Part shown: one piece after another, positions 1 to 64,000 of the stretch
Layout: the number at the start of each line of letters is the position of its first letter
Position numbering within the stretch: position 1 is the first letter of the stretch
DNA from: Schmidtea polychroa
Taxonomy: Eukaryota
DNA: 64,000 bases
Direction: 5' to 3'
Assembly: GCA_044892525.1 (NCBI GenBank)
Contig: CM097885.1
Location: 192,510,001 to 192,574,000 of the forward strand
Program-made: the position numbers and the translations under genes
Notes under the pieces: generated by a model
Seen by the model: the letters and a program-made list of their open reading frames with translations, nothing else
Databases searched by the model: none
Told to the model about the DNA's origin: nothing

Positions 1-540
1 TTTTGATTTATTCAATTTCTTAGATGTCGCCATCGACCTCGAATTTCTATGTTTAAAACTTTTACTGAAAATGAGTTTCAAAGAGTTAGAAAATACGAGT
101 TTATCTTATTAATGTTTTGTCTCAAATCATTTGCGATAAGGTTACCATATTATATTAGAGTTGTTCACATTACACAAATATTGTATACAAAGTTGTTATT
201 AATTTATAATCAATTAAATTTCATTTTTAGGTTTCTAAATGTTCTAAGTAGTGTTTCTTCTCGAGAATTTCCCGAGAATTTTTTTTTTAAAAATTGTAAT
301 GTTTTTTTTATATTTTTTCGAGCAAATTATTTTAACCGCATCAGTTCGGCATGTCTGGGATTTTATGTCTCTATTAAACATTCCATTTTCTTCGAATACA
401 GATATTGGAAGATATCGAGTGCACATGCGTTACTGGTGCTATTAAATAACTGTTTGTGTGTCTGCATGTAAGTGAGCGAGCGAGAAAGAAAGAACGCACG
501 CATGCGTCACTATTTATTATAAAAAAAATCAAATTTTATT

Positions 541-1140
541 TCATGTAAATCCATCTGGCATAAAGCCGAAGGGGAGAACGGTTCTCACCCTTATGTAATC
601 TACAGCTTTTATTCTTTTAGTCTTCGGATGCTAGAGTTAATAACTCCCGCATCAAACGCGGTTTTCCCTGAAAACTTCAGTCAGGTTTGGTATCAGATAA
701 TCCTTTCTGAAGCTCCTGGCATTGGCTCATTCATATTTTATCTCATTGAGGTTGGTTTTTTTCCCGGTAAGCATCGTTGAGCATAGTAGGGGATAAACAT
801 GGCTAAGCATAAACATGATCAGTCATGGCCCATATAGATGCAACGGACATTCATTCAAAGGTTAGTTCTTTCGGATTGATTAGGAGAGGCTGAGCAACTC
901 AAGATGAGTTTAGGTTTCCGCCGGATCCAAGTGGATTCTGAAGTAGTTCAAGCATATCTGGACGGATTTCCCAGTTTTAGCAGATGGAGTAGCAATGGTA
1001 AGGAGAGGCTGTTCAAGCTTCTGTCTGATTAGTTTAAATGAGGTTATGGGCTCTAAAAAACGGAATTTAATAATTCGGAGTAAGAAGACTCCATTTGTGA
1101 TTTTTGTAGCGGTCAAATATTATACATTATATTATAGTAA
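541..1140 (-). pseudogene. Unassigned decayed coding-like segment
   Basis: GC-richer than its flanks. One minus frame reads ...LLTIATPSAKTGKSVQICLNYF...KAVDYIRVRTVLPFGFMPDGFT-TGA with AATAAA directly after the stop, but has about 8 internal stops. No family recognised. Confidence 0.25.
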
Positions 1141-1283
1141 AGATTGGAAGGAATGGTGTAAAGGAAGAGGAGGTTTTATGAATAGGTTGTTATATTAGAT
1201 ATATAAACAACTTAAAGGTATTATCAGTGAGGCGGAGCCCCTACAAGGACTCCTATATTGACCCACTGATAATATACATACGC

Positions 1284-2588
1284 TTAGTTGCGTTTTCTTT
1301 TCTTCTTTCTAATATTACAATTCTTTAGTTCAGGTATTCGATTCGTCATTTTATTTTTTAGTTTTTCGGTTATTCTTTTTCTCTGTTGAATGAAGGATTC
1401 ATATACACACTTAACCGTGTGAGATGTTAGGTAGGTATCATATTTTAGAGCTCTTACGCTATAGTTAGTAAGAAAGATTTCGAAGAAAAAATTTCTGTAT
1501 TCTTTTTCTTTTTTGTTATCATCATCAGGCATACTTTTTTTGCCATTCCTTAACTTCCGAATAGCAATACTTCGCATTTCAATGCTGTCTTCAAGGAAAT
1601 TGGAATAAATCGCATTATAAGTTTCTTCGGTTTGATATTTACAATATTCGAAGTTAGATAGGTCATCAATAGTGCCAAGGATTTCGAAGAACACATTCAT
1701 AAGTGTCTTGTTTTCAATTTTCTTTTTATCAATCGTATTTGGTTTAGGTAATATTTTGAAATTAATTTTTAGGTATGGTAATTGTTCAGATTTTTTGACC
1801 ATATTGGACTCACCTCTGAAGGTCAAATCAGGTCTCAGCTTCTTTATGTCAGACAGTTTATTAAATATAAATAGTTCAGTAATGTCTGGAAGATATTTAC
1901 CGTAGGTTAGCTCGGATATATTCTTAGTACATTGAATCTCATAGAAACCATTCATCAATTCTTTCTCCTCATAGTATTCGTCATTATTACGTTTCTTCGG
2001 AATTTGTTTATCATTAAAAGGTTTTTCAATTTTTGGCATTGGTTCAAGTTTCTTGACGTTTTTAAGCTTGTTAATAAGGGTCAGATTATCTTCTCTTTCT
2101 CTTGATAGTTTCATATAGTATTCCACGTCAAGGTCTGTCATTCCGTAATCGGTTGGGTATTCGTTGTCATTTGTAAGTGTACAGCCAAAAAAGTAATTAA
2201 TATCTTCTTTACTGTAGTCGAGTTGGGTCTGAAGATCGTCTGAGTTGAGATAAGAAATGGAATCAGAATTAGGAACAGAATCAGAATTAAGATCAGAATC
2301 TGAATTAAGATCAGAATCCAAGTTGGGATCAGAATCAGAATTAAGATCAGAATTAGAATTAAAATCGGAAACAGAATTCTGATCGGCATCAGAATTTGGA
2401 TCGTAATCAGAATTTGAATCGGAATCAGAATTTGGATCATTATGAGTAATACATTCATCAATATCATTTTTAGTTTCAATTATACTATCATCAATAAGAT
2501 TGATATTATAAGCAGTCGGCGATTTAGGGGATTTTGGAATTTGGGCTATTGGTAGATCAATATTCAGGTTTATTTGGTTATCCTTTTT
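1284..2588 (-). CDS. Orphan ORF, 434-codon open frame: acidic N/S/D repeat tract, K/N/E-rich body, basic C-terminus (RKKKRKRN); probably the 3' part of a longer disrupted gene
   Basis: The frame is open from 2588 to the stop at 1284, longer than the 345-aa track ORF, which starts at a TTG. A 1.3-kb stop-free frame is unlikely by chance at this AT content. No domain recognised. Confidence 0.6.
   Translation of the reverse strand, partial: KKDNQINLNIDLPIAQIPKSPKSPTAYNINLIDDSIIETKNDIDECITHNDPNSDSDSNSDYDPNSDADQNSVSDFNSNSDLNSDSDPNLDSDLNSDSDLNSDSVPNSDSISYLNSDDLQTQLDYSKEDINYFFGCTLTNDNEYPTDYGMTDLDVEYYMKLSREREDNLTLINKLKNVKKLEPMPKIEKPFNDKQIPKKRNNDEYYEEKELMNGFYEIQCTKNISELTYGKYLPDITELFIFNKLSDIKKLRPDLTFRGESNMVKKSEQLPYLKINFKILPKPNTIDKKKIENKTLMNVFFEILGTIDDLSNFEYCKYQTEETYNAIYSNFLEDSIEMRSIAIRKLRNGKKSMPDDDNKKEKEYRNFFFEIFLTNYSVRALKYDTYLTSHTVKCVYESFIQQRKRITEKLKNKMTNRIPELKNCNIRKKKRKRN
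2270..2440 (-). repeat. Degenerate 6/18-bp coding tandem repeat encoding (NSDSD[LP])n
   Basis: Repeated tcagaatt/gatcagaa units; translation DPNSDSDSNSDYDPNSDADQNSVSDFNSNSDLNSDSDPNLDSDLNSDSDLNSDS. Confidence 0.9.
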
Positions 2589-3207
2589 TTACTTTGGTAT
2601 TAGCCAAGATTGGTATTATCGGGATTCGTCGGGTTATTTTTAATAATGTTAAATGGTTTGGGAATTATTTGGGCAGTATCAATATTAGGTTCTTTAATTA
2701 GTTCTTCGTCATCTTTTTTGACTTTATCATCATTCTTAGTGTTTGTTAATAAGTATTCAAAACGCATATTATACTTAATCTTAAATTTTTTACGTTTAAA
2801 AATTTCGAGGTCAGATATTTTATCTTTTACGACAGAGTTATTGATTTTTATATATTTAGATATTAAAAATAGTTCATATCATATTATACTTAATTTTATG
2901 TTTTCTACGTTTAAAGATTTCTAGGTTAATAATTGGTTTTAGTGGAATAGGATTAGAGTAGTGGGGTCTTGGTAGGTTAATATAGATTGAATTTTTTGGT
3001 TCCCAAATTTTGACGGTCGGTTTTGGTATGGAGTAAGGAGGATTGATAGGGTAATTTCTCATTTGAGTTAATTCCTTTATCTTACATCTCTTGCTAACAT
3101 TTTTCGTGAGTCGGCCGGAGGCCGAAGAGCTGCGTTTGCTCAAAAATTTAATATCCAATGTAACATTTGCTGGGAGCCGGCTTCGGCCGGCGAGATGTGT
3201 ATATTAT
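2589..3207 (-). pseudogene. Frameshifted middle part of the orphan gene, with an internal duplicated peptide
   Basis: LEIFKRRKHKIKYNM (about 2925-2880) recurs as LEIFKRKKFKIKYNMRFEY (about 2812-2755). The first copy lacks 2 nt after ATG, causing a frameshift; further shifts lie near 2600. Confidence 0.5.
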
Positions 3208-3888
3208 CCTTTTCATCCTCCGAAGGAGGACGAAAAAATTTTTAGCATGGTCATCGGATCTGAAATTTGGTGGAAATATAAACAATTTATCCCTTAAATT
3301 TTCTTTGAATTTTTTAATTTTTCTATTTTTAATTTTTCTCTTTTTATAATTAAGTTTCACGTTATTAAGTTTTACGTTATTAAATTTTACTTTATTAAAT
3401 TTTACGTTAAAATCATTTATGAAAAAGTCATTAAAATAAATAATATTAAGATTATTTTCAAAAAATGATATATTTTTAATTCTCCGAGTATCTTTTTTAC
3501 ATTTTTTATAAATATTTTTATCAAAAGGATAATTTTTATTTTCATTAATTTTACTTTTATCGTCATTACGTATACTTTTAGCATTAGAATTTACATTAGT
3601 AGTTTTATTTTTAGAATCCTTATAAGATTTATTATTAATAATTTTATTTTTAAAAGCATTTTTAAAATCATTTGATAGGTAATTCTGATTATTAATTACT
3701 TTTAACTGCCATATTTCTATAGCCGCTCCAAACGCATTTAGGAAGTCAACGTGTTGTTCACGGACTAAGTTTCTTATGATGAAGCTTCCAAAGATAAGTT
3801 TATCGGCATATTTGTAAGTGTTTAAACTTATGTTCCTAATGTTGATGCCAATATTTTCCCAAATTGCGATTCGGAGATCCTTCGACAT
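3148..3888 (-). CDS. Orphan 246-aa ORF (globular-looking N-terminus, K/N-rich low-complexity middle with NVKLN repeats)
   Basis: Track ORF with an ATG start. It is in frame with the upstream 3919-4176 ORF across one TAG; a 108-nt GT-AG intron (4007-3900, gtaaaa...ttttcag) would remove that stop in frame. A 15-bp tandem repeat lies at about 3351-3410. Confidence 0.5.
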   Translation of the reverse strand: MSKDLRIAIWENIGINIRNISLNTYKYADKLIFGSFIIRNLVREQHVDFLNAFGAAIEIWQLKVINNQNYLSNDFKNAFKNKIINNKSYKDSKNKTTNVNSNAKSIRNDDKSKINENKNYPFDKNIYKKCKKDTRRIKNISFFENNLNIIYFNDFFINDFNVKFNKVKFNNVKLNNVKLNYKKRKIKNRKIKKFKENLRDKLFIFPPNFRSDDHAKNFFVLLRRMKRIIYTSRRPKPAPSKCYIGY

Positions 3889-5027
3889 TACAATGGTTCC
3901 TGAAAAATAGTTAAGAAGCTAAAAAGCAATAAAAAACTCATTGATTTCTGCCCCAGTGCTAGCGAATGTTATATGAAGCAATTCTACTAAGCTCTGAGGA
4001 ATTTTACCAAATATTTTTAGCATGGTCATCGAATCACGTGTCAAGGGCAAACAAATGACAACAATTTCTTTTTCACACTGTACTTGCACTATGGAAGACA
4101 GTGGTACTTGCACTTTCAACAAGACAGGTGCGTGTATCCTCAGCAATAAAATTTTGCAACCTCTCATCGTATACACCTAAATCCGAAATATAAAAGTCTC
4201 TATAATGCACGTTGGTGTGTTCATCAGTGGATGACTCACCATTTATGAGAATGTGAAGTTATTTACTTCATTTCATTTATTCAATTTTATAAGTAAGATT
4301 TTTTAATTTAAGTAACTTTTAAGGTTTGAATTTTGATTTTATATAATTATGAGATCATTATTCAAGTTCTGAAATATTACTTGTAGTCAACATTTTGATT
4401 ATAAATTATTTTTAATTAATTTTCAGGGGTTTTTTTTAAGGATTTTTATGACATTTTATGAATTTATTTGGAATTATTTCGATAAAATGTAAGTTAGATA
4501 TATTTTTAACTATAAATAAATAAAGAAATCATCAAACACATTAATTTATTTATACATTTAAGAAAGAAGCGGCGTAATTTTTAAAGTTTTTGTAATCTTC
4601 TTTCTCCAGCTCATTGATATAGTGAATTTTGTCATTTTATGTAATTCTATGAAGTTATTATTTTTTATACAAGTTATTAAAATTTACGATTTTCGAATTT
4701 TTTTCTGCAAATGTCGATGGACCTTGTTGAATATTAGAAATAATACCTTCACACAAAATATTTTAAAATATTTTAATTATTTGTAATTAAATGAAAAATT
4801 CTTACATTGTCAATTTTTCACCTTCGCAAAAGGTAGCGTTTCCAGTGAAATATCTAAAAATCTAAAGAAATAGTTACTTCAAATATATTTTATAAATAGA
4901 TCTTACGATCTTTTATCCTCCTTTACTCAAAAACTCAAAGTAGAGTTGTCCGATTGAAAATCCAAAATTTTTCCCCAACGAATTTTAACATATTAAAAAT
5001 AATGATATGTTAACAATATGTTAATTA

Positions 5028-5252
5028 CCGTATATACTCGTTTATAAGTCGAGAAATTTACTTCAAATTTTCAAGTCAAAATAGCCACTTCGACTTATAC
5101 TCGAGTCAAAAAACGTACAAATTAATTTTAAATGAAATCATTAAATCTTTTTTTTATTTTTGTTACTTCGACTTAAACGCGGGTTTCCAATTTAGGACTT
5201 AAAAACCTCTTAAAATTTACTCGACTTATATGCGATACTTTTAACTTTACGG
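5028..5252. mobile_element. pogo/Tigger-like MITE
   Basis: TA|ccgtatatactcg..ataagtcgag at the left; ctcgacttata...tacgg|TA at the right; TA target duplication. Confidence 0.7.
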
Positions 5253-5571
5253 TACTTTTAACTTTCGGAATAAAATACTATTTTATATTATGTGTGCTGT
5301 GTTTCTATGTAAAATTATTTTTCTGTCACTTTCTCAATTCCTATAATAACACTTTTAACTTTCGGAACATTAAATTTTTGCACACAGGTAAGTTTGTGTG
5401 TTTCTATATTATAATTTTATCGATTTTCTTTAGATTATAGAAACTTTTATATTTCCGATTTAGGTGTAGAGGCTATGTTTTGATTATGTTTGTACTTCAT
5501 GAATCATTGATTAAATTTGTCACTATATCACAGATTAAATACATATTTATTTTTTTAGTACGGCTTATCAA

Positions 5572-7402
5572 ATGAGCAAAATATACAAAGATTGTTGGCA
5601 ATATTTTAAGAAATCTAGCACCAATAAAGAATTGGCAGTTTGCACTTTATGTTCAAAAAATCTCATGTGCAAAGGTTCGGCGACGATTGGTCTTCACCGA
5701 CATCTCGAAGCTATCCACCAATATATAAGAGAGGAAGAGACAACCGAAAACAGCTCCGCACCAAAGAAAAGGAGATACTTCGAGGAAACAGAAGGAAGTG
5801 GAAATATTTCAAAGTTTCTAGTAAAGCAGACAATGGCGGAAAAGGTGTCAAAACTGGCAGCAGTAAATAGATTTTCATTTAATGCCATCAGCAAAAGTGA
5901 ATTTACCCGGAAAAGTTTTGCCAATATAGGCTTTAGACTACCGCTAAACCCAACAGATATTATGAAATTAATGATGGAATTTTTTAAAAATAAAAAAGAA
6001 GAATTTATTAAGAATATACAAAGTTTAAAATTAAAAGAGAAAAAATTTAGCGTATCCATTGATGAATGGACTAGTGCTAATAATAAAAAATACATGGATG
6101 TGCACATATATTGCAGTTCTGGGGTCTCGTACAATCTCGGATTGGTACCTAAAAATGGTAGTTGCACAGCGGAAAAACTTTACGAGTTAGATTTCTTGAA
6201 ATTAAATTTCTACGGTGTCTCTATTGAATAGGATATAATATCTATAATGAGTGATGGTGCTGCTTTAATGCAAAAATTTGGGATAGAGTCACCAGCACAT
6301 CAACAACTATGTTATAATCATGGCATCAATTTGGCAGTTTCAAAAGTTATTTATACAAACGAAAATAATGGTATTGAATTGCAAAATGATGAAAGTGATA
6401 CTATAAGTGAATCTGAAGTGAACGAATATGATTCTGATGTTGAAATTATAGATGTCCGTTTACCAATACCAATTGAAGATACAATTATTGGAATTCGTCA
6501 GATTGTAAAGGTATTTAAACGACGCTCTGTAAAAAATAGCGTGTTGCAAAAATATGTGCAAGATTTCGAAAAAAGAAATTATCTCTAATATTGGATTGTC
6601 CAACAAGATGGAACACAATGGAAAAAATGATTGAGTGGTTTCTTCAGATAAAAACACAAGTTAAAAAGGCCTTAGTGGAATTAAATCTCATTTATATGAG
6701 GAATGAAGAATTTATTAAAACGGTTGAAGTGTTATTGGCGACATTACGTCCTGTTGGTTTAACTGTGAAAGGTTTGAGCCGAGAGGATTCGACATTATTA
6801 AGAGCGGAAGGAACGCTAAAATATTTATTCACTACATTAGAAAAAAATGATAGAGAAATAAATGGCAAATTACTTTTGGAAATTAAAAATGAAATTTATA
6901 AAAGGTGAAATAACAACATTATATCTCTATAAACACCTTCAAAACCCTGATATTCTCCAATAGACTGATGTACAAATATTGTTCAAAAAATGAAATAAGG
7001 AAAACGGCCAAAGAAATATTATGCAGACTTTTTGGGAGAATTCACCAAAATATTAGGGAAGATAACAACTTTGATCTTGCCGAAGACGAAGTTTGTTTTG
7101 TTCCATCTTATTCAGAAGAATTATCTCTGCAAGAGCAATTAAATTTATCCATAAAAGAAACATTAAAATAATCAACTCCTGCTGTCGAGGGTAATACATC
7201 ATTTAAGACTCTCGATAAAGAGTTCAGTATATTCAAAGCAACAGGCAAAATAACAGCAAATTTCCAACAGGTAAAAGACGCATTATCTACAATTAAACCT
7301 AGGTCAACACAAAATGAACGCAATTTTTCAGTTGCGAATGATTTTGTGACGAAAAAACTTACTCGAATGGCCGATTCCACGCTAGATGCTTTAAGTTTTT
7401 AG
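5572..7402 (+). pseudogene. hAT transposase pseudogene with N-terminal BED zinc finger
   Basis: WQYF..CTLC...LHRHLEAIH (BED finger), IDEWTS, SDGA, CYNH, DCPTRWN and C-terminal PRSTQNERNFS dimerisation motif, split across several frames by stops and frameshifts. Confidence 0.95.
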
Positions 7403-7512
7403 AAAATCTATTTTAATAAAGTAAATAAGTAATTATTTTAATATTGATTTATTTAGAATGTAATAAAATTATTTATATAGTAATAATTTTGTTTTGTATA
7501 TTATAAGAGGCA

Positions 7513-7628
7513 TTGGAAAAAATAGAAATTTTTTAGTCTTATTGAAAAAATAGAACATAAATTTGTTAATTGAAAAAATAGAAAAAAAATTGGATCATTA
7601 AAAAGACTAAAAAATTCTATTTTTTCAA
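7513..7628. mobile_element. Small MITE-like inverted repeat with internal gaaaaaatagaa repeats
   Basis: ttggaaaaaatagaaattttttagtctt (7513-7540) is nearly the reverse complement of aagactaaaaaattctattttttcaa (7603-7628). Confidence 0.55.
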
Positions 7629-7662
7629 TTTTCCATATTATAATTATTGTAAAAATGCGATT

Positions 7663-7795
7663 TGGTACTTATTTTCCTCTATAACTAATTTTATAATATT
7701 AAATATCTTAACTAATTGGCAATTCATATAGTAACTCACCAATTAGTTAAGATATTTAATATTATAAAATTAGTTATAGAGGAAAAAAAGTACCA
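7663..7795. repeat. Foldback palindrome, 57-bp arms with a 19-bp spacer
   Basis: Arms 7663-7719 and 7739-7795 are reverse complements with one mismatch. Confidence 0.9.
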
Positions 7796-8531
7796 GATCC
7801 AAAAAATACATTTCATTTGTTCATTTTTAAAAAGCTATTTTTTTATTATATACATATATTTATAAATATGTATAAGCTATTATTGTTATTATTACCCCCA
7901 TAGTCTCACAGATGTGTTCATAATTTCTTAATTTATTATATTAAAGTATCAATCTGATGCATCAATCTATTTTCATAGCAATCGCGTAAATCTATGTAAA
8001 TAATAAGCATTGTTCGCATTTATGTATTCCTTTGCAAGCACATCTGCATATGTAATTTAATAAATTTTTCNNNNNNNNNNNNNNNNNNNNNNNNNNNNNN
8101 NNNNNNNNNNNNNNNNNNNNNNNNNNNNNNNNNNNNNNNNNNNNNNNNNNNNNNNNNNNNNNNNNNNNNNNNNNNNNNNNNNNNNNNNNNNNNNNNNNNN
8201 NNNNNNNNNNNNNNNNNNNNATTTTTTACTAGATTTTTCATTTTCTCGAGAATCCGAATGTGAAACATCTTTTATCGAGAAATGAAAAAAGTCGAGAAAT
8301 CAGAAACACTAATTCTAAGCGAATCAGTTTACTCGGATTAAGGAAGAGATATTGATATAGCCAATTTCTGCACTATAATTTTCATTAATCAATTTCTATA
8401 ATTTTCTTGCAATATAATTTTCTTTGTAATATTTTTTTTCAAATTTTTTATATATTTATTGATAATTATAATTAAATTATGTAATAGAAAATAAGAATTA
8501 AACAAGAAGATAACAATACTATTAATATACA

Positions 8532-9302
8532 CAGGGCCTAGGAGAGAGAGTGCGGGGCCCGGGGCAAAACTTTTTTTTGGGGCTCCTTTTTAATAATTAA
8601 AAAAAATATAGTTAGCGACAACACAATATAAAACAAATTTTATTATATTAATGATTTACGGGCTTTTGAAATTGCAAATTTATCAATTATTTCACTAAAA
8701 TTTAGGTTTCTTGCAATATCGTTATTAATATGCAGCATTGCCAATCCATTTAGCCGCTCTTGTGCCATTGTAGATTCCAAGAAATTCTTAATACGTTTTT
8801 GAGCTGAAAACGTACGTTCAAACTCGGCTACATAAACCGCGATTGTCAAAAATATTCTTAATACAACTACGAGATTTGGAAAAATTGATTCCAAATTCAT
8901 TTCAATAATAGATTTAAGCACTTTTTAGTAGAGAAATTTTAATGAAATTTAAAATATTCTTTCGAATTCCACGCTAGTTGGGTTTAAATTAAGGACCACA
9001 ATATCATATAATTAATAAACAGATATTTTTAAAAATATTTTTAAAAATCTCTTATTCGTGGATTTTAATAACTATCAAGCAATTTTAAATGACGAATTCC
9101 TAATCTTAGATCAATCTGATTTATTTAAAAACATGTTAGATTGATATATAAGAGCAAAGAAGTTATATCAATAGTCCATTTTTAAAATTGTTGAATTTTT
9201 AAAAATTAATTTTTGTTTCCAAAAAAATTTCTTGAAATAAAATTTTGAAGATTTGAGGCCCGGGGCCAGTGGCCCCTCTGGCTCCGCCTCTCCTAGGGCC
9301 CG
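8532..9302 (-). mobile_element. Non-autonomous hAT (ZMYM1-type deletion derivative)
   Basis: TIRs cagggcctaggagag / ctctcctagggcccg; perfect 8-bp TSD aatataca (8524-8531, 9303-9310); internal hAT dimerisation-domain remnant FPNL..LRIFLTI...ERTFS..KRIKN (8643-8921). Confidence 0.93.
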
Positions 9303-9525
9303 AATATACATTAATATTATTTATAAGTAGTACTTTGTTTTTGTTTTACTGACGATTTTTTATTGTATGTAAAATAAAAAGATTAAAGAAGTTAAAATTT
9401 TCAAAAATTTGAATTCAAGTTGAATTTGTTATAAATTTTTAGTCTGAATGAACGTCATAAGTGGAGGGAGATGTTTTTAACGCAAAAAAAAGAAGAAAAA
9501 TCTTTTTTTTCTTTGAAAGTTATTT

Positions 9526-12500
9526 TCATACACATTTTCGTCGAGATTTTTCTTTTGCAAATTTATCAATTATGTGATCGCAATTTAGTTTAGTTAAAAA
9601 TTCATATTCAATATACAAAAGTGTCACCTAATTTAACTGGTCCTCCTGCATTTTGTTCCTTACATAATATTTTATTCTTTTTAGACCGGAAAAAGAAATT
9701 TCTGCCGAAGCATATGATATGGGTAATTTTAGAAATATTCGTAAAATTATTTCCACATTGGGAAATGTTTCAATGAAATCTAATGCTAATGTATCACCAG
9801 CTGAATATTCTTCCTTTACTTCTTTTATAAAAAACAGAAATTGTTCCACTTCACTTTCGAATTGACATATATTAATATCCTTCTCATTCATTATTTTTTT
9901 TCATTGTTTGGCACAGAAACATTGAAGAATATTTTGTTGAGGTCCGTAAATTAAAATAAATTTAAATGAAATTTAGGTTAATTATTTAAATAAAAAGTAA
10001 GTGAAGAAAAATACAAATAAAAGCGGGATCATGCACAGAATTGATAGTAAAGGAAAGTACGATGGAAGCAATATTGGAAAATGCCAAAAGCAATTACGAA
10101 AGGCAAGAATTCGGAAATCCGAGAAAAATTAATAAATTGTAAAATCATCGAAATCAAATTGGGAAAACGGGACAGGAATAGAGTAGCTAATGGTCATCAA
10201 GATGATGGTTAGGGATTTATCAGAAAATAGTTAGGAAGGGTCGAAAAGCATTCAAATGTGTAAAAAAAGAAAATGTTAATTAATTAATTAATTGGCTAAT
10301 AGAAAACCCCAGCTAATGGGAAACCCGAGCCAATGGAGAACCCGAGAGATGAAGGAAACCCGAGTTGGGTAAACAAGTAGAAAAGTAAACAGAAGGAAGA
10401 TTTGGGCCCATTAGCTTGACACAATGATTAATTGGAAAAGAGCAAGGAGAAGATAGTGCGTGTAGAAAGGCCGGACGGGCCATTAATTATCTTTGTTCGT
10501 TGGACCATTATGGGTGACAGCCGAAGCAGATACGTGGAAGTAAATGTCAAGTGAAAGATTGGCTCGGCAATAAACATTTGTCATCCCGATTTCGAGGAGT
10601 ATATAAGGAAAGGGAAAATCAGAGCAAATAGGCATTTTGCCTCACGTAGGGTAAGAAGAACTCGAGCTTAGGAAAAGGCAAAAACGAATTTAGGAGATTA
10701 GGGAAAAAGAAGAGATAGAATAAGAATAAAAAGTGTGAAAAGGATCAAATCAAAGAAAATAAAGGAAAACGTTGGCCAAGAGAACCTAAGAAAATAAAAG
10801 GTGAATATTATCTTTATCAAAGCATCAACACCGAGCGGAGAATCGGTCAAACGTAACTTTGATTATTGATTGTAAAGTGGTGAGAAAAGATTGTGAATTT
10901 TGTTATTTCAATATACGTTGGGTTGTTATTGTTTTGATCTGAAGGACACGAGGAGTCAGAGGTAACCGATTTAAATTAACCAAAAACCCAAAAATTTTAA
11001 AATTTTGAAAAATGTCTTCAAATTCTTTTTTCCTGTGACTAAATTCGGTTATCAACTGATCACAAATTGTACAAAACGTATTGCATACGAAATCTTCTTT
11101 TTCAGAAAATACGTGATCGTTATCACTTCGTTCATCAAAACACATTTTCGTTTCTTCATTCTTCTTTCTTCAAATTTTCTACTTGTATAGATTTCGGCCT
11201 CTTTCTCAACAGTTTCAAATTCATTTCTAAATTGTCTTATAAAACAAAGTGAATTCAATAAAGATACACCTTGAAGGACGGTGCACTCTGCTGATTGCAA
11301 AGACTTACTGGTAGCGTTTATTCTTTGGATGATCTTGTCCCAAATAATCATAATCAAAACTGTTTCAAATTTAGTCATATTTGTTCATCCATCAATGCTT
11401 CCTTAATTTTATGCTATCCACATTTTAATGCTAGAACAGCATCTGCTCTTGCAGACCATCTTGTATCGAAAATTTTTTACCGTCAATTTTGTAGGGCAAT
11501 CTTACAGTTTTTTCAATAAAACATTCCATCGATGAGTCAAAGCATTGAAGAAAGTGAATAAATTTTGAAAGAATAAAAAATATCGAGTTGCACTACCACA
11601 GCTTTCAGCTGCAAGGTTACCAACAAGGTTTAACGAATGTGTGGAATAAAGAATATAGAATATGTTTTTAATGCGACCTTACAATGCTGTGTACTTCCCA
11701 GACATATTTGCAGCATTATCGTACGACTGTCCTCTACAAAGTTTAATATGAACCTGCATATTTTTTAACTTTAAAAGTAACTGTTCTTTTCAATAGGCGA
11801 AAACCCTATGAATCTTTCTTTTATATCTCCAGCTGGCAGCACATATCTAAAAATAAAAGTCGATTGATCGACATGGGAAATATCTGGCGTCGAGTTTACA
11901 ATAATGCTGTAAAAATTTGCAGCTTTTACTTTTTCAATTATTTGAAACAAAACAGAATCGCTAAATTATTGTATAAACTCGTCACGTATTTGATGAGATA
12001 AATAGTTGACATTTCCTCGTCCACGATTTCCATATGTTTCCAAATGTAATTTTAAAAATTCGTCATATTCACTTAGATATTCCAAGCACGTTAAATAATC
12101 ACCTTTTCTACTAGAAGATTGGCTTTCGTCATGTCCTCTAAATCCTATACCAAGACGTGCAATTAATTTTATTGTTGATACTATCCTTCGTAAGATCCCT
12201 CCAATAATTCTCTTCTTTGAGTGCCTGCTGCACTAATTTTGCATCTATTCGATGTAACGCTGAAGAACGTCTGTATAATTTCCACATGTATTTTATATGT
12301 TTCTTTGAAACTTCGTGTCCAGATAAAGCTTCTGTAAGATGTCGGCAATTCTGATAACCTTCGATTAACTTAGAGGTCGAATTAGAAAACATTTTACAAT
12401 GGTAGCAGTCTCAGAAAAACAAGCCAATTTCTGATTTTTTTTTCCTAAGCAATTTGTCGGTAAATATGGCCGTCATGTAAACCTCTTAAATATGTTTGAG

Positions 12501-12930
12501 TGCCATCAGTATAAAGATGTTTCAAATTTCACCATTTACCAACGTTGTTTGGTTTATTACGTATTGCAAATTCTATCATTTCGTCTGCTGAAACTTTTGG
12601 CCAGAGTGCAATATTTTCCATAATATCTAACCGACCTGCTTTCGCATCGAATGCCTTTAAAATTTCACTCTTTCCTTCAGATTCAATTTTTAACTCTCCT
12701 GTGGTTGTTGATACAGTCTCCAAATTTTGTTTCGACACAGTATCTTTTTCAAACTCTTGATGTTCCAACAATGGAACATTTTCTTTAATTATAGATGCAC
12801 TAAATTGTGACGTGCCTTGATTTGGAGTTAGAGAGATAAATTTCAACAAATAATCTCTTTGTTGATTATTGATTTCTTCTCTACGTTTTATTTCTTTTCT
12901 CTTCTCAGCCCCCGATTAATACGACTTCAT
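9526..12930 (-). pseudogene. ZMYM1-like hAT transposase pseudogene, interrupted by an insertion at 9935-10968
   Basis: MKSY*SGAEKRK N-terminus, NSTPDISHVDQ, CRGQSYDNAANMSG, HSLNLV, TRWSAR and FPNVEIILRIFL...KRIK C-terminus. A hAT-type terminus caatggcggatacag (minus strand) ends at 12962. Confidence 0.93.
9935..10968 (+). mobile_element. Probable solo LTR (or LTR-like insertion) with 4-bp TSD
   Basis: Starts TGTTGA; ATTT is duplicated at 9931-9934 and 10969-10972; aacccgag enhancer-like repeats with CCAAT, a TATA-like gtatataagg near 10639, then AATAAA. Removing it restores the hAT frame. The right end is non-canonical (no CA); an internal TCAACA ends at 10830. Confidence 0.7.
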
Positions 12931-13300
12931 ACCCAGTCCGCCCATCGCTGTATCCGCCATTGCATGTAAGTCATGTAAAAATAATTAAATATATAATAAA
13001 TACAGTGCGTATTAAAACAATTAAAAAAAATGATAAAAAATAAAAAAAAATATTTTTAGATAAATAATAGCAATCAATTTTGAATGTTATAAAGAGAATA
13101 ATAATAATTAAAGAACATTATGATTACTTGGTAGCAACATAAATTAAATGTTAGAAGTAAAAAAATCACTTGAAAAAGCCAGTACCGAAAATTCGTGAAT
13201 ATAAAAATAAAATCGATATCTTTACTGATTCATAGTCATTTTTTTAATAAATACAAAATAACAAAGGGCTTATAATAAAAACAATTATATAAGAGTGAAA

Positions 13301-14962
13301 TTATATTAAATTAACATTATTTTCAAACCATAATTTCATTTCACTTTTTGCTTGTTTATATGCTTTACAATCTGCTGAATTAACTGGGCAATGAATAATT
13401 GACCGATACTTGATAAATGCCTCTAAAGAAGTCACATATTCTTTCAGTATATCCTTTAAATGATTAAAATTATTAAAAGAATAATCTAAATTCTCTATAG
13501 AATAATCCAACAAAAAGTATCGTACTGTCAAAAAATCGTCACAAACCCTTTGAAGGTAGTTCATTTCTATGAACAAGTAATCGATATATAGGAAATGGGA
13601 AGTTTTTTTCAACCATTTCAAATTAGGATTATTGGAATTCAAAATGTGAAATAGAAATTGAAATTCTACATCAATAACTTCTAATTTATAATTAAAATCA
13701 AAATGATTGACTTTCAAAGCGCTGAAAAAAGTTTCTATTTTTTCATGTGCCTCGAAATTTTGGAAATGAGAAACAACCAAACTGATGTTATTAGCAAAAT
13801 CTGACTTCGTCAAAACTCCTAAAAGTTTCAGCAATTTTTGTGTATTAAAGTTAGATATGGTCGAAATGAAGGATGATAAAGAAAACAAATTCAATTCTTT
13901 GCTAACATATTTAACGAAAACTGTTTTTGAGAAAAAATTTATCAGTTTATGCTTTAGAGAAATCCGATTGGCTAAAGTTGATTTTTCGACATTTTCCCGA
14001 ATCTCGTCAAATCCAAGCGAATCTATTGGACAACTACCTCTAGTAATTATAAATTTATTTACGCAGGCCTTACACAATTTATGATCGCATTTTGTAAATT
14101 GACCATAATTATCATTTGAACCGCATTTCACATTACAAATTAGGCAGGAATTTTCATCGATAATTATTTCCGGATTTTTTATTGATTTAAACAACTCACT
14201 ATTTTTAGAAACAAAAATTATTGTCAAAGCTGCCATTGACAAATCAATATTATTGATGATTTTTATTTTGTTTGAAATGATTTCCAATAGATTATTGATT
14301 TTTCTATAACTCGGAATGCCTAAATCATAATGCCATGGAAAATCAATGAAATAATCAAAATTAATTATTGAATCGAATATATTTTGGATGCTCCTAAAAT
14401 TAACTACTGAAATTTCGAATTCTGTTAAATTATTTTTTCTTTCTTTATCGAGGAATAAATTGAAAGCATTATACTTTTGACATCTATAGATTCCAATGAT
14501 CGCTGATTGACGAATCCTTTCAAACATTAATTTGCAAGTATTTTCCAAATATTTGGCATCGTTTAATTCGATTTCTTCTTTATTTTCCGACAAAGATTTC
14601 AGAAAATCTAACATAGATAGTATTGAGCTTTTAATGATCTTTATTATATTACTAATGCATGAAAAGCAATGAACCCAGAATTCTTCAATACTTGGAATCA
14701 ACAATTGCGGATGGTTTTTTATAACTTCTTCTTTCAAATCTGATATTGAATTAAAGGAGAATGGGAAATAATTTACATCAAAATCAGACGAAACGAAAAT
14801 CTTTGTTACTTCAGTTCTATCAAGAGGACACGTTACATCTGACTGAAAGATTAATTCAATACCGCAAATAAAACAATATTCATGTCGACATTTATCAAAT
14901 TGTACAGCTTTCTCAACAATATCATAGCATATGGGACATACATTTTCGTCCTCGTAATTCAT
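13301..14962 (-). CDS. Intronless protein with two C3HC4 RING fingers (putative E3 ubiquitin ligase), about 553 aa from the second Met
   Basis: CPIC..CRHEYCFIC..TCPLD and CLIC..CDHKLCKAC..SCPID in a 1.7-kb intact ORF. The Met at 14962 directly precedes RING1; the upstream extension is a poly-Ile AT repeat. Confidence 0.9.
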   Translation of the reverse strand: MNYEDENVCPICYDIVEKAVQFDKCRHEYCFICGIELIFQSDVTCPLDRTEVTKIFVSSDFDVNYFPFSFNSISDLKEEVIKNHPQLLIPSIEEFWVHCFSCISNIIKIIKSSILSMLDFLKSLSENKEEIELNDAKYLENTCKLMFERIRQSAIIGIYRCQKYNAFNLFLDKERKNNLTEFEISVVNFRSIQNIFDSIINFDYFIDFPWHYDLGIPSYRKINNLLEIISNKIKIINNIDLSMAALTIIFVSKNSELFKSIKNPEIIIDENSCLICNVKCGSNDNYGQFTKCDHKLCKACVNKFIITRGSCPIDSLGFDEIRENVEKSTLANRISLKHKLINFFSKTVFVKYVSKELNLFSLSSFISTISNFNTQKLLKLLGVLTKSDFANNISLVVSHFQNFEAHEKIETFFSALKVNHFDFNYKLEVIDVEFQFLFHILNSNNPNLKWLKKTSHFLYIDYLFIEMNYLQRVCDDFLTVRYFLLDYSIENLDYSFNNFNHLKDILKEYVTSLEAFIKYRSIIHCPVNSADCKAYKQAKSEMKLWFENNVNLI

Positions 14963-15598
14963 AATTATTATTATTATTATTATTTTATATAAAATATTCA
15001 AACAATTTAAATTTCAAAATTACATTTTTTATTTTGAAAAATTACATAGATATTTGAATAATTTAATTATATAATTTATTTTTATTAATTTTAATAAATT
15101 ATTTATTAAAATATAATTTTTCATAATATCAAAATTTATGTTTTTACTTAGTCTAGTAGTGAAGCTGTGAAAAGAATAAAATTTCTTAAAATAAAATTAA
15201 AAATATATTTAAAATTATATTTATATATTTTAATTTTTAAAATTTATTAAAAATTGAATGATGATTTTATGTTTGAATCACTAAAATTAATATAATTAGT
15301 TTTAGATAATATTGTGTAATAAATTTTATAAAATTAATTAAATTGCATAATAATTTTTATGGTGAAATGAAATAAGGAGAAATCATCAAATCAAACAATT
15401 TAATGATTGATATAGTTATCAGGAATCTCGAAAGTCTTAAATTATCAGCAAATAACAAAGGTTTTTGAAAATTTATTCATAATGACATATGATGATTTTA
15501 AAATATATCATTTTAAAAGATTTTTTGTCCAAAACATTTCTCTCACCATAAAATTCCTTCAATAAAAACACCAGCAAACTAGTGATAGAAATGTCATT

Positions 15599-15712
15599 GG
15601 GTACTACGACAAAATGTCACCGGACAAAATGTCGCAGACAACATGTTATATAGACAAATGTTATGGACAGAATGTCACGGCCAAAATGTTGTGGACAAAA
15701 TGTAACATAACA
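15599..15712. mobile_element. Mutator-like terminal fragment with gacaaaatgtc tandem units
   Basis: About 7 degenerate 15-bp units after gggtactac; same architecture as the 9-bp-TSD element at 33617-34338. Confidence 0.55.
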
Positions 15713-16404
15713 TTATTATACTTGATTGTTTTAAACAAAAAAATTATTCTTAAATCATATGTTAATCATACGTTNNNNNNNNNNNNNNNNNNNNNNNNNN
15801 NNNNNNNNNNNNNNNNNNNNNNNNNNNNNNNNNNNNNNNNNNNNNNNNNNNNNNNNNNNNNNNNNNNNNNNNNNNNNNNNNNNNNNNNNNNNNNNNNNNN
15901 NNNNNNNNNNNNNNNNNNNNNNNNNNNNNNNNNNNNNNNNNNNNNNNNNNNNNNNNNNNNNNNNNNNNNNNNNNNNNNNNNNNNNNNNNNNNNNNNNNNN
16001 NNNNNNNNNNNNNNNNNNNNNNNNNNNNNNNNNNNNNNNNNNNNNNNNNCGCGTCTGTGTGCGCTTTTTACTTTCTTTGTTTTTGGGTTGTGTGCGCACA
16101 CAGACGCGTAAAATTGTGAAAATGATTTTACGATTTGGAGCTTTGGATTGGTTGAAATTTATTGGGTTTTGCTGTATTCGAATTATTGTTAGTGTGTTTG
16201 TTTTTACTGATTGATTTAAGTTTTTTTGAGTGAGTTTGGATCGAGTGGAATCTTGAGTTTTCGAATTTTTTTGAAATTCCTGTACTTTGGCCAAATATAT
16301 GATTTTAAATCAAGTTTTTGAGATTTCTTCAGTGGATTTAATTATATATATGATTTCAAATCAAGTTTTTGAGATTTCTTCAGTGTATTTAATTATCAAA
16401 TCAA

Positions 16405-16860
16405 ATGATCATGCTATTCAACGCGACAGGGGCGTTCACATATCTTAGAATGGTAAATGTGTGACGTGCAAGAATAGATTTATTGAAAGACTTGAATCTG
16501 ATAACTCAATGGAAATTGGAAATACTACAAACGAAACTGATGGTTCCTTTTTATGACTCCAAGAGATCCTGATAACTTTAATAGTGTTTTTGGCCAACTA
16601 ATATCAAATTTATTTGGTGGATTCCTGCCGCAGGATTTTAGATCCGATTCGTCAGATTACATGTTTCAACAGATTTCGACAAGTGATTGCACAATAACTC
16701 AAAATGTTTCGCCAACATCCTCAGAAAATAGAGCACCAAAATCAACATCTCTACCAAAATCCTCATCCCCGAAAGCTATTCGTTCGAGAAGTTCCTCCAT
16801 CATGTTCATTAAACTGAATTCTTTGCCATTTGCAAATGAAAATTGCGGGACAATTAAACA
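16405..16860 (+). pseudogene. RNF115/RNF126-like 5' fragment (N-terminal zinc ribbon), disrupted and lacking the C-terminal RING
   Basis: C-Y-Q-[R]-x11-CVTCKNRFIERL fits the CxxC-x11/12-CxxC-xxxFIExL zinc ribbon of RNF115/126, followed by FGQLISNLFGG. Lesions: a 1-nt insertion, a TAG at 16446, and a frameshift in a T5 run at 16548. Confidence 0.55.
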
Positions 16861-16915
16861 ATTATTATTATTATTATTACTTTCTTATTTACAAAGTATT
16901 ATTATTATTTGCTTA

Positions 16916-17164
16916 GGTACTAGGACAAAATGTCACCGTACAAAATGTTGGCTTCTTTATCCACGCTTTAATTAATTAGCTGATGAATCGAAACAAAACT
17001 TTTTCGTGGATCTATAGCTGTGCTCTATAGTTAATTTGTTTAAAGCTGGAAGAAAAATAATAAATATTACTAAACAGGTTGAATTTATCAGCTCATTTTA
17101 TCAACATTTATACCATGATATTTTGACCTAGACATTCTATGTGTGACATTTTGTCCGGCCACCG
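16916..17164. mobile_element. Mutator-like foldback fragment (gacaaaatgtc units in both orientations)
   Basis: ggtactaggacaaaatgtcacc at 16916; the inverted gtgacattttgtccggccaccg ends at 17164. No TSD found. Confidence 0.5.
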
Positions 17165-17683
17165 AATTTTGTAATGAAAAGATTTTTTGAAAAAATTTAT
17201 TAGTTAATAATAACAATTTACTTACAATTTATAATTACTTTTCTACAATAAATTAGCAAAATAATTAGAAAATATTTTGCTAAAAATAAATAAATATATA
17301 AATAAAATTTAAATTTAAAAAAAAATGATCTAATAAAATTACTACATAAAAAATAAATTCTATTGGCCTGTAGCATGACAATTCAAGACACTACAAAAAA
17401 GTAATTGAACGAATCAGGATATAAAACAAGTGTTACACACCTCAAATCAATTTACAACACACGGACAAGTTGTTGATTTACTAAAATGTATTGACTTTAT
17501 TTACATTGTAAAAGTAAAAGAGGCCCACTAACTCACATACCCCCTGAGGATTTTCCCCTTAAATTTCCTATTTTATAGGTAGGTCAAATTGACTTTAAAA
17601 GTAGAGGCCCTAATTTCAAGTAGGTCAAGTAGTTGGACCAAAGTTATCCATATCATCGTCAAGATAGTCCATAACACAGGATT

Positions 17684-18941
17684 CTAAAGATGTCCAAATG
17701 CGAGACTACTATTTTGCATCATTCATAATCGTTTGTCATCGTTATCACTTAATGTTATTTTATTGTTTTTAATAGTAAATAACTGATGGTTGCGAGTCCC
17801 TATTCCCTTATATGGCACTAAAAATATTTCATTATTGTTATAACATTCTAAATTTTACTGGCACACAATCTCGGTCCCTAGTAAGATCTTTTGTTCTCAC
17901 TATAACACTTTAATCTTTGTATAACCAAAGACCTTTACTTTCATCCTTAAACGTTCCAATTACTGAATCAAGGTTTCTTGAGTACAAGAGATGAGCAGAG
18001 TCATGATGTGAGGTAACTAAAAGCTGGTCTCTAATCATTGACAGTAAAAGATTACCAAGTTTCCAGTGCTTAACCTCAAGAAAAGAGGAGTCTGTGTCAC
18101 TGATAACGATTTTAATTTAACAATTAAATTCATCTCTATATTTTGCTAACTCCATATCCTTAACTTAGATAAATCCAGCACTGATTAACCGATGTAGCTG
18201 GGTCTATCTAAGCAGATAATTTCTTTATATAAATGTGGCGCAATCAAATCGTCATCAATTCTGATTGCTTTTCTGAATTGCAACTTTGGCGCATATGTAA
18301 TTAACTTTTCGGTTGAATTACACAGCCTCTAATTCATTCTTTTGAGGTTTTCTACAGATTTCCCGTACAAACTATTATTAAACAATTTATAAAGGTCTTT
18401 GTATAATTAATTTTCAAATCTGTACTTTTGTAGATGTGGTGTTTAAATATTGGTGCCTGTTTAAATTTAGTAACTGTGCACTTTAACAATTTTTACACCC
18501 AGTTCGATGTAAAACTTCAAAAGTATCCAATGAAGAACATGATTCTTTTTGAAAAAATGCGTGAGCATCAACTTCTGAACCGAACGGGTACATTTATTCA
18601 AGTTCAGTAGGAAAGTCATTCAAAAAATCATGCAAACTCTCAGGAATATCGATATCAACTTCCATAATGTAACCATATGAAAGGATTTCAATATCTGATG
18701 ACATACATTCACTCAAAACAGCAACAAGATTGTCATACATTCAAGTAAAATCATCATACGGAAGATATCAGATAAGAGCCCAAACATACAAATTATTTAT
18801 GTCTACAATAAAATGTTCTGTGTCTTCAGAACTTCCAACATAATGTTTATTAACAAATGTTAACCCACTTCGTATTTCTACCTCATAGAAATTAAACATT
18901 TCCATATCGTGCCGAAGTTCTATGAGTTCCTGTAATGTCAT
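17684..18941 (-). pseudogene. Polinton/adintovirus-type protein-primed DNA polymerase B, C-terminal half, decayed
   Basis: Minus-strand translation gives VDINNLY (motif A), NNSLYGK (motif B), SDTDS (motif C) and ITLSDNDDKR..SLAFGH at the end. Many stops; colinear with the 46507 copy. Confidence 0.9.
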
Positions 18942-21699
18942 ATAAATTTATATAAAATAAATTTAAAATTAACTTATTTAATTTAAATACTCGTACCTTT
19001 TTGCAATCAAGTCAGATAAACAAATTAATTTTAATAAAATTTCGTACTCATAAATTTAATACGCAAGTCACTTATAAATTAAATATTAACATACATCCAT
19101 CAGTTACACAATATGAATTTCTATTATATTTTGTAGATTTTATGTTGATTGAAAGAATATTTAAATATTTGAGGTTTTAATAATGATTCTAAGATAAATT
19201 TAATTAATTTCTTGCTAATTTCCAGTATTTTTAAGATTTGATTTTTTAAAATTTTATTTTCAACAAAATTAATTTTAATGACAGGTTGATAAGTAGAGTT
19301 TTTACAATAATCAAGTGGAGCAGCTGGTAGTTAGAACTTGGTTGTTGGTATCTGGCTATTAGTACCTTATTGCTGGTACTTATTTTTTAGTTGATGGTAC
19401 TTACTATTACCATTATTATTATTCACAAAAATTTATTTCATTCAAATTTACTTAAATTACCTTTAAAAATTTCATTACTTTTATAATTTTTCAGAAGACG
19501 TCGATTCTTAAATAATATTTTACATTAATTTAAAATTATTGCTTATTTATTTTAATTTCTCAGAAGACGATGATTCTTAAAAATACCTTACATTGATTTA
19601 CTTAATTTAAAATTATTACTTTACTTATTTTTTTATATTACTTTACTTATTTGCTTTAATTTCTCAAAATTTCGTAAATTCTTTTACAGAATTCCTGGGA
19701 CCAAAAATAACCCCTCACTATAGTTTTTCACATTGACATAAACTCCTTTAACCCTCAGCACCCAGTTCACTTTGTCCTGAAAAACCTTTAGCCAAAATAC
19801 TTCCTGACTATAGGATTTTGACATGCTTCAAATTGACATAGGGACAGGATAAGGCCAAGAGGGCTAATATCAACCCACGTGCAATGGTCAATCCGATTTT
19901 ATTTTCCCAACTGACTACAGTGCAAATGGGGTATTGATCTTTACATGGTAATTGCACTGGTGGACTAATATGGTATAATGATATATAAATATTTTGTTCT
20001 GACTATGGCCAATCACGTTCCACATTACTTATTATATGTAAGAATTCGTGTCCGTTCTCAAAAAATGTCCAATTTAATTGCGATTGACCAAGCCCATTCA
20101 TAACGGTCAATCTCCCTTTAAATTAGTCTGACTATAATACGGCGATTAACCTCCTTGGCTGACTACAGAAGTTTTTGTTAATTCTATTTGAAATTGCGAT
20201 GACCCCAAAAAATGTATTGATCCATATTTTGTGAATTAGTGATTTATAACATTTTAATATTTAACGATTCGCCTAAATGATTATAATAAAAGTTTTCTTT
20301 TTTATTCACTCTCCGTCAGTGTCATAGTTTAAATTTAATGACTCGGAGAAACTTTAGATCTAAAAATATTTCTCTTATAATCATTAAATTCTTACAGGAT
20401 TATATTTAATATTTATTTTTCGTTGTATAATTATATAAGATAACTCTGAACTAACCCTTCTTTTTAAACCAATTAGAATTCTTTCAAGTGATTTTATAAA
20501 TGAATAATTCAACCAATAAATTCATAGAAAATAGTAAATGGAAATTAATAAAATATCCGGCAGAAATTAAGCATGAAAAATCAATAAAATTTTCACCAAA
20601 ACTTAATCACGATGTGCAATATACAAAAAATAAAAAATCCTTATATTAAAATATGCCTTCATTGTATCAGCTTGAAATCTCTAAATATGCGGAAATAACG
20701 AATTCCCAGGAAATCTATGCTGTGTTAATATAGATGAAAATACTAGGTATCTATTGAATCGCTACAACGTTTAATTCTCTTTAAATTCGGACGATCCTCA
20801 TCCTCGAGTAAAATATCTGAAGGAAAAAATTAAACAAAATTTAATTAATAGTAAATTTTTTGTTCGGAATTCATAATAATTCGAAGTCAATTTTATTTCC
20901 TACTTTACTCAAAACAAAAACCGATAAAATAACATTTAACTTATTTTATATGAATTGAACAATTATTAATTTAATTTTAGTTTAGTTTTTGAATTATAAA
21001 ATAAAATTATAGATTTAATAATTGAGTTAATAATTAATAATAATCAAAATATTTGGTTATTATAATGTTAAATAATTCTACATCAAAGCCAAATAAATAA
21101 GTTCCTTAATGACATTAAATAGTGATTTATTAATTGCATTAATGGAATGGATTTAAAAATTTAATTTTTTAGAGTAATAATAAATTTTAATAGTACTTTT
21201 AAGTTATACTGTGATGGATTTGCATGCTCTTGATTTAATTTTAAAAATATTTTTAAAATTTCTGATGGGTTTGATCAACATTAAGGTAAGATATTTCTTT
21301 GTAAAAGTGGACATTTTTAATATTTCAATATTTTTAATTATTCTCTAAATGCGTTTTAATTTTTCTAATATATATTAACAAAAAAAATTCCTTTTTATAT
21401 ATAGATTTTATTTCATTATGTTCAAAAATCCTTATTTATTATCTAACTATGGATCTATTTTGCACAATTTTTTTGCAGCTTCTTGAAGGTATGAATGTAT
21501 TTGTCTTGCATTAAATTGTTCTAACTTTCTATATTACATTAAATTTACATTTTTTAAAAATTTTTAATATTTTTAACGTTCAAAATATTTTTACTGAAAT
21601 TAAAATTTCGTATTTATTATGAATTTCAGCTCATTTATGATAAATTTTCAAAAAAGGTATGATGTACTTTTTTAATTAAAAGAAAACGCCAATCTTTTT

Positions 21700-21738
21700 C
21701 ACGATATATTTCGACAGTTTTCCTGTCATCATCAGGTG
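21700..21738 (-). ncRNA. Minimal type I hammerhead ribozyme of Penelope-like-element type
   Basis: Minus strand: cac CUGAUGA u gacag-gaaaa-cuguc GAAA uaua UC gug. This gives an intact core, 5-bp stem II, palindromic stem III, UC cleavage site and 3-bp stem I. Confidence 0.75.
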
Positions 21739-23528
21739 GGATATAATAACTATCCCAATGATAAGATTCCGCCGATTCATACCGGTTGTTAAAATATTTT
21801 GAATCACATCACTAATCTAAGTCGTATATTTAAACTCAAACCATTCCACGAAAATAGTTTGGATATCTAACTTATTTCTAATGATTTATGTGTTGACAAT
21901 TAAACCATTTGCGGACTTACTTTTCAGTCGAAGAAGGCTGTGGCTATTTTTCATTTTTTTAAAGTATTTTTTTAGATTTTAAACTTTAACTTCACCTTTT
22001 CGTTGCATTTGTTGTCAATAACTATGAATTTCTAATTTAAAATTCATATACACACTTATTTCCAGAGAAAGAACATTTTAGAAGGGGTATATAGGGGGAC
22101 GCGAAAATAATGAAACCTAAATTTAACAAAAAAAGCTTATAANNNNNNNNNNNNNNNNNNNNNNNNNNNNNNNNNNNNNNNNNNNNNNNNNNNNNNNNNN
22201 NNNNNNNNNNNNNNNNNNNNNNNNNNNNNNNNNNNNNNNNNNNNNNNNNNNNNNNNNNNNNNNNNNNNNNNAGTGTTTGTATCTATTCATTATAAATATT
22301 AATTTTATTAATATCAAAGTGGATTTAAACACATAAACAAGTAAATATTAAAAGGAAAATAGGTTATCTACGTAATATAAATATTTATAGTAGTGTATTG
22401 TAAAATATTAAATAATTTATATCACTGTATTAAAATTTAGTATAAATAAAGTAGTCAAAATCATGATATTTGCCCTAAAGTCTGACATTTTAGGACAGTA
22501 TTTTTTGTACTCATCTATATAGCAAAGATAAATGACATTCAGCCATATAACATAACATGCATTTGAAAGTGATTTGATATTTTGATGTTAATAATTGTCC
22601 TAAAAGGAGTTAAAGAAATTGTAAAACGAATTGTAGAAACTATTGGAAATTGTAATTTAATAGATTTTATTATCAAATATTTTCATTTATTTATTTAAGT
22701 AACCAGTACACTGAGATATTCACACATTTTTAAACCTCAACAATTGTTTAGGGTATTTTAAATAAGTATAAGTTGTTTTTAATGGAAACAATGGGTTTAT
22801 AATTTCAAATTGTAACTCATATTTGTAAAGTATATTTCCACATTATCCATATAAAATATTACACAAGTATTATTACACGTTTTATTTCCCCGAATGATTG
22901 AAACAGTATAATAGGTAAATTATTAAATCCTTGAACATTTAGGGCTAAAATACATTAGTTATGTCTCATTCGTCCAGTGTTTTTAGTAATTGATTTTGGT
23001 TCTGGTCGAAATCGGATATCATTCTAATCGGATTTGTAATCTATTTGGAATAAAACTTATTCAAATTTGAAATTTTATATATTATTATTAAACTAATGGC
23101 TTTTCTTGATCATCAAATCTCTATAGAAATTATTCAAAAAAATAGATAAGGATAATGATGAGGTCGGAGTTAAAGTATATATTTATATCCACTATAACTC
23201 ATAGTCTATAACGCTTTTGAACTTTGTCAGATATTTGTGGAATTTAACATATTTTACCATTTATATTGATATTAAAATCATAATTGTACTTAGGGTCAAT
23301 TAATCGGTCAAGATTTGAATTTTCATAATACGCTAATACAGTTGCATTATTAATTAAGATTTCAAATAATTTAAATTTCATAAAAAATATGTGAATAATA
23401 TTATAAAAATCAATACTATGAAATCCATAATAAATATTGCGCTATGGACAAACAAACATAAAGAATTTGTCCAATTTGCATAAAGAATTTGATTCTGCAA
23501 TCAACTTTTAATATGAAGTAAGATTTAA

Positions 23529-24049
23529 CCCTTTATAGGGAAAAGACTGGAATTGGTTAATATATTAACCAGTTGCTTTAAGGTTTATATTTCTAATACC
23601 GCCGTTATTAACATCAACTTTAATACGTCAATACTTTGTCGAGAGCGATCTTTGGTTAATTTATTGTTCTAACTGCGTGAAGTTAGCGTTGTTACATATA
23701 AATCCTCTTCTTTAAGCCGGGGTCACTAAATAAACCACCGTGAAAGCACTGTGAAAGATCCAAAAAGAACTGTATATGTATATAAATAGTGTAATGCGCC
23801 GTTGTGCGTTTCGTGTTTTGAACTATTTCACAAGAATGGTTGTAAAAAAATATAATTAATACTTGTTTGAAATGCTTATATTTTTTGTAACAAAATTTTG
23901 TAACAAATCTTTTTTATTACATAAATTTATTTTCTAACATGAAACTAAACAATCTTTGGTCAATATATTATTTTATCTAGACAATAAGTATTTTAAAATA
24001 TATAAGTTACAATTCAAATTCCAAAATAATTAATTTGTCCTATAAAGGG
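23529..24049. mobile_element. piggyBac-type MITE
   Basis: TTAA|ccctttatagg ... cctataaaggg|TTAA. Confidence 0.85.
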
Positions 24050-24704
24050 TTAAATTATCTAAATAGTCTTTTCTATTCACGTTCTCATAAAAAAAAGAAT
24101 GGATAATAACTTGTGGCATGGAAATTACACTCCGAAGTATTCACGAGTGGACTGAAATGAGATAATTTCATTAAGAGATTCAATGTGCCGAACTCTGCAG
24201 TTGTGTCGAATAACAAAACCGTTTAAACAAAAGATTTATTCACTAGTGTAAATGATGTTTTTGATTAAGTAAAGTTTCACATATTATGATTGATTATTTC
24301 AGCATAATCGTCTTTGTGTAGAAATTTGTATGGCTAACACTGAAGCATTTTCTCTATAATGTTGCACATTATTTTAAAACTGTATCTAAATTCCTTAGCA
24401 ACATTTATCGATATTTTATTATGAATTTTGTCATAAATTTCACAAATTGTTTCAATTTCTTTAGACTTTTTCGACATATTTTTCATAGTCTTCTTCTGTC
24501 AGTGACTTTTTACATTCCTACTCTTGGAAATGTCTTCCAACAAAATTTATTGATTCAAACTTCGCTATAAAAAAGCTTTTTCTAAACGTTCGTTAATGGA
24601 GAGTATAATCACAACTTGAATTAACGCCAATTTAATAAAACAAGTTCATTCTGTTGAAAAATATTAAATTTTAAATAATAATAAATTGACATGTTAAGAT
24701 TTTG

Positions 24705-24743
<39 letters not shown>

Positions 24744-24747
<4 letters not shown>

Positions 24748-25049
24748 GTAGGCAAATGGTAATTTTAGGAAAATAACATTTGGCTAGGCAAATGCCATTT
24801 GCCTGGTCAAATAGCTTTAGCTATTATTTACAATTATTTACAAATTAACAACTGTTAACAACATAACCTTAAAATCTGATATTTGAGCAATATAAAATTC
24901 TATAATTAAAATATGGTAACATCACTAAAATAATGAAGTATTTACTTACTTATAATGGAAATGAAATAATAGCTAAAGCTATTTGACCAGGCAAATGGCA
25001 TTTGCCTAGCCAAATGTTATTTTCCTAAAATTACCATTTGCCTACGACA
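24744..25049. mobile_element. Foldback MITE with about 85-bp perfect TIRs inserted in a (TA)n microsatellite
   Basis: Arms 24745-24829 and 24964-25048 are reverse complements; (TA)n lies at 24710-24744 and resumes at the right end. Confidence 0.9.
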
Positions 25050-25252
25050 TATATACTATTTATTAACAAATTGACTATAAATCAGTAAAGATATCGATGT
25101 TTTTTAAAGTCGATTTTTTAATAAATACAATGCCAAATGAAAAGAAATCAATGGTGAAAATTGAAAAAAGTCCTTATATATAAACAGTAAATACAGCAAA
25201 TATTATATTGTTGGAAAGTTTAAATGATAATTAAGGTAAGGGTCAGATTTGT

Positions 25253-27183
25253 GGATAATAGAAGTCAAAAAAATCGTCGCCGACAAAAAGGTATTAATTG
25301 GTTAAAATTGTCGCCAAAGTTGAAACCCCAAAAAATCGTCGATACTGTAGCTCAAAAAAATAGCCGACAATTAGTCTAAATATTTCAAAACATAACAATT
25401 TCCTCAAATACAAAACTTGTTTCAAAAGGCATTTCAATTTTTGTTATAATTATGTATTTTCAAATCATTAGTTGCATACGGTAGTTTTTAAATTGGAAAT
25501 AAAACAAACTGACTAAAAATAAAATACACAAACAATCATGCAATTAAATATTACAACTTTTATACAACTATAGATAGGGGCCAACAAAAAAATTTTGTTT
25601 TCTACTTCGATGAAATCTTATCAAAATCTAAAAAATCCAATTCAAAAAATTTATTTCTGAAAATCGTAAGTATACTAAAAGTGTAAACTATATCATAGCC
25701 TATACATAGTCTCCATTGGGTTCAACACTAAAATTTTGAAACTCGCTTGTGAGCTAGGCCTCCTATGTTGACTTCAAATATTTGCGAAAATTATTGCTCA
25801 TCTCTCCTGAATTACTGAAGTTTTTTCGACCTCGATAGCACTCGTAATTCCTGAAGATAAAGCGATCCATGAGATTTGTGTCGGGTCAGTAGGCCGACTA
25901 CTTTAATAGAGAAACAATGTTCTTCAAGCCAATGTCGAATCAACTGTGCTACGTGAGGTCTGGCATTGTCATGCTGAATGACCATTTCCCATGCAAGTAG
26001 TATTGTTTGAAAGTTTGAAATCATATTCTGCAGAAATTGTAGGTATCTCTCATCATCGATAGATCCACTGTCGTGAAGAAGTTCGAAAATCGTGAGTGAT
26101 TTTGCATAGTGGTTTTGCGATCCGATATTGTCCGTCTAGCAATAGTTGAATGATCACCTGTGCCATCCACCCAAACACGGTTACATTCTATTGGAGGTAC
26201 GTCTCGAAGGTAAACCCATTTTTCATCGATCACAATGATCTTTTCCTAAGCCCTTCTTGAGAATAAACAGTCAACATTTCTTGACAGTAAGTGATTCTGA
26301 TTCATTTGTTATTATCAGTCAAAATGTGAGGAACCCATCTGCTGCAAAGTGACTTCTTTCAAAGTTCTTGTTTCAATAGGCGGCAATACTTGCTTCTTCA
26401 ATGTCTGTGACTCTTGAAATGGTTAGACAGCTTAAGTGACAATCTTCTTCCATCATTTATGATATTCTTTTCTGCAGTGCTAGTTTTTGGTCTTCTTGAA
26501 TTTTCTTTTCGCTAAAAAAGTGTTCTCTGTTCTCCTGCAAACTCTTCGGTAATCTGCTGTACTCTCCAAAGTCTAACGACGTTCTCTGCACATCAACATT
26601 CGACAAGAAAGCGGTTTATTTCGGTAGCCGAAAAATTATTTTGTGTTAAAGTTGCAACGAAGAAATTTATGTTGCATTGATTTGCCTTCATCTTTCAGGC
26701 AAAATCATGTAACCAACTCTAAGCAATTTGTTTTAATTTAAATCTTAAACTTTCCAGTCTTGTTAATGATCTGTCTTAGAAATTTTACCTAAGAAATTTT
26801 AACCTTGATCTTCAGATACTTAAAACGAATTGTTTTTGCCGGTCCCCAATATACAGCCCCCAATAATACAGCTTCATAATTTATTAACAACATATTAAAT
26901 CAGCTAAATTAACAAATTTCAAACATAATTTTACTGTAAATCTATAAACTTTTGATGTAAATTTATTTTAATAATGTGACTGTTTTCCAGGAATCCTTTT
27001 AATTAAATAATTACATTAATGTTCATTGCTAATTTATTAATTCTCAGAAAAATTTTGAATTAAATTTCTTTATGTCGACTATTTTTTTGCGAATTTTATA
27101 TCAAGTTAGACTAATTTTTTAGCATTTGTTGGATGTCGGTTATTTTTTACTATATGCCGACTATTTTTTTGACTTCCATATCC
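25253..27183. mobile_element. Mutator-like element ends (aaaaaatagtcg units) enclosing a nested mariner
   Basis: gaagtcaaaaaaatcgtcg at 25261 versus cgactatttttttgacttc ending at 27176; tandem degenerate units in both arms. No TSD seen. Confidence 0.5.
25574..26850 (-). mobile_element. mariner element with decayed transposase (25700-26691)
   Basis: RWVPH, IDEKWVY, HDNARPH and C-terminal NGDYV motifs; degenerate TIRs ataggggccaacaaaaa / tttttgccggtccccaat. Confidence 0.9.
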
Positions 27184-27337
27184 TATTATTCTGACTTTTA
27201 CCATAATTAATCGAAAAAAATTGAAAATCTTACTAGGTAAATGCAAGATTGTCCCATTGCTACAAGTTTCAAACGTTGGAGTTTCTAAGTAATTCGCTGA
27301 GTTATGATCTAAACGTTTACTTTATAGAACATAATGC

Positions 27338-27604
27338 TCAAATTTTGCAATTACAATTTGCATTATCATTGAAATTAAAGTTGCTATTTGGATAATTATG
27401 TGATTTATATGTTTGCCAGTTAGAATTACTGAGATTATATGACGTATTATTGAATAGGTATGACGGATCTGTTGTAGACACCGTGACTAACTCACTGTAG
27501 ACATTTTCCATTTTATTTGAAATCATTATTTCTTCGCGTTGTTTAGGTGGGAAGTCCATAAGCATTTCGTTTGTTGATTCGCTAGGAATTATTTGAGCAA
27601 TGTT
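27338..27604 (-). CDS. Candidate terminal exon (88 aa, S/N/T-rich), possibly the last exon of the MEF2-type gene
   Basis: ttttcag acceptor at 27605, phase 0, open to the stop at 27338; not TE-like. Confidence 0.4.
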   Translation of the reverse strand, partial: NIAQIIPSESTNEMLMDFPPKQREEIMISNKMENVYSELVTVSTTDPSYLFNNTSYNLSNSNWQTYKSHNYPNSNFNFNDNANCNCKI

Positions 27605-28739
27605 CTGAAAATCAATGTAAAATATAATAAGTTGTGAAAAATCGAATGAATAAATTTTAAATAAATTTTCAATGAAGTTTCCACCGAAAGTTCATTAAAA
27701 TAAGTAATCTAAAATGTAATGAACTTTGTCTAATATATTTTTATTGGATCATGAATGAAAACAATTCTCCCAAAATACATCTCTAGAAAAAGTGAAAATC
27801 TATATAAACTTCGTTTTGTAATTGAATTTCAGAGAGTTTTAAATTCTGTCTTTTTTGATTTCGCAAATAAGGTTTACATTTTGTTTTATAACAATTTCTC
27901 TAAAAGTTGGGTTGATAATAAAAAATTCACAAAATTTGATTTTAAATTATGCCTAAATCAAGATATCAGGCAATTAGGATATTTAACCTTATTCCTACCA
28001 AGTGATTATACCCATAGAGTTAACACCAATATTTAGGAGGGTAAACGGGTGTGGTCAAAATAAAACGGAAAATAATTAAAATTCAATACTTATTATAAAA
28101 AAACTATAAATTCATGTTTAAAGAAAATAAATATATAAAAAATTAAATCAATATAGAATATAAATTGATATAATAAATGATATTTGAATAATAACAATAA
28201 TAATAATGATAATGATAATAATCATTTATACAAATTTTTGAATGAAAGAAGCTGAGAAACAATGATTATACGAATATAAATTGCCAATGTGAGTTTAGGT
28301 CAGTAATAAAAATTACATTATAAAACATTCCTGCATCACTATTACTTTGTGTTACTACTTAAATTTAGGTTACCACAAGTTTTTTGAATTTTCTCAAGTG
28401 ACAGTCCGTATTTTTATTACTGAGTAATATAAATCGATGTTAAAATTATTTCAAAATATTATAAAGTTTTTGAAATTTTCAGAAATAAATCTGACACTGT
28501 TTGATCTTTGTTATGATCTCGTAATAATAGGTGTAATGCTATATTCTTTGGAAAGACTACCTGTCATCTCTGTACACGAGTTCCGTAGTATGCCCGATTA
28601 AGCGATATAGTAATAAAATTGGGCATAATAAGACATGCAAGTTAAAAATCGACATTTCCAATTTATTTAATAGGTTCAAATACTATTTAGAACGCATTAT
28701 TTATAAGGCTTTGATGATAATACAGCTTAAATTTTTTAT

Positions 28740-30050
28740 TTAAACTATATATGTATATAAAAAACGGCTAAATAATATTCCATAGTTTTATTGAAATCTT
28801 TGTTTAAATTATTCGATTCTATGTTTTCGATAGATATTATGGCCTATCCATTTAATTTTTTCTGATGCATTGTTGAACGCGGGTATGCTTTCATGAGTTT
28901 TCACAGTTACTGAAATTGTGAGCAGAATTCCTAATGCAATTGAAATGTTAGGAAATAATTCCTGGAAAATAAAGGCATTTTTTAGACATGTATTTTCTGG
29001 AATTCTTAATGATGAAGATTTTATTTCCTAAAACGATAACATTCCAACAAATCTTTCCAATCTCCATTGGTAAGAATTTGTTCTATAACTTTACATTTGT
29101 CCATTAAGGACTGAACAGAAATTTTCGAAATTTGGGGGGGGGGGATTTACAGGATTAGAAGACAGATTCAAAATTTTCACTAAGCTCTTTTAATGCTGTA
29201 GTAACACAGTTAAAAAGTACATAAAAAAACTTATTCTTAAACTTCAGTCGTGGCTGATTTTCCGTTTCATCTTCAAATTATTGTGTTACATTCATTTCGT
29301 CAAAAAACCGAGATATTCTCCTTGCCCTGCCAATGGATTCGCTTTCAATAATGTTTGTAACTTCTAGCGCTCTTGCTAAAATTTTGGCTTTTTCAATTAC
29401 TGAATCAAACTTAACCACAATGGTGTATTTTTCAAAAAAAAACAGTAGAATCGCATTAAGACCTACGGTGGCTGCACTTAAATTGGAGGAAATTGATTGT
29501 AATAGTTTGCTTGTTATATTAATTTCAGTAAGTACTTCATGCCAGATTACAATTCTACAGAAATTTTAAGGAGTCAATTTTAAAACGATTGATTCAGCAG
29601 TGACTTAAATTAGTGTATTTTTCAATTTTATCTACTTCTTGCAGCGCTTCATTTATTTTTCGGATTCATAATCTAATTGCTCGAATTGTATTTACTTTCC
29701 CAACGAGTGTCGCTAAGGTACTTTAGAGTTAACATAGGGAATTTCGCTTGAACAATAGTGAAAGGAATAGTGAAAGGAATACATATATTGATTAGATTTC
29801 TGTGAAAAAATATCACGATTTCTAATGATGAATGCACTTAGTCAACCAAAACTAAATTTATTGTATGGCAAATGCAATGAACGAAAAATTCTAAAGGATT
29901 CCTGTTTAAAATATGTTTTTGTACGCTCTTATTTCTGCTTTAATGTTAGCACCATCATCGTAGTCTTGGCCATGAATATATTTAATTGACAGCCCTAAGC
30001 TGCATATCGTTTGATATCAGGCGTACAATAATATTTAGCAATCTTAATCT
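28740..30050 (-). pseudogene. Heavily decayed ZMYM1-like hAT transposase
   Basis: GQDYDDGANIK, FVHCICHTINLVL, LSDTRWES, FPNISIAL.ILLT and HQKKLNG.AIISIEN. Confidence 0.85.
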
Positions 30051-30452
30051 TATGAATAATTTAATTTCTAACTGCAGATGGGATCAGTTGGTCAATTTTT
30101 TTTGTATGTTTTTTCCTAAAGTGTTAAAAATTATAATTTTTATCGACTTTTAAAATATGCTTTTTTCATAACTGGGTCATATTTTGAGAAGAGCTCTACA
30201 ATTTTCAGAAAATGTATATTAGTTTTTGTAAAACGTTTATCAATTTTGCACCAAAAAGTCAAGTTCTCCGAAGCCATGATCAAAAAATTGAAATTAAACA
30301 CTTTAAACATTATCCCAATGATAAATTTCTTTCATACACACTTTTATGCGTGAAGTATTTGGGTTTTTAAATTCTAGATAAAATTTTTGTTTAAAGTCTA
30401 AATTAAATTTTATAAATCTTAATGAATGAATGATAATATTATTTGTTTAAAT

Positions 30453-32964
30453 CAGGAATGCTCAACTTACAGCCCGCGGGCCGGACCCAGCCCTTTGGCA
30501 GCTAGAATGAATAGCCAGTAAACAGGCCCTTCGTTGACCAACAAGAAAATTATCATTAAAAGTCTTGCTGTGATTAGTCAGGCTATCAAAATCACATCTG
30601 GTTTGTATTTGCTTGCCAACTGTCCTGCAGCAGTGTATCTGTAGTAAGTATTTGATGTGGGCCAAATACCACCCTTTATGTTTAACTACAGTCCTACAAT
30701 TAGTGATTAATATGAGGTTTTCTGTAACTGTAAGCAAGCAGCCAATCAATGTTTCTTGTCTGGTTATTTTTGTATGAAGTATTGGCTTTATTGTTAAAAT
30801 CTTGTTCTATCTTGATTAAAAATTAAATTACATTGTACTATTGTTATCAAGTATTCAGTATTATTTAATAAAATATACAACCACTAAGAATGAACTCATT
30901 AAAAAAGGAAAGTAAACAGTGAATGCCGTTTAATTTAATGAACGGTGGACTCCAGAATATTTTTTTGTTGAATCTAAGAATATGTTAGTTTGCTTAATCT
31001 GTCAACAAACTGTTGCTGTTAGAAAAGAATTTAATACCAGACTCAGCATGCAGAAAAATTTGACGAGCTTAATGGCCAGCTGAGAAAGGATAAAATTCAG
31101 AACCTCACGGCAGCACTCTCAAGACAGCAAACATTATTTACAAAAGTGAATAAAGATGTGGAATGTGTAACCAAGGCGAGTTTTGAAATAAGCGAAATCA
31201 TTGCTTAAAAACTGAAACCATTTTCTTATGGCGAATTTATTAAAGAATGCATTGATGCAGTTGTTGATTGACTTTGCCCAGAAAAGAAACAACTTTTCTC
31301 AAGCATCAGTCTGTCTCGAATGACAGTGACAAGACGAATAGATGATATGGCAGATAACATCGAAGCCGTGTTGAAAGAAAAAGCAGAGAACTTCGATGCA
31401 TATTCAATTTGTTTGGATGAAAGCACTGACATGACAGAGACTGCACAATTAGCTATTTTTGTTCATGGAGTTGACACTGATTTCAACATTACAGAAGAAT
31501 TGCTAAAATTAGCTAGTATGAAGGGGACAACGACTGGAGAAGATATTTTTGATGAAGTTAAAGACACTTTGCAAGAAAATAATCTTGGTCTTTTAAAACT
31601 AACTGGGATTACAACAGATGGAGCTCCTGCAATGGTTGGGAAAAAGAATGGGCTTATTGGTTTGTTCCAGGCAGAGCTGAACAAATCCCAAAATAATACA
31701 GAACTTATTGCATCACACTGCATTATACATCAGGAAAATTTATGTGTGAAGCAGTTGAAGATGGACCATGTGATGTCAGTTGTTTTTAAAACTGTCAATT
31801 TTATCAGAGCACATGAATTAAATCACAGGCAATTTAAAGAATTTCTTGCAGACCTTGAGGTAGAATACTGTGATGTCATTTACTACAGTGAGGTTCGCTG
31901 GCTCAGCAGAGGAAAGGTTCTGCAGCGATCCTCGTCAAGAAATTTTGGTTTTCATGGAAATGAAGGAAAAGTTTGTTCCGGAGTTATGGATGCCAGTTGG
32001 ATTTTAGATTTAGCTTTTTTGGTTGACATCACAACTCATCTGAATAATCTTAATACAGCATTACAAGGTAAAAATCATCTAGTAAACAATCTTTATGATC
32101 ATGTGAAAGCATTTCAAGTCAAACTCAACTATGGAAATTTCAGTTTTCGAAAGGTGACACAGTGCATTTTCCAAGTCTGACTGGATGCAAAAAAACTAAT
32201 GAAGATTTGGAGAAAATTAAGAAGTATACTGAACAAATTTCAATTCTGAGAGTTCAGCACAAGATTTTCAGATTTCAAACATGATTTCAAATTATTTTCA
32301 GATCCATTCAATTTTAATGCAGAGGCTGCATCAGACTCAGTTCAAATGGAACTGATTGAACTTCAGTGCAACAGTGACCTGCAAAGAAAACATCACGAAA
32401 TATCTTTGATTCAATTTTACAAACTTTATTTTTCCCCTGCAACATTTCCATCAATTCGATTTCATGCGCTTAAAATGGTATCACTTTTTCCTAGCACCTA
32501 TATATGCGAACAGTTTTTTTCAAAAATGAAACTCACTAAAAGCAAAAACAGGTGCAGACTGACTGATTACAATCTTTCAAATCAACTTCGTGTGGCAACA
32601 TCAAATATTAAGGCAAACATTTCAGAACTGTGTCACGACAAAAAGTGTCAAATGTCACACTAGAGTGACGGGTGGCGATGATTCATGTTTTAGAATTTTG
32701 AGATGTATGGTAGTATTCTGTAAAACCAGATTTACTAAATAATTCAAATATTTTCATATGCAAAAGTAAAGTAAACATCTTGAAATTTAAAAGAATAGTA
32801 ATTTTAAGTTTATACTATGTCTAATATTTAACTTTAGAATTTAGACTTTAATACGTTTTGTTTAAATGTAAATTTTATTGAAACTTATTAAGTTTTTTCC
32901 GGCCCTTGACAACATCCCAAAATTAATAACCGGTCCTCAGATCAATACAAGTGGAGAATGCCTG
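30453..32964 (+). mobile_element. Full-length Buster/Charlie-clade hAT element
   Basis: TIRs caggaatgctcaac / gtggagaatgcctg; GGCCC-rich subterminal repeats; perfect 8-bp TSD gtttaaat (30445-30452, 32965-32972). Confidence 0.95.
30890..32663 (+). pseudogene. GTF2IRD2/SPIN-like (Buster clade) transposase pseudogene
   Basis: MNSLKKRKV..CLIC, LDESTD..AQL, TTDGAPAMVG, HCIIHQE, VRWLSRG and FPSTYICEQFFS; several frameshifts. Confidence 0.95.
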
Positions 32965-33508
32965 GTTTAAATAATATTATCTTTCGTGAATATAATACAT
33001 GTTATTCTTAAATCTGTAATTACTTAAAAGATAATATGAAAACTTTGTTACTAATAAGCATTAAGATTTTTTATTTAAAATGTAAAAATGTTAATTCGTT
33101 GGAAGGAAATAGTTTATTTAAAACGACATTCATTAAAAAATTCAAGGAAGAATTTAGTACATTCAAAATGAAAATAATTAGATACAAAATTATTCAATAT
33201 ACCAAAGAGCATGAATTACGCTACTTTTGAGTCATAACTTAAGGTCTAGCATAATACATAATTAATTTATATATAGAAAAGATTTAAAAATTTCCATTTA
33301 GATATAAATTTAATAAATCATACCGTTTTGAAAAAATTAATCATAAATGACCTGAAATTCATAATAAATACGAAAGTTTAATTTCAATACAAATATTAAA
33401 AAATAGAACTTAACTTACCATCTGCCCATACTATGTGTTCTTGTTTCACATAATTTTTGCTTTTTATAAAGTATACTAAAAGGATTTTCATTTAATTTGA
33501 TCAAATAA

Positions 33509-33607
33509 TTCAAATAAAATAATCCATATTTCAAATAATTTAATCCATATTTCAAATAATTTAATCCATATTTTAAATAATTTATTCATAATTTCAAATA
33601 AAATAAT
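33509..33607. repeat. 21-bp tandem repeat (ttcaaataatttaatccatat), about 4.5 copies
   Basis: Direct reading of the units. Confidence 0.8.
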
Positions 33608-33616
33608 CTTTATATT

Positions 33617-34338
33617 CGAAGCAGGACATTTTAGCGCAAGACATTTTGGCGCCATTTAAAAATAACTTCATGTTTAATTTAACATTTATAAATAATTTTT
33701 TGAAAAAAAAATATAAATATTTATCTATCAGCTTTAACGAGAACGAAACATCGTTGAGTACCTTAGAGGACTTGCGCATAATTTCTTGATGGATTAGGCC
33801 TAATAAACACGGACTTTCGGAAAACTTATATATTAGGCAAAAGGTTAAATATTCTACATGTTTTGCTAAATTTTTATAAGTTGACTATTTTGTATTTTCT
33901 AAAAGTAAAATATTGGATGACAGGATTCTTAAAACGTTTTGCAATACATTTATTTTGCATTTATTGTAAAGTAGAGTATGTTCATATAGTTTTTGTTTTG
34001 TTTTGAACATAATATTATGAACACTTTAGCTTTTTTTCTTTATTTATTTTGCTTATATTGTCTTTTCATTTTTTTTTATTTCCGGTTGTTGTGTTACGGC
34101 TATTATGCAGTAATAAAGCTGATAGATAAATATTTATTATTTTTTTTCAAAAAATTATTTATAAATGTTAAATTAAACATGAAGTTATTTTTAAATGGCG
34201 CCAAAATGTCTTGCGCCAAAACGGCTTTGCGCCAAAACGGCTTTGCGCCAAAACGGCTTTGCGCCAAAACCTCCTGCGCCAAAACGGTCGCGCCAAAACG
34301 GTCGCGCCAAAACGGCGGAGCCAAAATGTCACGTACCG
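33617..34338 (+). mobile_element. Non-autonomous Mutator (MULE) element with long TIRs and a gcgccaaaacg tandem array
   Basis: Perfect 9-bp TSD ctttatatt (33608-33616, 34339-34347); about 115-bp inverted arms; internal remnant ERNIVEYLRGLAHNF typical of a MULE transposase C-terminus. Confidence 0.9.
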
Positions 34339-36364
34339 CTTTATATTTTTAAATGAGGATAAATTAAATTGAAATGTAGATTTTTTATTTGGAATAATTA
34401 ATCAAATTAAGTGGAAGAAAACCTTGTGTAAGGGAGTAAATCAAATTAAATATCAATTAATTTTATATTCAATTATTATATAACTAAGTATACGTGAATA
34501 TTTCTAATAATAACAAACTGTTTTTGAATTTAAATTTGAATATATAACATTAAATCCCATATTTATTTTATAACTAACACCCAATAATATCCAAATATAT
34601 AATCTAAAATAAGTGCTTTAGAAGGTTTTTAATTGATTTCTTTCAAAGAAAAGTCGTGAGAAAAAATTGTAAATATAACTTTGTCAATCTTTTTCCAAGT
34701 AATGCTACTCAAGTCGACATCAACAAATCACTGTAAAAATGATAAAATGGAATTTTTAATAAAAATAAATCACAGAATCATATAAATAAAATCAATTAAC
34801 ACAACAATTGCACTGTGTAGAATCACAATGGCAGTGGTTTCAGCTGTAATCTTCATACGCTCAGTATCAACAGAATGTATAAAGAAAGTTAACATATCAA
34901 TTACTGTAAGCATTTGTTGGTCAATTCACATAGAAAATTGTGTTTTTAAACATCCGGTTACTAATTTTAAACTGATACACATTATTCCATACTTCAACAG
35001 CAATAATGCTTATAACAAAATCGACTTTAATAATTCATTATAGCATTAATTAATTTATTAGAAATATAACCAGTGTTGCAATCGGGCTTGTATTAAAGGT
35101 TTTAGGGTCATGATCTATGCCGCAATGTCAGTATTTCAAGATTTAATAGTCCGGTTAATCTTTTGTCAAACGATAATTAAGCGATGCGCAGTTAAAAAAT
35201 CACAACGTCCGATCAATAATGCAAGGGTCGAAACGAATTAGGGTTATCTCAAAGAAGTGAGTATATCACAATCGACATTATATAGGACTTGATATAAAAT
35301 GAAATTTTTGATTAAATAAAAAAGGAATTTGTACCCTACATTAACCCACAATAGAAATCTGAAAGTAGGAATAAGAGTTCCGATAGAAGTCCACCTCAAA
35401 TAATATATTTTGAAAACGAAAATACTTGCAAAGCTGAAAGGCAATATCGAACTTCAATTTCTAACTTATTTCAAAATTGGCTTGATGCATTTTTATCTTA
35501 GACCAAAATTATAAATTTAGCTGAGTAAGTTTTCCTTTAATTTGCTGTGATTAAAATTAATCAGAATTAAATCGGAAACCTATCAATTTGTGTTTTCGAA
35601 TTGATTACTAATAATTTTATTATTATTCCACAGTTTGATAAGAACGCTATTACTCATGTAAAGCTCAATGATTTAATTTTCCAACTGCAAAAAAAATAAT
35701 GTCTTCAACAAATATTTTAATTAATTAATTAATTACGCTGCCTGGAAACCGCAATCAATGTGAAATTATTATATGTCTCTTTGAATTTTAATATATTACT
35801 TTTCCACACGTTTTTTCTCGAAAAAATGGGATTTTATAAATTTTTAATTAAGTTTCGCATTTAAATTTGTCTTCTGAATTTTAACTAATTTCCACTCGAA
35901 TTTTGTGTATTTAAATGTTTATTTGCAACCATCAACACAACACCAACACTATAAAAATACACTATTTCATAACAGAAAGTAAAATTTATCATTTAAATTG
36001 AAATAAATATTGATTTTTTATTATATTATAGAATTCGATTTAATTCGATTTTTGCACCGAAAGTGTTACTTAAATTGGTAAATAATCGATTTTTTTAATG
36101 AAAAAATTTATAGACAACTATTATTATAATGAAAACATTTCTGAAATGTGTTTATTATATTATCGAATCTTTCAACTTATATACAAATTGAATTTTTTTG
36201 GATATGTTAATTAAAATGGAAAAATTGACTATAAGCGTTATTTTATTGATCAGCACAATTGCAATTTAGTTTTCACTTTATTGATTGCGACCGTAAAAAA
36301 TGATTATACAATTTAACAGCTTTCAGCGCTTATTACAACATTTTAGATGGAAAGTGCTATTTAA

Positions 36365-36604
36365 CCCTCTCCGTATATTTGTCGAATATATTCGACATTA
36401 AAGCAAGATGTCACTTCCAGTTTCATAGGCCATTGCAAAAGTACATCGTTTTCACCGCGCATTATGAAAAAGAAAACAGAAAGATGTGTCCCTTTTCCAG
36501 CTTTGAATCCATCGGGATGAAGCTGAAGGCACATTTTGTAACCGTTTTTGTGGGAATAGAACGGGTCACTATAAATATCAGCATTATTTTTTACACGGAG
36601 AGGG
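36365..36604. mobile_element. piggyBac-type MITE
   Basis: TTAA|ccctctccgt ... acggagaggg|TTAA; internal palindrome tgtcgaatatattcgaca. Confidence 0.88.
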
Positions 36605-37167
36605 TTAAGAAATTTAGATTCACTGGGTTTTAATTTCCATCTCTCAGTTTTTTGCTTTTACTTATCAGTTTCTCCTAATATTCATAAAATTAATATTAAT
36701 ATTAATAATATTAATAAAATTTCTGCTATTTCTACATTTTACAATTTTTATTCATTCTGCTTTCGAAATACATTTAAAACATTTTCTTTTATATTGATTT
36801 TTTTTACCATGTTTATTTTAGTATTTTAGATATTTTCAACAAATTAATAAATCTTATATTATCATTAAAATTCAAAATAATCATAATCATTTGTTTCTAA
36901 TTTACAAATTAGAACACAATAACAATTTATATATTATTGATTTACTATTGTAAAATATTGTAAACCGATATCGAATTGGTTATATATAATATTGATGTTT
37001 AATTAGTATTATTTAGATCCGTTTTATATTAGCCAATGAGAATCGAACAAGTCATAATTCTAATTTAAGAGCAGAAAATAATATAAATAAATAAATGTAT
37101 GTAAATATATAAATAAACCAATCAAAATCATGATAGGTTTGACCTTAAATGATAAGTGTGCTGTTAC

Positions 37168-37349
37168 CTGGTTATTGGAAGAAAAACTATAGGCCATCAA
37201 ACTTCCTGGTGCATTCACTAAACCAATATTCAAATGTAAACCAATTTCATGTAATGATTATTACTTTGATCTGACTCTTTCAGATTCTTTATTGGAAGGA
37301 TATCGACATTTTCTTTTATTGGACTAATGTCGGGATCAATGTTATTGTA
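37168..37349 (-). CDS. Two candidate internal exons (37349-37265 and 37217-37168) split by a 47-nt intron, possibly exons 4-5 of the MEF2-type gene
   Basis: tcag|tac acceptor (phase 0), a|gtaata donor, tttag|tg acceptor (phase 1) and cag|gtaaca donor (phase 0). Spliced frame: YNNIDPDISPIKENVDILPIKNLKESDQMNAPGSLMAYSFSSNNQ. Confidence 0.45.
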
Positions 37350-38159
37350 CTGATTATGAAATGGATCATATTAATGATTGAAGCAAATGTATTTAAATGC
37401 AATACATGCAATATATATACAAGAAGCAAGTAATAAATTAGCAACCTTTGAACTGTGCCATGTTATAATCAATAAATATAAAATCTAGAGTAACAATCAT
37501 AGACTTTCACAATGTTTCAGTTTAAATATGCGACTAAAGTTAAGGTTCAATGAAATATTTACATTTCAAGCCGGTCACCGATGGAAGTGTATAAATGAAC
37601 TTTACGGAATTTGAAAAATCAATTTTTGTGCAAAGTAGATGTGCAAACGACATGTGTCATGTATATAACAGCAATATTTAGCGAGGTGACTGGGTTCTAT
37701 GAATACGGATTAAGCGTCCAATATGTTTCACGATATTGATTAGTGTTATTCAATTGTGACATATTTACAATTTTAAAGACTCCGTATTAGTTATTTAACC
37801 CAGCAGATAATATTGCACATATTCTTATTATACAACTATAGATTTTATGAGGGAAAAGAAATCAAAATAAGAAACAGTACGAAGAAGAAGCAAAAACACA
37901 AAAACGCAATTTTTTTCTCTACTTTCTTTTTTGAAATGTTAAAAGTGTTACATGTCTAAAGTTTGACACTTTAGAAAAATAATTTTGGGCTACATTTTTA
38001 AGTACAAAAATGGTCCAGTATTAAAATTACTGAAGTAAATCATTATTGTCATTATTGTCATATTTGCTCAATGATTATGATATTTTTAGAGTAACAATAG
38101 TGCAAACATCCATTCGAGTTCGTTAGCAATTAGTGAAAAATTGAGTAAAACATAAAAAT

Positions 38160-39150
38160 TTCTAATAAAAATATATAAAATAATAATGAAAATCAAATAT
38201 GATGATGAGAGAGATAAAGAGAGAAAAGGAAAGCGAGAAAGCTAAAAAGAATGAAATAGAAAAAGAAAGAGAAAAAGTAGAAAGATAGAGAATGAAAATA
38301 GAAAGAGAAAAATAGAGAGAAAGAGAAATAGAAAGATAGGGAGAGAAATAGAAAAAGAAAGGTAGAAAGAGAGAATGAAATAGAAAGATAACAATAGAAA
38401 AAGCGAGAAAGAAAGAGAAAGAGAACGCCACGATAAAGAAATAAGGAGTGAAATAGAGAAAGTAAAAGAAAGAAAAATAGTGAGAAAGAGAGAATGAAAT
38501 AGAAAAGGAAAAATAGAGAGAAAGCGAGAGAGAAAACAAGAGAGAAATAGAAAAATAGATAAATAGAAAATGAAAAAATAGAAAGATAAAAATAGAGAGA
38601 AAAAGAAATAGAAAGATAACAATATAGAGCGAGAAAGAAAGAAGAAAAGCACGATAAAGAAATAAAGAATGAAATAGAGAAAGTAGAGAAAGAAAGAAAT
38701 AGAAAGAAAAATAGCCAGAAAGAGAGAATGAAATAGAAAAGGAAAAATAGAGAGAGAAAACAAGAGAGAAAGAGAAAAATAGAGAAATAATGAAATAGAA
38801 AGAGAAAAATAGAGAAAGAGAAATAGAAAGAAACAGGTAGAAAGAGAGAATGAAATAGAAAGAGAAAGGTAGAAAGAGAATGAAATAGAAAGATAACAAT
38901 ATAGAAAGCGAGAAAGAAAGAGGAAAAGAGAGAAGGTACGATAGAGAAATAAAGAATGAAATAGAGAAAGTAGAGAGAGAAAGAAATAGAAAGAAAAATA
39001 AAGAGAAAACAAGAGAGAAAGAAAAAAATAGAGAAATAGAAAGAGAAAAACAAATAGAATTAAATAGAAAGAGAGAGAAAGCACGAGAAAGATAAAGAAT
39101 GAATGAAATAGAAAGAGAAAGCGAGAGAAAAAAAGAGATAGAAAGAGAGG
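38160..39150 (+). repeat. About 1-kb polypurine (GA/AAATAG) satellite with higher-order repeats
   Basis: Almost only A/G on the + strand; the landmark gataacaat..gcgagaaagaaag..acgata recurs at 38387, 38615 and 38892. Confidence 0.9.
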
Positions 39151-39589
39151 AGAGTGGGTAATCGGTGGTTAGAATATTTTAAAAATATATTTGTTTATAT
39201 ATTTCAGATTTAAATAGGCATTTTAAAACAGAATTTCCCGAAAAATGAGTTCTGATTTATTGAGTCTCGATTCTCAACAAGATAATATGTTAAGCTTTTT
39301 GATTTTATTGATTTTCAAAGTAGTTCAAGTGCGATATGAAATAATCAATTTTTGTGCCCTACTATCATATAAAATGCAGAAAATTCTAATTTTTTTATGT
39401 ATAAATGAATAAAATTCGGAAATTACAATGTGCTATTTATGGTAGTGCTTTCTCAAATGAATGATTGAAACCAAAGAAATTAAAAAGGGATTTGTATGGC
39501 GACATCGGCAATATGAAGTTTTACAAGAATAGAAATTAAATGAAAAATCAAAAAAACTCCACGATAAACCCAACAACAGTTACAAATAA

Positions 39590-40550
39590 ATCAATAAATT
39601 TTAATAATTATTTTATTCATTTATTTTTATTATTTTTCAATAATTATTTTTTTATTTTACTTTAATTTTATTGGTTTATTTTATTTAAAATATTTTTACT
39701 TTATTATTTTAATAAATAATTTTTTACTTATATTTTTATTTAGTTATTTTAAATATTTTATTTCATTACATTTTATTTATATTTTAATTATTTTTAATTC
39801 TTTTATTTTATATAATTTATTTTTATTTGTATGTTTTTATTTTTAAATAGTTTTATATGATATTTACATAATTATTTTACCCTGTTTATCTTTCATTTAC
39901 TTTAAAATAATAATAATTATTATTATTTATTTTATTTTATTATTTTTCAATAATTATATATTACTTAATTTTAATTACTTTAATTTTATTGGTATATTTT
40001 ATTTTAAAATATTTTTAATTATTACTTTAATAAATAATTTTTTAATTATTTTTTTACTTATATTTTTATTTAATTATTTTATTTTATTACATTTTATTTT
40101 TATTTTAATTATTTTCTATTCTTTTATTTTATATAATTTATCTTTATTTAATAATCCTAATTTAATCATTTATAATTAAATTATTTATTTAATTATTTTT
40201 ATACATTTTTATTATTTTAATTACTTATTTTATTTAAAATGTTTAACTTAATTAGTTTTCATTTAATCAATTTTTTAATTATATTTTACTAATCTTTAAT
40301 TTAATATTTTTAAATAATTAATTTTATTTTATTACTTAAATTAATTATTTTTTATTTACTAATTTTTGTTAGTTAATTTTAATAATTAGATTTTTATTTT
40401 TATATAGTTTCATATAATAATTTTTATTAATTTTATTATTTTTCAATAATTATTTTAAGATACTTAATTATTTATTATTAAAAGCTTTTACTTAATTAAT
40501 TTATTAATTGCTTTTGATTATTTATTTTTATTTAGCTTTATATAATAATT
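39590..40550. repeat. Extremely AT-rich, T-skewed tract with an about 320-bp internal duplication
   Basis: The block around taattttattgg recurs at about 39667 and 39985. Confidence 0.75.
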
Positions 40551-40551
40551 G

Positions 40552-41310
40552 TTATTGATTTTTAATAAGTATACTAACAACATCTCTCAGATGATGTTCA
40601 TCTAATACATCCAGGAATCTTTGGTCTTCTTCATCATCTGTCAAAGTACCATTTGGCTCTTCTTCCAATGAATGATGCTCATTGGAATTATTGTCATTAA
40701 TATACTGATTTTTCTGAACTTTCTTATTTATAAAATCCTATAATGTTGATAAGAAATTAAGACAGAAAAAATGAAGAAGAAAATCTCCACCAATAAAGTA
40801 TCATTATTAAAATCTTCTTCAATTTTTTCAGGTTTATTAGTTATAAAATTTTTATAAAATGAATTCTGTGGATCCGAGAATTTATAGACGAGGTTTTTGT
40901 TAATAATAATAACTGAGATACTGACTCCACACAGTCGATTCAGTTCGCTGGCTTTTTTAAATAGCCCGATTCTCCGTTTGTCAAACGTGCTCTAAATAAA
41001 AAGCTAATCAGTTTTTCACAAATGAATAACACATTATCAGCAATGATAATCACATATGATATATATATATACTTAATACTATAACAGAATTAAACTAGTA
41101 AAATAAAAATATGATATTAAAAATCAAAACTATTGAATAAATGTTATCAGAAATTTGACATTATATATATACAAATTTTAAATAATTTTAATTTAAATTA
41201 CTATTAAGATAATAAAATATTTTAATTGGTATAATTAATCGATAAATAAAACTTACAGCTCTTTTGCGGTCATCTTCTATAAAATTCATAGAAATTTTCT
41301 TTCGACCCAT
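40552..41310 (-). CDS. Mef2: Divergent MEF2-type MADS-box transcription factor; exons 41310-41257, 40991-40791 and 40737-(40579 donor or 40552 stop)
   Basis: MGRKKISMNFIEDDRKRA|STFDKRRIGLFKKASELNRLCGVSISVIIINK...DFNNDTLL|DFINKK. Phase-0 GT-AG introns (265 and 53 nt) follow codons 18 and 85, matching the MEF2 exon layout. Confidence 0.88.
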
Positions 41311-42294
41311 AGCAAAATTTATTTTATGAAAAAATTATAAATTCACAATAAAATTATACTACTTATCGTAATAATTTAAATCTGTGGGTAATTATTTAAT
41401 TATTAATATATTTAAACAAATTGTATTCCAAGTTATTCTATTTTAAATATATTGATTAGAATTCTGTTTTTAAAGTATGAATTCATTTTATAATGTATTT
41501 AAATAGTTTTCATAAGTTGTTATTTCATCTAAGTTATAAAAATTACTAAAATTTATTTGAAATATTTGTGATATGCTTTTTTAATTAATTAGTATTTTAC
41601 CATTAATAAAGATAATTTGTAGTGACAGTTTGCAATGAAGTATTTCACAATGATATTTAGTCAAATTGCTTGTTTGAATCCTTAACAATGAAAACTTAAG
41701 CGGCTCTACATGGTAGGTTCGTATAGTAGATTACGACTAACAGATGCGCCCCGAGCTATTAGGCTGCCTGCGTGCAAAATAATTTCCTGCCGCTTCCCGT
41801 TCTTTCTTATTTTTTATAATCCAAAATAAAAATAGCATTTTAATTAAAGTAAAAATTAAACTAGTTAATCTCTACCTTTTTTCGTAATGTATACCTCTAA
41901 TTTTTTGACAAGATAATGATAGATATATGAAAATTAAGCTGAAGTGCGTTCAATGACAAAATAGTCGTATTTATTTTATTTTACAAAATGAAATTTTTTT
42001 TTGCAAGTGGTTTTTATTTTAAATTTTCCGTCCTTTCAAACGGCCGTTTGCGTGCAATGCACGCGTTGCAAGCACGCTTGAAGCGCCACTGGCGACTAAC
42101 ACAAACTCGTGATTATGATTTAGGATTTATTTAACTCCAATAAAACGTAAAGCTCGAATGGCTGATTTCATAACAAATAAGTAACACAATATGTTTTAAT
42201 TTTTTTTATTAATGATATTACAAATTGTACAAGTAAAATAACTAGTGTTGGTTGCTAAAGAAAGGAGAGTGGTTATCTCAAACCGTTTTAAAGA

Positions 42295-42537
42295 GGGGTC
42301 TATAAAAAAGGCAGAAAACCAAAAGGCCAACATGGACAAAAGACCTACAATAGACAATAAAATATTGAAATTACATACATATACGATAAGTTGATTGTTT
42401 TTCCACAATATTTATTTAATTGTTATTAAATAAAATATGCTCTTTTTGTTTGCTTTTGTTTATGTCGGCCTTTTGTCTATCGGCCGATTATGTTTTCGGC
42501 ATTTTGCCTGTTGGCTTTTTTTCTCTGCAAGGATCTC
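42295..42537. mobile_element. Mutator-like MITE (gacaaaaggcc tandem units)
   Basis: Inverted arms; flanks ttttaaaga / tctttaaga (7/9 match). Confidence 0.6.
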
Positions 42538-43689
42538 TCTTTAAGAGTTATTTTTAAAAATCAAGACTGACCCCTATTTTCGCCAACAGCCCGATCTAGG
42601 GGACAACAAACAAGACGAGGATAATTTACGGTATAGTACTAACCCTAAAATCTGCCTTTTTCTTAACGATCCCTTCTGGAGGTGTACTAGGACAAAAACA
42701 GTAATAAAAAGAAATTACTGATGCTCCGATGTAAATGAATTTACTTTATTATGTAATTTAAGTAACTCGAACCAAGGAAAGAAATCCAAAGAGGAATAAA
42801 TTCCGAGATAAAAAATTCAAAATCAAAGCTAATCGAAATTAATTATATTGCTATTCAAAGCAGAAATCTGAACTGGAACCAAACCGAACACGTACACTGA
42901 GGTGAACCGAACCGAAATTTGAAAACTTAATAACCGGAACCGGAACCGGAACCAAACTTATTTATATATTATCGGCTTTTCCGGTTTTCAGAAAAATATT
43001 TTTCTTTAAATCAAAATTCTTAATAGGTATAATTTGAAGTCTAGCTGAAACGCCATATAATAATCTAGCATAATGTATAATATAGTTGATAATGGCAATA
43101 TTAATTCTTACATTGATTTTAGCAGCATTGTTTTTATATATCAGCGAAGTTAATTTTGAAAATTTTTGCTATGTTTAAAAATTCTTAAAAATAGTATTTC
43201 TAATTTTTGTAATCTATTTAGTTTTGTAATTACAATTTTATGATTTTGTTAAGATCGAAAAGCGGGGGTTACTGATCTCAACACTATGACTCCAATAAAT
43301 AAAAATAAGTATAAATATAATATATTTAATGTGGTTGGCGTATTTAATTAAATATAATTACGAATAAAGAACAAACTCCTTTCTCTTTACAAAACTTTTA
43401 TTGATAATTTACAAACAATGATTTACAACTATTGTACAGATATAAGACAATGAATTTGTTAATCCCTGCTGTTTATCTCAGCCTGCAAAAGATCGATGGC
43501 TCCTGTGTAGCACAACGATCGCAAAGTCGATGAAAGAGTTGGATAAGCAAGTGGGAAGTATTTTGGGGTACCCAGAGAATACTAAAGTAAGTTGTCACTA
43601 CTTTGTATTCGCTTAATTATTAACTACACAGGGATAATATTTTATCCCTCAAATAAATATTTTACTTCGCTTTAATTGTTTCTGCAAAC

Positions 43690-44010
43690 GTAATTTCAAT
43701 TTTCTCCAAACGTAGTTTCAGTTTTTCTCCGACCTTAGTTTCAGTTTTTCCTCTTTCTCAAATTCCTTGCTGAGTAATTTATATGAATTTTTCTTCAGAT
43801 CTAAATCTCTGATTAGATCTTCTCAATGATTCGTTAATCACGTTTATAATTAAACCAAATCTAATTTGTTATCTTCAGCGATATTTTTTAATTATCCTCA
43901 CAATGATTTAATTTGTCATATGATTCTTTTCCAATATACTATTTTTAGTTTCGGTTCTCGATTTTCTTTATTTCTAAATTATTCCGCTCTAAATTATCCG
44001 CCCCTGGTTC
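43690..44010 (-). pseudogene. Possible LTR-retrotransposon gag N-terminal remnant
   Basis: Minus strand gives repeated EKLKLR.EK coiled-coil units after an IAEDNKLDL segment; many stops. Confidence 0.3.
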
Positions 44011-45879
44011 TCGTTTTGAACCAGTATTTATAATAAATAATATTTATTTAATATATTATTAGTAATATTATAATTACTATTTATAGTATCAGTATTATTA
44101 AATATTACTATATACAACTTATTTCTATTTATAGTATTTAATTAAACCTATATTTTATTTAAGTAATTATTTATTATTTTTATTTACACTATTTTCAAAT
44201 ATAGTAATTTTTTATTGTTTTGCAATCAAGGCTCCAGGCCTATCCCTAACAATTTTAATATATAGGTTTTAATGATTTTACTATAATAATTTTTTTTATA
44301 TAATTTTGTAATAAAATAATTATGAATTCCATAAATCATTGAATAGTGACACAAATATTCTATTAAACAATTGAAATTATTTAATTTCCATATTAAAAAA
44401 TGTTAAGAGAAAATATTATTTTATCAATAACTCACATGGTTCTCATTTAAATTAAAATTTAGAACAACAATATATTTAAATAACTCTTATTTAATAAAAC
44501 TGTAAAGAATATTTTATATATTAAACAAATAAAATAAANNNNNNNNNNNNNNNNNNNNNNNNNNNNNNNNNNNNNNNNNNNNNNNNNNNNNNNNNNNNNN
44601 NNNNNNNNNNNNNNNNNNNNNNNNNNNNNNNNNNNNNNNNNNNNNNNNNNNNNNNNNNNNNNNNNNNNNNNNNNNNNNNNNNNNNNNNNNNNNNNNNNNN
44701 NNNNNNNNNNNNNNNNNNNNNNNNNNNNNNNNNNNNNNNNNNNNNNNNNNNNNNNNNNNNNNNNNNNNNNNNNNNNNNATATATTTATTATGTATTTTTG
44801 AGTGACTTTATTTTAAATTGAATATAATGAATGATGTTTGATAAATATATTTGTCTCATAATATCTTTAAAGATGGAATTGAAAAAAAATTTTTTTATAT
44901 AAATATGTCAATTATTTAATTTAAGATCGTTAATTTTATTTATGATATTCAAATTTTTATTGACTATAGATTTAAATGATTCGATCTATAATCAATAAAG
45001 AAATTTTAAATAACATAAATATATTAACCACATTAAAATATGTTACAATGAATAAATTCAACATTATTTTATTGTTTGTAAATTATTTTTTTTTATTTCT
45101 AAAAGAAAATTTGAAAGCAATATTAAAATTAAGGTAATATTTATAAAAACCTCTGCACATCAAAAATTCATGATGATAAACATTGTCATTCAACAATGAA
45201 AAAATATTATTTAAAATTATTTTTAAATGTTATTTAAATATTATTTAAATATCATTTAAAATTATTATTTAACGATAAAATAAATATCCCATTTAAAAAA
45301 CAGAAATTTAATGGTAACATCGTCATTATAGAGGAATCTGAATCTGATGACATGCCCAAAACCCTTTTTCATCAGAAAACGTTATGCTCGTATACTTTTC
45401 ATTATTTCAATTTAAAATTTATATTTAATATTAAGAATTAGTAGATGGATGTTTTCCCGCAAAACCATGTGCCCGGAAAACCACATACCCCACATAAGAC
45501 CACATTTTATTATTTTTCAAGGTCATATTTTAAAATTTAAATATTCAGAGTTCCCGCCAACCGATTTTATTATTTGATAGCTCATTCGAAAGGTATTTGA
45601 GAGGTGAGTATTTCAGACCATCTACTATGGTGGGGTTAACCTTCAAAGGGTTAAAAACCTTCGAATTTTTCAAAAATTTATAATATGTTTATCAAAGAAA
45701 AGGTATACTCTGAGTTTATTTGACAAAATATTTTGTCCCCTATGGGTACTGCTCACAAGGGTACTGGTCACACTCAACAATTCACAAGGGTATAATAATA
45801 ATAATAAATATAACAACACAAAATTTTATTAGGAGTTTGTTGGTGATGATTGCGTGCGGTTTTTCTTATGTAAGGTGGA

Positions 45880-47850
45880 GGAAATCGCTGTTACAGCTGC
45901 TCTGCCATATTACGAGATTAATGAGCAAAAGCCTATTTAAACCTTGTCTTTCGTTGAAAAGCGGGTATATAGAGATTCCATAACCTGTTAGCTTTGTAAA
46001 ATATTTATTGTAGATAGAGTTAGGGACTATTTCCACTTCTTAGGTAAATATTTAGCTGCTGCTTGTAGGATATGTAATGTGTTTCGGCGAATTCAGAGAC
46101 AGTTACATGTTGTCTTTCATAATTTGAGGGGGTATGATCTTCATCATATTTTGAAGTATGGTCCTAATAATTTTCCTTCTTGTGAATTAAATATTATTCC
46201 GACTACTACGGAAAAATTCATATCCCTCATCGCGTATATTAGCAAATTGCCTGTTCGTTTTATTGACAGCATGCAGTTTGCTAATTCATCTTTAACAAAA
46301 GCGGTTAAGATTCTTTCCGATCTGCCTTTAACTTCATCTGTTTTTGATTGCGTAATTGTTGGAGCCACATGTATCTTTCCTTATGACTTCGCCATATCTC
46401 TTGAGGTTCTGAAATCGACTCTTGAATGGCCTCCGGTCTGTGATTCTGTGTCTAATCATGAACATGCATTAGCCAAGTTATTTGGACTCAGCAAAATTGC
46501 AACAACATGTTAGATTACATGTTAACTTACCTTAAATTAGACGTATTTCTCCTCGCAGACTATTTTCAGCAATTCCGTGCAAAGGCAATTGCTTACAATG
46601 GTCTGGAGCCTCTTAATTTCTATGGAATTCCCGGTATGTCATGGGCCTCAGCGCTTATGACATTAACGGAACTCATTGAAATTTTGCAGGACATAGAAAT
46701 GTTCAATTTCTATGAAGGAGGGATGCGGGGTGGGTTAACATTTGCTAACAAATATTATGTTGCAAGTTCTGAAGATACAGAACTCTTGTACATAGATATT
46801 AACAACTTGTATGGTTGGGCCTTAAGCCAAAATATACCTTATGCTGACTTTGTATGGGTGTATGATGATTTGGATAATGTACTTTCTGAATGTGTGAATG
46901 ATGATATTGATAACCTTACATATGGGTATACTATGGAAGTTGATATCGTTATACCTGACGGTTTGCATGACTTCTTGAATGACTTAACTATTGCCCCGGA
47001 AAACATGTGTCCACTGAACTCCAAAGTTGAGAAGCTGATGCTCACGCATTGGCCAAAGAAGAACCATGTTCTTCATTGGAGGCTTATTAAACTTTATCTT
47101 TAACTCGGTGCAACGGTTGTTAAAATTTATAGAGCAGTTAAATTAGCCCAAGCACTTATATTTCGTTTTTATATCAATAGAAACATTACATTAAGAGTCC
47201 AATCAACCAATGAGTTATATAGAGATTTGTTTAGGCTTTATAACAACAGCTTATACGGGAAATCCGCTGAGAATTTAAAGAAAAGGATGAATTTGAGGCT
47301 ATGCAATTCAACTGAAAAGATGATTGTATATGCCTCAGTCAACTTTCAGGAAATCAATCAGAATTGATATGGACTTGATTGCGGCACATCTGAATAAGGA
47401 CTCTATATGTTTAGACAGACCTAGTTACATCGGTCAATCAGTACTAGATCTGTCTAAACTGAGGATCTATCAGCTTTAATATAATGAACTGGCGAAATAT
47501 AGGACAGAGTTTAATTGCGAAGTAAATATTGTTGCCGACTCCTTTTTCTTAGAGATAAAGCACTGTAAGCATGACACTCTTTTGCCGGCAATAATAAGAG
47601 ACAGCCTTATAAATACATCGAATTACGATCCTGCTCATCTTTTATATTCTAAGAGCTTGGATTCGATAATAGAAAAGTTTAAGAATGAGAGTAAATGGCT
47701 GGGCTATAGTGAGTGGGCTATCTTACGCCCGGGGGAGAGGGGTATGTGGTCTTGCGGGCACACATCCATTTACTAGAATTAAAAATTATTTTGCAAATTA
47801 AAAACTAGAAAAGGACTACACAAATCGGTACCACGGTCTACTGTTTGGAC
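45880..47850 (+). pseudogene. Polinton/adintovirus-type pPolB with an upstream endonuclease-VII-like Zn motif, decayed and 3'-truncated
   Basis: DRVRDYFHFLGKYLAAACRICN, VFHNLRGYD (exo II), FIDS, YLKLDVFLLAD (exo III), YIDINNLYG (A), NNSLYGKS (B), degenerate motif C. Confidence 0.92.
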
Positions 47851-48221
47851 AGTACTGATCTAACTTGTTATCTGATTGGTCTTTAAAATCTCGTTTCTAA
47901 TTGCTTTATTAACTTCATGCAATGACGTTTTTTTTGCGACATTAGCAAAGTAAGTTCGAATTTTCGAAATATTAAATGTGAATTTTATTATAAATTTTAA
48001 TTTCTTTTCAATATGACGCATCTACTCACATTATACAAAAAAATTAATTCTTAAAAATGACTCATATATGTTATGTAAACTGTTAACCAGATAACCTGTA
48101 ACATTAATTTTCACATTGCCTTGAAAATAAAATAATGTTTCAAAAGTGTACAAGAGAGTTCGACATGAATTTATTATGACCTACATATTTAGTGTCCGCT
48201 AGTTACGAAATTGATAGCAAG

Positions 48222-48614
48222 CAGTGCTTTTTTTCTGGAAAAAAAGGTACCGGAACGTATTTGTACTATCTTTAATATGCAAAAAAAATGACGCTGAAAT
48301 TAGCTAACAAATAAAATAATTATGCAGGACACAAAATATACACTTATTACCGAGGACAGGAAATGATTTTAATGGCGTATATTTACCGTGAGCGTGTTTT
48401 ATATAATAGTAATAACACATAGGAAGCACGGAGTTATGATTCACTTGCTTTGGCGTACGACTACTACTTTTAATTTGATTGTAATTGACTATTTGAAATG
48501 TCAGAAATAGAAATATGACATTAAACCAAAACTTAAGTCAATTTTTTAAAATTATTCAGCGAAAAGAGGTGCCCGAACGCTGTTCTGGAGCGTTCCGTCA
48601 GGAAAAAAGCGCTG
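48222..48614. mobile_element. hAT MITE
   Basis: TIRs cagtgctttttt / aaaaaagcgctg; perfect TSD atagcaag. Confidence 0.92.
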
Positions 48615-49129
48615 ATAGCAAGTAAATTATGTTAAAATGTAATACAAAAATGAGAATGATCATATTAATTTTTTAAAATAATATATTTATAATTTGATAA
48701 AGGAATTTTATGATCAGTACCAATTATTTCCTATGTCAACAATACATTATTGATCAAAGGCGATCATTTTATGGAACCATGCCGTTTCACCTTACCTTAT
48801 TTATAATTTATGACCATCTCTGATCGAGATCATATAAATACGATATATAAACTTCCTAGATTCAAAACTTAATATAAACAAAATTAAGGACAGAACACAT
48901 TTACATGTCATATCCAATTTTTTTTTCATTTAGAAATAGTTTAATAACTATATAAACAAATATTTTTAGAATGATTTTAGTTAATTTATATTTTACATTC
49001 AAATATTTATTATAAATTTTATTATTATTACTAAACTTCATTGTTCATTATTTACAACACTTATTATCTCTTTGACTAAAATTTGTATTTTATACGTATA
49101 TCATTGCTGTATATATCATTATCACTGTA

Positions 49130-50396
49130 TATCTTTAAGATAAAGCGTGAGTCTTGCGAATGGAAAGTGACTGGAGAAAAGAATTCCAGGAAGATGAGAT
49201 TTGGAACATGTGATCGAAAATCATTGATGTTGACAATTTTTGGGATCAAAGTAGTATATCCTGTATGGATTTCGCTGGAAAAGGTATGTGAATTAATTTC
49301 ACTTACCACAACAACATTGTAAATACATGCAGGCGTAATCACCAAAAGCTACCGCCATCCAATGAGAATACGCGAGTATATTCCTTGGGTGGAGTCTTGT
49401 TTTTGTAAAAAAGATAATTGGCTATTTTTTTAATAGTTTGCGAACTCTCATATACGCTTTGCACTTTTTAAAATCTCACCACAAATTTCATTAACATAAC
49501 AAGAAAAATTTATATTTATATTAGATTCACGTCAATATAACTTTCGCAAAATATTTTAATGATAATTACCATTTTTTATGATTGACTATTTTTAGGTACT
49601 ACTTACTTTTTTACAATTTAATCTACTTTTCAAATATTTTTATCTCTTATTATTTCTTAACTGAAAGTAAAATGAAGTTGTTTGTATTTTATACTCTATA
49701 TAAAAATTAATCTAATTGTTTTAAATGATGATTTACTCGAAGAATGTATTTTATTCAATAAGTGGGATTCTTCAACTAAAACTATATTTAAGGATAATTT
49801 TGGGTACACGAAATGAATATCAATCCAATTATTTACTCAGTACTATTTTTTTAATTTAACTTTTTAATTTCGTGAACTGTATATTAATGCGCATTCTAAT
49901 TAAGAATTTAAATAGGAAATTTATTTTTCAACATTTTCAATACATTTTTTACAATAGATTGCACGTGTATACTCCCCAGGAGTGACGGTAGATAATTTCC
50001 CTCTATGGCTCCTCCAAGACAACGCCCCAATCCACAAAATCGCAGAAACCATGGCATTGTTTGAGAAAGGTGAATTTGTTCTTCCCTATAGTCTAGATCA
50101 TGCGCCCATCGACTTTTATCTATTCTGCTATATGAAGAATCATCTGCGAGGAAAAATATACCAAAATGATTCAGATTTGCATTAAGATGTGGAACCTTTC
50201 TTCAAAAATTAAGGACCAATTTTCGTCAAAAATGTCTTTTTAGAATTCTTGCATTGCTGGAGGAAGTGTGAAAACCACAATGGGTCTTATATTGAAAAAT
50301 AAAGCCTACATAACCTTATTGTTCTTATGTTAAAATATATCTTTCCTGTTGGTTTCCTTTGTCCTCTAATCCAGGTACTTATTGAAACGCACCACC
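49130..50396 (+). mobile_element. 3' half of a mariner element, split by about 580 bp of AT-rich sequence
   Basis: LMLTIF/WDQ..MDF at 49130-49400; LQDNAPIH, PYSLDHAPIDFYLF and NGSYIEK at 49990-50302; a mariner-type TIR tacttattgaaacgcaccacc|TA ends at 50396. Confidence 0.85.
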
Positions 50397-51111
50397 TATA
50401 AAAAACCAGTATTTGGCAATCAACATGAACCCGTAAAATTCAATTTTTTGAAAATTACAAAAATAATCAACTATTTGTAAGATAGAGAAAACAAATAATT
50501 TCACTTTTGAAATATGTTGCATGTGTTTTATTTTAATAATTATTTACATAAAGGCATTATTTTTAGATTATATTTGTATTTAAAACATTATAAAATTAAA
50601 TAATAAATTATATTTACATAGATTTACAAAAGGGAAAAGGAGAATTATATTCAGTTTGAAAGATTACAATATTATTTATGATTCGGATTAGATTGGAAAT
50701 GAATATTTGATAATCGAAAATTCATTTTGAATGAAATTGTTGGCGAAGGCTTTCAATTGTTAATCACATAATTTTTACTATTTACAATACGCTGCTACCA
50801 AGAAATCATGAATATTTATTATACTTATTTCTGTTATCAAAATAACTCTTTTAGCTTTAAGACAGTAATGGGGGAACTTTTCATCGAATGGGCCACATGG
50901 TCTAATTTCGATTTGAGTGCGGGCCAAAAAAATTATTTGTTAAAACATGAGTCATGCGATATTAATTTATATTTTTAATATGATACAATAATTAAGTCAA
51001 AACATTTTTGTTATTAAATATATTTTACACATATTTGTTATAAAAAAGAAGATTAAAATTAATATATTTTCATCTTGATGGCAGTTCCATACTGTTCAGT
51101 TCTATTCCATC

Positions 51112-51522
51112 CATGGGCGTCCGCAGGAATTTTTCCAAGGGGGGCAAAAATATTATTTTTACCAAGTAGACATTTTTTCTAGGGGGGGAAGGGAGTTGAA
51201 AAAAATGCATGTGTATAATAAATATTTGGGGCATAATACAAAATAGGACTTTCTTTCGTTTATTTACAAAATAGAACACTTTATTTATAACCAAAACGTC
51301 AGTTAATATTGAAAGTTTTATACAAATAAGATGATTTGAAATGATTGATTTCCAGATATAATTATATTAAAATAATAACTTAAAAAAAAGGAAGCCTATT
51401 TAAATTAAATTTTTTATTAATTTTTTTCTTGGGTTTTCCAACATTGTTTGAGCGCCTCTATTAAGATGTGTTTAAATTAATCAAAAAATTAATCACCCTT
51501 GCCCCCCTTGCAGACGCCCATG
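51112..51522. mobile_element. hAT MITE
   Basis: TIRs catgggcgtccgca / tgcagacgcccatg; TSD attccatc / attccata. Confidence 0.88.
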
Positions 51523-52771
51523 ATTCCATACTCTAAAAATACTACAAATAAATTTTTATTTTATTTAAAAAAAATCTTACAATTACTAAAATTACATTGC
51601 TCTTATTTTTTAGAAGAGGGTGAAAAATGAAATTGTGATTGCTATTCTATAATTTCATCGAAGTTAGGCTTCATTTGAGAAGAACTTATTCTTAAAATTG
51701 AACCAATGTGACTATCAGTAAGTCTATTTCGGACTGAAGTTTAAGACTTAACGTTTAAGAGAACCAACAACAATATTTTATTATATGACATGATATAAAT
51801 TATATCTATTTTAACACATTTTTATTTGATTAGAACTTGGCATCATTATCTGATACCTTTAAAAACCGTTTGAAAAGCTTATTTAAATTTTGATGCCAAT
51901 CTTTATAGCAGTTACATTAGTGAATACAGATAAGATTAAATCGATAAAGAGTGATATTAATAGAACATCTAAGAGAGTGATATATTGACTCATGTGATGA
52001 AAATAATATCAATCGGAATTAACCGAGAAAGAGAGTGAGAATTCCAACTGAAAAGATCATACTAGTGAACTTCAATCTAATATTTTATGAATTTCAATAA
52101 AACTTATAAAGATATGCATTTCATAAAATATCCTAGCAAATCTTTAAAATGTTTTGGAATTCCGGTTGAAGTTATAATAAACAGGAACACTCTGTATATT
52201 GAGAATGTTCCGTGGTCTATGCAAAGGGATCAATCGAACCCCATGTACAATTTCTTTATATTTTGTATGGAAAACGAACACAATTTTAATTTTTATTAAA
52301 ATTTTTACTAATTACAATAACATAATAAAATCTCCAACAAAAGATAATTAAACTTTAATAAATGAAATAAACAAAATATAATTAGGATACATAAAAATTA
52401 AATAGAATTTTAAATGAATTTTTTTTAGACCCGAATGCACAGAGTGAAGGTTAAACAAATAACTAATGAAGTTGATCATATAATTGAAATATATATTAAA
52501 TACAATTAAATGGCGTTTTCGTTTATTTATTATTTTAATATTATTAATTTAATTGTTATAATTGAGTATATAAATTTTAAAAAATAAAATGGAATTAAAA
52601 ATTAATAATTAACTAATATCTAACTCCAGATCACTAATCAATAATATTCCATAAATTATTAATCATAAATTATTAACCAATCAAATTTCATTTAAATCAG
52701 CCAATAAAACTAAATGGTTATTTTTATTATGATTGTTTTTAATATTCGTAATTCTGTTTCATGAAGACGTA

Positions 52772-53277
52772 ATGAAAGTTCTTCTGTGCTCTAAATTTTC
52801 TCGAACTTGGCTTTTTATTTGGCTTATCGGCATCAGTACATATCTCTCTGTGAAATCCTTGAAGAGATATCTGAAGATCAAATCATGGCAATTTGAAACA
52901 GTTGAAAACCGGGATTTCAATAATGGAATTTTGACAATGTATTTGACTTCGATAATTATTGGAATTTCGTCGTCTTTGTGTTGTGTCTTTTGTGTATTGG
53001 TCAAAACTGGAAATTATGCAAACGATTCAACAAAATTTGGACTCAAGTCCCTAGATTTCAAAACTCTAAGAATCAGGTTACATAGAGAAGAAATGGACAG
53101 CCAGTTTATTCAAGCCAATCGTCAAACACGTTCTCAATTCTGGATCAGAATGAAGCATCATTTCCCCGCTTTTTATTGCTGCTTTTACTTCATCATGAGT
53201 TTTTCTTTTATATCTGTTTTACCATATCTTGAATCGGAAGAAATTAGAATGGATTTAGAACATGAAAGTATGTTTAA
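52772..53277 (+). CDS. tinc: Tincar-like multi-pass membrane protein, N-terminal part, running into an N-gap
   Basis: TWLFIW..YL...KRY, VKTGNYANDSTKFG (compare Tincar FKVGNLANDGIKL) and LPYLESEEI align colinearly with the Tincar N-terminus as recalled. The sequence after the gap does not look coding. Confidence 0.75.
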
Positions 53278-53936
53278 NNNNNNNNNNNNNNNNNNNNNNN
53301 NNNNNNNNNNNNNNNNNNNNNNNNNNNNNNNNNNNNNNNNNNNNNNNNNNNNNNNNNNNNNNNNNNNNNNNNNNNNNNNNNNNNNNNNNNNNNNNNNNNN
53401 NNNNNNNNNNNNNNNNNNNNNNNNNNNNNNNNNNNNNNNNNNNNNNNNNNNNNNNNNNNNNNNNNNNNNNNNNNNNNNNNNNNNNNNNNNNNNNNNNNNN
53501 NNNNNNNNNNNAGATCATTATGAAAATATTTATGAGTTAAATATATTTTTTTTAAAAGAACTAGCTCGGGATTTTTTAAAATGTTAAGGAATTTAAAAAC
53601 ATAATCAAATCATTTTATTAAAAAAAATATTATTATTGTAATGAAAATTTGTACAATAAGCGAGTCGTTACAAAATATAATTAAAATATTTTTTATATTT
53701 CGATATAAGAAAATGATTAAAAATATGTTAAATTAAATTAAGTTTAAATATCAGAAATTTAAAATTGTATTTTTGAAAAACTAATAAACAAAGAGCTGAC
53801 ATCCAGGCGTCAAAAAATGGTCCCATCTCCCCTGTCTGTTATACTACCTGGTTGTAAATAATTACTACCATCCCAAATTTGGTTGTTATCTGTTTCTAGG
53901 TTAAAACCTTTATCACGAAGAAACATTATTGCAAGA

Positions 53937-54148
53937 CAGGCATGTCAAACTTGATTTGTACCAAGGACCACATAAGCTGATTTACATAAACTAGAGGGCC
54001 GTATAATTTCAATAATTAAAACTGAACCCAAAAAGTAGACATCTAAGATATTTATGAATGTTTCAAAATATACAAATTGTAAAATAAATTCAAGAATTCA
54101 CAGCATCCAAGAGTCATTTGTCGGTGGGTCGTGTTTTTAACATACCTG
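53937..54148 (-). mobile_element. hAT MITE (same family as 56410-56610, opposite orientation)
   Basis: caggcatgtcaaac ... ttaacatacctg; flanks ttgcaaga / ttgtaaaa. Confidence 0.75.
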
Positions 54149-54569
54149 TTGTAAAATAATAATTAGAATTGTTAAATACACGAAACAAAAATTATTTCTG
54201 AGCCTAACTTAAAAGAATATTTTATATTATGTTTTCATGATTTGTTTTAAATCGTGAAATTGGAGATTCAAACAAAATCATTTTTAAAATGATTTATTTT
54301 TCGTAAAATAGTAAACAACTTTTATAATTATAAGTTTAATATTTACATATTTTTAAGTAATTTTTTTCATAATTTCTAACTACTCCTGTTAACTAACTCT
54401 TATTAAGTTCACAAAACACAAAAATTTAAAATTTTTATCTTCATTAGTTAAAACAAATATAATTTCCTTTATTTTTTTTTCAACTATAGATTAATATTTT
54501 ATATTATTCACGAATTTTCGATACTTCATTTTTGTTTGATTATTTATTAATTGAAAAGAAACAAACGTG

Positions 54570-55210
54570 TAACTATTTAGAAATAATAAAAAGTCATTCA
54601 GATAAACAAGAAAATTTTATGTGGACGGTGTAAAATTTGAAATTATTTTGATGTTGACGATTATCGAGAATCATGCTGAAGCATTTGTAGCGTTTGATTT
54701 CTCATTCAATTTTATTTTAAATTTTTATTTTATTCTTTTGAAAAAATAATTTAAAAATGTCTGAATTTATTATTAATATACAAACAAGTAAATGAACAAT
54801 TCGTTCGTGGAGATCAACTGCCTGTAAAGCGCAGAAAATATATCACAGCAGATGTCAAGATCAGGAGAATTGTAGAGTTTCAAAGAACGAAACATCATCG
54901 ACTATCTCAGAGGACTTAGCATAATTTTTTGATAGATCCATGAACTGAAGGATTCCCATTGGAAAGTATTCATTAAACACTTTTCAAGGACTTTTATATA
55001 ATAAGTTTTTTCTCATTTTGTTTTATATATCTTTTAGTGAAAACTTTTGTTAGAGTATGTTTTTTTGCATTTTGATTTTTTTAATTTTCATTTTATGCAA
55101 ACAGGTGTATTTTTTACTTTTATTGAAATGTGAGTTTATGTTAAAGAGCGCCAAAATGTCCTGTACCAATAATGTCACACCAAAACAGTGGCGACAAAAC
55201 ATCACGTACA
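54570..55210 (+). mobile_element. Mutator transposase 3' remnant plus right TIR
   Basis: NHAEAF, KRRKYITADVKIRRIVE and ERNIIDYLRGL, then gcgccaaaatgtc units ending cacgtacag; related to 33617-34338. Confidence 0.8.
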
Positions 55211-56409
55211 GTGGCAACTTCTATTTTAAAGAAAATTATTACTGTTACTTCAATAGATCTTGATATCCACACCAATAATAAAGAAGTAGTCAATAGCTAC
55301 ATTAAAATATAGCTAACCAAAAATAGTTCCATAATTTCAATTTTTAATTCCTATTACATATGTTTATGAATCACGAGCAAGGCTGGATCAAGTATCAAGA
55401 TATGAGAATCTTTTAGGGATGAGAATATATAAAATACCATCTAATTAATTAATTATTAACAAATTTCTTTTCTATTAATTAATTAAAATATTTTATATTA
55501 TATTTATTATAATTTATATATATTATATAATTAAATGAAAAACATTTTTCATTGAATACAAATGTTAATTTGGAATTTAGAAATTTGAATAAAAATTGTT
55601 TTGTTTCAATCTACTCATTAAAAATTGTATCAATATCATCAATTTGGTAGATAAATGTATTATTATTTTATTATATTTTCCCAAGAAAATTAATTGACCT
55701 CAAATTTATCCATTAATTATTTTTTTCATTTTAATGATAAAATTAAAAAATATTGTTTGAACTATTTTTTGACTATTATAAGTACATTTAGAATTTTAAA
55801 AATTTACAATTTTGATATAAAGATCAGATACATTTTTAATTCTGAGATGTTTGAAGATTCAAATATAGTTAAGAATAAACTANNNNNNNNNNNNNNNNNN
55901 NNNNNNNNNNNNNNNNNNNNNNNNNNNNNNNNNNNNNNNNNNNNNNNNNNNNNNNNNNNNNNNNNNNNNNNNNNNNNNNNNNNNNNNNNNNNNNNNNNNN
56001 NNNNNNNNNNNNNNNNNNNNNNNNNNNNNNNNNNNNNNNNNNNNNNNNNNNNNNNNNNNNNNTAATTAATTAAACTTTTAATATTTCTTTTATGTTAATT
56101 ACAAATTTAAATCAATTTTTTTATGTAACATGAGTTTTCGGTAGAACTTTCAAGTGTAATGAATTGAAACTATAAATATTTTTTGGTCTGTAAATTTTAT
56201 GAGTTAGTAGTTTAAAATTTTCTTTGACTTATATCATTACTGTTCAATAAATATACGAAATATTATTGAAACGTTTCTTACCTACCTAATATAAGCTGAA
56301 GTCCCCAAAAGAAAAGTAAAATTATTAGTTTGACTGTACGTTGTTATTCAAATTTATTTGCAATCTTCATAATATTTTCAGCATTTATTCACAAGTTAAC
56401 CTTTTAAAA

Positions 56410-56610
56410 CGGACATGTCAAACACGCGGCTCGCCGACAAATGTGACTTTTTGGAATCCTTCCTATAATTTATATGATTTTGTATAAATATGAAATATCT
56501 TAAATGTCGATTTATTTTGGTTCATTTTTAAATATTAAAAATATTCGGCCATCCGGTTTATGTAATTTAGCTTATCTAGCTCGTGGTGCAAATCAAGTTT
56601 GATATGACTA
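56410..56610 (+). mobile_element. hAT MITE
   Basis: cggacatgtcaaac ... gtttgatatgacta; flanks ttttaaaa / ttttaaag. Confidence 0.75.
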
Positions 56611-57727
56611 TTTTAAAGTATAATACAAATTTACTAAGATTGTCTGACAGAACGTTTGTTAGGTTTTCAATTTAATTTCGATAGAATAACTATCTCCTTT
56701 GACACTTCGTGTTGCATAAAGAAGGCCCAAAAAATTATAAAATTCTATTGCCATAAAATCTTTGCATAAATATTTTCACAATTTCAGTCAATTATAACAA
56801 AAAATTCTTGAAATTAATACCGAGTTGACATACTACTTCTAAATCTGATTGGCAAACTTCACATATTCTACCTAACTCTTTGATTAAATGGGCAATTTTC
56901 ATTTTAAATTAATTAGTTTATATGATTCATTTTCCTGTGGCTTCTTTTAAGGGACGCCATTCAATCATATTTAATCATATACACGTCGATCGTTAATTTT
57001 ATGCTGGTCAAAAGTGGCTTTTAAGTATCATCTGTTTACAGTCTTCAATAAAAATGTATTTTTTTAGCATGTAATTCAATTAATTATTTTTAAATTAATT
57101 TTTTAAATTAACACCTCTTACTCATCCGCTTTTTCTTGTTTAATTTAAATAATATTATTTTTAAGAAATCCCAATATGTTGCTTAGACCAAAAAAGAGAG
57201 TATATGACATTCATGTTTGGTGCGGAGTCTTTAGAAGTTAATAAAGTTAATAAATCTATTATTTTACAGTCAATTGAAAAACCAAAAATAATTGACTAAA
57301 ATTATAATAAAACATAATAATCTTTTTTTTAATTTTTCTTTTCTTTATTATGACTAAAAACTAAAGTTTAAGGATATGATTGAGGTTAGGGTATAATATA
57401 TTGAAAAAATTTTGATGAGACAAAATATGACAAAATATGCCGGACTGGAGGTAAAACTGAGTTTAATTCCAATTAATATGATTTTGTTTATTCTATATCA
57501 GAAAATCTTAAAATAACGTTGAAATCTTACTACTTTCATCGGGGTTATAAATCTTTCAGGAGGAATCAAATATAATTCTGACTTCTTGGGTTTATTTAAA
57601 ATAATCATGATACAAAATTATTAAAATCTTATTTACAATAAACTTTCACCCAAAATCAGTTATTTCGCAACAAAACAATATTTTCAATAATAAATAATTA
57701 AACATACATGGCATTGATTTTATTATA

Positions 57728-57800
57728 AGAAAGCGCCACTCAAACATTTGTTTTATTTCGACAGTTTTCTTGTCATCATCATGCAGGATAGAATAACTAT
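57728..57800 (-). ncRNA. Degenerate copy of the Penelope-type hammerhead motif (probably inactive)
   Basis: Minus strand aUGAUGA u gaca-agaaaac-uguc GAAA; C3 is mutated and the UH site lost; flanks resemble 21680-21755. Confidence 0.55.
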
Positions 57801-58108
57801 AGAATTTATAGATTTTATTAACAAATTTATTAATTATATCTTTTATTTACTAAAATGTTTTTTGAATAACGCTTTTTTATAATTCTTAATAATAGTTGTG
57901 TTTTAAATATTATAACTAAATAAGTCTTCCAAAGAAAGGGTTAAATCTTTTTGCGATCTCCAAACATTTGAACATTATTTAATACCTTTTTATTTTTACA
58001 GTGGAAACTAGTTTCTATTCTTCACCTTGATATATGTAGATTTTTACATTCAAAGTCCACTGAATTAATTTGGAATAAAATAGGAAAGTTACCCATGTGG
58101 AATAGGAC

Positions 58109-58454
58109 CAAGCGCAACCAGGATTTTTGCTTGGAGGATTCAACTTGAAAAAAAATTTTTAAGGTCGAGTTCATTTTCAATATATAATACATGAGAAAAT
58201 AAAATATTAAGTATTTTTATATTCATTTTGGATAGGAATGGGGGTTAAATTCATTGTATTTACTAATAAGGGTACCGCTTATTTATTATTTAACTCTGCA
58301 GCTTATGAAATCTTATTATTCTGAGGACTTAGTAAGGTCTTTTGTAGTTAATCATTTCAAGTTATAATTTAGATAATTTCACTCATTAAAATTTGGCAAA
58401 TGTCAAAACTAAATTTAATGATTTTTTATGGTCTTGTCTGGAGGTGCGCGCCCA
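58109..58454. mobile_element. hAT MITE
   Basis: Perfect TSD aataggac (58101-58108, 58455-58462); ends caagcgcaaccagg / ctggaggtgcgcgccca. Confidence 0.8.
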
Positions 58455-59473
58455 AATAGGACTTTACAGTCTTTTCTATTAACTACTCATTCGGTGTCTA
58501 CTTTCTTGAAATTTTTGGCACTCGACATTTCTTAATTCTCGCAGACTTACAATAGAATCTAATAAAGAAATCGTAACGCAATTTCGGTCTTAACCTTTTT
58601 AGGAGCCAGAAGAACTTGTGGAGCAAGAATACGTTCCAGATTAAGTGTTTTCTGAAAAAAAGATTTGAACAATATTTATTTACATAAATGATGAAAGTAT
58701 TATCTGGAATACCTTGGTTCAATGGTTGTGGAAGGGTTAAGATGAATTTCAAATTACTGATTCAAATAAACAATGTTATATATTTTTAATATATATTTTT
58801 TATTATATATTATTTATTATGTTACATATTGTTTGTTAACATTTTTACATTTCTAAAATTTAATTTAAACTATTAAAGACGACAAATACATAATTTTTAT
58901 TTATACTCATTTAATTTCCACAATAATACTGGTAGCAAAATGTGGCTATTTTACTTTCGTTTGTTGTCGTTATTTATAGGAAAAATAAATTCATTTTATT
59001 ATTAATTATCTAATTAATTTTCGGTACAATTGTTTAATAAATGGCATTGAATATTTAAGCCATATTAAAAATAATAAATAATCATAATAATAATAAAAAT
59101 AACAATAATAAAAGTAATAATAATAATAAAATTAATAACAATAGTATTAATAATATTTTAAACAATTAAATGATAAATAAAGCCTTTTTCTGCGAATAAT
59201 ATATTTAATACAAATGAAAAAGTTTTCGACTATAAGATAGCCCTTTTCAATTTACTTGAATTTAGCTTCTTCTATTTTCAAAATGTTCTTTGATCTTTTC
59301 TTTTATTTCCTTTTCTTACTTCTAATTGGTTAAAAATAATAATGAACATTTTTCCTGAAGAATTTAAAATTAAAATTTTTTTTTTATTTTTTAATTAAAT
59401 ATCCTTTAAAATTCAAAACGAAATACTAAAAAAATAATGATTAAAAAAATATGCAATAACAGAAATAGAGAAA

Positions 59474-61710
59474 TTGAATGTAAACTTTGAAAATATATTA
59501 CATGCAGAAGACACCAGAGAGGTATTTGTATTGGCAGATGATTGGAAACAATCGTCGTATGCATCGGTAACAAGGAATAAAATTCCAGTAAGGCAGAATG
59601 TTCAACTATTGATTAGGCCATCAGTTCCAGATACTAACCCGAATGTCAGTAAAAAAAGAAGTTACGACAATTACGACAATAGACAACACTGAATAAAGAC
59701 GAAACTCAGAAAGTTTATTGGTTAATGAGAGACCCAATAGGCCGACGGTTTCTTTGAATCATATTACAAGGCGAGTTTACAACAAAGCGAAAGGATTACC
59801 GGAACCTTTACAATCCGGTCAATGTTACTGTTGTGGTGAATCAGGTCATATTCGGAACAATTGTCCTTTGAACAAGTACTGTTTAATATGCGGTAAAAAT
59901 GATCACCTTTTTAATAACTGCCCTTTATTAAGAAGTAATAATACAAGAAGAATTCTCTATATTCAAGAAGAAAATAATTTAGCAAATCTGACTTATTCGT
60001 ATGAAGACCTTCAGAATGATGTCACGTCGTAATCTGAAATAAATGAAATAGGATCGATTACAGGAGTTCATAGGGAAAATGGCAAAGACCGTCCTTTAAA
60101 CGAGATATGCTCCATTGCAAACATTTCGTCTGTGGAGTCGTTGAATTAAATGTGAAGAACACAAAAAACCGAAATGTTCTGATATTCAAGAAGACGGATG
60201 GAAGGTAGTGGAGTTTTGTTCAATGGTGTGGAATAGTGATTGAGATGTTGTGGGATAGGTGCGTCGGTGACGGTAATGTCAGAGGCCATATGGAGGAAGT
60301 GTGGCAGTCCAGTTTTAAAACCTTTAGATATGGCGCTCAGAGGGGAATTTGGAAATAAGCCGATATTATGCTTGGGGGACTTTACGACCTCAATTGCATG
60401 GAATGAATTGTGTCAGAAAGTGAATGTAATTGTGGTTAGGGATATAAGTCCAAGTTTTGTGGGTGGGATGAATTTGATTTTAGCTTTTAAAATAAAACTT
60501 GTGCCAGACACATCAATTGCATTAATAGATTCAAATACGGTTAGTGTTAGCTACAGTGATACCGAACGATGTCAAAAAGCACTGGATATTTTTGGACGAA
60601 ATTCATACCCAAAACTGGTGGAGTTGGTAATCATGTATAGTACAATCTTCATGGCATCAGATTTTGATCTAGGTTGTACTAGTTTGGTTATATACTATAA
60701 AATAGTTTGGAAATCTAATTATTCGAAATCATAGGCGCATGGCAATGCAGATGGAATCAAAAGTGGACGATATGATTATGAAATTATTGAAAATGGGCAT
60801 TACCAAGAAATGCCAAAGCCCATGGAACTCACCTACGGTCATGGTAGGTAAGAAATACGGATCAATCAGGATGTGTCAACATTTTAGGAAGGTTAATGAA
60901 GTTACTGAAAAATTCAGTTTTCCAATGGCAGATCCCCAAACAATATTCGATTCTTTGTCCGGATCTTCAGTTTTCAAGTGAATTAAATCAGCAGGATTAA
61001 GGAACAATCCTAAGAAGTGTAGTTTTTATAAAAGTGATTTGATATTCTTTGGCCTTCGAATTTCAGCAGAAGGAATATCCACGAATAACAATTTGATAAA
61101 GAAAATTATTAGGGCTGAAATACCGAAATGCAGCAAATAACTACGTTCATTTTTGGGATTAACAAATTATTATCGCAAATTTGTTCCAAATTTTGCTGAA
61201 ATAGCCAAACCATTGTATGAAGCCTCAAAAGGGACATAAAAAAGATATTAAATGGAATGACAAGTGTCAAGAAAGTTTCCAAAAACTTAAACAGCATTAT
61301 CGAGTGCACCAATATTGGCGTTTCCAAATAAGGTCGATTACTTTATTTTGGATACTGACGCGTGTTTTAGTGGAATTGGTGCTGTTCTAAGTCAAGTTCA
61401 AAATGGTTTTGAAAAAGTCATAGCATATGTTTCAAGACTTTTAAGTGCTTACGAGAAAGGATACTGTGTAACTAGAAAAGAACTATTAGCAATATACGAG
61501 TACGTCTTATATTTTCGGCTTTATTTATATGGAAAAAAGTTTGATATACGTACGGATCATAAGGCTTTAGAGTTCTTAAAATCAACTTCGAAACCAATAA
61601 GTCCACAATTCCAAACATGGCTGAGTGAGTTGTCAGGTTATGATTTTGATTTAAAATATAGGAAGGATGAAAATCATAACAACGCTGATGGACTATCGAG
61701 GATATTTATA
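59474..61710 (+). mobile_element. Decayed Ty3/Gypsy internal region (gag with 2 CCHC knuckles, protease, partial RT, RNase H); no integrase or LTR seen
   Basis: CYCCGESGHIRNNC and CLICGKNDHLFNNC; GASVTVMS; SPWNSP..GSIRMC..FRKVN; [14 protein letters not shown]; TDAC..GIGAVL, ELLAI, TDHKAL and ADGLSR. Confidence 0.93.
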
Positions 61711-62704
61711 CCGGTAAAAAAAACCATGCATGTATTTTACAATCCTCGGTTAGCAATACACGTCATTACAGAAAGCGCCCAGTTATTTAATTATTACATA
61801 ATGAAGTCATCATCATATATAACTTATTAAACTCTTACAAAATTTATTTAATAAAATTTTTCATTTGGACCCGGAAAATTCGGGTAATAATCTGAATTGA
61901 ATATTGGGACTGCATTGATTGAACTATAATCAAACCACCTCGTATATAATGCTTATATTCTGAACGTTTTATTTATACCTCCCAGTTTCATTTGCCTTCA
62001 GCATTAGTTAATTTTATTTCCCTATGTTAATCGTGAAAACTGGTGATTTTAACTGTTATTCTTCTGTTATTCTGTTATAAGTATGAGAACAAGTAAAGAT
62101 TCAATAATTTTTTGATAACGATTTAGGCTCAACTGATATTTTCTTTCAGTCTCCTTCAATAATCTTGGTTCTTTTGTAAAAGAAAAGACAGTTTGATAAG
62201 TAAATGTCTTCACCCTAGTCAACTATAGTCGAGGAAAGCACCTTCATTTTATCATGGAAATTGAAGACGTGATCGCGAGTGCCAACGTCAGAAAAACGCT
62301 TACTATACCTCCATTTATTCTTATGTTTGGCGTTGTCCTAAATATGTAATAATTTCACATTTGTGACATTTTACTTGTTAATTGAAATTATTAGGATGAA
62401 AGTGTGATTAGTCTCTTACTTAAGAAACTACTACTTCCCCAAATAATTTTTCTGGTATAATAATAAATGGGCATTTGAGTCTTATGCTAAAACATATATA
62501 AAATCATTGAAAAATAGATTTTTGCAAAATCTTATTACAAAACAAATGATTGAAATTTGTCTCTAACACATGTTGAAAAGTTATCCTATCTTTTGGCATT
62601 TGGGATAAAGAAATATATTCTTTTTATTATAATTGATTTATTGGAATATAATCGAAATTTCTAGAAAAATAAAATTTATTAAATAATATTTTAACCAAAA
62701 TGGT

Positions 62705-62765
62705 TGCATTTCGAAAAAACGTCTTTTTAAAAACTGATGAATGCATCCCCGTTGATGCAGATCGA
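62705..62765 (+). ncRNA. Hammerhead-like remnant (Penelope-type), imperfect
   Basis: cGAAAaaacGUC-tttttaaaaa-CUGAUGA-a-tgcatc/gatgca stem; stem III is imperfect and the second GAAA is mutated. Confidence 0.35.
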
Positions 62766-63039
62766 CCACAATTTTGCTATTTTTGAACAAAATTATTAAT
62801 TAACCATTTTTTTTATAAATCTTATTTCTTGTAGGTCACTTCAGTATGCAAGAGTTTTTTTACTTATAAACTGAAACTTACGCTATATTACGTTCATTAG
62901 TTGAATTCGAAATAATACGGAGGCGATGAAAGAGACATCCAACAAAAAATAATTTTATAAAAGTATAAATATCAAAAACGAAAAAAGAATAAAAAATGGA
63001 AAAAACGATGGTTTTTGGGAATAATAAAAAACGGTGGTA

Positions 63040-63401
63040 CTTCCGTGTTATCTTACCCCCAAAAATTAAATTATAAAATACAATTAAAATAACAATATAA
63101 AAAATGAGAGAATACATTATTGATGACGTTATTGAACATTATTGAACATGAATTTATTAAGGCTATCTGTGATTTATGTGATTATGTGATTATGTGAGTT
63201 TATGCAAACGTGTTCTAAGCAACAGTGCCGATGTGTTCGACACTATTCACAACGACATTGTGGTTTTCTGGCCACCTGGATGACCATTTACAAACTCTTT
63301 ACAAACATTTGCTGAGTTTATAACTGTGATTTAGAAAATAAATATAATAATTATATGTGTTCTTTTTTAATTTAATTTTTGGGGGTAAGATAACACGGAA
63401 G
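63040..63401. mobile_element. Tc1/mariner-type MITE with 33-bp perfect TIRs
   Basis: ggTA|cttccgtgttatcttacccccaaaaattaaatt ... reverse complement|TAcc; consistent with insertion into the TA of GGTACC. Confidence 0.85.
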
Positions 63402-63584
63402 TACCGAATAAATATTTTCGGATATTTCGATTAATATTAACGATTTACTGCTTATGCTGAAAAAAGTGAAGAACAAATTGACTTTATTAGTAAAGATTGA
63501 GTTGACGCGTATATAAAATTGACAAATTGAATGTGGATGCCAATTAAGGTGATACGTGAACAAAACAGGGATAAGCGGTTAACT

Positions 63585-64000
63585 CATGGCCCTATTAACC
63601 ATAGGGCTAATTGGGCTACAGCCCAGGGGCGCCATCGATCCGAGGGCGCTAAGAAAACAAGATGGTGAAATTTAATTGCTTTTTTTTAATTTAAAAAAAA
63701 AGTAATTTTCTTTATATTTAGCGTATCTGTGATTTAAGTTAGTAATGTGTTCAATGTTATATTTTTTCTCATCCATATAAACCATGTATGCTAATGACCT
63801 AACTTCTATAAAGATTGAATCGCAAATTGAATGCACTTTTCCGAATATAACAACAGCTCTACGAATATATTTAAGTATCGCCTGTACAAATTATAACGGA
63901 GAAAGGTCGTTTTCAACTCTCAAGAGAATAAAAAATCATCTAAGATCACCTTTAGGACAATACAAATTAAATAATTTAAGTATTTTGTCAATAGAATCGG
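63585..64000 (+). mobile_element. Left part of a non-autonomous hAT with a dimerisation-domain remnant, cut by the window edge
   Basis: catggccctattaaccatagggc terminus; FPNITTALRIYLSI..NGERSFSTLKRIKNHLRS. Confidence 0.88.

What the first reader, a model, noticed from the sequence alone, without database searches (positions are those of the whole stretch)
249..8311. An 8-kb hAT unit that appears to carry several kb of non-transposon cargo
Seen: matching termini at 249 and 8311, shared CGAGAA subterminal repeats and a 7/8 8-bp flank duplication bracket a BED-hAT transposase pseudogene plus about 3.7 kb of unrelated coding-like DNA (541-4260) on the opposite strand. Known: hAT elements make 8-bp TSDs and are usually about 2.5-4 kb. 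Inference: either the element moved with this cargo (a gene- or virus-carrying hAT), or the cargo inserted later into a resident copy.
Basis: partly seen in the sequence, partly recalled or inferred. Interest (0 to 1): 0.8.

Follow-up and report, generated by a model that had tools for sequence, protein, structure and literature searches.

The report
Dead hAT transposon with passenger DNA
This is one old, broken copy of a hAT "cut-and-paste" transposon whose front non-coding arm holds about 4.9 kb of extra DNA: a decayed gene with no known relatives and a small nested mobile element. Nothing in a single copy shows that the transposon ever moved with this load.

Summary
The ends at 249 and 8311 match 10/11 in inverted orientation. 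The flanks are an 8-bp repeat matching 7/8. CGAGAA repeats cluster at the two ends and nowhere else in the window. Between the ends lies a broken BED-zinc-finger hAT transposase gene.

The only relative found (L001, 52% protein identity) starts with the same CGAGAA repeats. Its start codon lies 0.5 kb in, and it has no second gene.

The extra DNA runs from 541 to 5468, not to 4260, and is at least two things:
- 541-4171 is a decayed gene of about 960 codons on the minus strand with a 0.74-kb non-coding tail. It has no TE, viral or other homolog.
- 4172-5468 is a 1.3-kb AT-rich non-coding block. It is bounded by sharp 35-nt inverted repeats with TA at both edges, so it is probably a nested non-autonomous transposon. 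It carries a bantam-seed hairpin.

Without both blocks the element is 3,135 bp, a normal hAT size.

The left end, the passenger DNA and the transposase lie on one gap-free stretch. Only the last 91 bp lie beyond the N gap, and the matching flanks tie them to this locus.

One copy cannot show whether the gene block moved with the element. I lean to secondary acquisition (0.45) over co-mobilised cargo (0.35). Interest is modest.

The parts
241..248 (.). Left copy of the 8-bp target-site duplication (GTTCTAAG)
   Evidence: Matches 8312-8319 at 7/8, P about 1.3e-3 given the ends. It fits the hAT target pattern nTnnnnAn (pattern recalled from the literature, not tested here).
249..540 (+). Left arm of the hAT: terminal inverted repeat (249-259), CGAGAA subterminal repeats (258-278), then non-coding DNA
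   Evidence: The exact 10-mer is found only here and at 8311. CGAGAA cluster. The same repeat type opens the relative L001. The inner limit of 540 is approximate; it is set by the rise in GC.
541..1283 (-). Non-coding tail downstream of the passenger gene, GC-richer than its surroundings (39% against 28% for the window)
   Evidence: No ORF longer than 68 codons. No Rfam family. It folds somewhat better than shuffles (z -2.75, only 20 shuffles) and has a strong hairpin just after the gene's stop codon. No similar sequence elsewhere in the window.
1284..4171 (-). Passenger gene, broken, once about 960 codons. It has an Asp/Ser/Asn-rich repeat and four copies of a roughly 70-residue helical module (modules within 1329-2231)
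   Evidence: Longest stop-free run is 434 codons against a maximum of 157 in shuffles. Module alignment A4. Breaks: 1 in-frame stop and 3 frame changes; one frame change goes with a 115-bp tandem duplication that encodes the same peptide in two frames, and one with a GC-rich hairpin-forming stretch of about 160 bp. No homolog in Pfam, PHROGs, NCBIfam, PDB, 5.8e9 protein clusters, 1.84e9 representatives, IMG/VR or phage records.
4172..5468 (.). 1,297-bp AT-rich (24% GC) non-coding block bounded by 35-nt inverted repeats (33/35) whose outermost bases are TA. Probably a nested non-autonomous TIR transposon
   Evidence: It is the best inverted repeat in 1-9000 (94% against 77% or less for the other inverted pairs that far apart). 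The arms end sharply on both sides. The 25-mer of the arm occurs only at these two places, against 0 expected. Longest stop-free run inside is 87 codons.
4315..4376 (+). Hairpin with a bantam-family seed (GAGAUCA) in its 3' arm, inside the nested block
   Evidence: Rfam mir-753, full-length match, 53.7 bits, E 6e-11, below the gathering score of 62. Fold -22 kcal/mol, z -4.2. The seed assignment of miR-753 comes from PMC4842261.
5469..5571 (+). Short spacer between the nested block and the transposase start codon
   Evidence: Read directly. Together with 249-540 it gives 395 bp of 5' non-coding DNA, comparable with 498 bp in L001.
5572..7402 (+). BED-hAT transposase gene, broken (about 610 codons)
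   Evidence: zf-BED E 6.7e-6; DUF659 E 2e-4, below the cut-off. 50% identity to the relative's two ORFs over 464 of their 516 residues. Breaks: 3 in-frame stops and 2 frame changes; one frame change is shared with the relative. Pfam Dimer_Tnp_hAT was not detected in the C-terminal piece.
7403..8070 (+). 3' non-coding arm (19% GC) with a 141-bp near-perfect palindrome at 7659-7799
   Evidence: DNA fold z -14.5.
8071..8220 (.). Assembly gap (N, length estimated), left as it is
   Evidence: It lies in non-coding DNA. What it hides is unknown.
8221..8311 (+). Right end: four CGAGAA sites (8243-8298) and the terminal inverted repeat (8301-8311)
8312..8319 (.). Right copy of the target-site duplication (ATTCTAAG)

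Best explanation
An autonomous-type BED-hAT transposon of ordinary size (about 3.1 kb) inserted here by cut-and-paste and made the 8-bp duplication. That is shown by the termini, the flanks, the subterminal repeats and the transposase. The copy has since died: its transposase carries stops and frame changes.

Its 5' non-coding arm now holds 4.9 kb of extra DNA from at least two separate events.

1. A 1.3-kb non-coding element with 35-nt terminal inverted repeats and TA at both edges nested itself at the 5' edge of the passenger gene. This is inferred from the anatomy.

2. A 3.6-kb block arrived that carries one long intronless gene of unknown function plus its tail. It has no terminal repeats, no flanking duplication, no poly(A) and no transposon enzyme. 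It therefore did not come in as a standard transposon insertion. I infer that it was picked up by a repair-type or fusion-type event in the non-coding arm, the part of a hAT that tolerates additions.

I lean to the view that this happened in this resident copy and that the copy never moved with the load. The evidence for that order of events is weak.
For: - Ends, flanks and subterminal repeats are non-random.
- The same CGAGAA repeats open the only relative found. There the start codon is at 499 and there is no second gene.
- The element minus the two blocks is 3,135 bp, and its 5' non-coding DNA is then 395 bp against 498 bp in the relative.
- The extra DNA is composite. The 4172-5468 block has sharp 35-nt inverted repeats at 33/35, found nowhere else in the window. 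This shows that the arm has taken at least one later insertion.
- The long open frame of the passenger gene stops being open within a few codons of that block's edge.
- The neighbourhood is a transposon graveyard, so nesting is the local norm. Other hAT remains lie at 8643-12849, and PolB and Gypsy pieces lie further on.
- No copy of the cargo, or of the layout, exists elsewhere in the window.
Against: - The gene block has no hallmark of any insertion mechanism, so 'inserted later' is as unexplained mechanistically as 'carried along'.
- The passenger gene and the transposase are about equally decayed: 4 breaks in 2.9 kb against 4 private breaks in 1.8 kb. That is what one expects if both became neutral at the same moment, when this copy landed. 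The counts are too small to weigh much.
- The passenger gene sits wholly in the non-coding arm, opposite in strand, and leaves both ends and the transposase frame untouched. A tolerated cargo would look the same.
- The only relative is distant (52% identity), so its compact layout says little about this family.
Confidence: 0.45

Rival explanations
1. Cargo-carrying hAT. The 3.6-kb gene block was already part of the element when it landed here. It was either captured earlier, for example when two neighbouring ends were mobilised as one unit, or it is a regular second gene of this family, arranged back to back with the transposase. The 1.3-kb block then nested into it after landing.
For: - One 8-bp duplication brackets the whole unit, and 1-8070 is contiguous.
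- The cargo lies only in the non-coding arm and spares the ends and the transposase.
- The two genes show similar decay.
- On the far side of the nested block, a short minus-strand open frame with a start codon runs up to the block's edge. The transposase start is fewer than 100 bp further on, which is compatible with a divergent gene pair (pieces read apart).
- There are precedents. A complete 9.5-kb hAT with a DUF659-type transposase carries a captured histone H3 sequence in fungi (PMC6710886). Pack-hAT elements, and capture by joint mobilisation of neighbouring insertions, are known in plants (PMC8903248).
Against: - There is only one copy.
- The one relative has no second gene.
- No vestige of internal termini marks a fusion. 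Only 8-of-10 matches to the terminus lie near 5297 and 5396, without CGAGAA, and both are inside the nested block.
- No parental gene or paralog was found.
- The short open frame beyond the nested block is only 11 codons, which chance would give.
Confidence: 0.35
2. Assembly artefact. The scaffold join at the gap, or a collapse of repeat copies inside the contig, has stitched parts of different loci together. On this reading the 8-kb unit does not exist as one molecule.
For: - The N gap 8071-8220 separates the right terminus from everything else.
- All right-end hallmarks lie beyond the gap.
- The window has six gaps and is repeat-rich.
Against: - The flanks on the two sides match 7/8 (P about 1e-3), which ties the right end to the same insertion as the left end.
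- The left end, both extra blocks and the transposase are on one N-free stretch.
- No second copy in the window could have been confused with this one.
Confidence: 0.1
3. The gene block is of viral origin, so this is a virus-carrying hAT.
For: Only general features: an AT-rich, intronless, orphan ORF with hairpins after it.
Against: - No match in IMG/VR viral contigs, PHROGs, phage records, Pfam or 1.84e9 protein representatives.
- Codon make-up is the same as that of other ORFs in the window.
- There is one gene only and no virus hallmark gene.
Confidence: 0.03

Closest known systems
Autonomous hAT transposons with a BED zinc finger (Ac/hobo/Hermes superfamily)
   Same: Short terminal inverted repeats, an 8-bp target duplication, short subterminal repeats at both ends, one transposase gene with an N-terminal BED finger, and a core size of about 3.1 kb.
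   Different: This copy is dead and is 8 kb long, because 4.9 kb of unrelated DNA sits in its 5' arm. The Pfam C-terminal dimerisation domain was not detected.
Histone-H3-carrying complete hAT of Pseudocercospora fijiensis and relatives (PMC6710886)
   Same: A full-length hAT (9.5 kb there) with TIRs, an 8-bp TSD and a DUF659-type transposase in which Dimer_Tnp_hAT could not be identified, plus a captured coding sequence inside.
   Different: There, hundreds of copies share the layout and the parental gene is known. Here there is one copy and an orphan passenger gene, so capture is not demonstrated.
Pack-TYPE (Pack-hAT) elements and capture by joint mobilisation of neighbouring insertions (PMC8903248)
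   Same: Foreign, low-copy DNA lies internally, and the family-specific sequence is confined to the ends.
   Different: Pack elements are non-autonomous and carry gene fragments with an identifiable parent. This unit keeps a whole (dead) transposase gene, and its passenger is a whole gene without a known parent.
Nested non-autonomous TIR elements with a TA duplication (Tc1/mariner- or Stowaway-like MITEs)
   Same: The 4172-5468 block has sharp terminal inverted repeats, TA at both edges, no coding capacity, and an internal hairpin that resembles a microRNA precursor.
   Different: At 1.3 kb it is long for a MITE. No second copy was seen. A TA duplication is too short to be evidence on its own.

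Membership tests
hAT superfamily | 8-bp target-site duplication | tested here: met
   GTTCTAAG / ATTCTAAG, 7/8, P about 1.3e-3 given the ends.
hAT superfamily | Short terminal inverted repeats (about 10-25 bp) | tested here: met
   10/11. The exact 10-mer occurs only at 249 (+) and 8311 (-) in 64 kb.
hAT superfamily | Transposase with an N-terminal BED zinc finger | tested here: met
   Pfam zf-BED, E 6.7e-6, 26.5 bits against a cut-off of 20.6. The relative P0001 gives the same hit.
hAT superfamily | hAT C-terminal dimerisation domain (PF05699) and RNase-H-like catalytic core | tested here: inconclusive
   PF05699 was not found in the C-terminal piece at E up to 1. DUF659, a hAT-associated domain, was weak (E 2e-4, below the cut-off). 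By eye the C-terminal piece has the usual hAT pattern, but that is not a test. No PDB sequence match.
hAT superfamily | Family-specific subterminal repeats at both ends | tested here: met
   7 of the 26 CGAGAA sites lie in 183 bp at the ends, P about 1e-12. L001 has all 7 of its sites in its first 75 nt.
Cargo-carrying / Pack-type transposon (transduplication) | Several copies with the same TIR-cargo layout and different target duplications | not testable with these tools
   No other copy in the window. The source genome is not in the searchable collections.
Cargo-carrying / Pack-type transposon (transduplication) | Identifiable parental host gene for the captured sequence | tested here: not met
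   No homolog of either half of the passenger gene and no paralog in the window.
TA-flanked non-autonomous TIR element (block 4172-5468) | Terminal inverted repeats with sharp outer limits, TA at both edges, no coding capacity | tested here: met
   35 nt at 33/35; the alignment decays at once outside the arms. Longest stop-free run is 87 codons.
TA-flanked non-autonomous TIR element (block 4172-5468) | Repeated in the genome | tested here: not met
   No second copy in the 64-kb window. The genome at large is not testable here.
bantam / mir-753 microRNA family (hairpin 4315-4376) | Match to the Rfam model at or above its gathering score | tested here: not met
   53.7 bits against a gathering score of 62, although E is 6e-11 and the match is full-length with the family seed. 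Expression is not testable here.

The most novel reading that the evidence does not exclude
This hAT family may be a two-gene element. Its second gene would be an orphan protein of about 960 residues with four helical repeat modules, set back to back with the transposase and moved along with it. Its transposase may also be read through a -1 frame change at a run of A. That frame change is shared by the window copy and by an otherwise open relative 52% identical in protein. Such recoding is not known to me for eukaryotic cut-and-paste transposons.
Probability: 0.12. Interest if true: 0.6.

Novelty: new member of a known kind. Interest (0 to 1): 0.3.

Why it matters
If the gene block travelled with the element, this would be one of few animal examples of an autonomous cut-and-paste transposon carrying a whole extra gene. 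It would give a route by which lineage-specific genes, and a microRNA-like hairpin, are copied around a genome. As it stands it is one dead copy in a transposon-rich stretch, which is the ordinary state of such DNA. The practical value is for annotation:
- The 8-kb unit should be split into a 3.1-kb hAT, a nested TIR block and an orphan pseudogene.
- The hairpin should not be taken for a free-standing microRNA gene without expression data.

Tried and rejected
- **Known families for the passenger ORF pieces.** Pfam, PHROGs and NCBIfam gave only low-complexity Ser-Asp repeat hits.
- **Reverse transcriptase.** By eye the 5' part of the passenger gene recalled reverse-transcriptase motifs. Pfam at E up to 10 gave nothing, so I dropped it.
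- **Large protein searches.** The word-indexed search found no hit for either half of the gene. The full HMMER search of 1.84e9 representatives gave one marginal hit (E 1.3e-4) to a metagenomic repeat protein with a faint helicase-associated (HA) domain mark. Profile comparison gave 4.5% probability, so I rejected it.
- **Solved structures.** Neither single sequences nor the repeat-module profile matched anything in the PDB beyond affinity-tag-like noise.
- **Structure prediction.** The 318-residue part gave pLDDT 34 and the repeat module gave pLDDT 56. Both are too poor for a fold search, which I did not run.
- **Viral or phage origin.** No matches.
- **Structured RNA in the 541-1283 tail and the GC hairpins.** No Rfam family.
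- **Bacterial-type promoters and terminators.** Not above chance.
- **Insertion signatures at the edges of the gene block.** One 8-bp direct repeat (near 506 and 5519) fits the hAT target pattern. The sequences inside it are not inverted repeats, and matches of that length are expected by chance, so I rejected it.
- **Vestigial internal hAT termini.** Only 8-of-10 matches.
- **Other copies.**
  - Window self-comparison found none.
  - A terminus pattern in IMG/VR gave 70 chance hits, none related.
  - Scans for relatives in metagenome and viral contigs found none.
- **Source organism.** Exact look-ups of four window ORFs were not on record. The SRA run of the relative is not mentioned in any held paper.
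- **Terminal repeats of the neighbouring older hAT remains.** I sought them to tie the two flanks together and found none.
Full report

Yes.
- The sequence TAGTGTTTCT occurs exactly twice in the 64-kb window, at 249 on the plus strand and ending at 8311 on the minus strand. With the next base the inverted match is 10/11.
- Immediately outside lie GTTCTAAG and ATTCTAAG. With the ends fixed, a 7/8 match has a chance of about 1.3e-3 at this base composition.
- A scan for any inverted 10-mer pair 1-12 kb apart with a 7/8 flank finds 33 further pairs. Almost all lie in very AT-rich, low-complexity sequence.
- Neither of the two G/C-richer exceptions has a CGAGAA cluster at its ends, and neither brackets a transposase gene of its own, which I judge from where the recognisable genes lie.
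- The pair at 249/8311 has G/C-containing ends and flanks, and it brackets a transposase gene.
7 of the 26 sites in the window fall in the 183 bp next to the two termini (P about 1e-12). No other cluster of three or more exists.

**2. The transposase and its one relative**

The plus-strand gene 5572-7402 (about 610 codons) has a Pfam BED zinc finger above the curated cut-off and a weak DUF659 match. The Pfam hAT dimerisation domain was not detected in the C-terminal piece. I therefore call the hAT assignment well supported by anatomy and N-terminal domain, and incomplete for the catalytic and C-terminal parts.

The gene is broken by three in-frame stops and two frame changes.

The only relative in 5.8e9 protein clusters is P0001, at 52% identity. 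It is encoded on a 2,049-nt Logan contig, L001.
- L001 opens with CGAGAA-type repeats; all seven of its sites lie in the first 75 nt.
- Its start codon is at 499, with no second gene in between.
- This links the window's ends to the window's transposase as one family.
- It also shows that a compact 5' arm of about 0.5 kb is a possible ground state.

Scans of metagenome and viral contigs found no further relatives.

**3. The gap (the check the scan's program asked to be made first)**

The N run 8071-8220 lies in the AT-rich non-coding 3' arm. No reading frame depends on it, and the 'ORFs' that cross it are runs of X.

Positions 1-8070 contain no N. The left terminus, all the extra DNA and the transposase are therefore contiguous in the assembly. 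Only the last 91 bp, with the right subterminal repeats and terminus, lie beyond the gap.

Continuity across it cannot be tested with these tools, and I did not try to fill it. The matching flanks are independent evidence that the right end belongs to the same insertion. What the gap hides, including possible further insertions, is unknown.

**4. What the extra DNA is**

It runs from about 541 to 5468, which is 4.9 kb rather than 3.7 kb, and it has at least two parts.

*(a) 1284-4171, minus strand: a decayed gene.*
- Its longest stop-free run is 434 codons, against a mean of 87 and a maximum of 157 in 300 shuffles.
- Open stretches in changing frames cover nearly the whole span.
- A 115-bp tandem duplication encodes the same peptide in two different frames. 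This shows that the pieces once formed one ORF of about 960 codons.
- I count one in-frame stop and three frame changes. One frame change is tied to that duplication. One is tied to a GC-rich stretch of about 160 bp that folds into three tight hairpins.
- The protein has an Asp/Ser/Asn-rich repeat and then four copies of a roughly 70-residue, probably helical module.
- Codon make-up is like that of the other ORFs in the window, so it does not look compositionally foreign.

*(b) 541-1283: the tail downstream of the stop codon.*
- It is non-coding, at 39% GC against 28% for the window.
- A strong hairpin follows the stop codon directly.
- No Rfam family matches.

*(c) 4172-5468: a 1,297-bp block.*
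- It is 24% GC and non-coding.
- It is bounded by 35-nt inverted repeats at 33/35 identity. They end sharply on both sides and occur nowhere else in the window.
- The outermost two bases of each arm are TA. This is the anatomy of a nested non-autonomous TIR transposon with a TA duplication.
- A local inverted duplication made during repair would look similar. I put the odds at roughly 2:1 for the transposon reading.
- Inside is a 62-nt hairpin that matches Rfam mir-753 over its full length (53.7 bits, E 6e-11, below the gathering score of 62). It has the bantam-family seed GAGAUCA in the 3' arm (seed from PMC4842261).

**5. Homology of the passenger gene**

There is none.
- Pfam, PHROGs and NCBIfam gave only low-complexity hits.
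- The word-indexed search of 5.8e9 clusters returned nothing for either half.
- Full HMMER against 1.84e9 representatives gave one marginal hit (E 1.3e-4) to a metagenomic repeat protein. Profile comparison does not uphold it (4.5% probability).
- PDB sequences, IMG/VR and phage records gave nothing.
- Two structure predictions were too uncertain to use (pLDDT 34 and 56).

There is thus no evidence that the block is a transposon gene, a virus gene or a known cellular gene.

The source genome itself seems absent from the protein collection. Four exact look-ups failed, and the transposase found a single distant relative. The orphan status may therefore partly reflect sampling.

**6. How the unit most likely came about**

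Without the two blocks the element is 3,135 bp, and its 5' non-coding DNA is 395 bp, against 498 bp in L001. This fits an ordinary autonomous hAT that has gained DNA in the arm where additions do least harm.

*Shown:*
- a hAT insertion with its duplication
- later decay of the transposase
- a composite make-up of the extra DNA

*Inferred:*
- The 1.3-kb block is a later nested insertion.
- The gene block has no terminal repeats, flanking duplication, poly(A) or transposon enzyme. It therefore entered by a repair-type or fusion-type event rather than by standard transposition.

The time of that event is the open point.

| Reading | Points in its favour |
|---|---|
| Secondary acquisition in this resident copy | The one relative is compact. 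The arm demonstrably took another insertion. The region is a transposon graveyard, with other hAT remains at 8643-12849 and PolB and Gypsy pieces further on. |
| Cargo that travelled with the element | One duplication brackets everything. The ends and the transposase frame are spared. The two genes are about equally decayed. Cargo-bearing hATs are documented (PMC6710886; PMC8903248). |

I put secondary acquisition at 0.45, co-mobilised cargo at 0.35, an assembly artefact at 0.10 and a viral origin at 0.03. The small remainder is for readings not considered here.

**7. Comparison with what is known, and novelty**

The unit works like, and on the tested features is a member of, the hAT superfamily. 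The C-terminal domain test was inconclusive.

A hAT with internal passenger DNA is a known kind. A nested TIR element with a microRNA-like hairpin is also a known kind. I rate the finding 'new member of a known kind' with modest interest (0.3).

The most novel reading not excluded is a two-gene hAT family whose transposase is read through a shared -1 frame change (see section 8). I give it about 0.12.

**8. Seen in passing: a shared frame change**

The window copy and L001 change reading frame at the same alignment point, in a run of A, and in the same direction. L001 is otherwise open over all 516 codons on its contig, and the protein stays conserved in the shifted frame.

Two sequences cannot separate a shared, tolerated recoding site from two independent slips at a mutational hot spot.

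- While reasoning about the 4172-5468 block, I briefly read the minus-strand frame as if the block were removed and its edges closed. I built, printed and saved no such joined sequence, and afterwards read the two flanks only as separate pieces.
- These imply where breaks lie. I have deleted nothing, and I give only counts in this report.

Consensus lines printed by the alignment tools were not used.

Noticed in passing
window 5572-7402 and L001 499-2048: The transposase genes of the window copy and of its only relative (52% protein identity) change reading frame in the same direction at the same alignment point, in a run of A. The relative is otherwise open over 516 codons. This is either a shared recoding site or a mutational hot spot.
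   Followed up: partly
window 4315-4376 (+): A hairpin with a bantam-family seed matches Rfam mir-753 over its full length (53.7 bits, E 6e-11, below the gathering score). It sits inside the inverted-repeat-bounded block, so it may be a transposon-borne microRNA-like hairpin. It also hints at a protostome host. From memory, mir-753 is a flatworm family; I did not verify that.
   Followed up: partly
window 8643-12849 (-): Remains of other hAT-type transposase genes lie directly right of the element: two Dimer_Tnp_hAT pieces (8643-8921, E 7e-10; 9628-9891, E 1e-5) and a DUF4371 piece (11771-11950). The BED-hAT landed in or next to older hAT debris.
   Followed up: partly
window 13301-15001 (-): An intact, intronless 566-codon ORF with two RING fingers. 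Its very AT-rich codon make-up is the same as that of the passenger gene. It is not on record by exact look-up.
   Followed up: partly
window 7659-7799: A 141-bp near-perfect palindrome (61-nt arms, 97%) lies in the 3' non-coding arm of the element. The DNA fold has z -14.5. It could be a foldback-type mini-insertion.
   Followed up: no
window 3100-3260: Three tight GC-rich hairpins sit in an otherwise 20-30% GC gene. Beside them is a 27-nt stretch that repeats 4009-4035 at 93%. It looks like a small GC-cluster insertion or duplication inside the passenger gene.
   Followed up: partly
window 31320-32180 (+), 46079-47103 (+), 61315-61830 (+): Further mobile-element pieces: a DUF4371-type ORF, type-B DNA polymerase pieces (organellar/viral type, as in Maverick/Polinton elements) and a Gypsy-type RNase H. 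The whole window is repeat-rich and has six assembly gaps.
   Followed up: no
window 38162-39084 (-): Three overlapping 'ORFs' of 245-286 codons made almost only of Ser, Phe and Leu. This is a pyrimidine-rich simple repeat, not a gene.
   Followed up: no

What the first reader, a model, noticed from the sequence alone, without database searches (positions are those of the whole stretch)
1284..4260. Orphan about 950-codon disrupted gene with three kinds of internal repeats
Seen: co-directional minus-strand ORFs (4176-3919, 3888-3148, 3207-2874, 2870-2600, 2588-1284) chain into one long protein with few lesions. It has NVKLN repeats, a duplicated LEIFKR.K.KIKYNM motif, an NSDSD acidic tract and a basic C-terminal tail. 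I recognise no domain. Inference: dense, intron-poor, K/N-rich orphan ORFs with a terminal NLS-like tail are common in endogenised DNA viruses, but a lineage-specific host gene is equally possible.
Basis: partly seen in the sequence, partly recalled or inferred. Interest (0 to 1): 0.7.

Follow-up and report, generated by a model that had tools for sequence, protein, structure and literature searches.

The report
Orphan repeat-rich gene, possibly broken
A real but interrupted ~950-codon reading frame in a transposon-rich, AT-rich animal-like scaffold encodes a low-complexity, repeat-filled, probably nuclear protein with no detectable relative anywhere, so it is most likely an ordinary lineage-specific gene or its young pseudogene, not a recognisable virus or transposon gene.

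Summary
The ORF chain is real. Five co-directional minus-strand stop-free pieces (85, 256, 109, 92 and 434 codons) cover 99% of 1284-4176, against 16% coverage elsewhere in the window. They are separated by three frame changes and one in-frame stop. I found a fourth kind: three to four tandem helical modules of about 62 residues in the C-terminal third.

The most upstream piece is doubtful. The gene more likely starts at the ATG at 3888.

No relative was found in Pfam, PHROGs, PDB, two very large protein collections, IMG/VR, JGI metagenomes or GTDB genomes. One weak lead, to a helicase-associated (HA, PF03457) repeat protein, was not supported by profile-profile comparison. Single-sequence structure models were unusable (pLDDT 33-34).

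Composition matches the surrounding genome. No terminal repeats, transposase, reverse transcriptase or viral hallmark gene goes with the locus.

Best reading: a taxonomically restricted host gene, or its young pseudogene, for an acidic/basic nuclear protein. The viral reading has no positive support but cannot be excluded. Whether the interruptions are introns, assembly errors or true lesions cannot be decided without RNA or reads. Interest is low.

The parts
1284..4176 (-). Largest extent of the ORF chain as claimed: five stop-free pieces, three frame changes and one in-frame stop. Given as one part; places of the breaks are not listed.
1284..3888 (-). Most likely extent of the gene: from the first ATG of the 256-codon stretch to the final stop codon at 1284-1286.
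   Evidence: Coding-type RNY periodicity and K/N/I-rich composition in the pieces from here on. The 85-codon piece upstream lacks both and starts inside a neighbouring element's inverted repeat.
3349..3409 (-). In-frame 15-nt tandem repeat, 4.1 copies, coding N[VK]K[FL]N.
   Evidence: TRF: 91% matches, score 94. Family D2.
2260..2439 (-). In-frame 18-nt (also 54-nt) tandem repeat, 10 copies, coding the acidic SD[LP]NSD tract.
   Evidence: TRF; family D1; the units read out.
2765..2811 (-). Copy 2 of the duplicated 47-nt stretch coding LEIFKRKKFKIKYNM.
   Evidence: 87% identical to 2880-2926, 115 nt apart.
2880..2926 (-). Copy 1 of the duplicated 47-nt stretch coding LEIFKRRKHKIKYNM.
   Evidence: By my reading of the two copies, the 6 base differences split as 3 synonymous and 3 non-synonymous.
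1350..2240 (-). C-terminal region with four tandem modules of about 62 residues: 2055-2240 (most divergent), 1809-1994, 1554-1739 and 1350-1535. They are built on K..N.F[FY]EI..T....Y..Y and are predicted helical at low confidence.
   Evidence: Pairwise local scores against shuffles: modules 3 and 4 z 8.5 (0 of 300 shuffles), modules 2 and 3 z 3.3, modules 2 and 4 z 2.5. Alignment A1 has five invariant columns. DNA repeats 204 nt apart (D5, D9). Helices in the AF2 model, pLDDT 34.
1287..1316 (-). Basic C-terminal tail NIRKKKRKRN, which fits the pattern of a classical monopartite nuclear localisation signal.
   Evidence: Translation. That it acts as a localisation signal is inferred from the K-K/R-x-K/R rule and was not tested.
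3085..3262 (-). GC-rich block with three short strong hairpins, set inside otherwise AT-rich coding sequence. Nature unknown.
   Evidence: The only GC-rich island in 1-8000. Sense-strand fold -56 kcal/mol, z -3.9, 0 of 200 shuffles as stable. No Rfam match at E up to 5.
1222..1270 (-). Nested inverted repeat (TTATCAGTG...CACTGATAA around GGAG.CC...GGGCTCC), starting 14 nt after the stop codon.
   Evidence: Read from the sequence. Single occurrence in the window. Role unknown.

Best explanation
This is a taxonomically restricted ('orphan') protein-coding gene of the host genome, or a young pseudogene of one. It lies on the minus strand from the ATG at 3888 to the stop at 1284.

The product would have, in order:
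- a short, possibly globular N-terminal part;
- a long lysine/asparagine-rich low-complexity part with an N[VK]K[FL]N repeat and basic clusters;
- an acidic SD[LP]NSD tract;
- three to four tandem helical modules of about 62 residues;
- a KKKRKR tail.

Alternating acidic serine/aspartate and basic lysine stretches, together with a terminal localisation-type signal, are the make-up of nuclear and nucleolar scaffold-type proteins. I therefore infer, but have not shown, import into the nucleus and binding to nucleic acid or chromatin through the tandem modules and basic stretches.

The in-frame tandem repeats show that the sequence grew by local duplication while it was being read as protein.

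The three frame changes and one stop are introns, assembly errors or true lesions. I put about even odds on the locus being truly broken.

Shown: the coding nature, the repeats, the lack of homologues, and the host-like composition. Inferred: nuclear localisation, binding function, and host rather than mobile origin.
For: - Open stretches far beyond chance, and contiguous on one strand.
- Coding-type periodicity in the called frames of the main pieces.
- The 434-codon stretch stays open for 149 codons upstream of its first ATG. It therefore continues a coding region that starts further upstream.
- All tandem repeat periods are multiples of three: 15, 18, 54 and 204 nt.
- GC content (0.26-0.32) and N/K/I-rich amino-acid usage match the window background (0.27) and the neighbouring RING-finger ORF.
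- No transposase, RT, integrase, capsid or other family match in Pfam or PHROGs.
- No flanking terminal repeats and no second copy in the 64 kb, by DNA or protein.
- No viral relative.
- Basic tail and basic clusters read directly from the translation.
Against: - The frame is interrupted four times, and no transcript or orthologue is available to show that it is used.
- The neighbourhood is a graveyard of hAT remnants, where a passenger or decayed mobile ORF would not be surprising.
- A GC-rich structured block and a short duplication sit inside the coding region and look like secondary events.
- The absence of homologues is weakened by the fact that this genome itself is not in the protein collections: exact look-ups all failed. 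Close relatives may simply be unsampled.
- The function is inferred from composition alone. The structure models were unusable, with pLDDT 33-34.
Confidence: 0.5

Rival explanations
1. The ORF is a passenger or accessory gene of a mobile element, or a remnant of an endogenised DNA virus or Maverick-type element. It would have decayed in place and drifted to host composition.
For: - Dense, apparently intron-poor ORF with no cellular homologue.
- TE-rich surroundings: hAT remnants at 5572-7171, 8643-8921 and 9628-9891, a TIR-bounded 1297-bp element abutting its 5' side, protein-primed polB fragments at 45992-47100, and Gypsy RNase H at 61315-61830.
- Interrupted frame.
- The single weak protein hit is to an HA-repeat protein. 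From memory, untested here, that domain also occurs in giant-virus and protist proteins.
Against: - No relative in IMG/VR with either large piece or with the module profile, and none in PHROGs.
- No hallmark domain in any piece.
- No flanking LTR or TIR around the ORF chain, and no second copy in 64 kb.
- The polB fragments are 42 kb away, across gaps and other elements.
- Composition cannot be told apart from the host background.
Confidence: 0.22
2. The C-terminal modules are divergent helicase-associated (HA, PF03457) repeats, so the protein is a distant member of that repeat family.
For: - A phmmer search of 1.84 billion representatives gave one hit, P0001: E 1.3e-4, 37.8 bits, four matched stretches. 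P0001 is an HA-repeat protein, PF03457 at E 1.2e-11.
- A local HMM of 18 HA repeats from P0001-P0004 scores the window protein at 11.8 bits. The best of 1000 shuffles reached 8.7.
- The repeat lengths are similar, and both have an 'NYS ... V..V[YW]E.F[IV]' stretch.
Against: - Pfam HA does not match the window protein at E up to 1.
- Only the last module carries the similarity.
- hhalign of the window's own module alignment against the HA repeat alignment gives probability 0.25% and E 0.25.
- The tryptophans typical of the P0001-type repeats are absent.
- The query is compositionally biased.
Confidence: 0.07
3. The locus is an intact, spliced multi-exon gene, and the 'lesions' are short introns and/or homopolymer errors in a gapped draft assembly. 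This is a sub-case of the best explanation, set against true disruption.
For: - The pieces are adjacent or slightly overlapping and all on one strand.
- The scaffold is a draft with six N gaps.
- From my own reading of the sequence, with no tool prediction: consensus-like donor and acceptor motifs and homopolymer runs occur in some junction zones.
- By my reading, the differences between the two 47-nt copies are half synonymous, consistent with both having been read as protein.
Against: No intron predictor, transcript or relative was available, so no intron is supported by a tool or by conservation. A GC-rich structured block and a 115-nt-spaced duplication inside the coding region look like insertional or duplicative damage.
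Confidence: 0.25
4. The open frames are chance ORFs in low-complexity AT-rich DNA.
For: Tandem repeats can keep several frames open at once. An example is the overlapping 113-aa ORF in another frame across the acidic tract.
Against: Stop codons are frequent at 29% GC. The 434- and 256-codon stretches exceed every one of 200 shuffles, whose maximum was 173. Most of their length is not tandem repeat. Periodicity is coding-like.
Confidence: 0.01

Closest known systems
Helicase-associated (HA, PF03457) tandem-repeat proteins, represented here by P0001-P0004 from JGI/ENA metagenomes
   Same: Tandem helical modules of about 60-80 residues. Each has a basic, lysine/glutamate-rich lead-in followed by an aromatic-rich stretch. 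There is one marginal sequence hit.
   Different: No Pfam HA match. The profile-profile comparison is negative. The conserved tryptophans are missing. The window protein also has long K/N-rich and acidic low-complexity parts and a basic tail that P0001 lacks.
Nuclear/nucleolar acidic-basic scaffold phosphoproteins (Nopp140/nucleolin-type make-up). This comparison is from general knowledge, not from a tool hit.
   Same: Alternation of serine/aspartate acidic tracts with lysine-rich basic stretches, plus a classical basic localisation-type signal.
   Different: No sequence similarity to any such protein was returned by any search. The resemblance is in composition only, and no RNA-binding or other defined domain is present.
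Three-helix domain of staphylococcal protein A, returned as tag sequences in PDB entries
   Same: A 16-residue stretch at the start of each module (K-E-..-N-.-F-[FY]-E-I-L) resembles helix 1 of the protein A domain.
   Different: E-values of 0.014 to 5 with no stretch passing on its own in the top hits. The similarity covers 16 residues only. I treat it as chance, or at most as a hint that the motif forms a helix.

Membership tests
HA (helicase-associated, PF03457) repeat family | Match to the Pfam HA model at or above its gathering score | tested here: not met
   No Pfam family at E up to 1 for the C-terminal piece. P0001 itself matches HA at E 1.2e-11.
HA (helicase-associated, PF03457) repeat family | Profile-level similarity of the repeat unit to HA repeats | tested here: not met
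   hhalign of the window's modules against 18 HA repeats: probability 0.25%, E 0.25. A local HMM gives only 11.8 bits, from one module.
HA (helicase-associated, PF03457) repeat family | Significant pairwise similarity to a bona fide member | tested here: inconclusive
   P0001: E 1.3e-4 for the whole library, 27% identity. BLASTP E 2e-5 for the single comparison. The query is compositionally biased.
Endogenous DNA-virus or Maverick/Polinton-type insertion | Homology of the ORF to proteins on viral contigs | tested here: not met
   IMG/VR scans with both large pieces and with the module alignment found nothing. PHROGs found nothing.
Endogenous DNA-virus or Maverick/Polinton-type insertion | Hallmark genes (capsid, packaging ATPase, polB, integrase) adjacent and co-linear | tested here: not met
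   Within 1-13 kb only hAT remnants and a RING-finger ORF are present. The polB fragments lie at 45992-47100, 42 kb away.
Endogenous DNA-virus or Maverick/Polinton-type insertion | Composition distinct from the host, or defined insertion boundaries | tested here: not met
   GC 0.26-0.32 against a window mean near 0.27. No flanking repeats around the chain. An old, ameliorated insertion would escape this test.
Transposable-element ORF | Transposase, RT, integrase or Rep domain in the ORF | tested here: not met
   Pfam found nothing at E up to 1 apart from a spurious 11-bit CLN3 match.
Transposable-element ORF | Terminal repeats (TIR or LTR) bracketing the ORF, and multiple genomic copies | tested here: inconclusive
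   None within the window. However, only 1283 bases are available on the 3' side, and the rest of the genome could not be searched.
Functional host protein-coding gene | Long open frame with coding statistics | tested here: met
Functional host protein-coding gene | Uninterrupted or correctly spliced reading frame | tested here: inconclusive
   Three frame changes and one in-frame stop in the raw sequence. No intron predictor, transcript or relative was on hand.
Functional host protein-coding gene | Expression, and purifying selection between orthologues | not testable with these tools
   No transcript data. No homologous copy found anywhere.

The most novel reading that the evidence does not exclude
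The C-terminal tandem modules are the first animal-genome representatives of a very divergent branch of helicase-associated-type helical repeats. They would have been acquired from a protist-type or large-DNA-virus source and then adapted to host composition. The locus would then be an old horizontal or viral acquisition that founded a new nuclear repeat-protein family.
Probability: 0.04. Interest if true: 0.5.

Novelty: new member of a known kind. Interest (0 to 1): 0.2.

Why it matters
If the best reading holds, this is one more lineage-specific, repeat-expanded gene or pseudogene in a transposon-rich genome. That is useful for annotation, because the locus should not be labelled viral or transposon-derived on present evidence. 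It does not bear on any open question. It would matter more only if relatives turned up that tie the tandem modules to a known nucleic-acid-binding fold or to a viral source.

Tried and rejected
1. Pfam on all five pieces at E up to 1: only a spurious 11-bit CLN3 match. PHROGs: nothing.
2. phmmer of the C-terminal 318 residues against 1.84 billion representatives: one weak hit, P0001.
3. Word-indexed searches with the C-terminal piece and the 246-residue piece: nothing.
4. HA lead. P0001 is an HA-repeat protein and I collected its relatives. A local HMM gave a marginal score. Profile-profile comparison was negative. P0001 comes from a 1.9-kb metagenome contig and has no IMG/VR relative. Lead rejected as a membership claim.
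5. Scans of IMG/VR, JGI metagenomes and GTDB genomes: nothing.
6. PDB by sequence and with the module profile: only a 16-residue likeness to protein A tags, rejected as chance.
7. AlphaFold2 on single sequences: pLDDT 34.2 and 33.4. I therefore did not run fold search, because matches from such models are meaningless.
8. Exact look-ups of seven window proteins and three encoding-contig look-ups: this genome is not in the collections.
9. Rfam on the GC-rich block: nothing.
10. Second copies in the window, by blastn and tblastn with each piece searched on its own: none.
11. Codon-position pattern of variation in the acidic repeat: uninformative, 5/10/12 minority bases at codon positions 1, 2 and 3.
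12. Literature check that miR-753 is a planarian family: no paper in the library says so. The host guess therefore rests on memory only.
Full report
**Setting.** The window is AT-rich (GC 0.19-0.36 per 2 kb, about 0.27 overall). It is a gapped scaffold with six N runs and no tRNA or Rfam family at gathering score. It is full of mobile-element remnants:
- a BED-finger hAT transposase in several pieces at 5572-7171 (+);
- hAT dimerisation domains at 8643-8921 and 9628-9891 (-);
- a DUF4371-type hAT ORF at 31320-32180;
- protein-primed polB fragments at 45992-47100;
- Gypsy RNase H at 61315-61830.

The longest open frame in the window is a two-RING-finger ORF at 13304-15013 (-). This is a eukaryotic, animal-like nuclear scaffold.

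**Checking the observation.** On the minus strand, five stop-free pieces of 85, 256, 109, 92 and 434 codons (976 in all) follow one another from 4176 down to the stop at 1284-1286. Three frame changes and one same-frame stop separate them.

This is not chance:
- The two long stretches rank 2nd and 7th of 8543 in the window and exceed every one of 200 shuffles, whose maximum was 173 codons.
- Stretches of 85 codons or more cover 99.3% of this strand here, against 16-17% elsewhere.
- The main pieces show coding-type RNY periodicity in their own frames.
- The 434-codon stretch is open for 149 codons before its first ATG, so it continues a coding region that begins upstream. This supports reading the pieces as one gene.

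The most upstream 85-codon piece is the exception. It has no periodicity in its frame and a different composition: GC 0.38, rich in L, I and V. Its start codon lies inside the 35-nt terminal inverted repeat of a neighbouring element. The gene more likely begins at the ATG at 3888.

**Repeats.**
- a 15-nt unit in 4.1 copies (N[VK]K[FL]N) at 3349-3409;
- an 18-nt unit in 10 copies (SD[LP]NSD) at 2260-2439;
- two 47-nt copies, 87% identical and 115 nt apart, coding LEIFKR.K.KIKYNM.

The tail reads NIRKKKRKRN followed by the stop.

The C-terminal third holds three clear tandem modules of about 62 residues, plus one divergent one. They share K..N.F[FY]EI..T....Y..Y. The last two score z 8.5 against shuffles, and the alignment has five invariant columns. 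Every tandem period (15, 18, 54 and 204 nt) is a multiple of three, as expected for expansion under a reading-frame constraint.

**Search for relatives.** Each piece was searched apart and within a single frame.
- Pfam and PHROGs gave nothing.
- PDB by sequence gave nothing.
- The word-indexed search of 5.8 billion clusters gave nothing for the C-terminal piece or the 246-residue piece.
- IMG/VR, JGI metagenomes and GTDB genomes gave nothing.
- There is no second copy in the window, by DNA or protein.
- Exact look-ups show that this genome's ORFs are not in the collections. 'No homologue' therefore means no relative outside a probably unsampled lineage.

**The one lead.** phmmer against 1.84 billion representatives returned P0001 (E 1.3e-4, four stretches). 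P0001 is a metagenomic protein made of helicase-associated (HA, PF03457) repeats. I tested this lead three ways:
- An HMM built from 18 repeats of P0001-P0004 scores the window protein at 11.8 bits. The best of 1000 shuffles reached 8.7, and only the last module matched.
- Pfam HA does not match the window protein.
- hhalign of the window's own module alignment against the HA repeats gives a probability of 0.25%.

I therefore do not file the protein under HA. The likeness is marginal and rests on one module.

A profile of the modules against PDB picked up only protein A tag sequences, through a 16-residue helix-1-like stretch at E 0.014 or worse. I treat that as chance.

**Structure.** Single-sequence AlphaFold2 models of both large pieces have pLDDT 34.2 and 33.4. 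I did not run fold searches on them.

**What it most likely is.** Four points fit a lineage-specific host gene or its young pseudogene better than a viral or transposon gene:
- the composition is host-like;
- the repeats grew in frame;
- no mobile or viral hallmark domain is present;
- no bracketing terminal repeats were found.

The product's make-up consists of K/N-rich basic stretches, an acidic S/D tract, tandem helical modules and a KKKRKR tail. That is the make-up of nuclear or nucleolar scaffold-type proteins. Nuclear import and nucleic-acid or chromatin binding are my inference from composition, not a result.

The viral or mobile reading keeps roughly one chance in five. The neighbourhood is a transposon graveyard, the frame is interrupted, and an old insertion would by now look like host DNA.

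**Integrity.** The breaks number three frame changes and one in-frame stop. No intron predictor, transcript or relative was available. I therefore did not choose introns, join pieces or read through any break. Some junction zones show splice-like motifs or homopolymer runs, and the coding region also contains a short duplication and a GC-rich structured block. Introns, assembly errors and true lesions all remain possible, and I give about even odds that the locus is truly broken.

- Early in the work I reasoned in my thinking about the frames of individual pieces and about what one duplication does to the frame.
- The output labelled pieces by their bounds.
- Later calls also took single-piece references, and held piece bounds in its script.
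- Several parts of this report still quote coordinate ranges of single pieces where I describe the searches.

**Verdict.** This is a real, interrupted, orphan, repeat-rich coding region. It is ordinary in kind, unknown in family, and of low interest unless relatives or transcripts change the picture.

Noticed in passing
window 4315-4376 (+): A hairpin matches the Rfam mir-753 precursor family (RF04089) over the full model. It scores 53.7 bits (gathering score 62), with E 2.9e-09 for the whole window. Its 3' arm carries the bantam-type seed GAGAUCA. The fold is -22 kcal/mol with z -5.2 (seed as given for Tc-miR-753b in PMC4842261). From memory only, miR-753 is a planarian family, which would make the host a flatworm. 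No paper in the library confirmed this.
   Followed up: partly
window 4172-5468: A 1297-bp non-coding stretch is bounded by 35-nt inverted repeats (4172-4206 and 5434-5468, 94% complementary), like a non-autonomous DNA transposon. It lies between the ORF chain and the hAT transposase remnant and contains the mir-753-like hairpin. I read no clear target-site duplication.
   Followed up: partly
window 3085-3262 (-): A GC-rich block with three short strong hairpins sits inside AT-rich coding sequence. It is significantly structured on the sense strand (z -3.9) and has no Rfam match. It could be a small inserted palindromic element or an unknown RNA.
   Followed up: partly
window 3234-3260 and 4009-4035: A 27-nt direct repeat, 93% identical and 775 nt apart, with only faint similarity beyond it. 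One copy forms the outer stem of the GC-rich block. Its meaning is unknown.
   Followed up: partly
window 1222-1270 (-); also 9280-9290: A nested inverted repeat lies just after the stop codon. Its GGCTCCGCCTC core recurs once, in a GC-rich palindromic island at 9242-9312. It may be a short mobile palindrome or a 3'-end signal.
   Followed up: partly
window 13304-15013 (-): The longest open frame of the window (570 codons) encodes an N/I/K-rich protein with two RING fingers and no other recognised domain. It is apparently intronless and was not searched for homologues.
   Followed up: no
window 5572-7171 (+), 8643-8921 (-), 9628-9891 (-), 31320-32180 (+): Several decayed hAT-superfamily transposase remnants carrying BED finger, DUF659, DUF4371 and hAT dimerisation domains.
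   Followed up: partly
window 45992-47100 (+) and 60240-61830 (+): Protein-primed DNA polymerase B fragments (PF03175, below the curated cut-off) and a Gypsy-type RNase H. They are far from the finding and not linked to it.
   Followed up: no
window 34210-34340 and 38160-39180: A GC-rich tandem array of 15-nt units of the CTTTGCGCCAAAACGG type. Separately, a 1-kb purine/pyrimidine-skewed simple-repeat tract is open in three frames of one strand.
   Followed up: no
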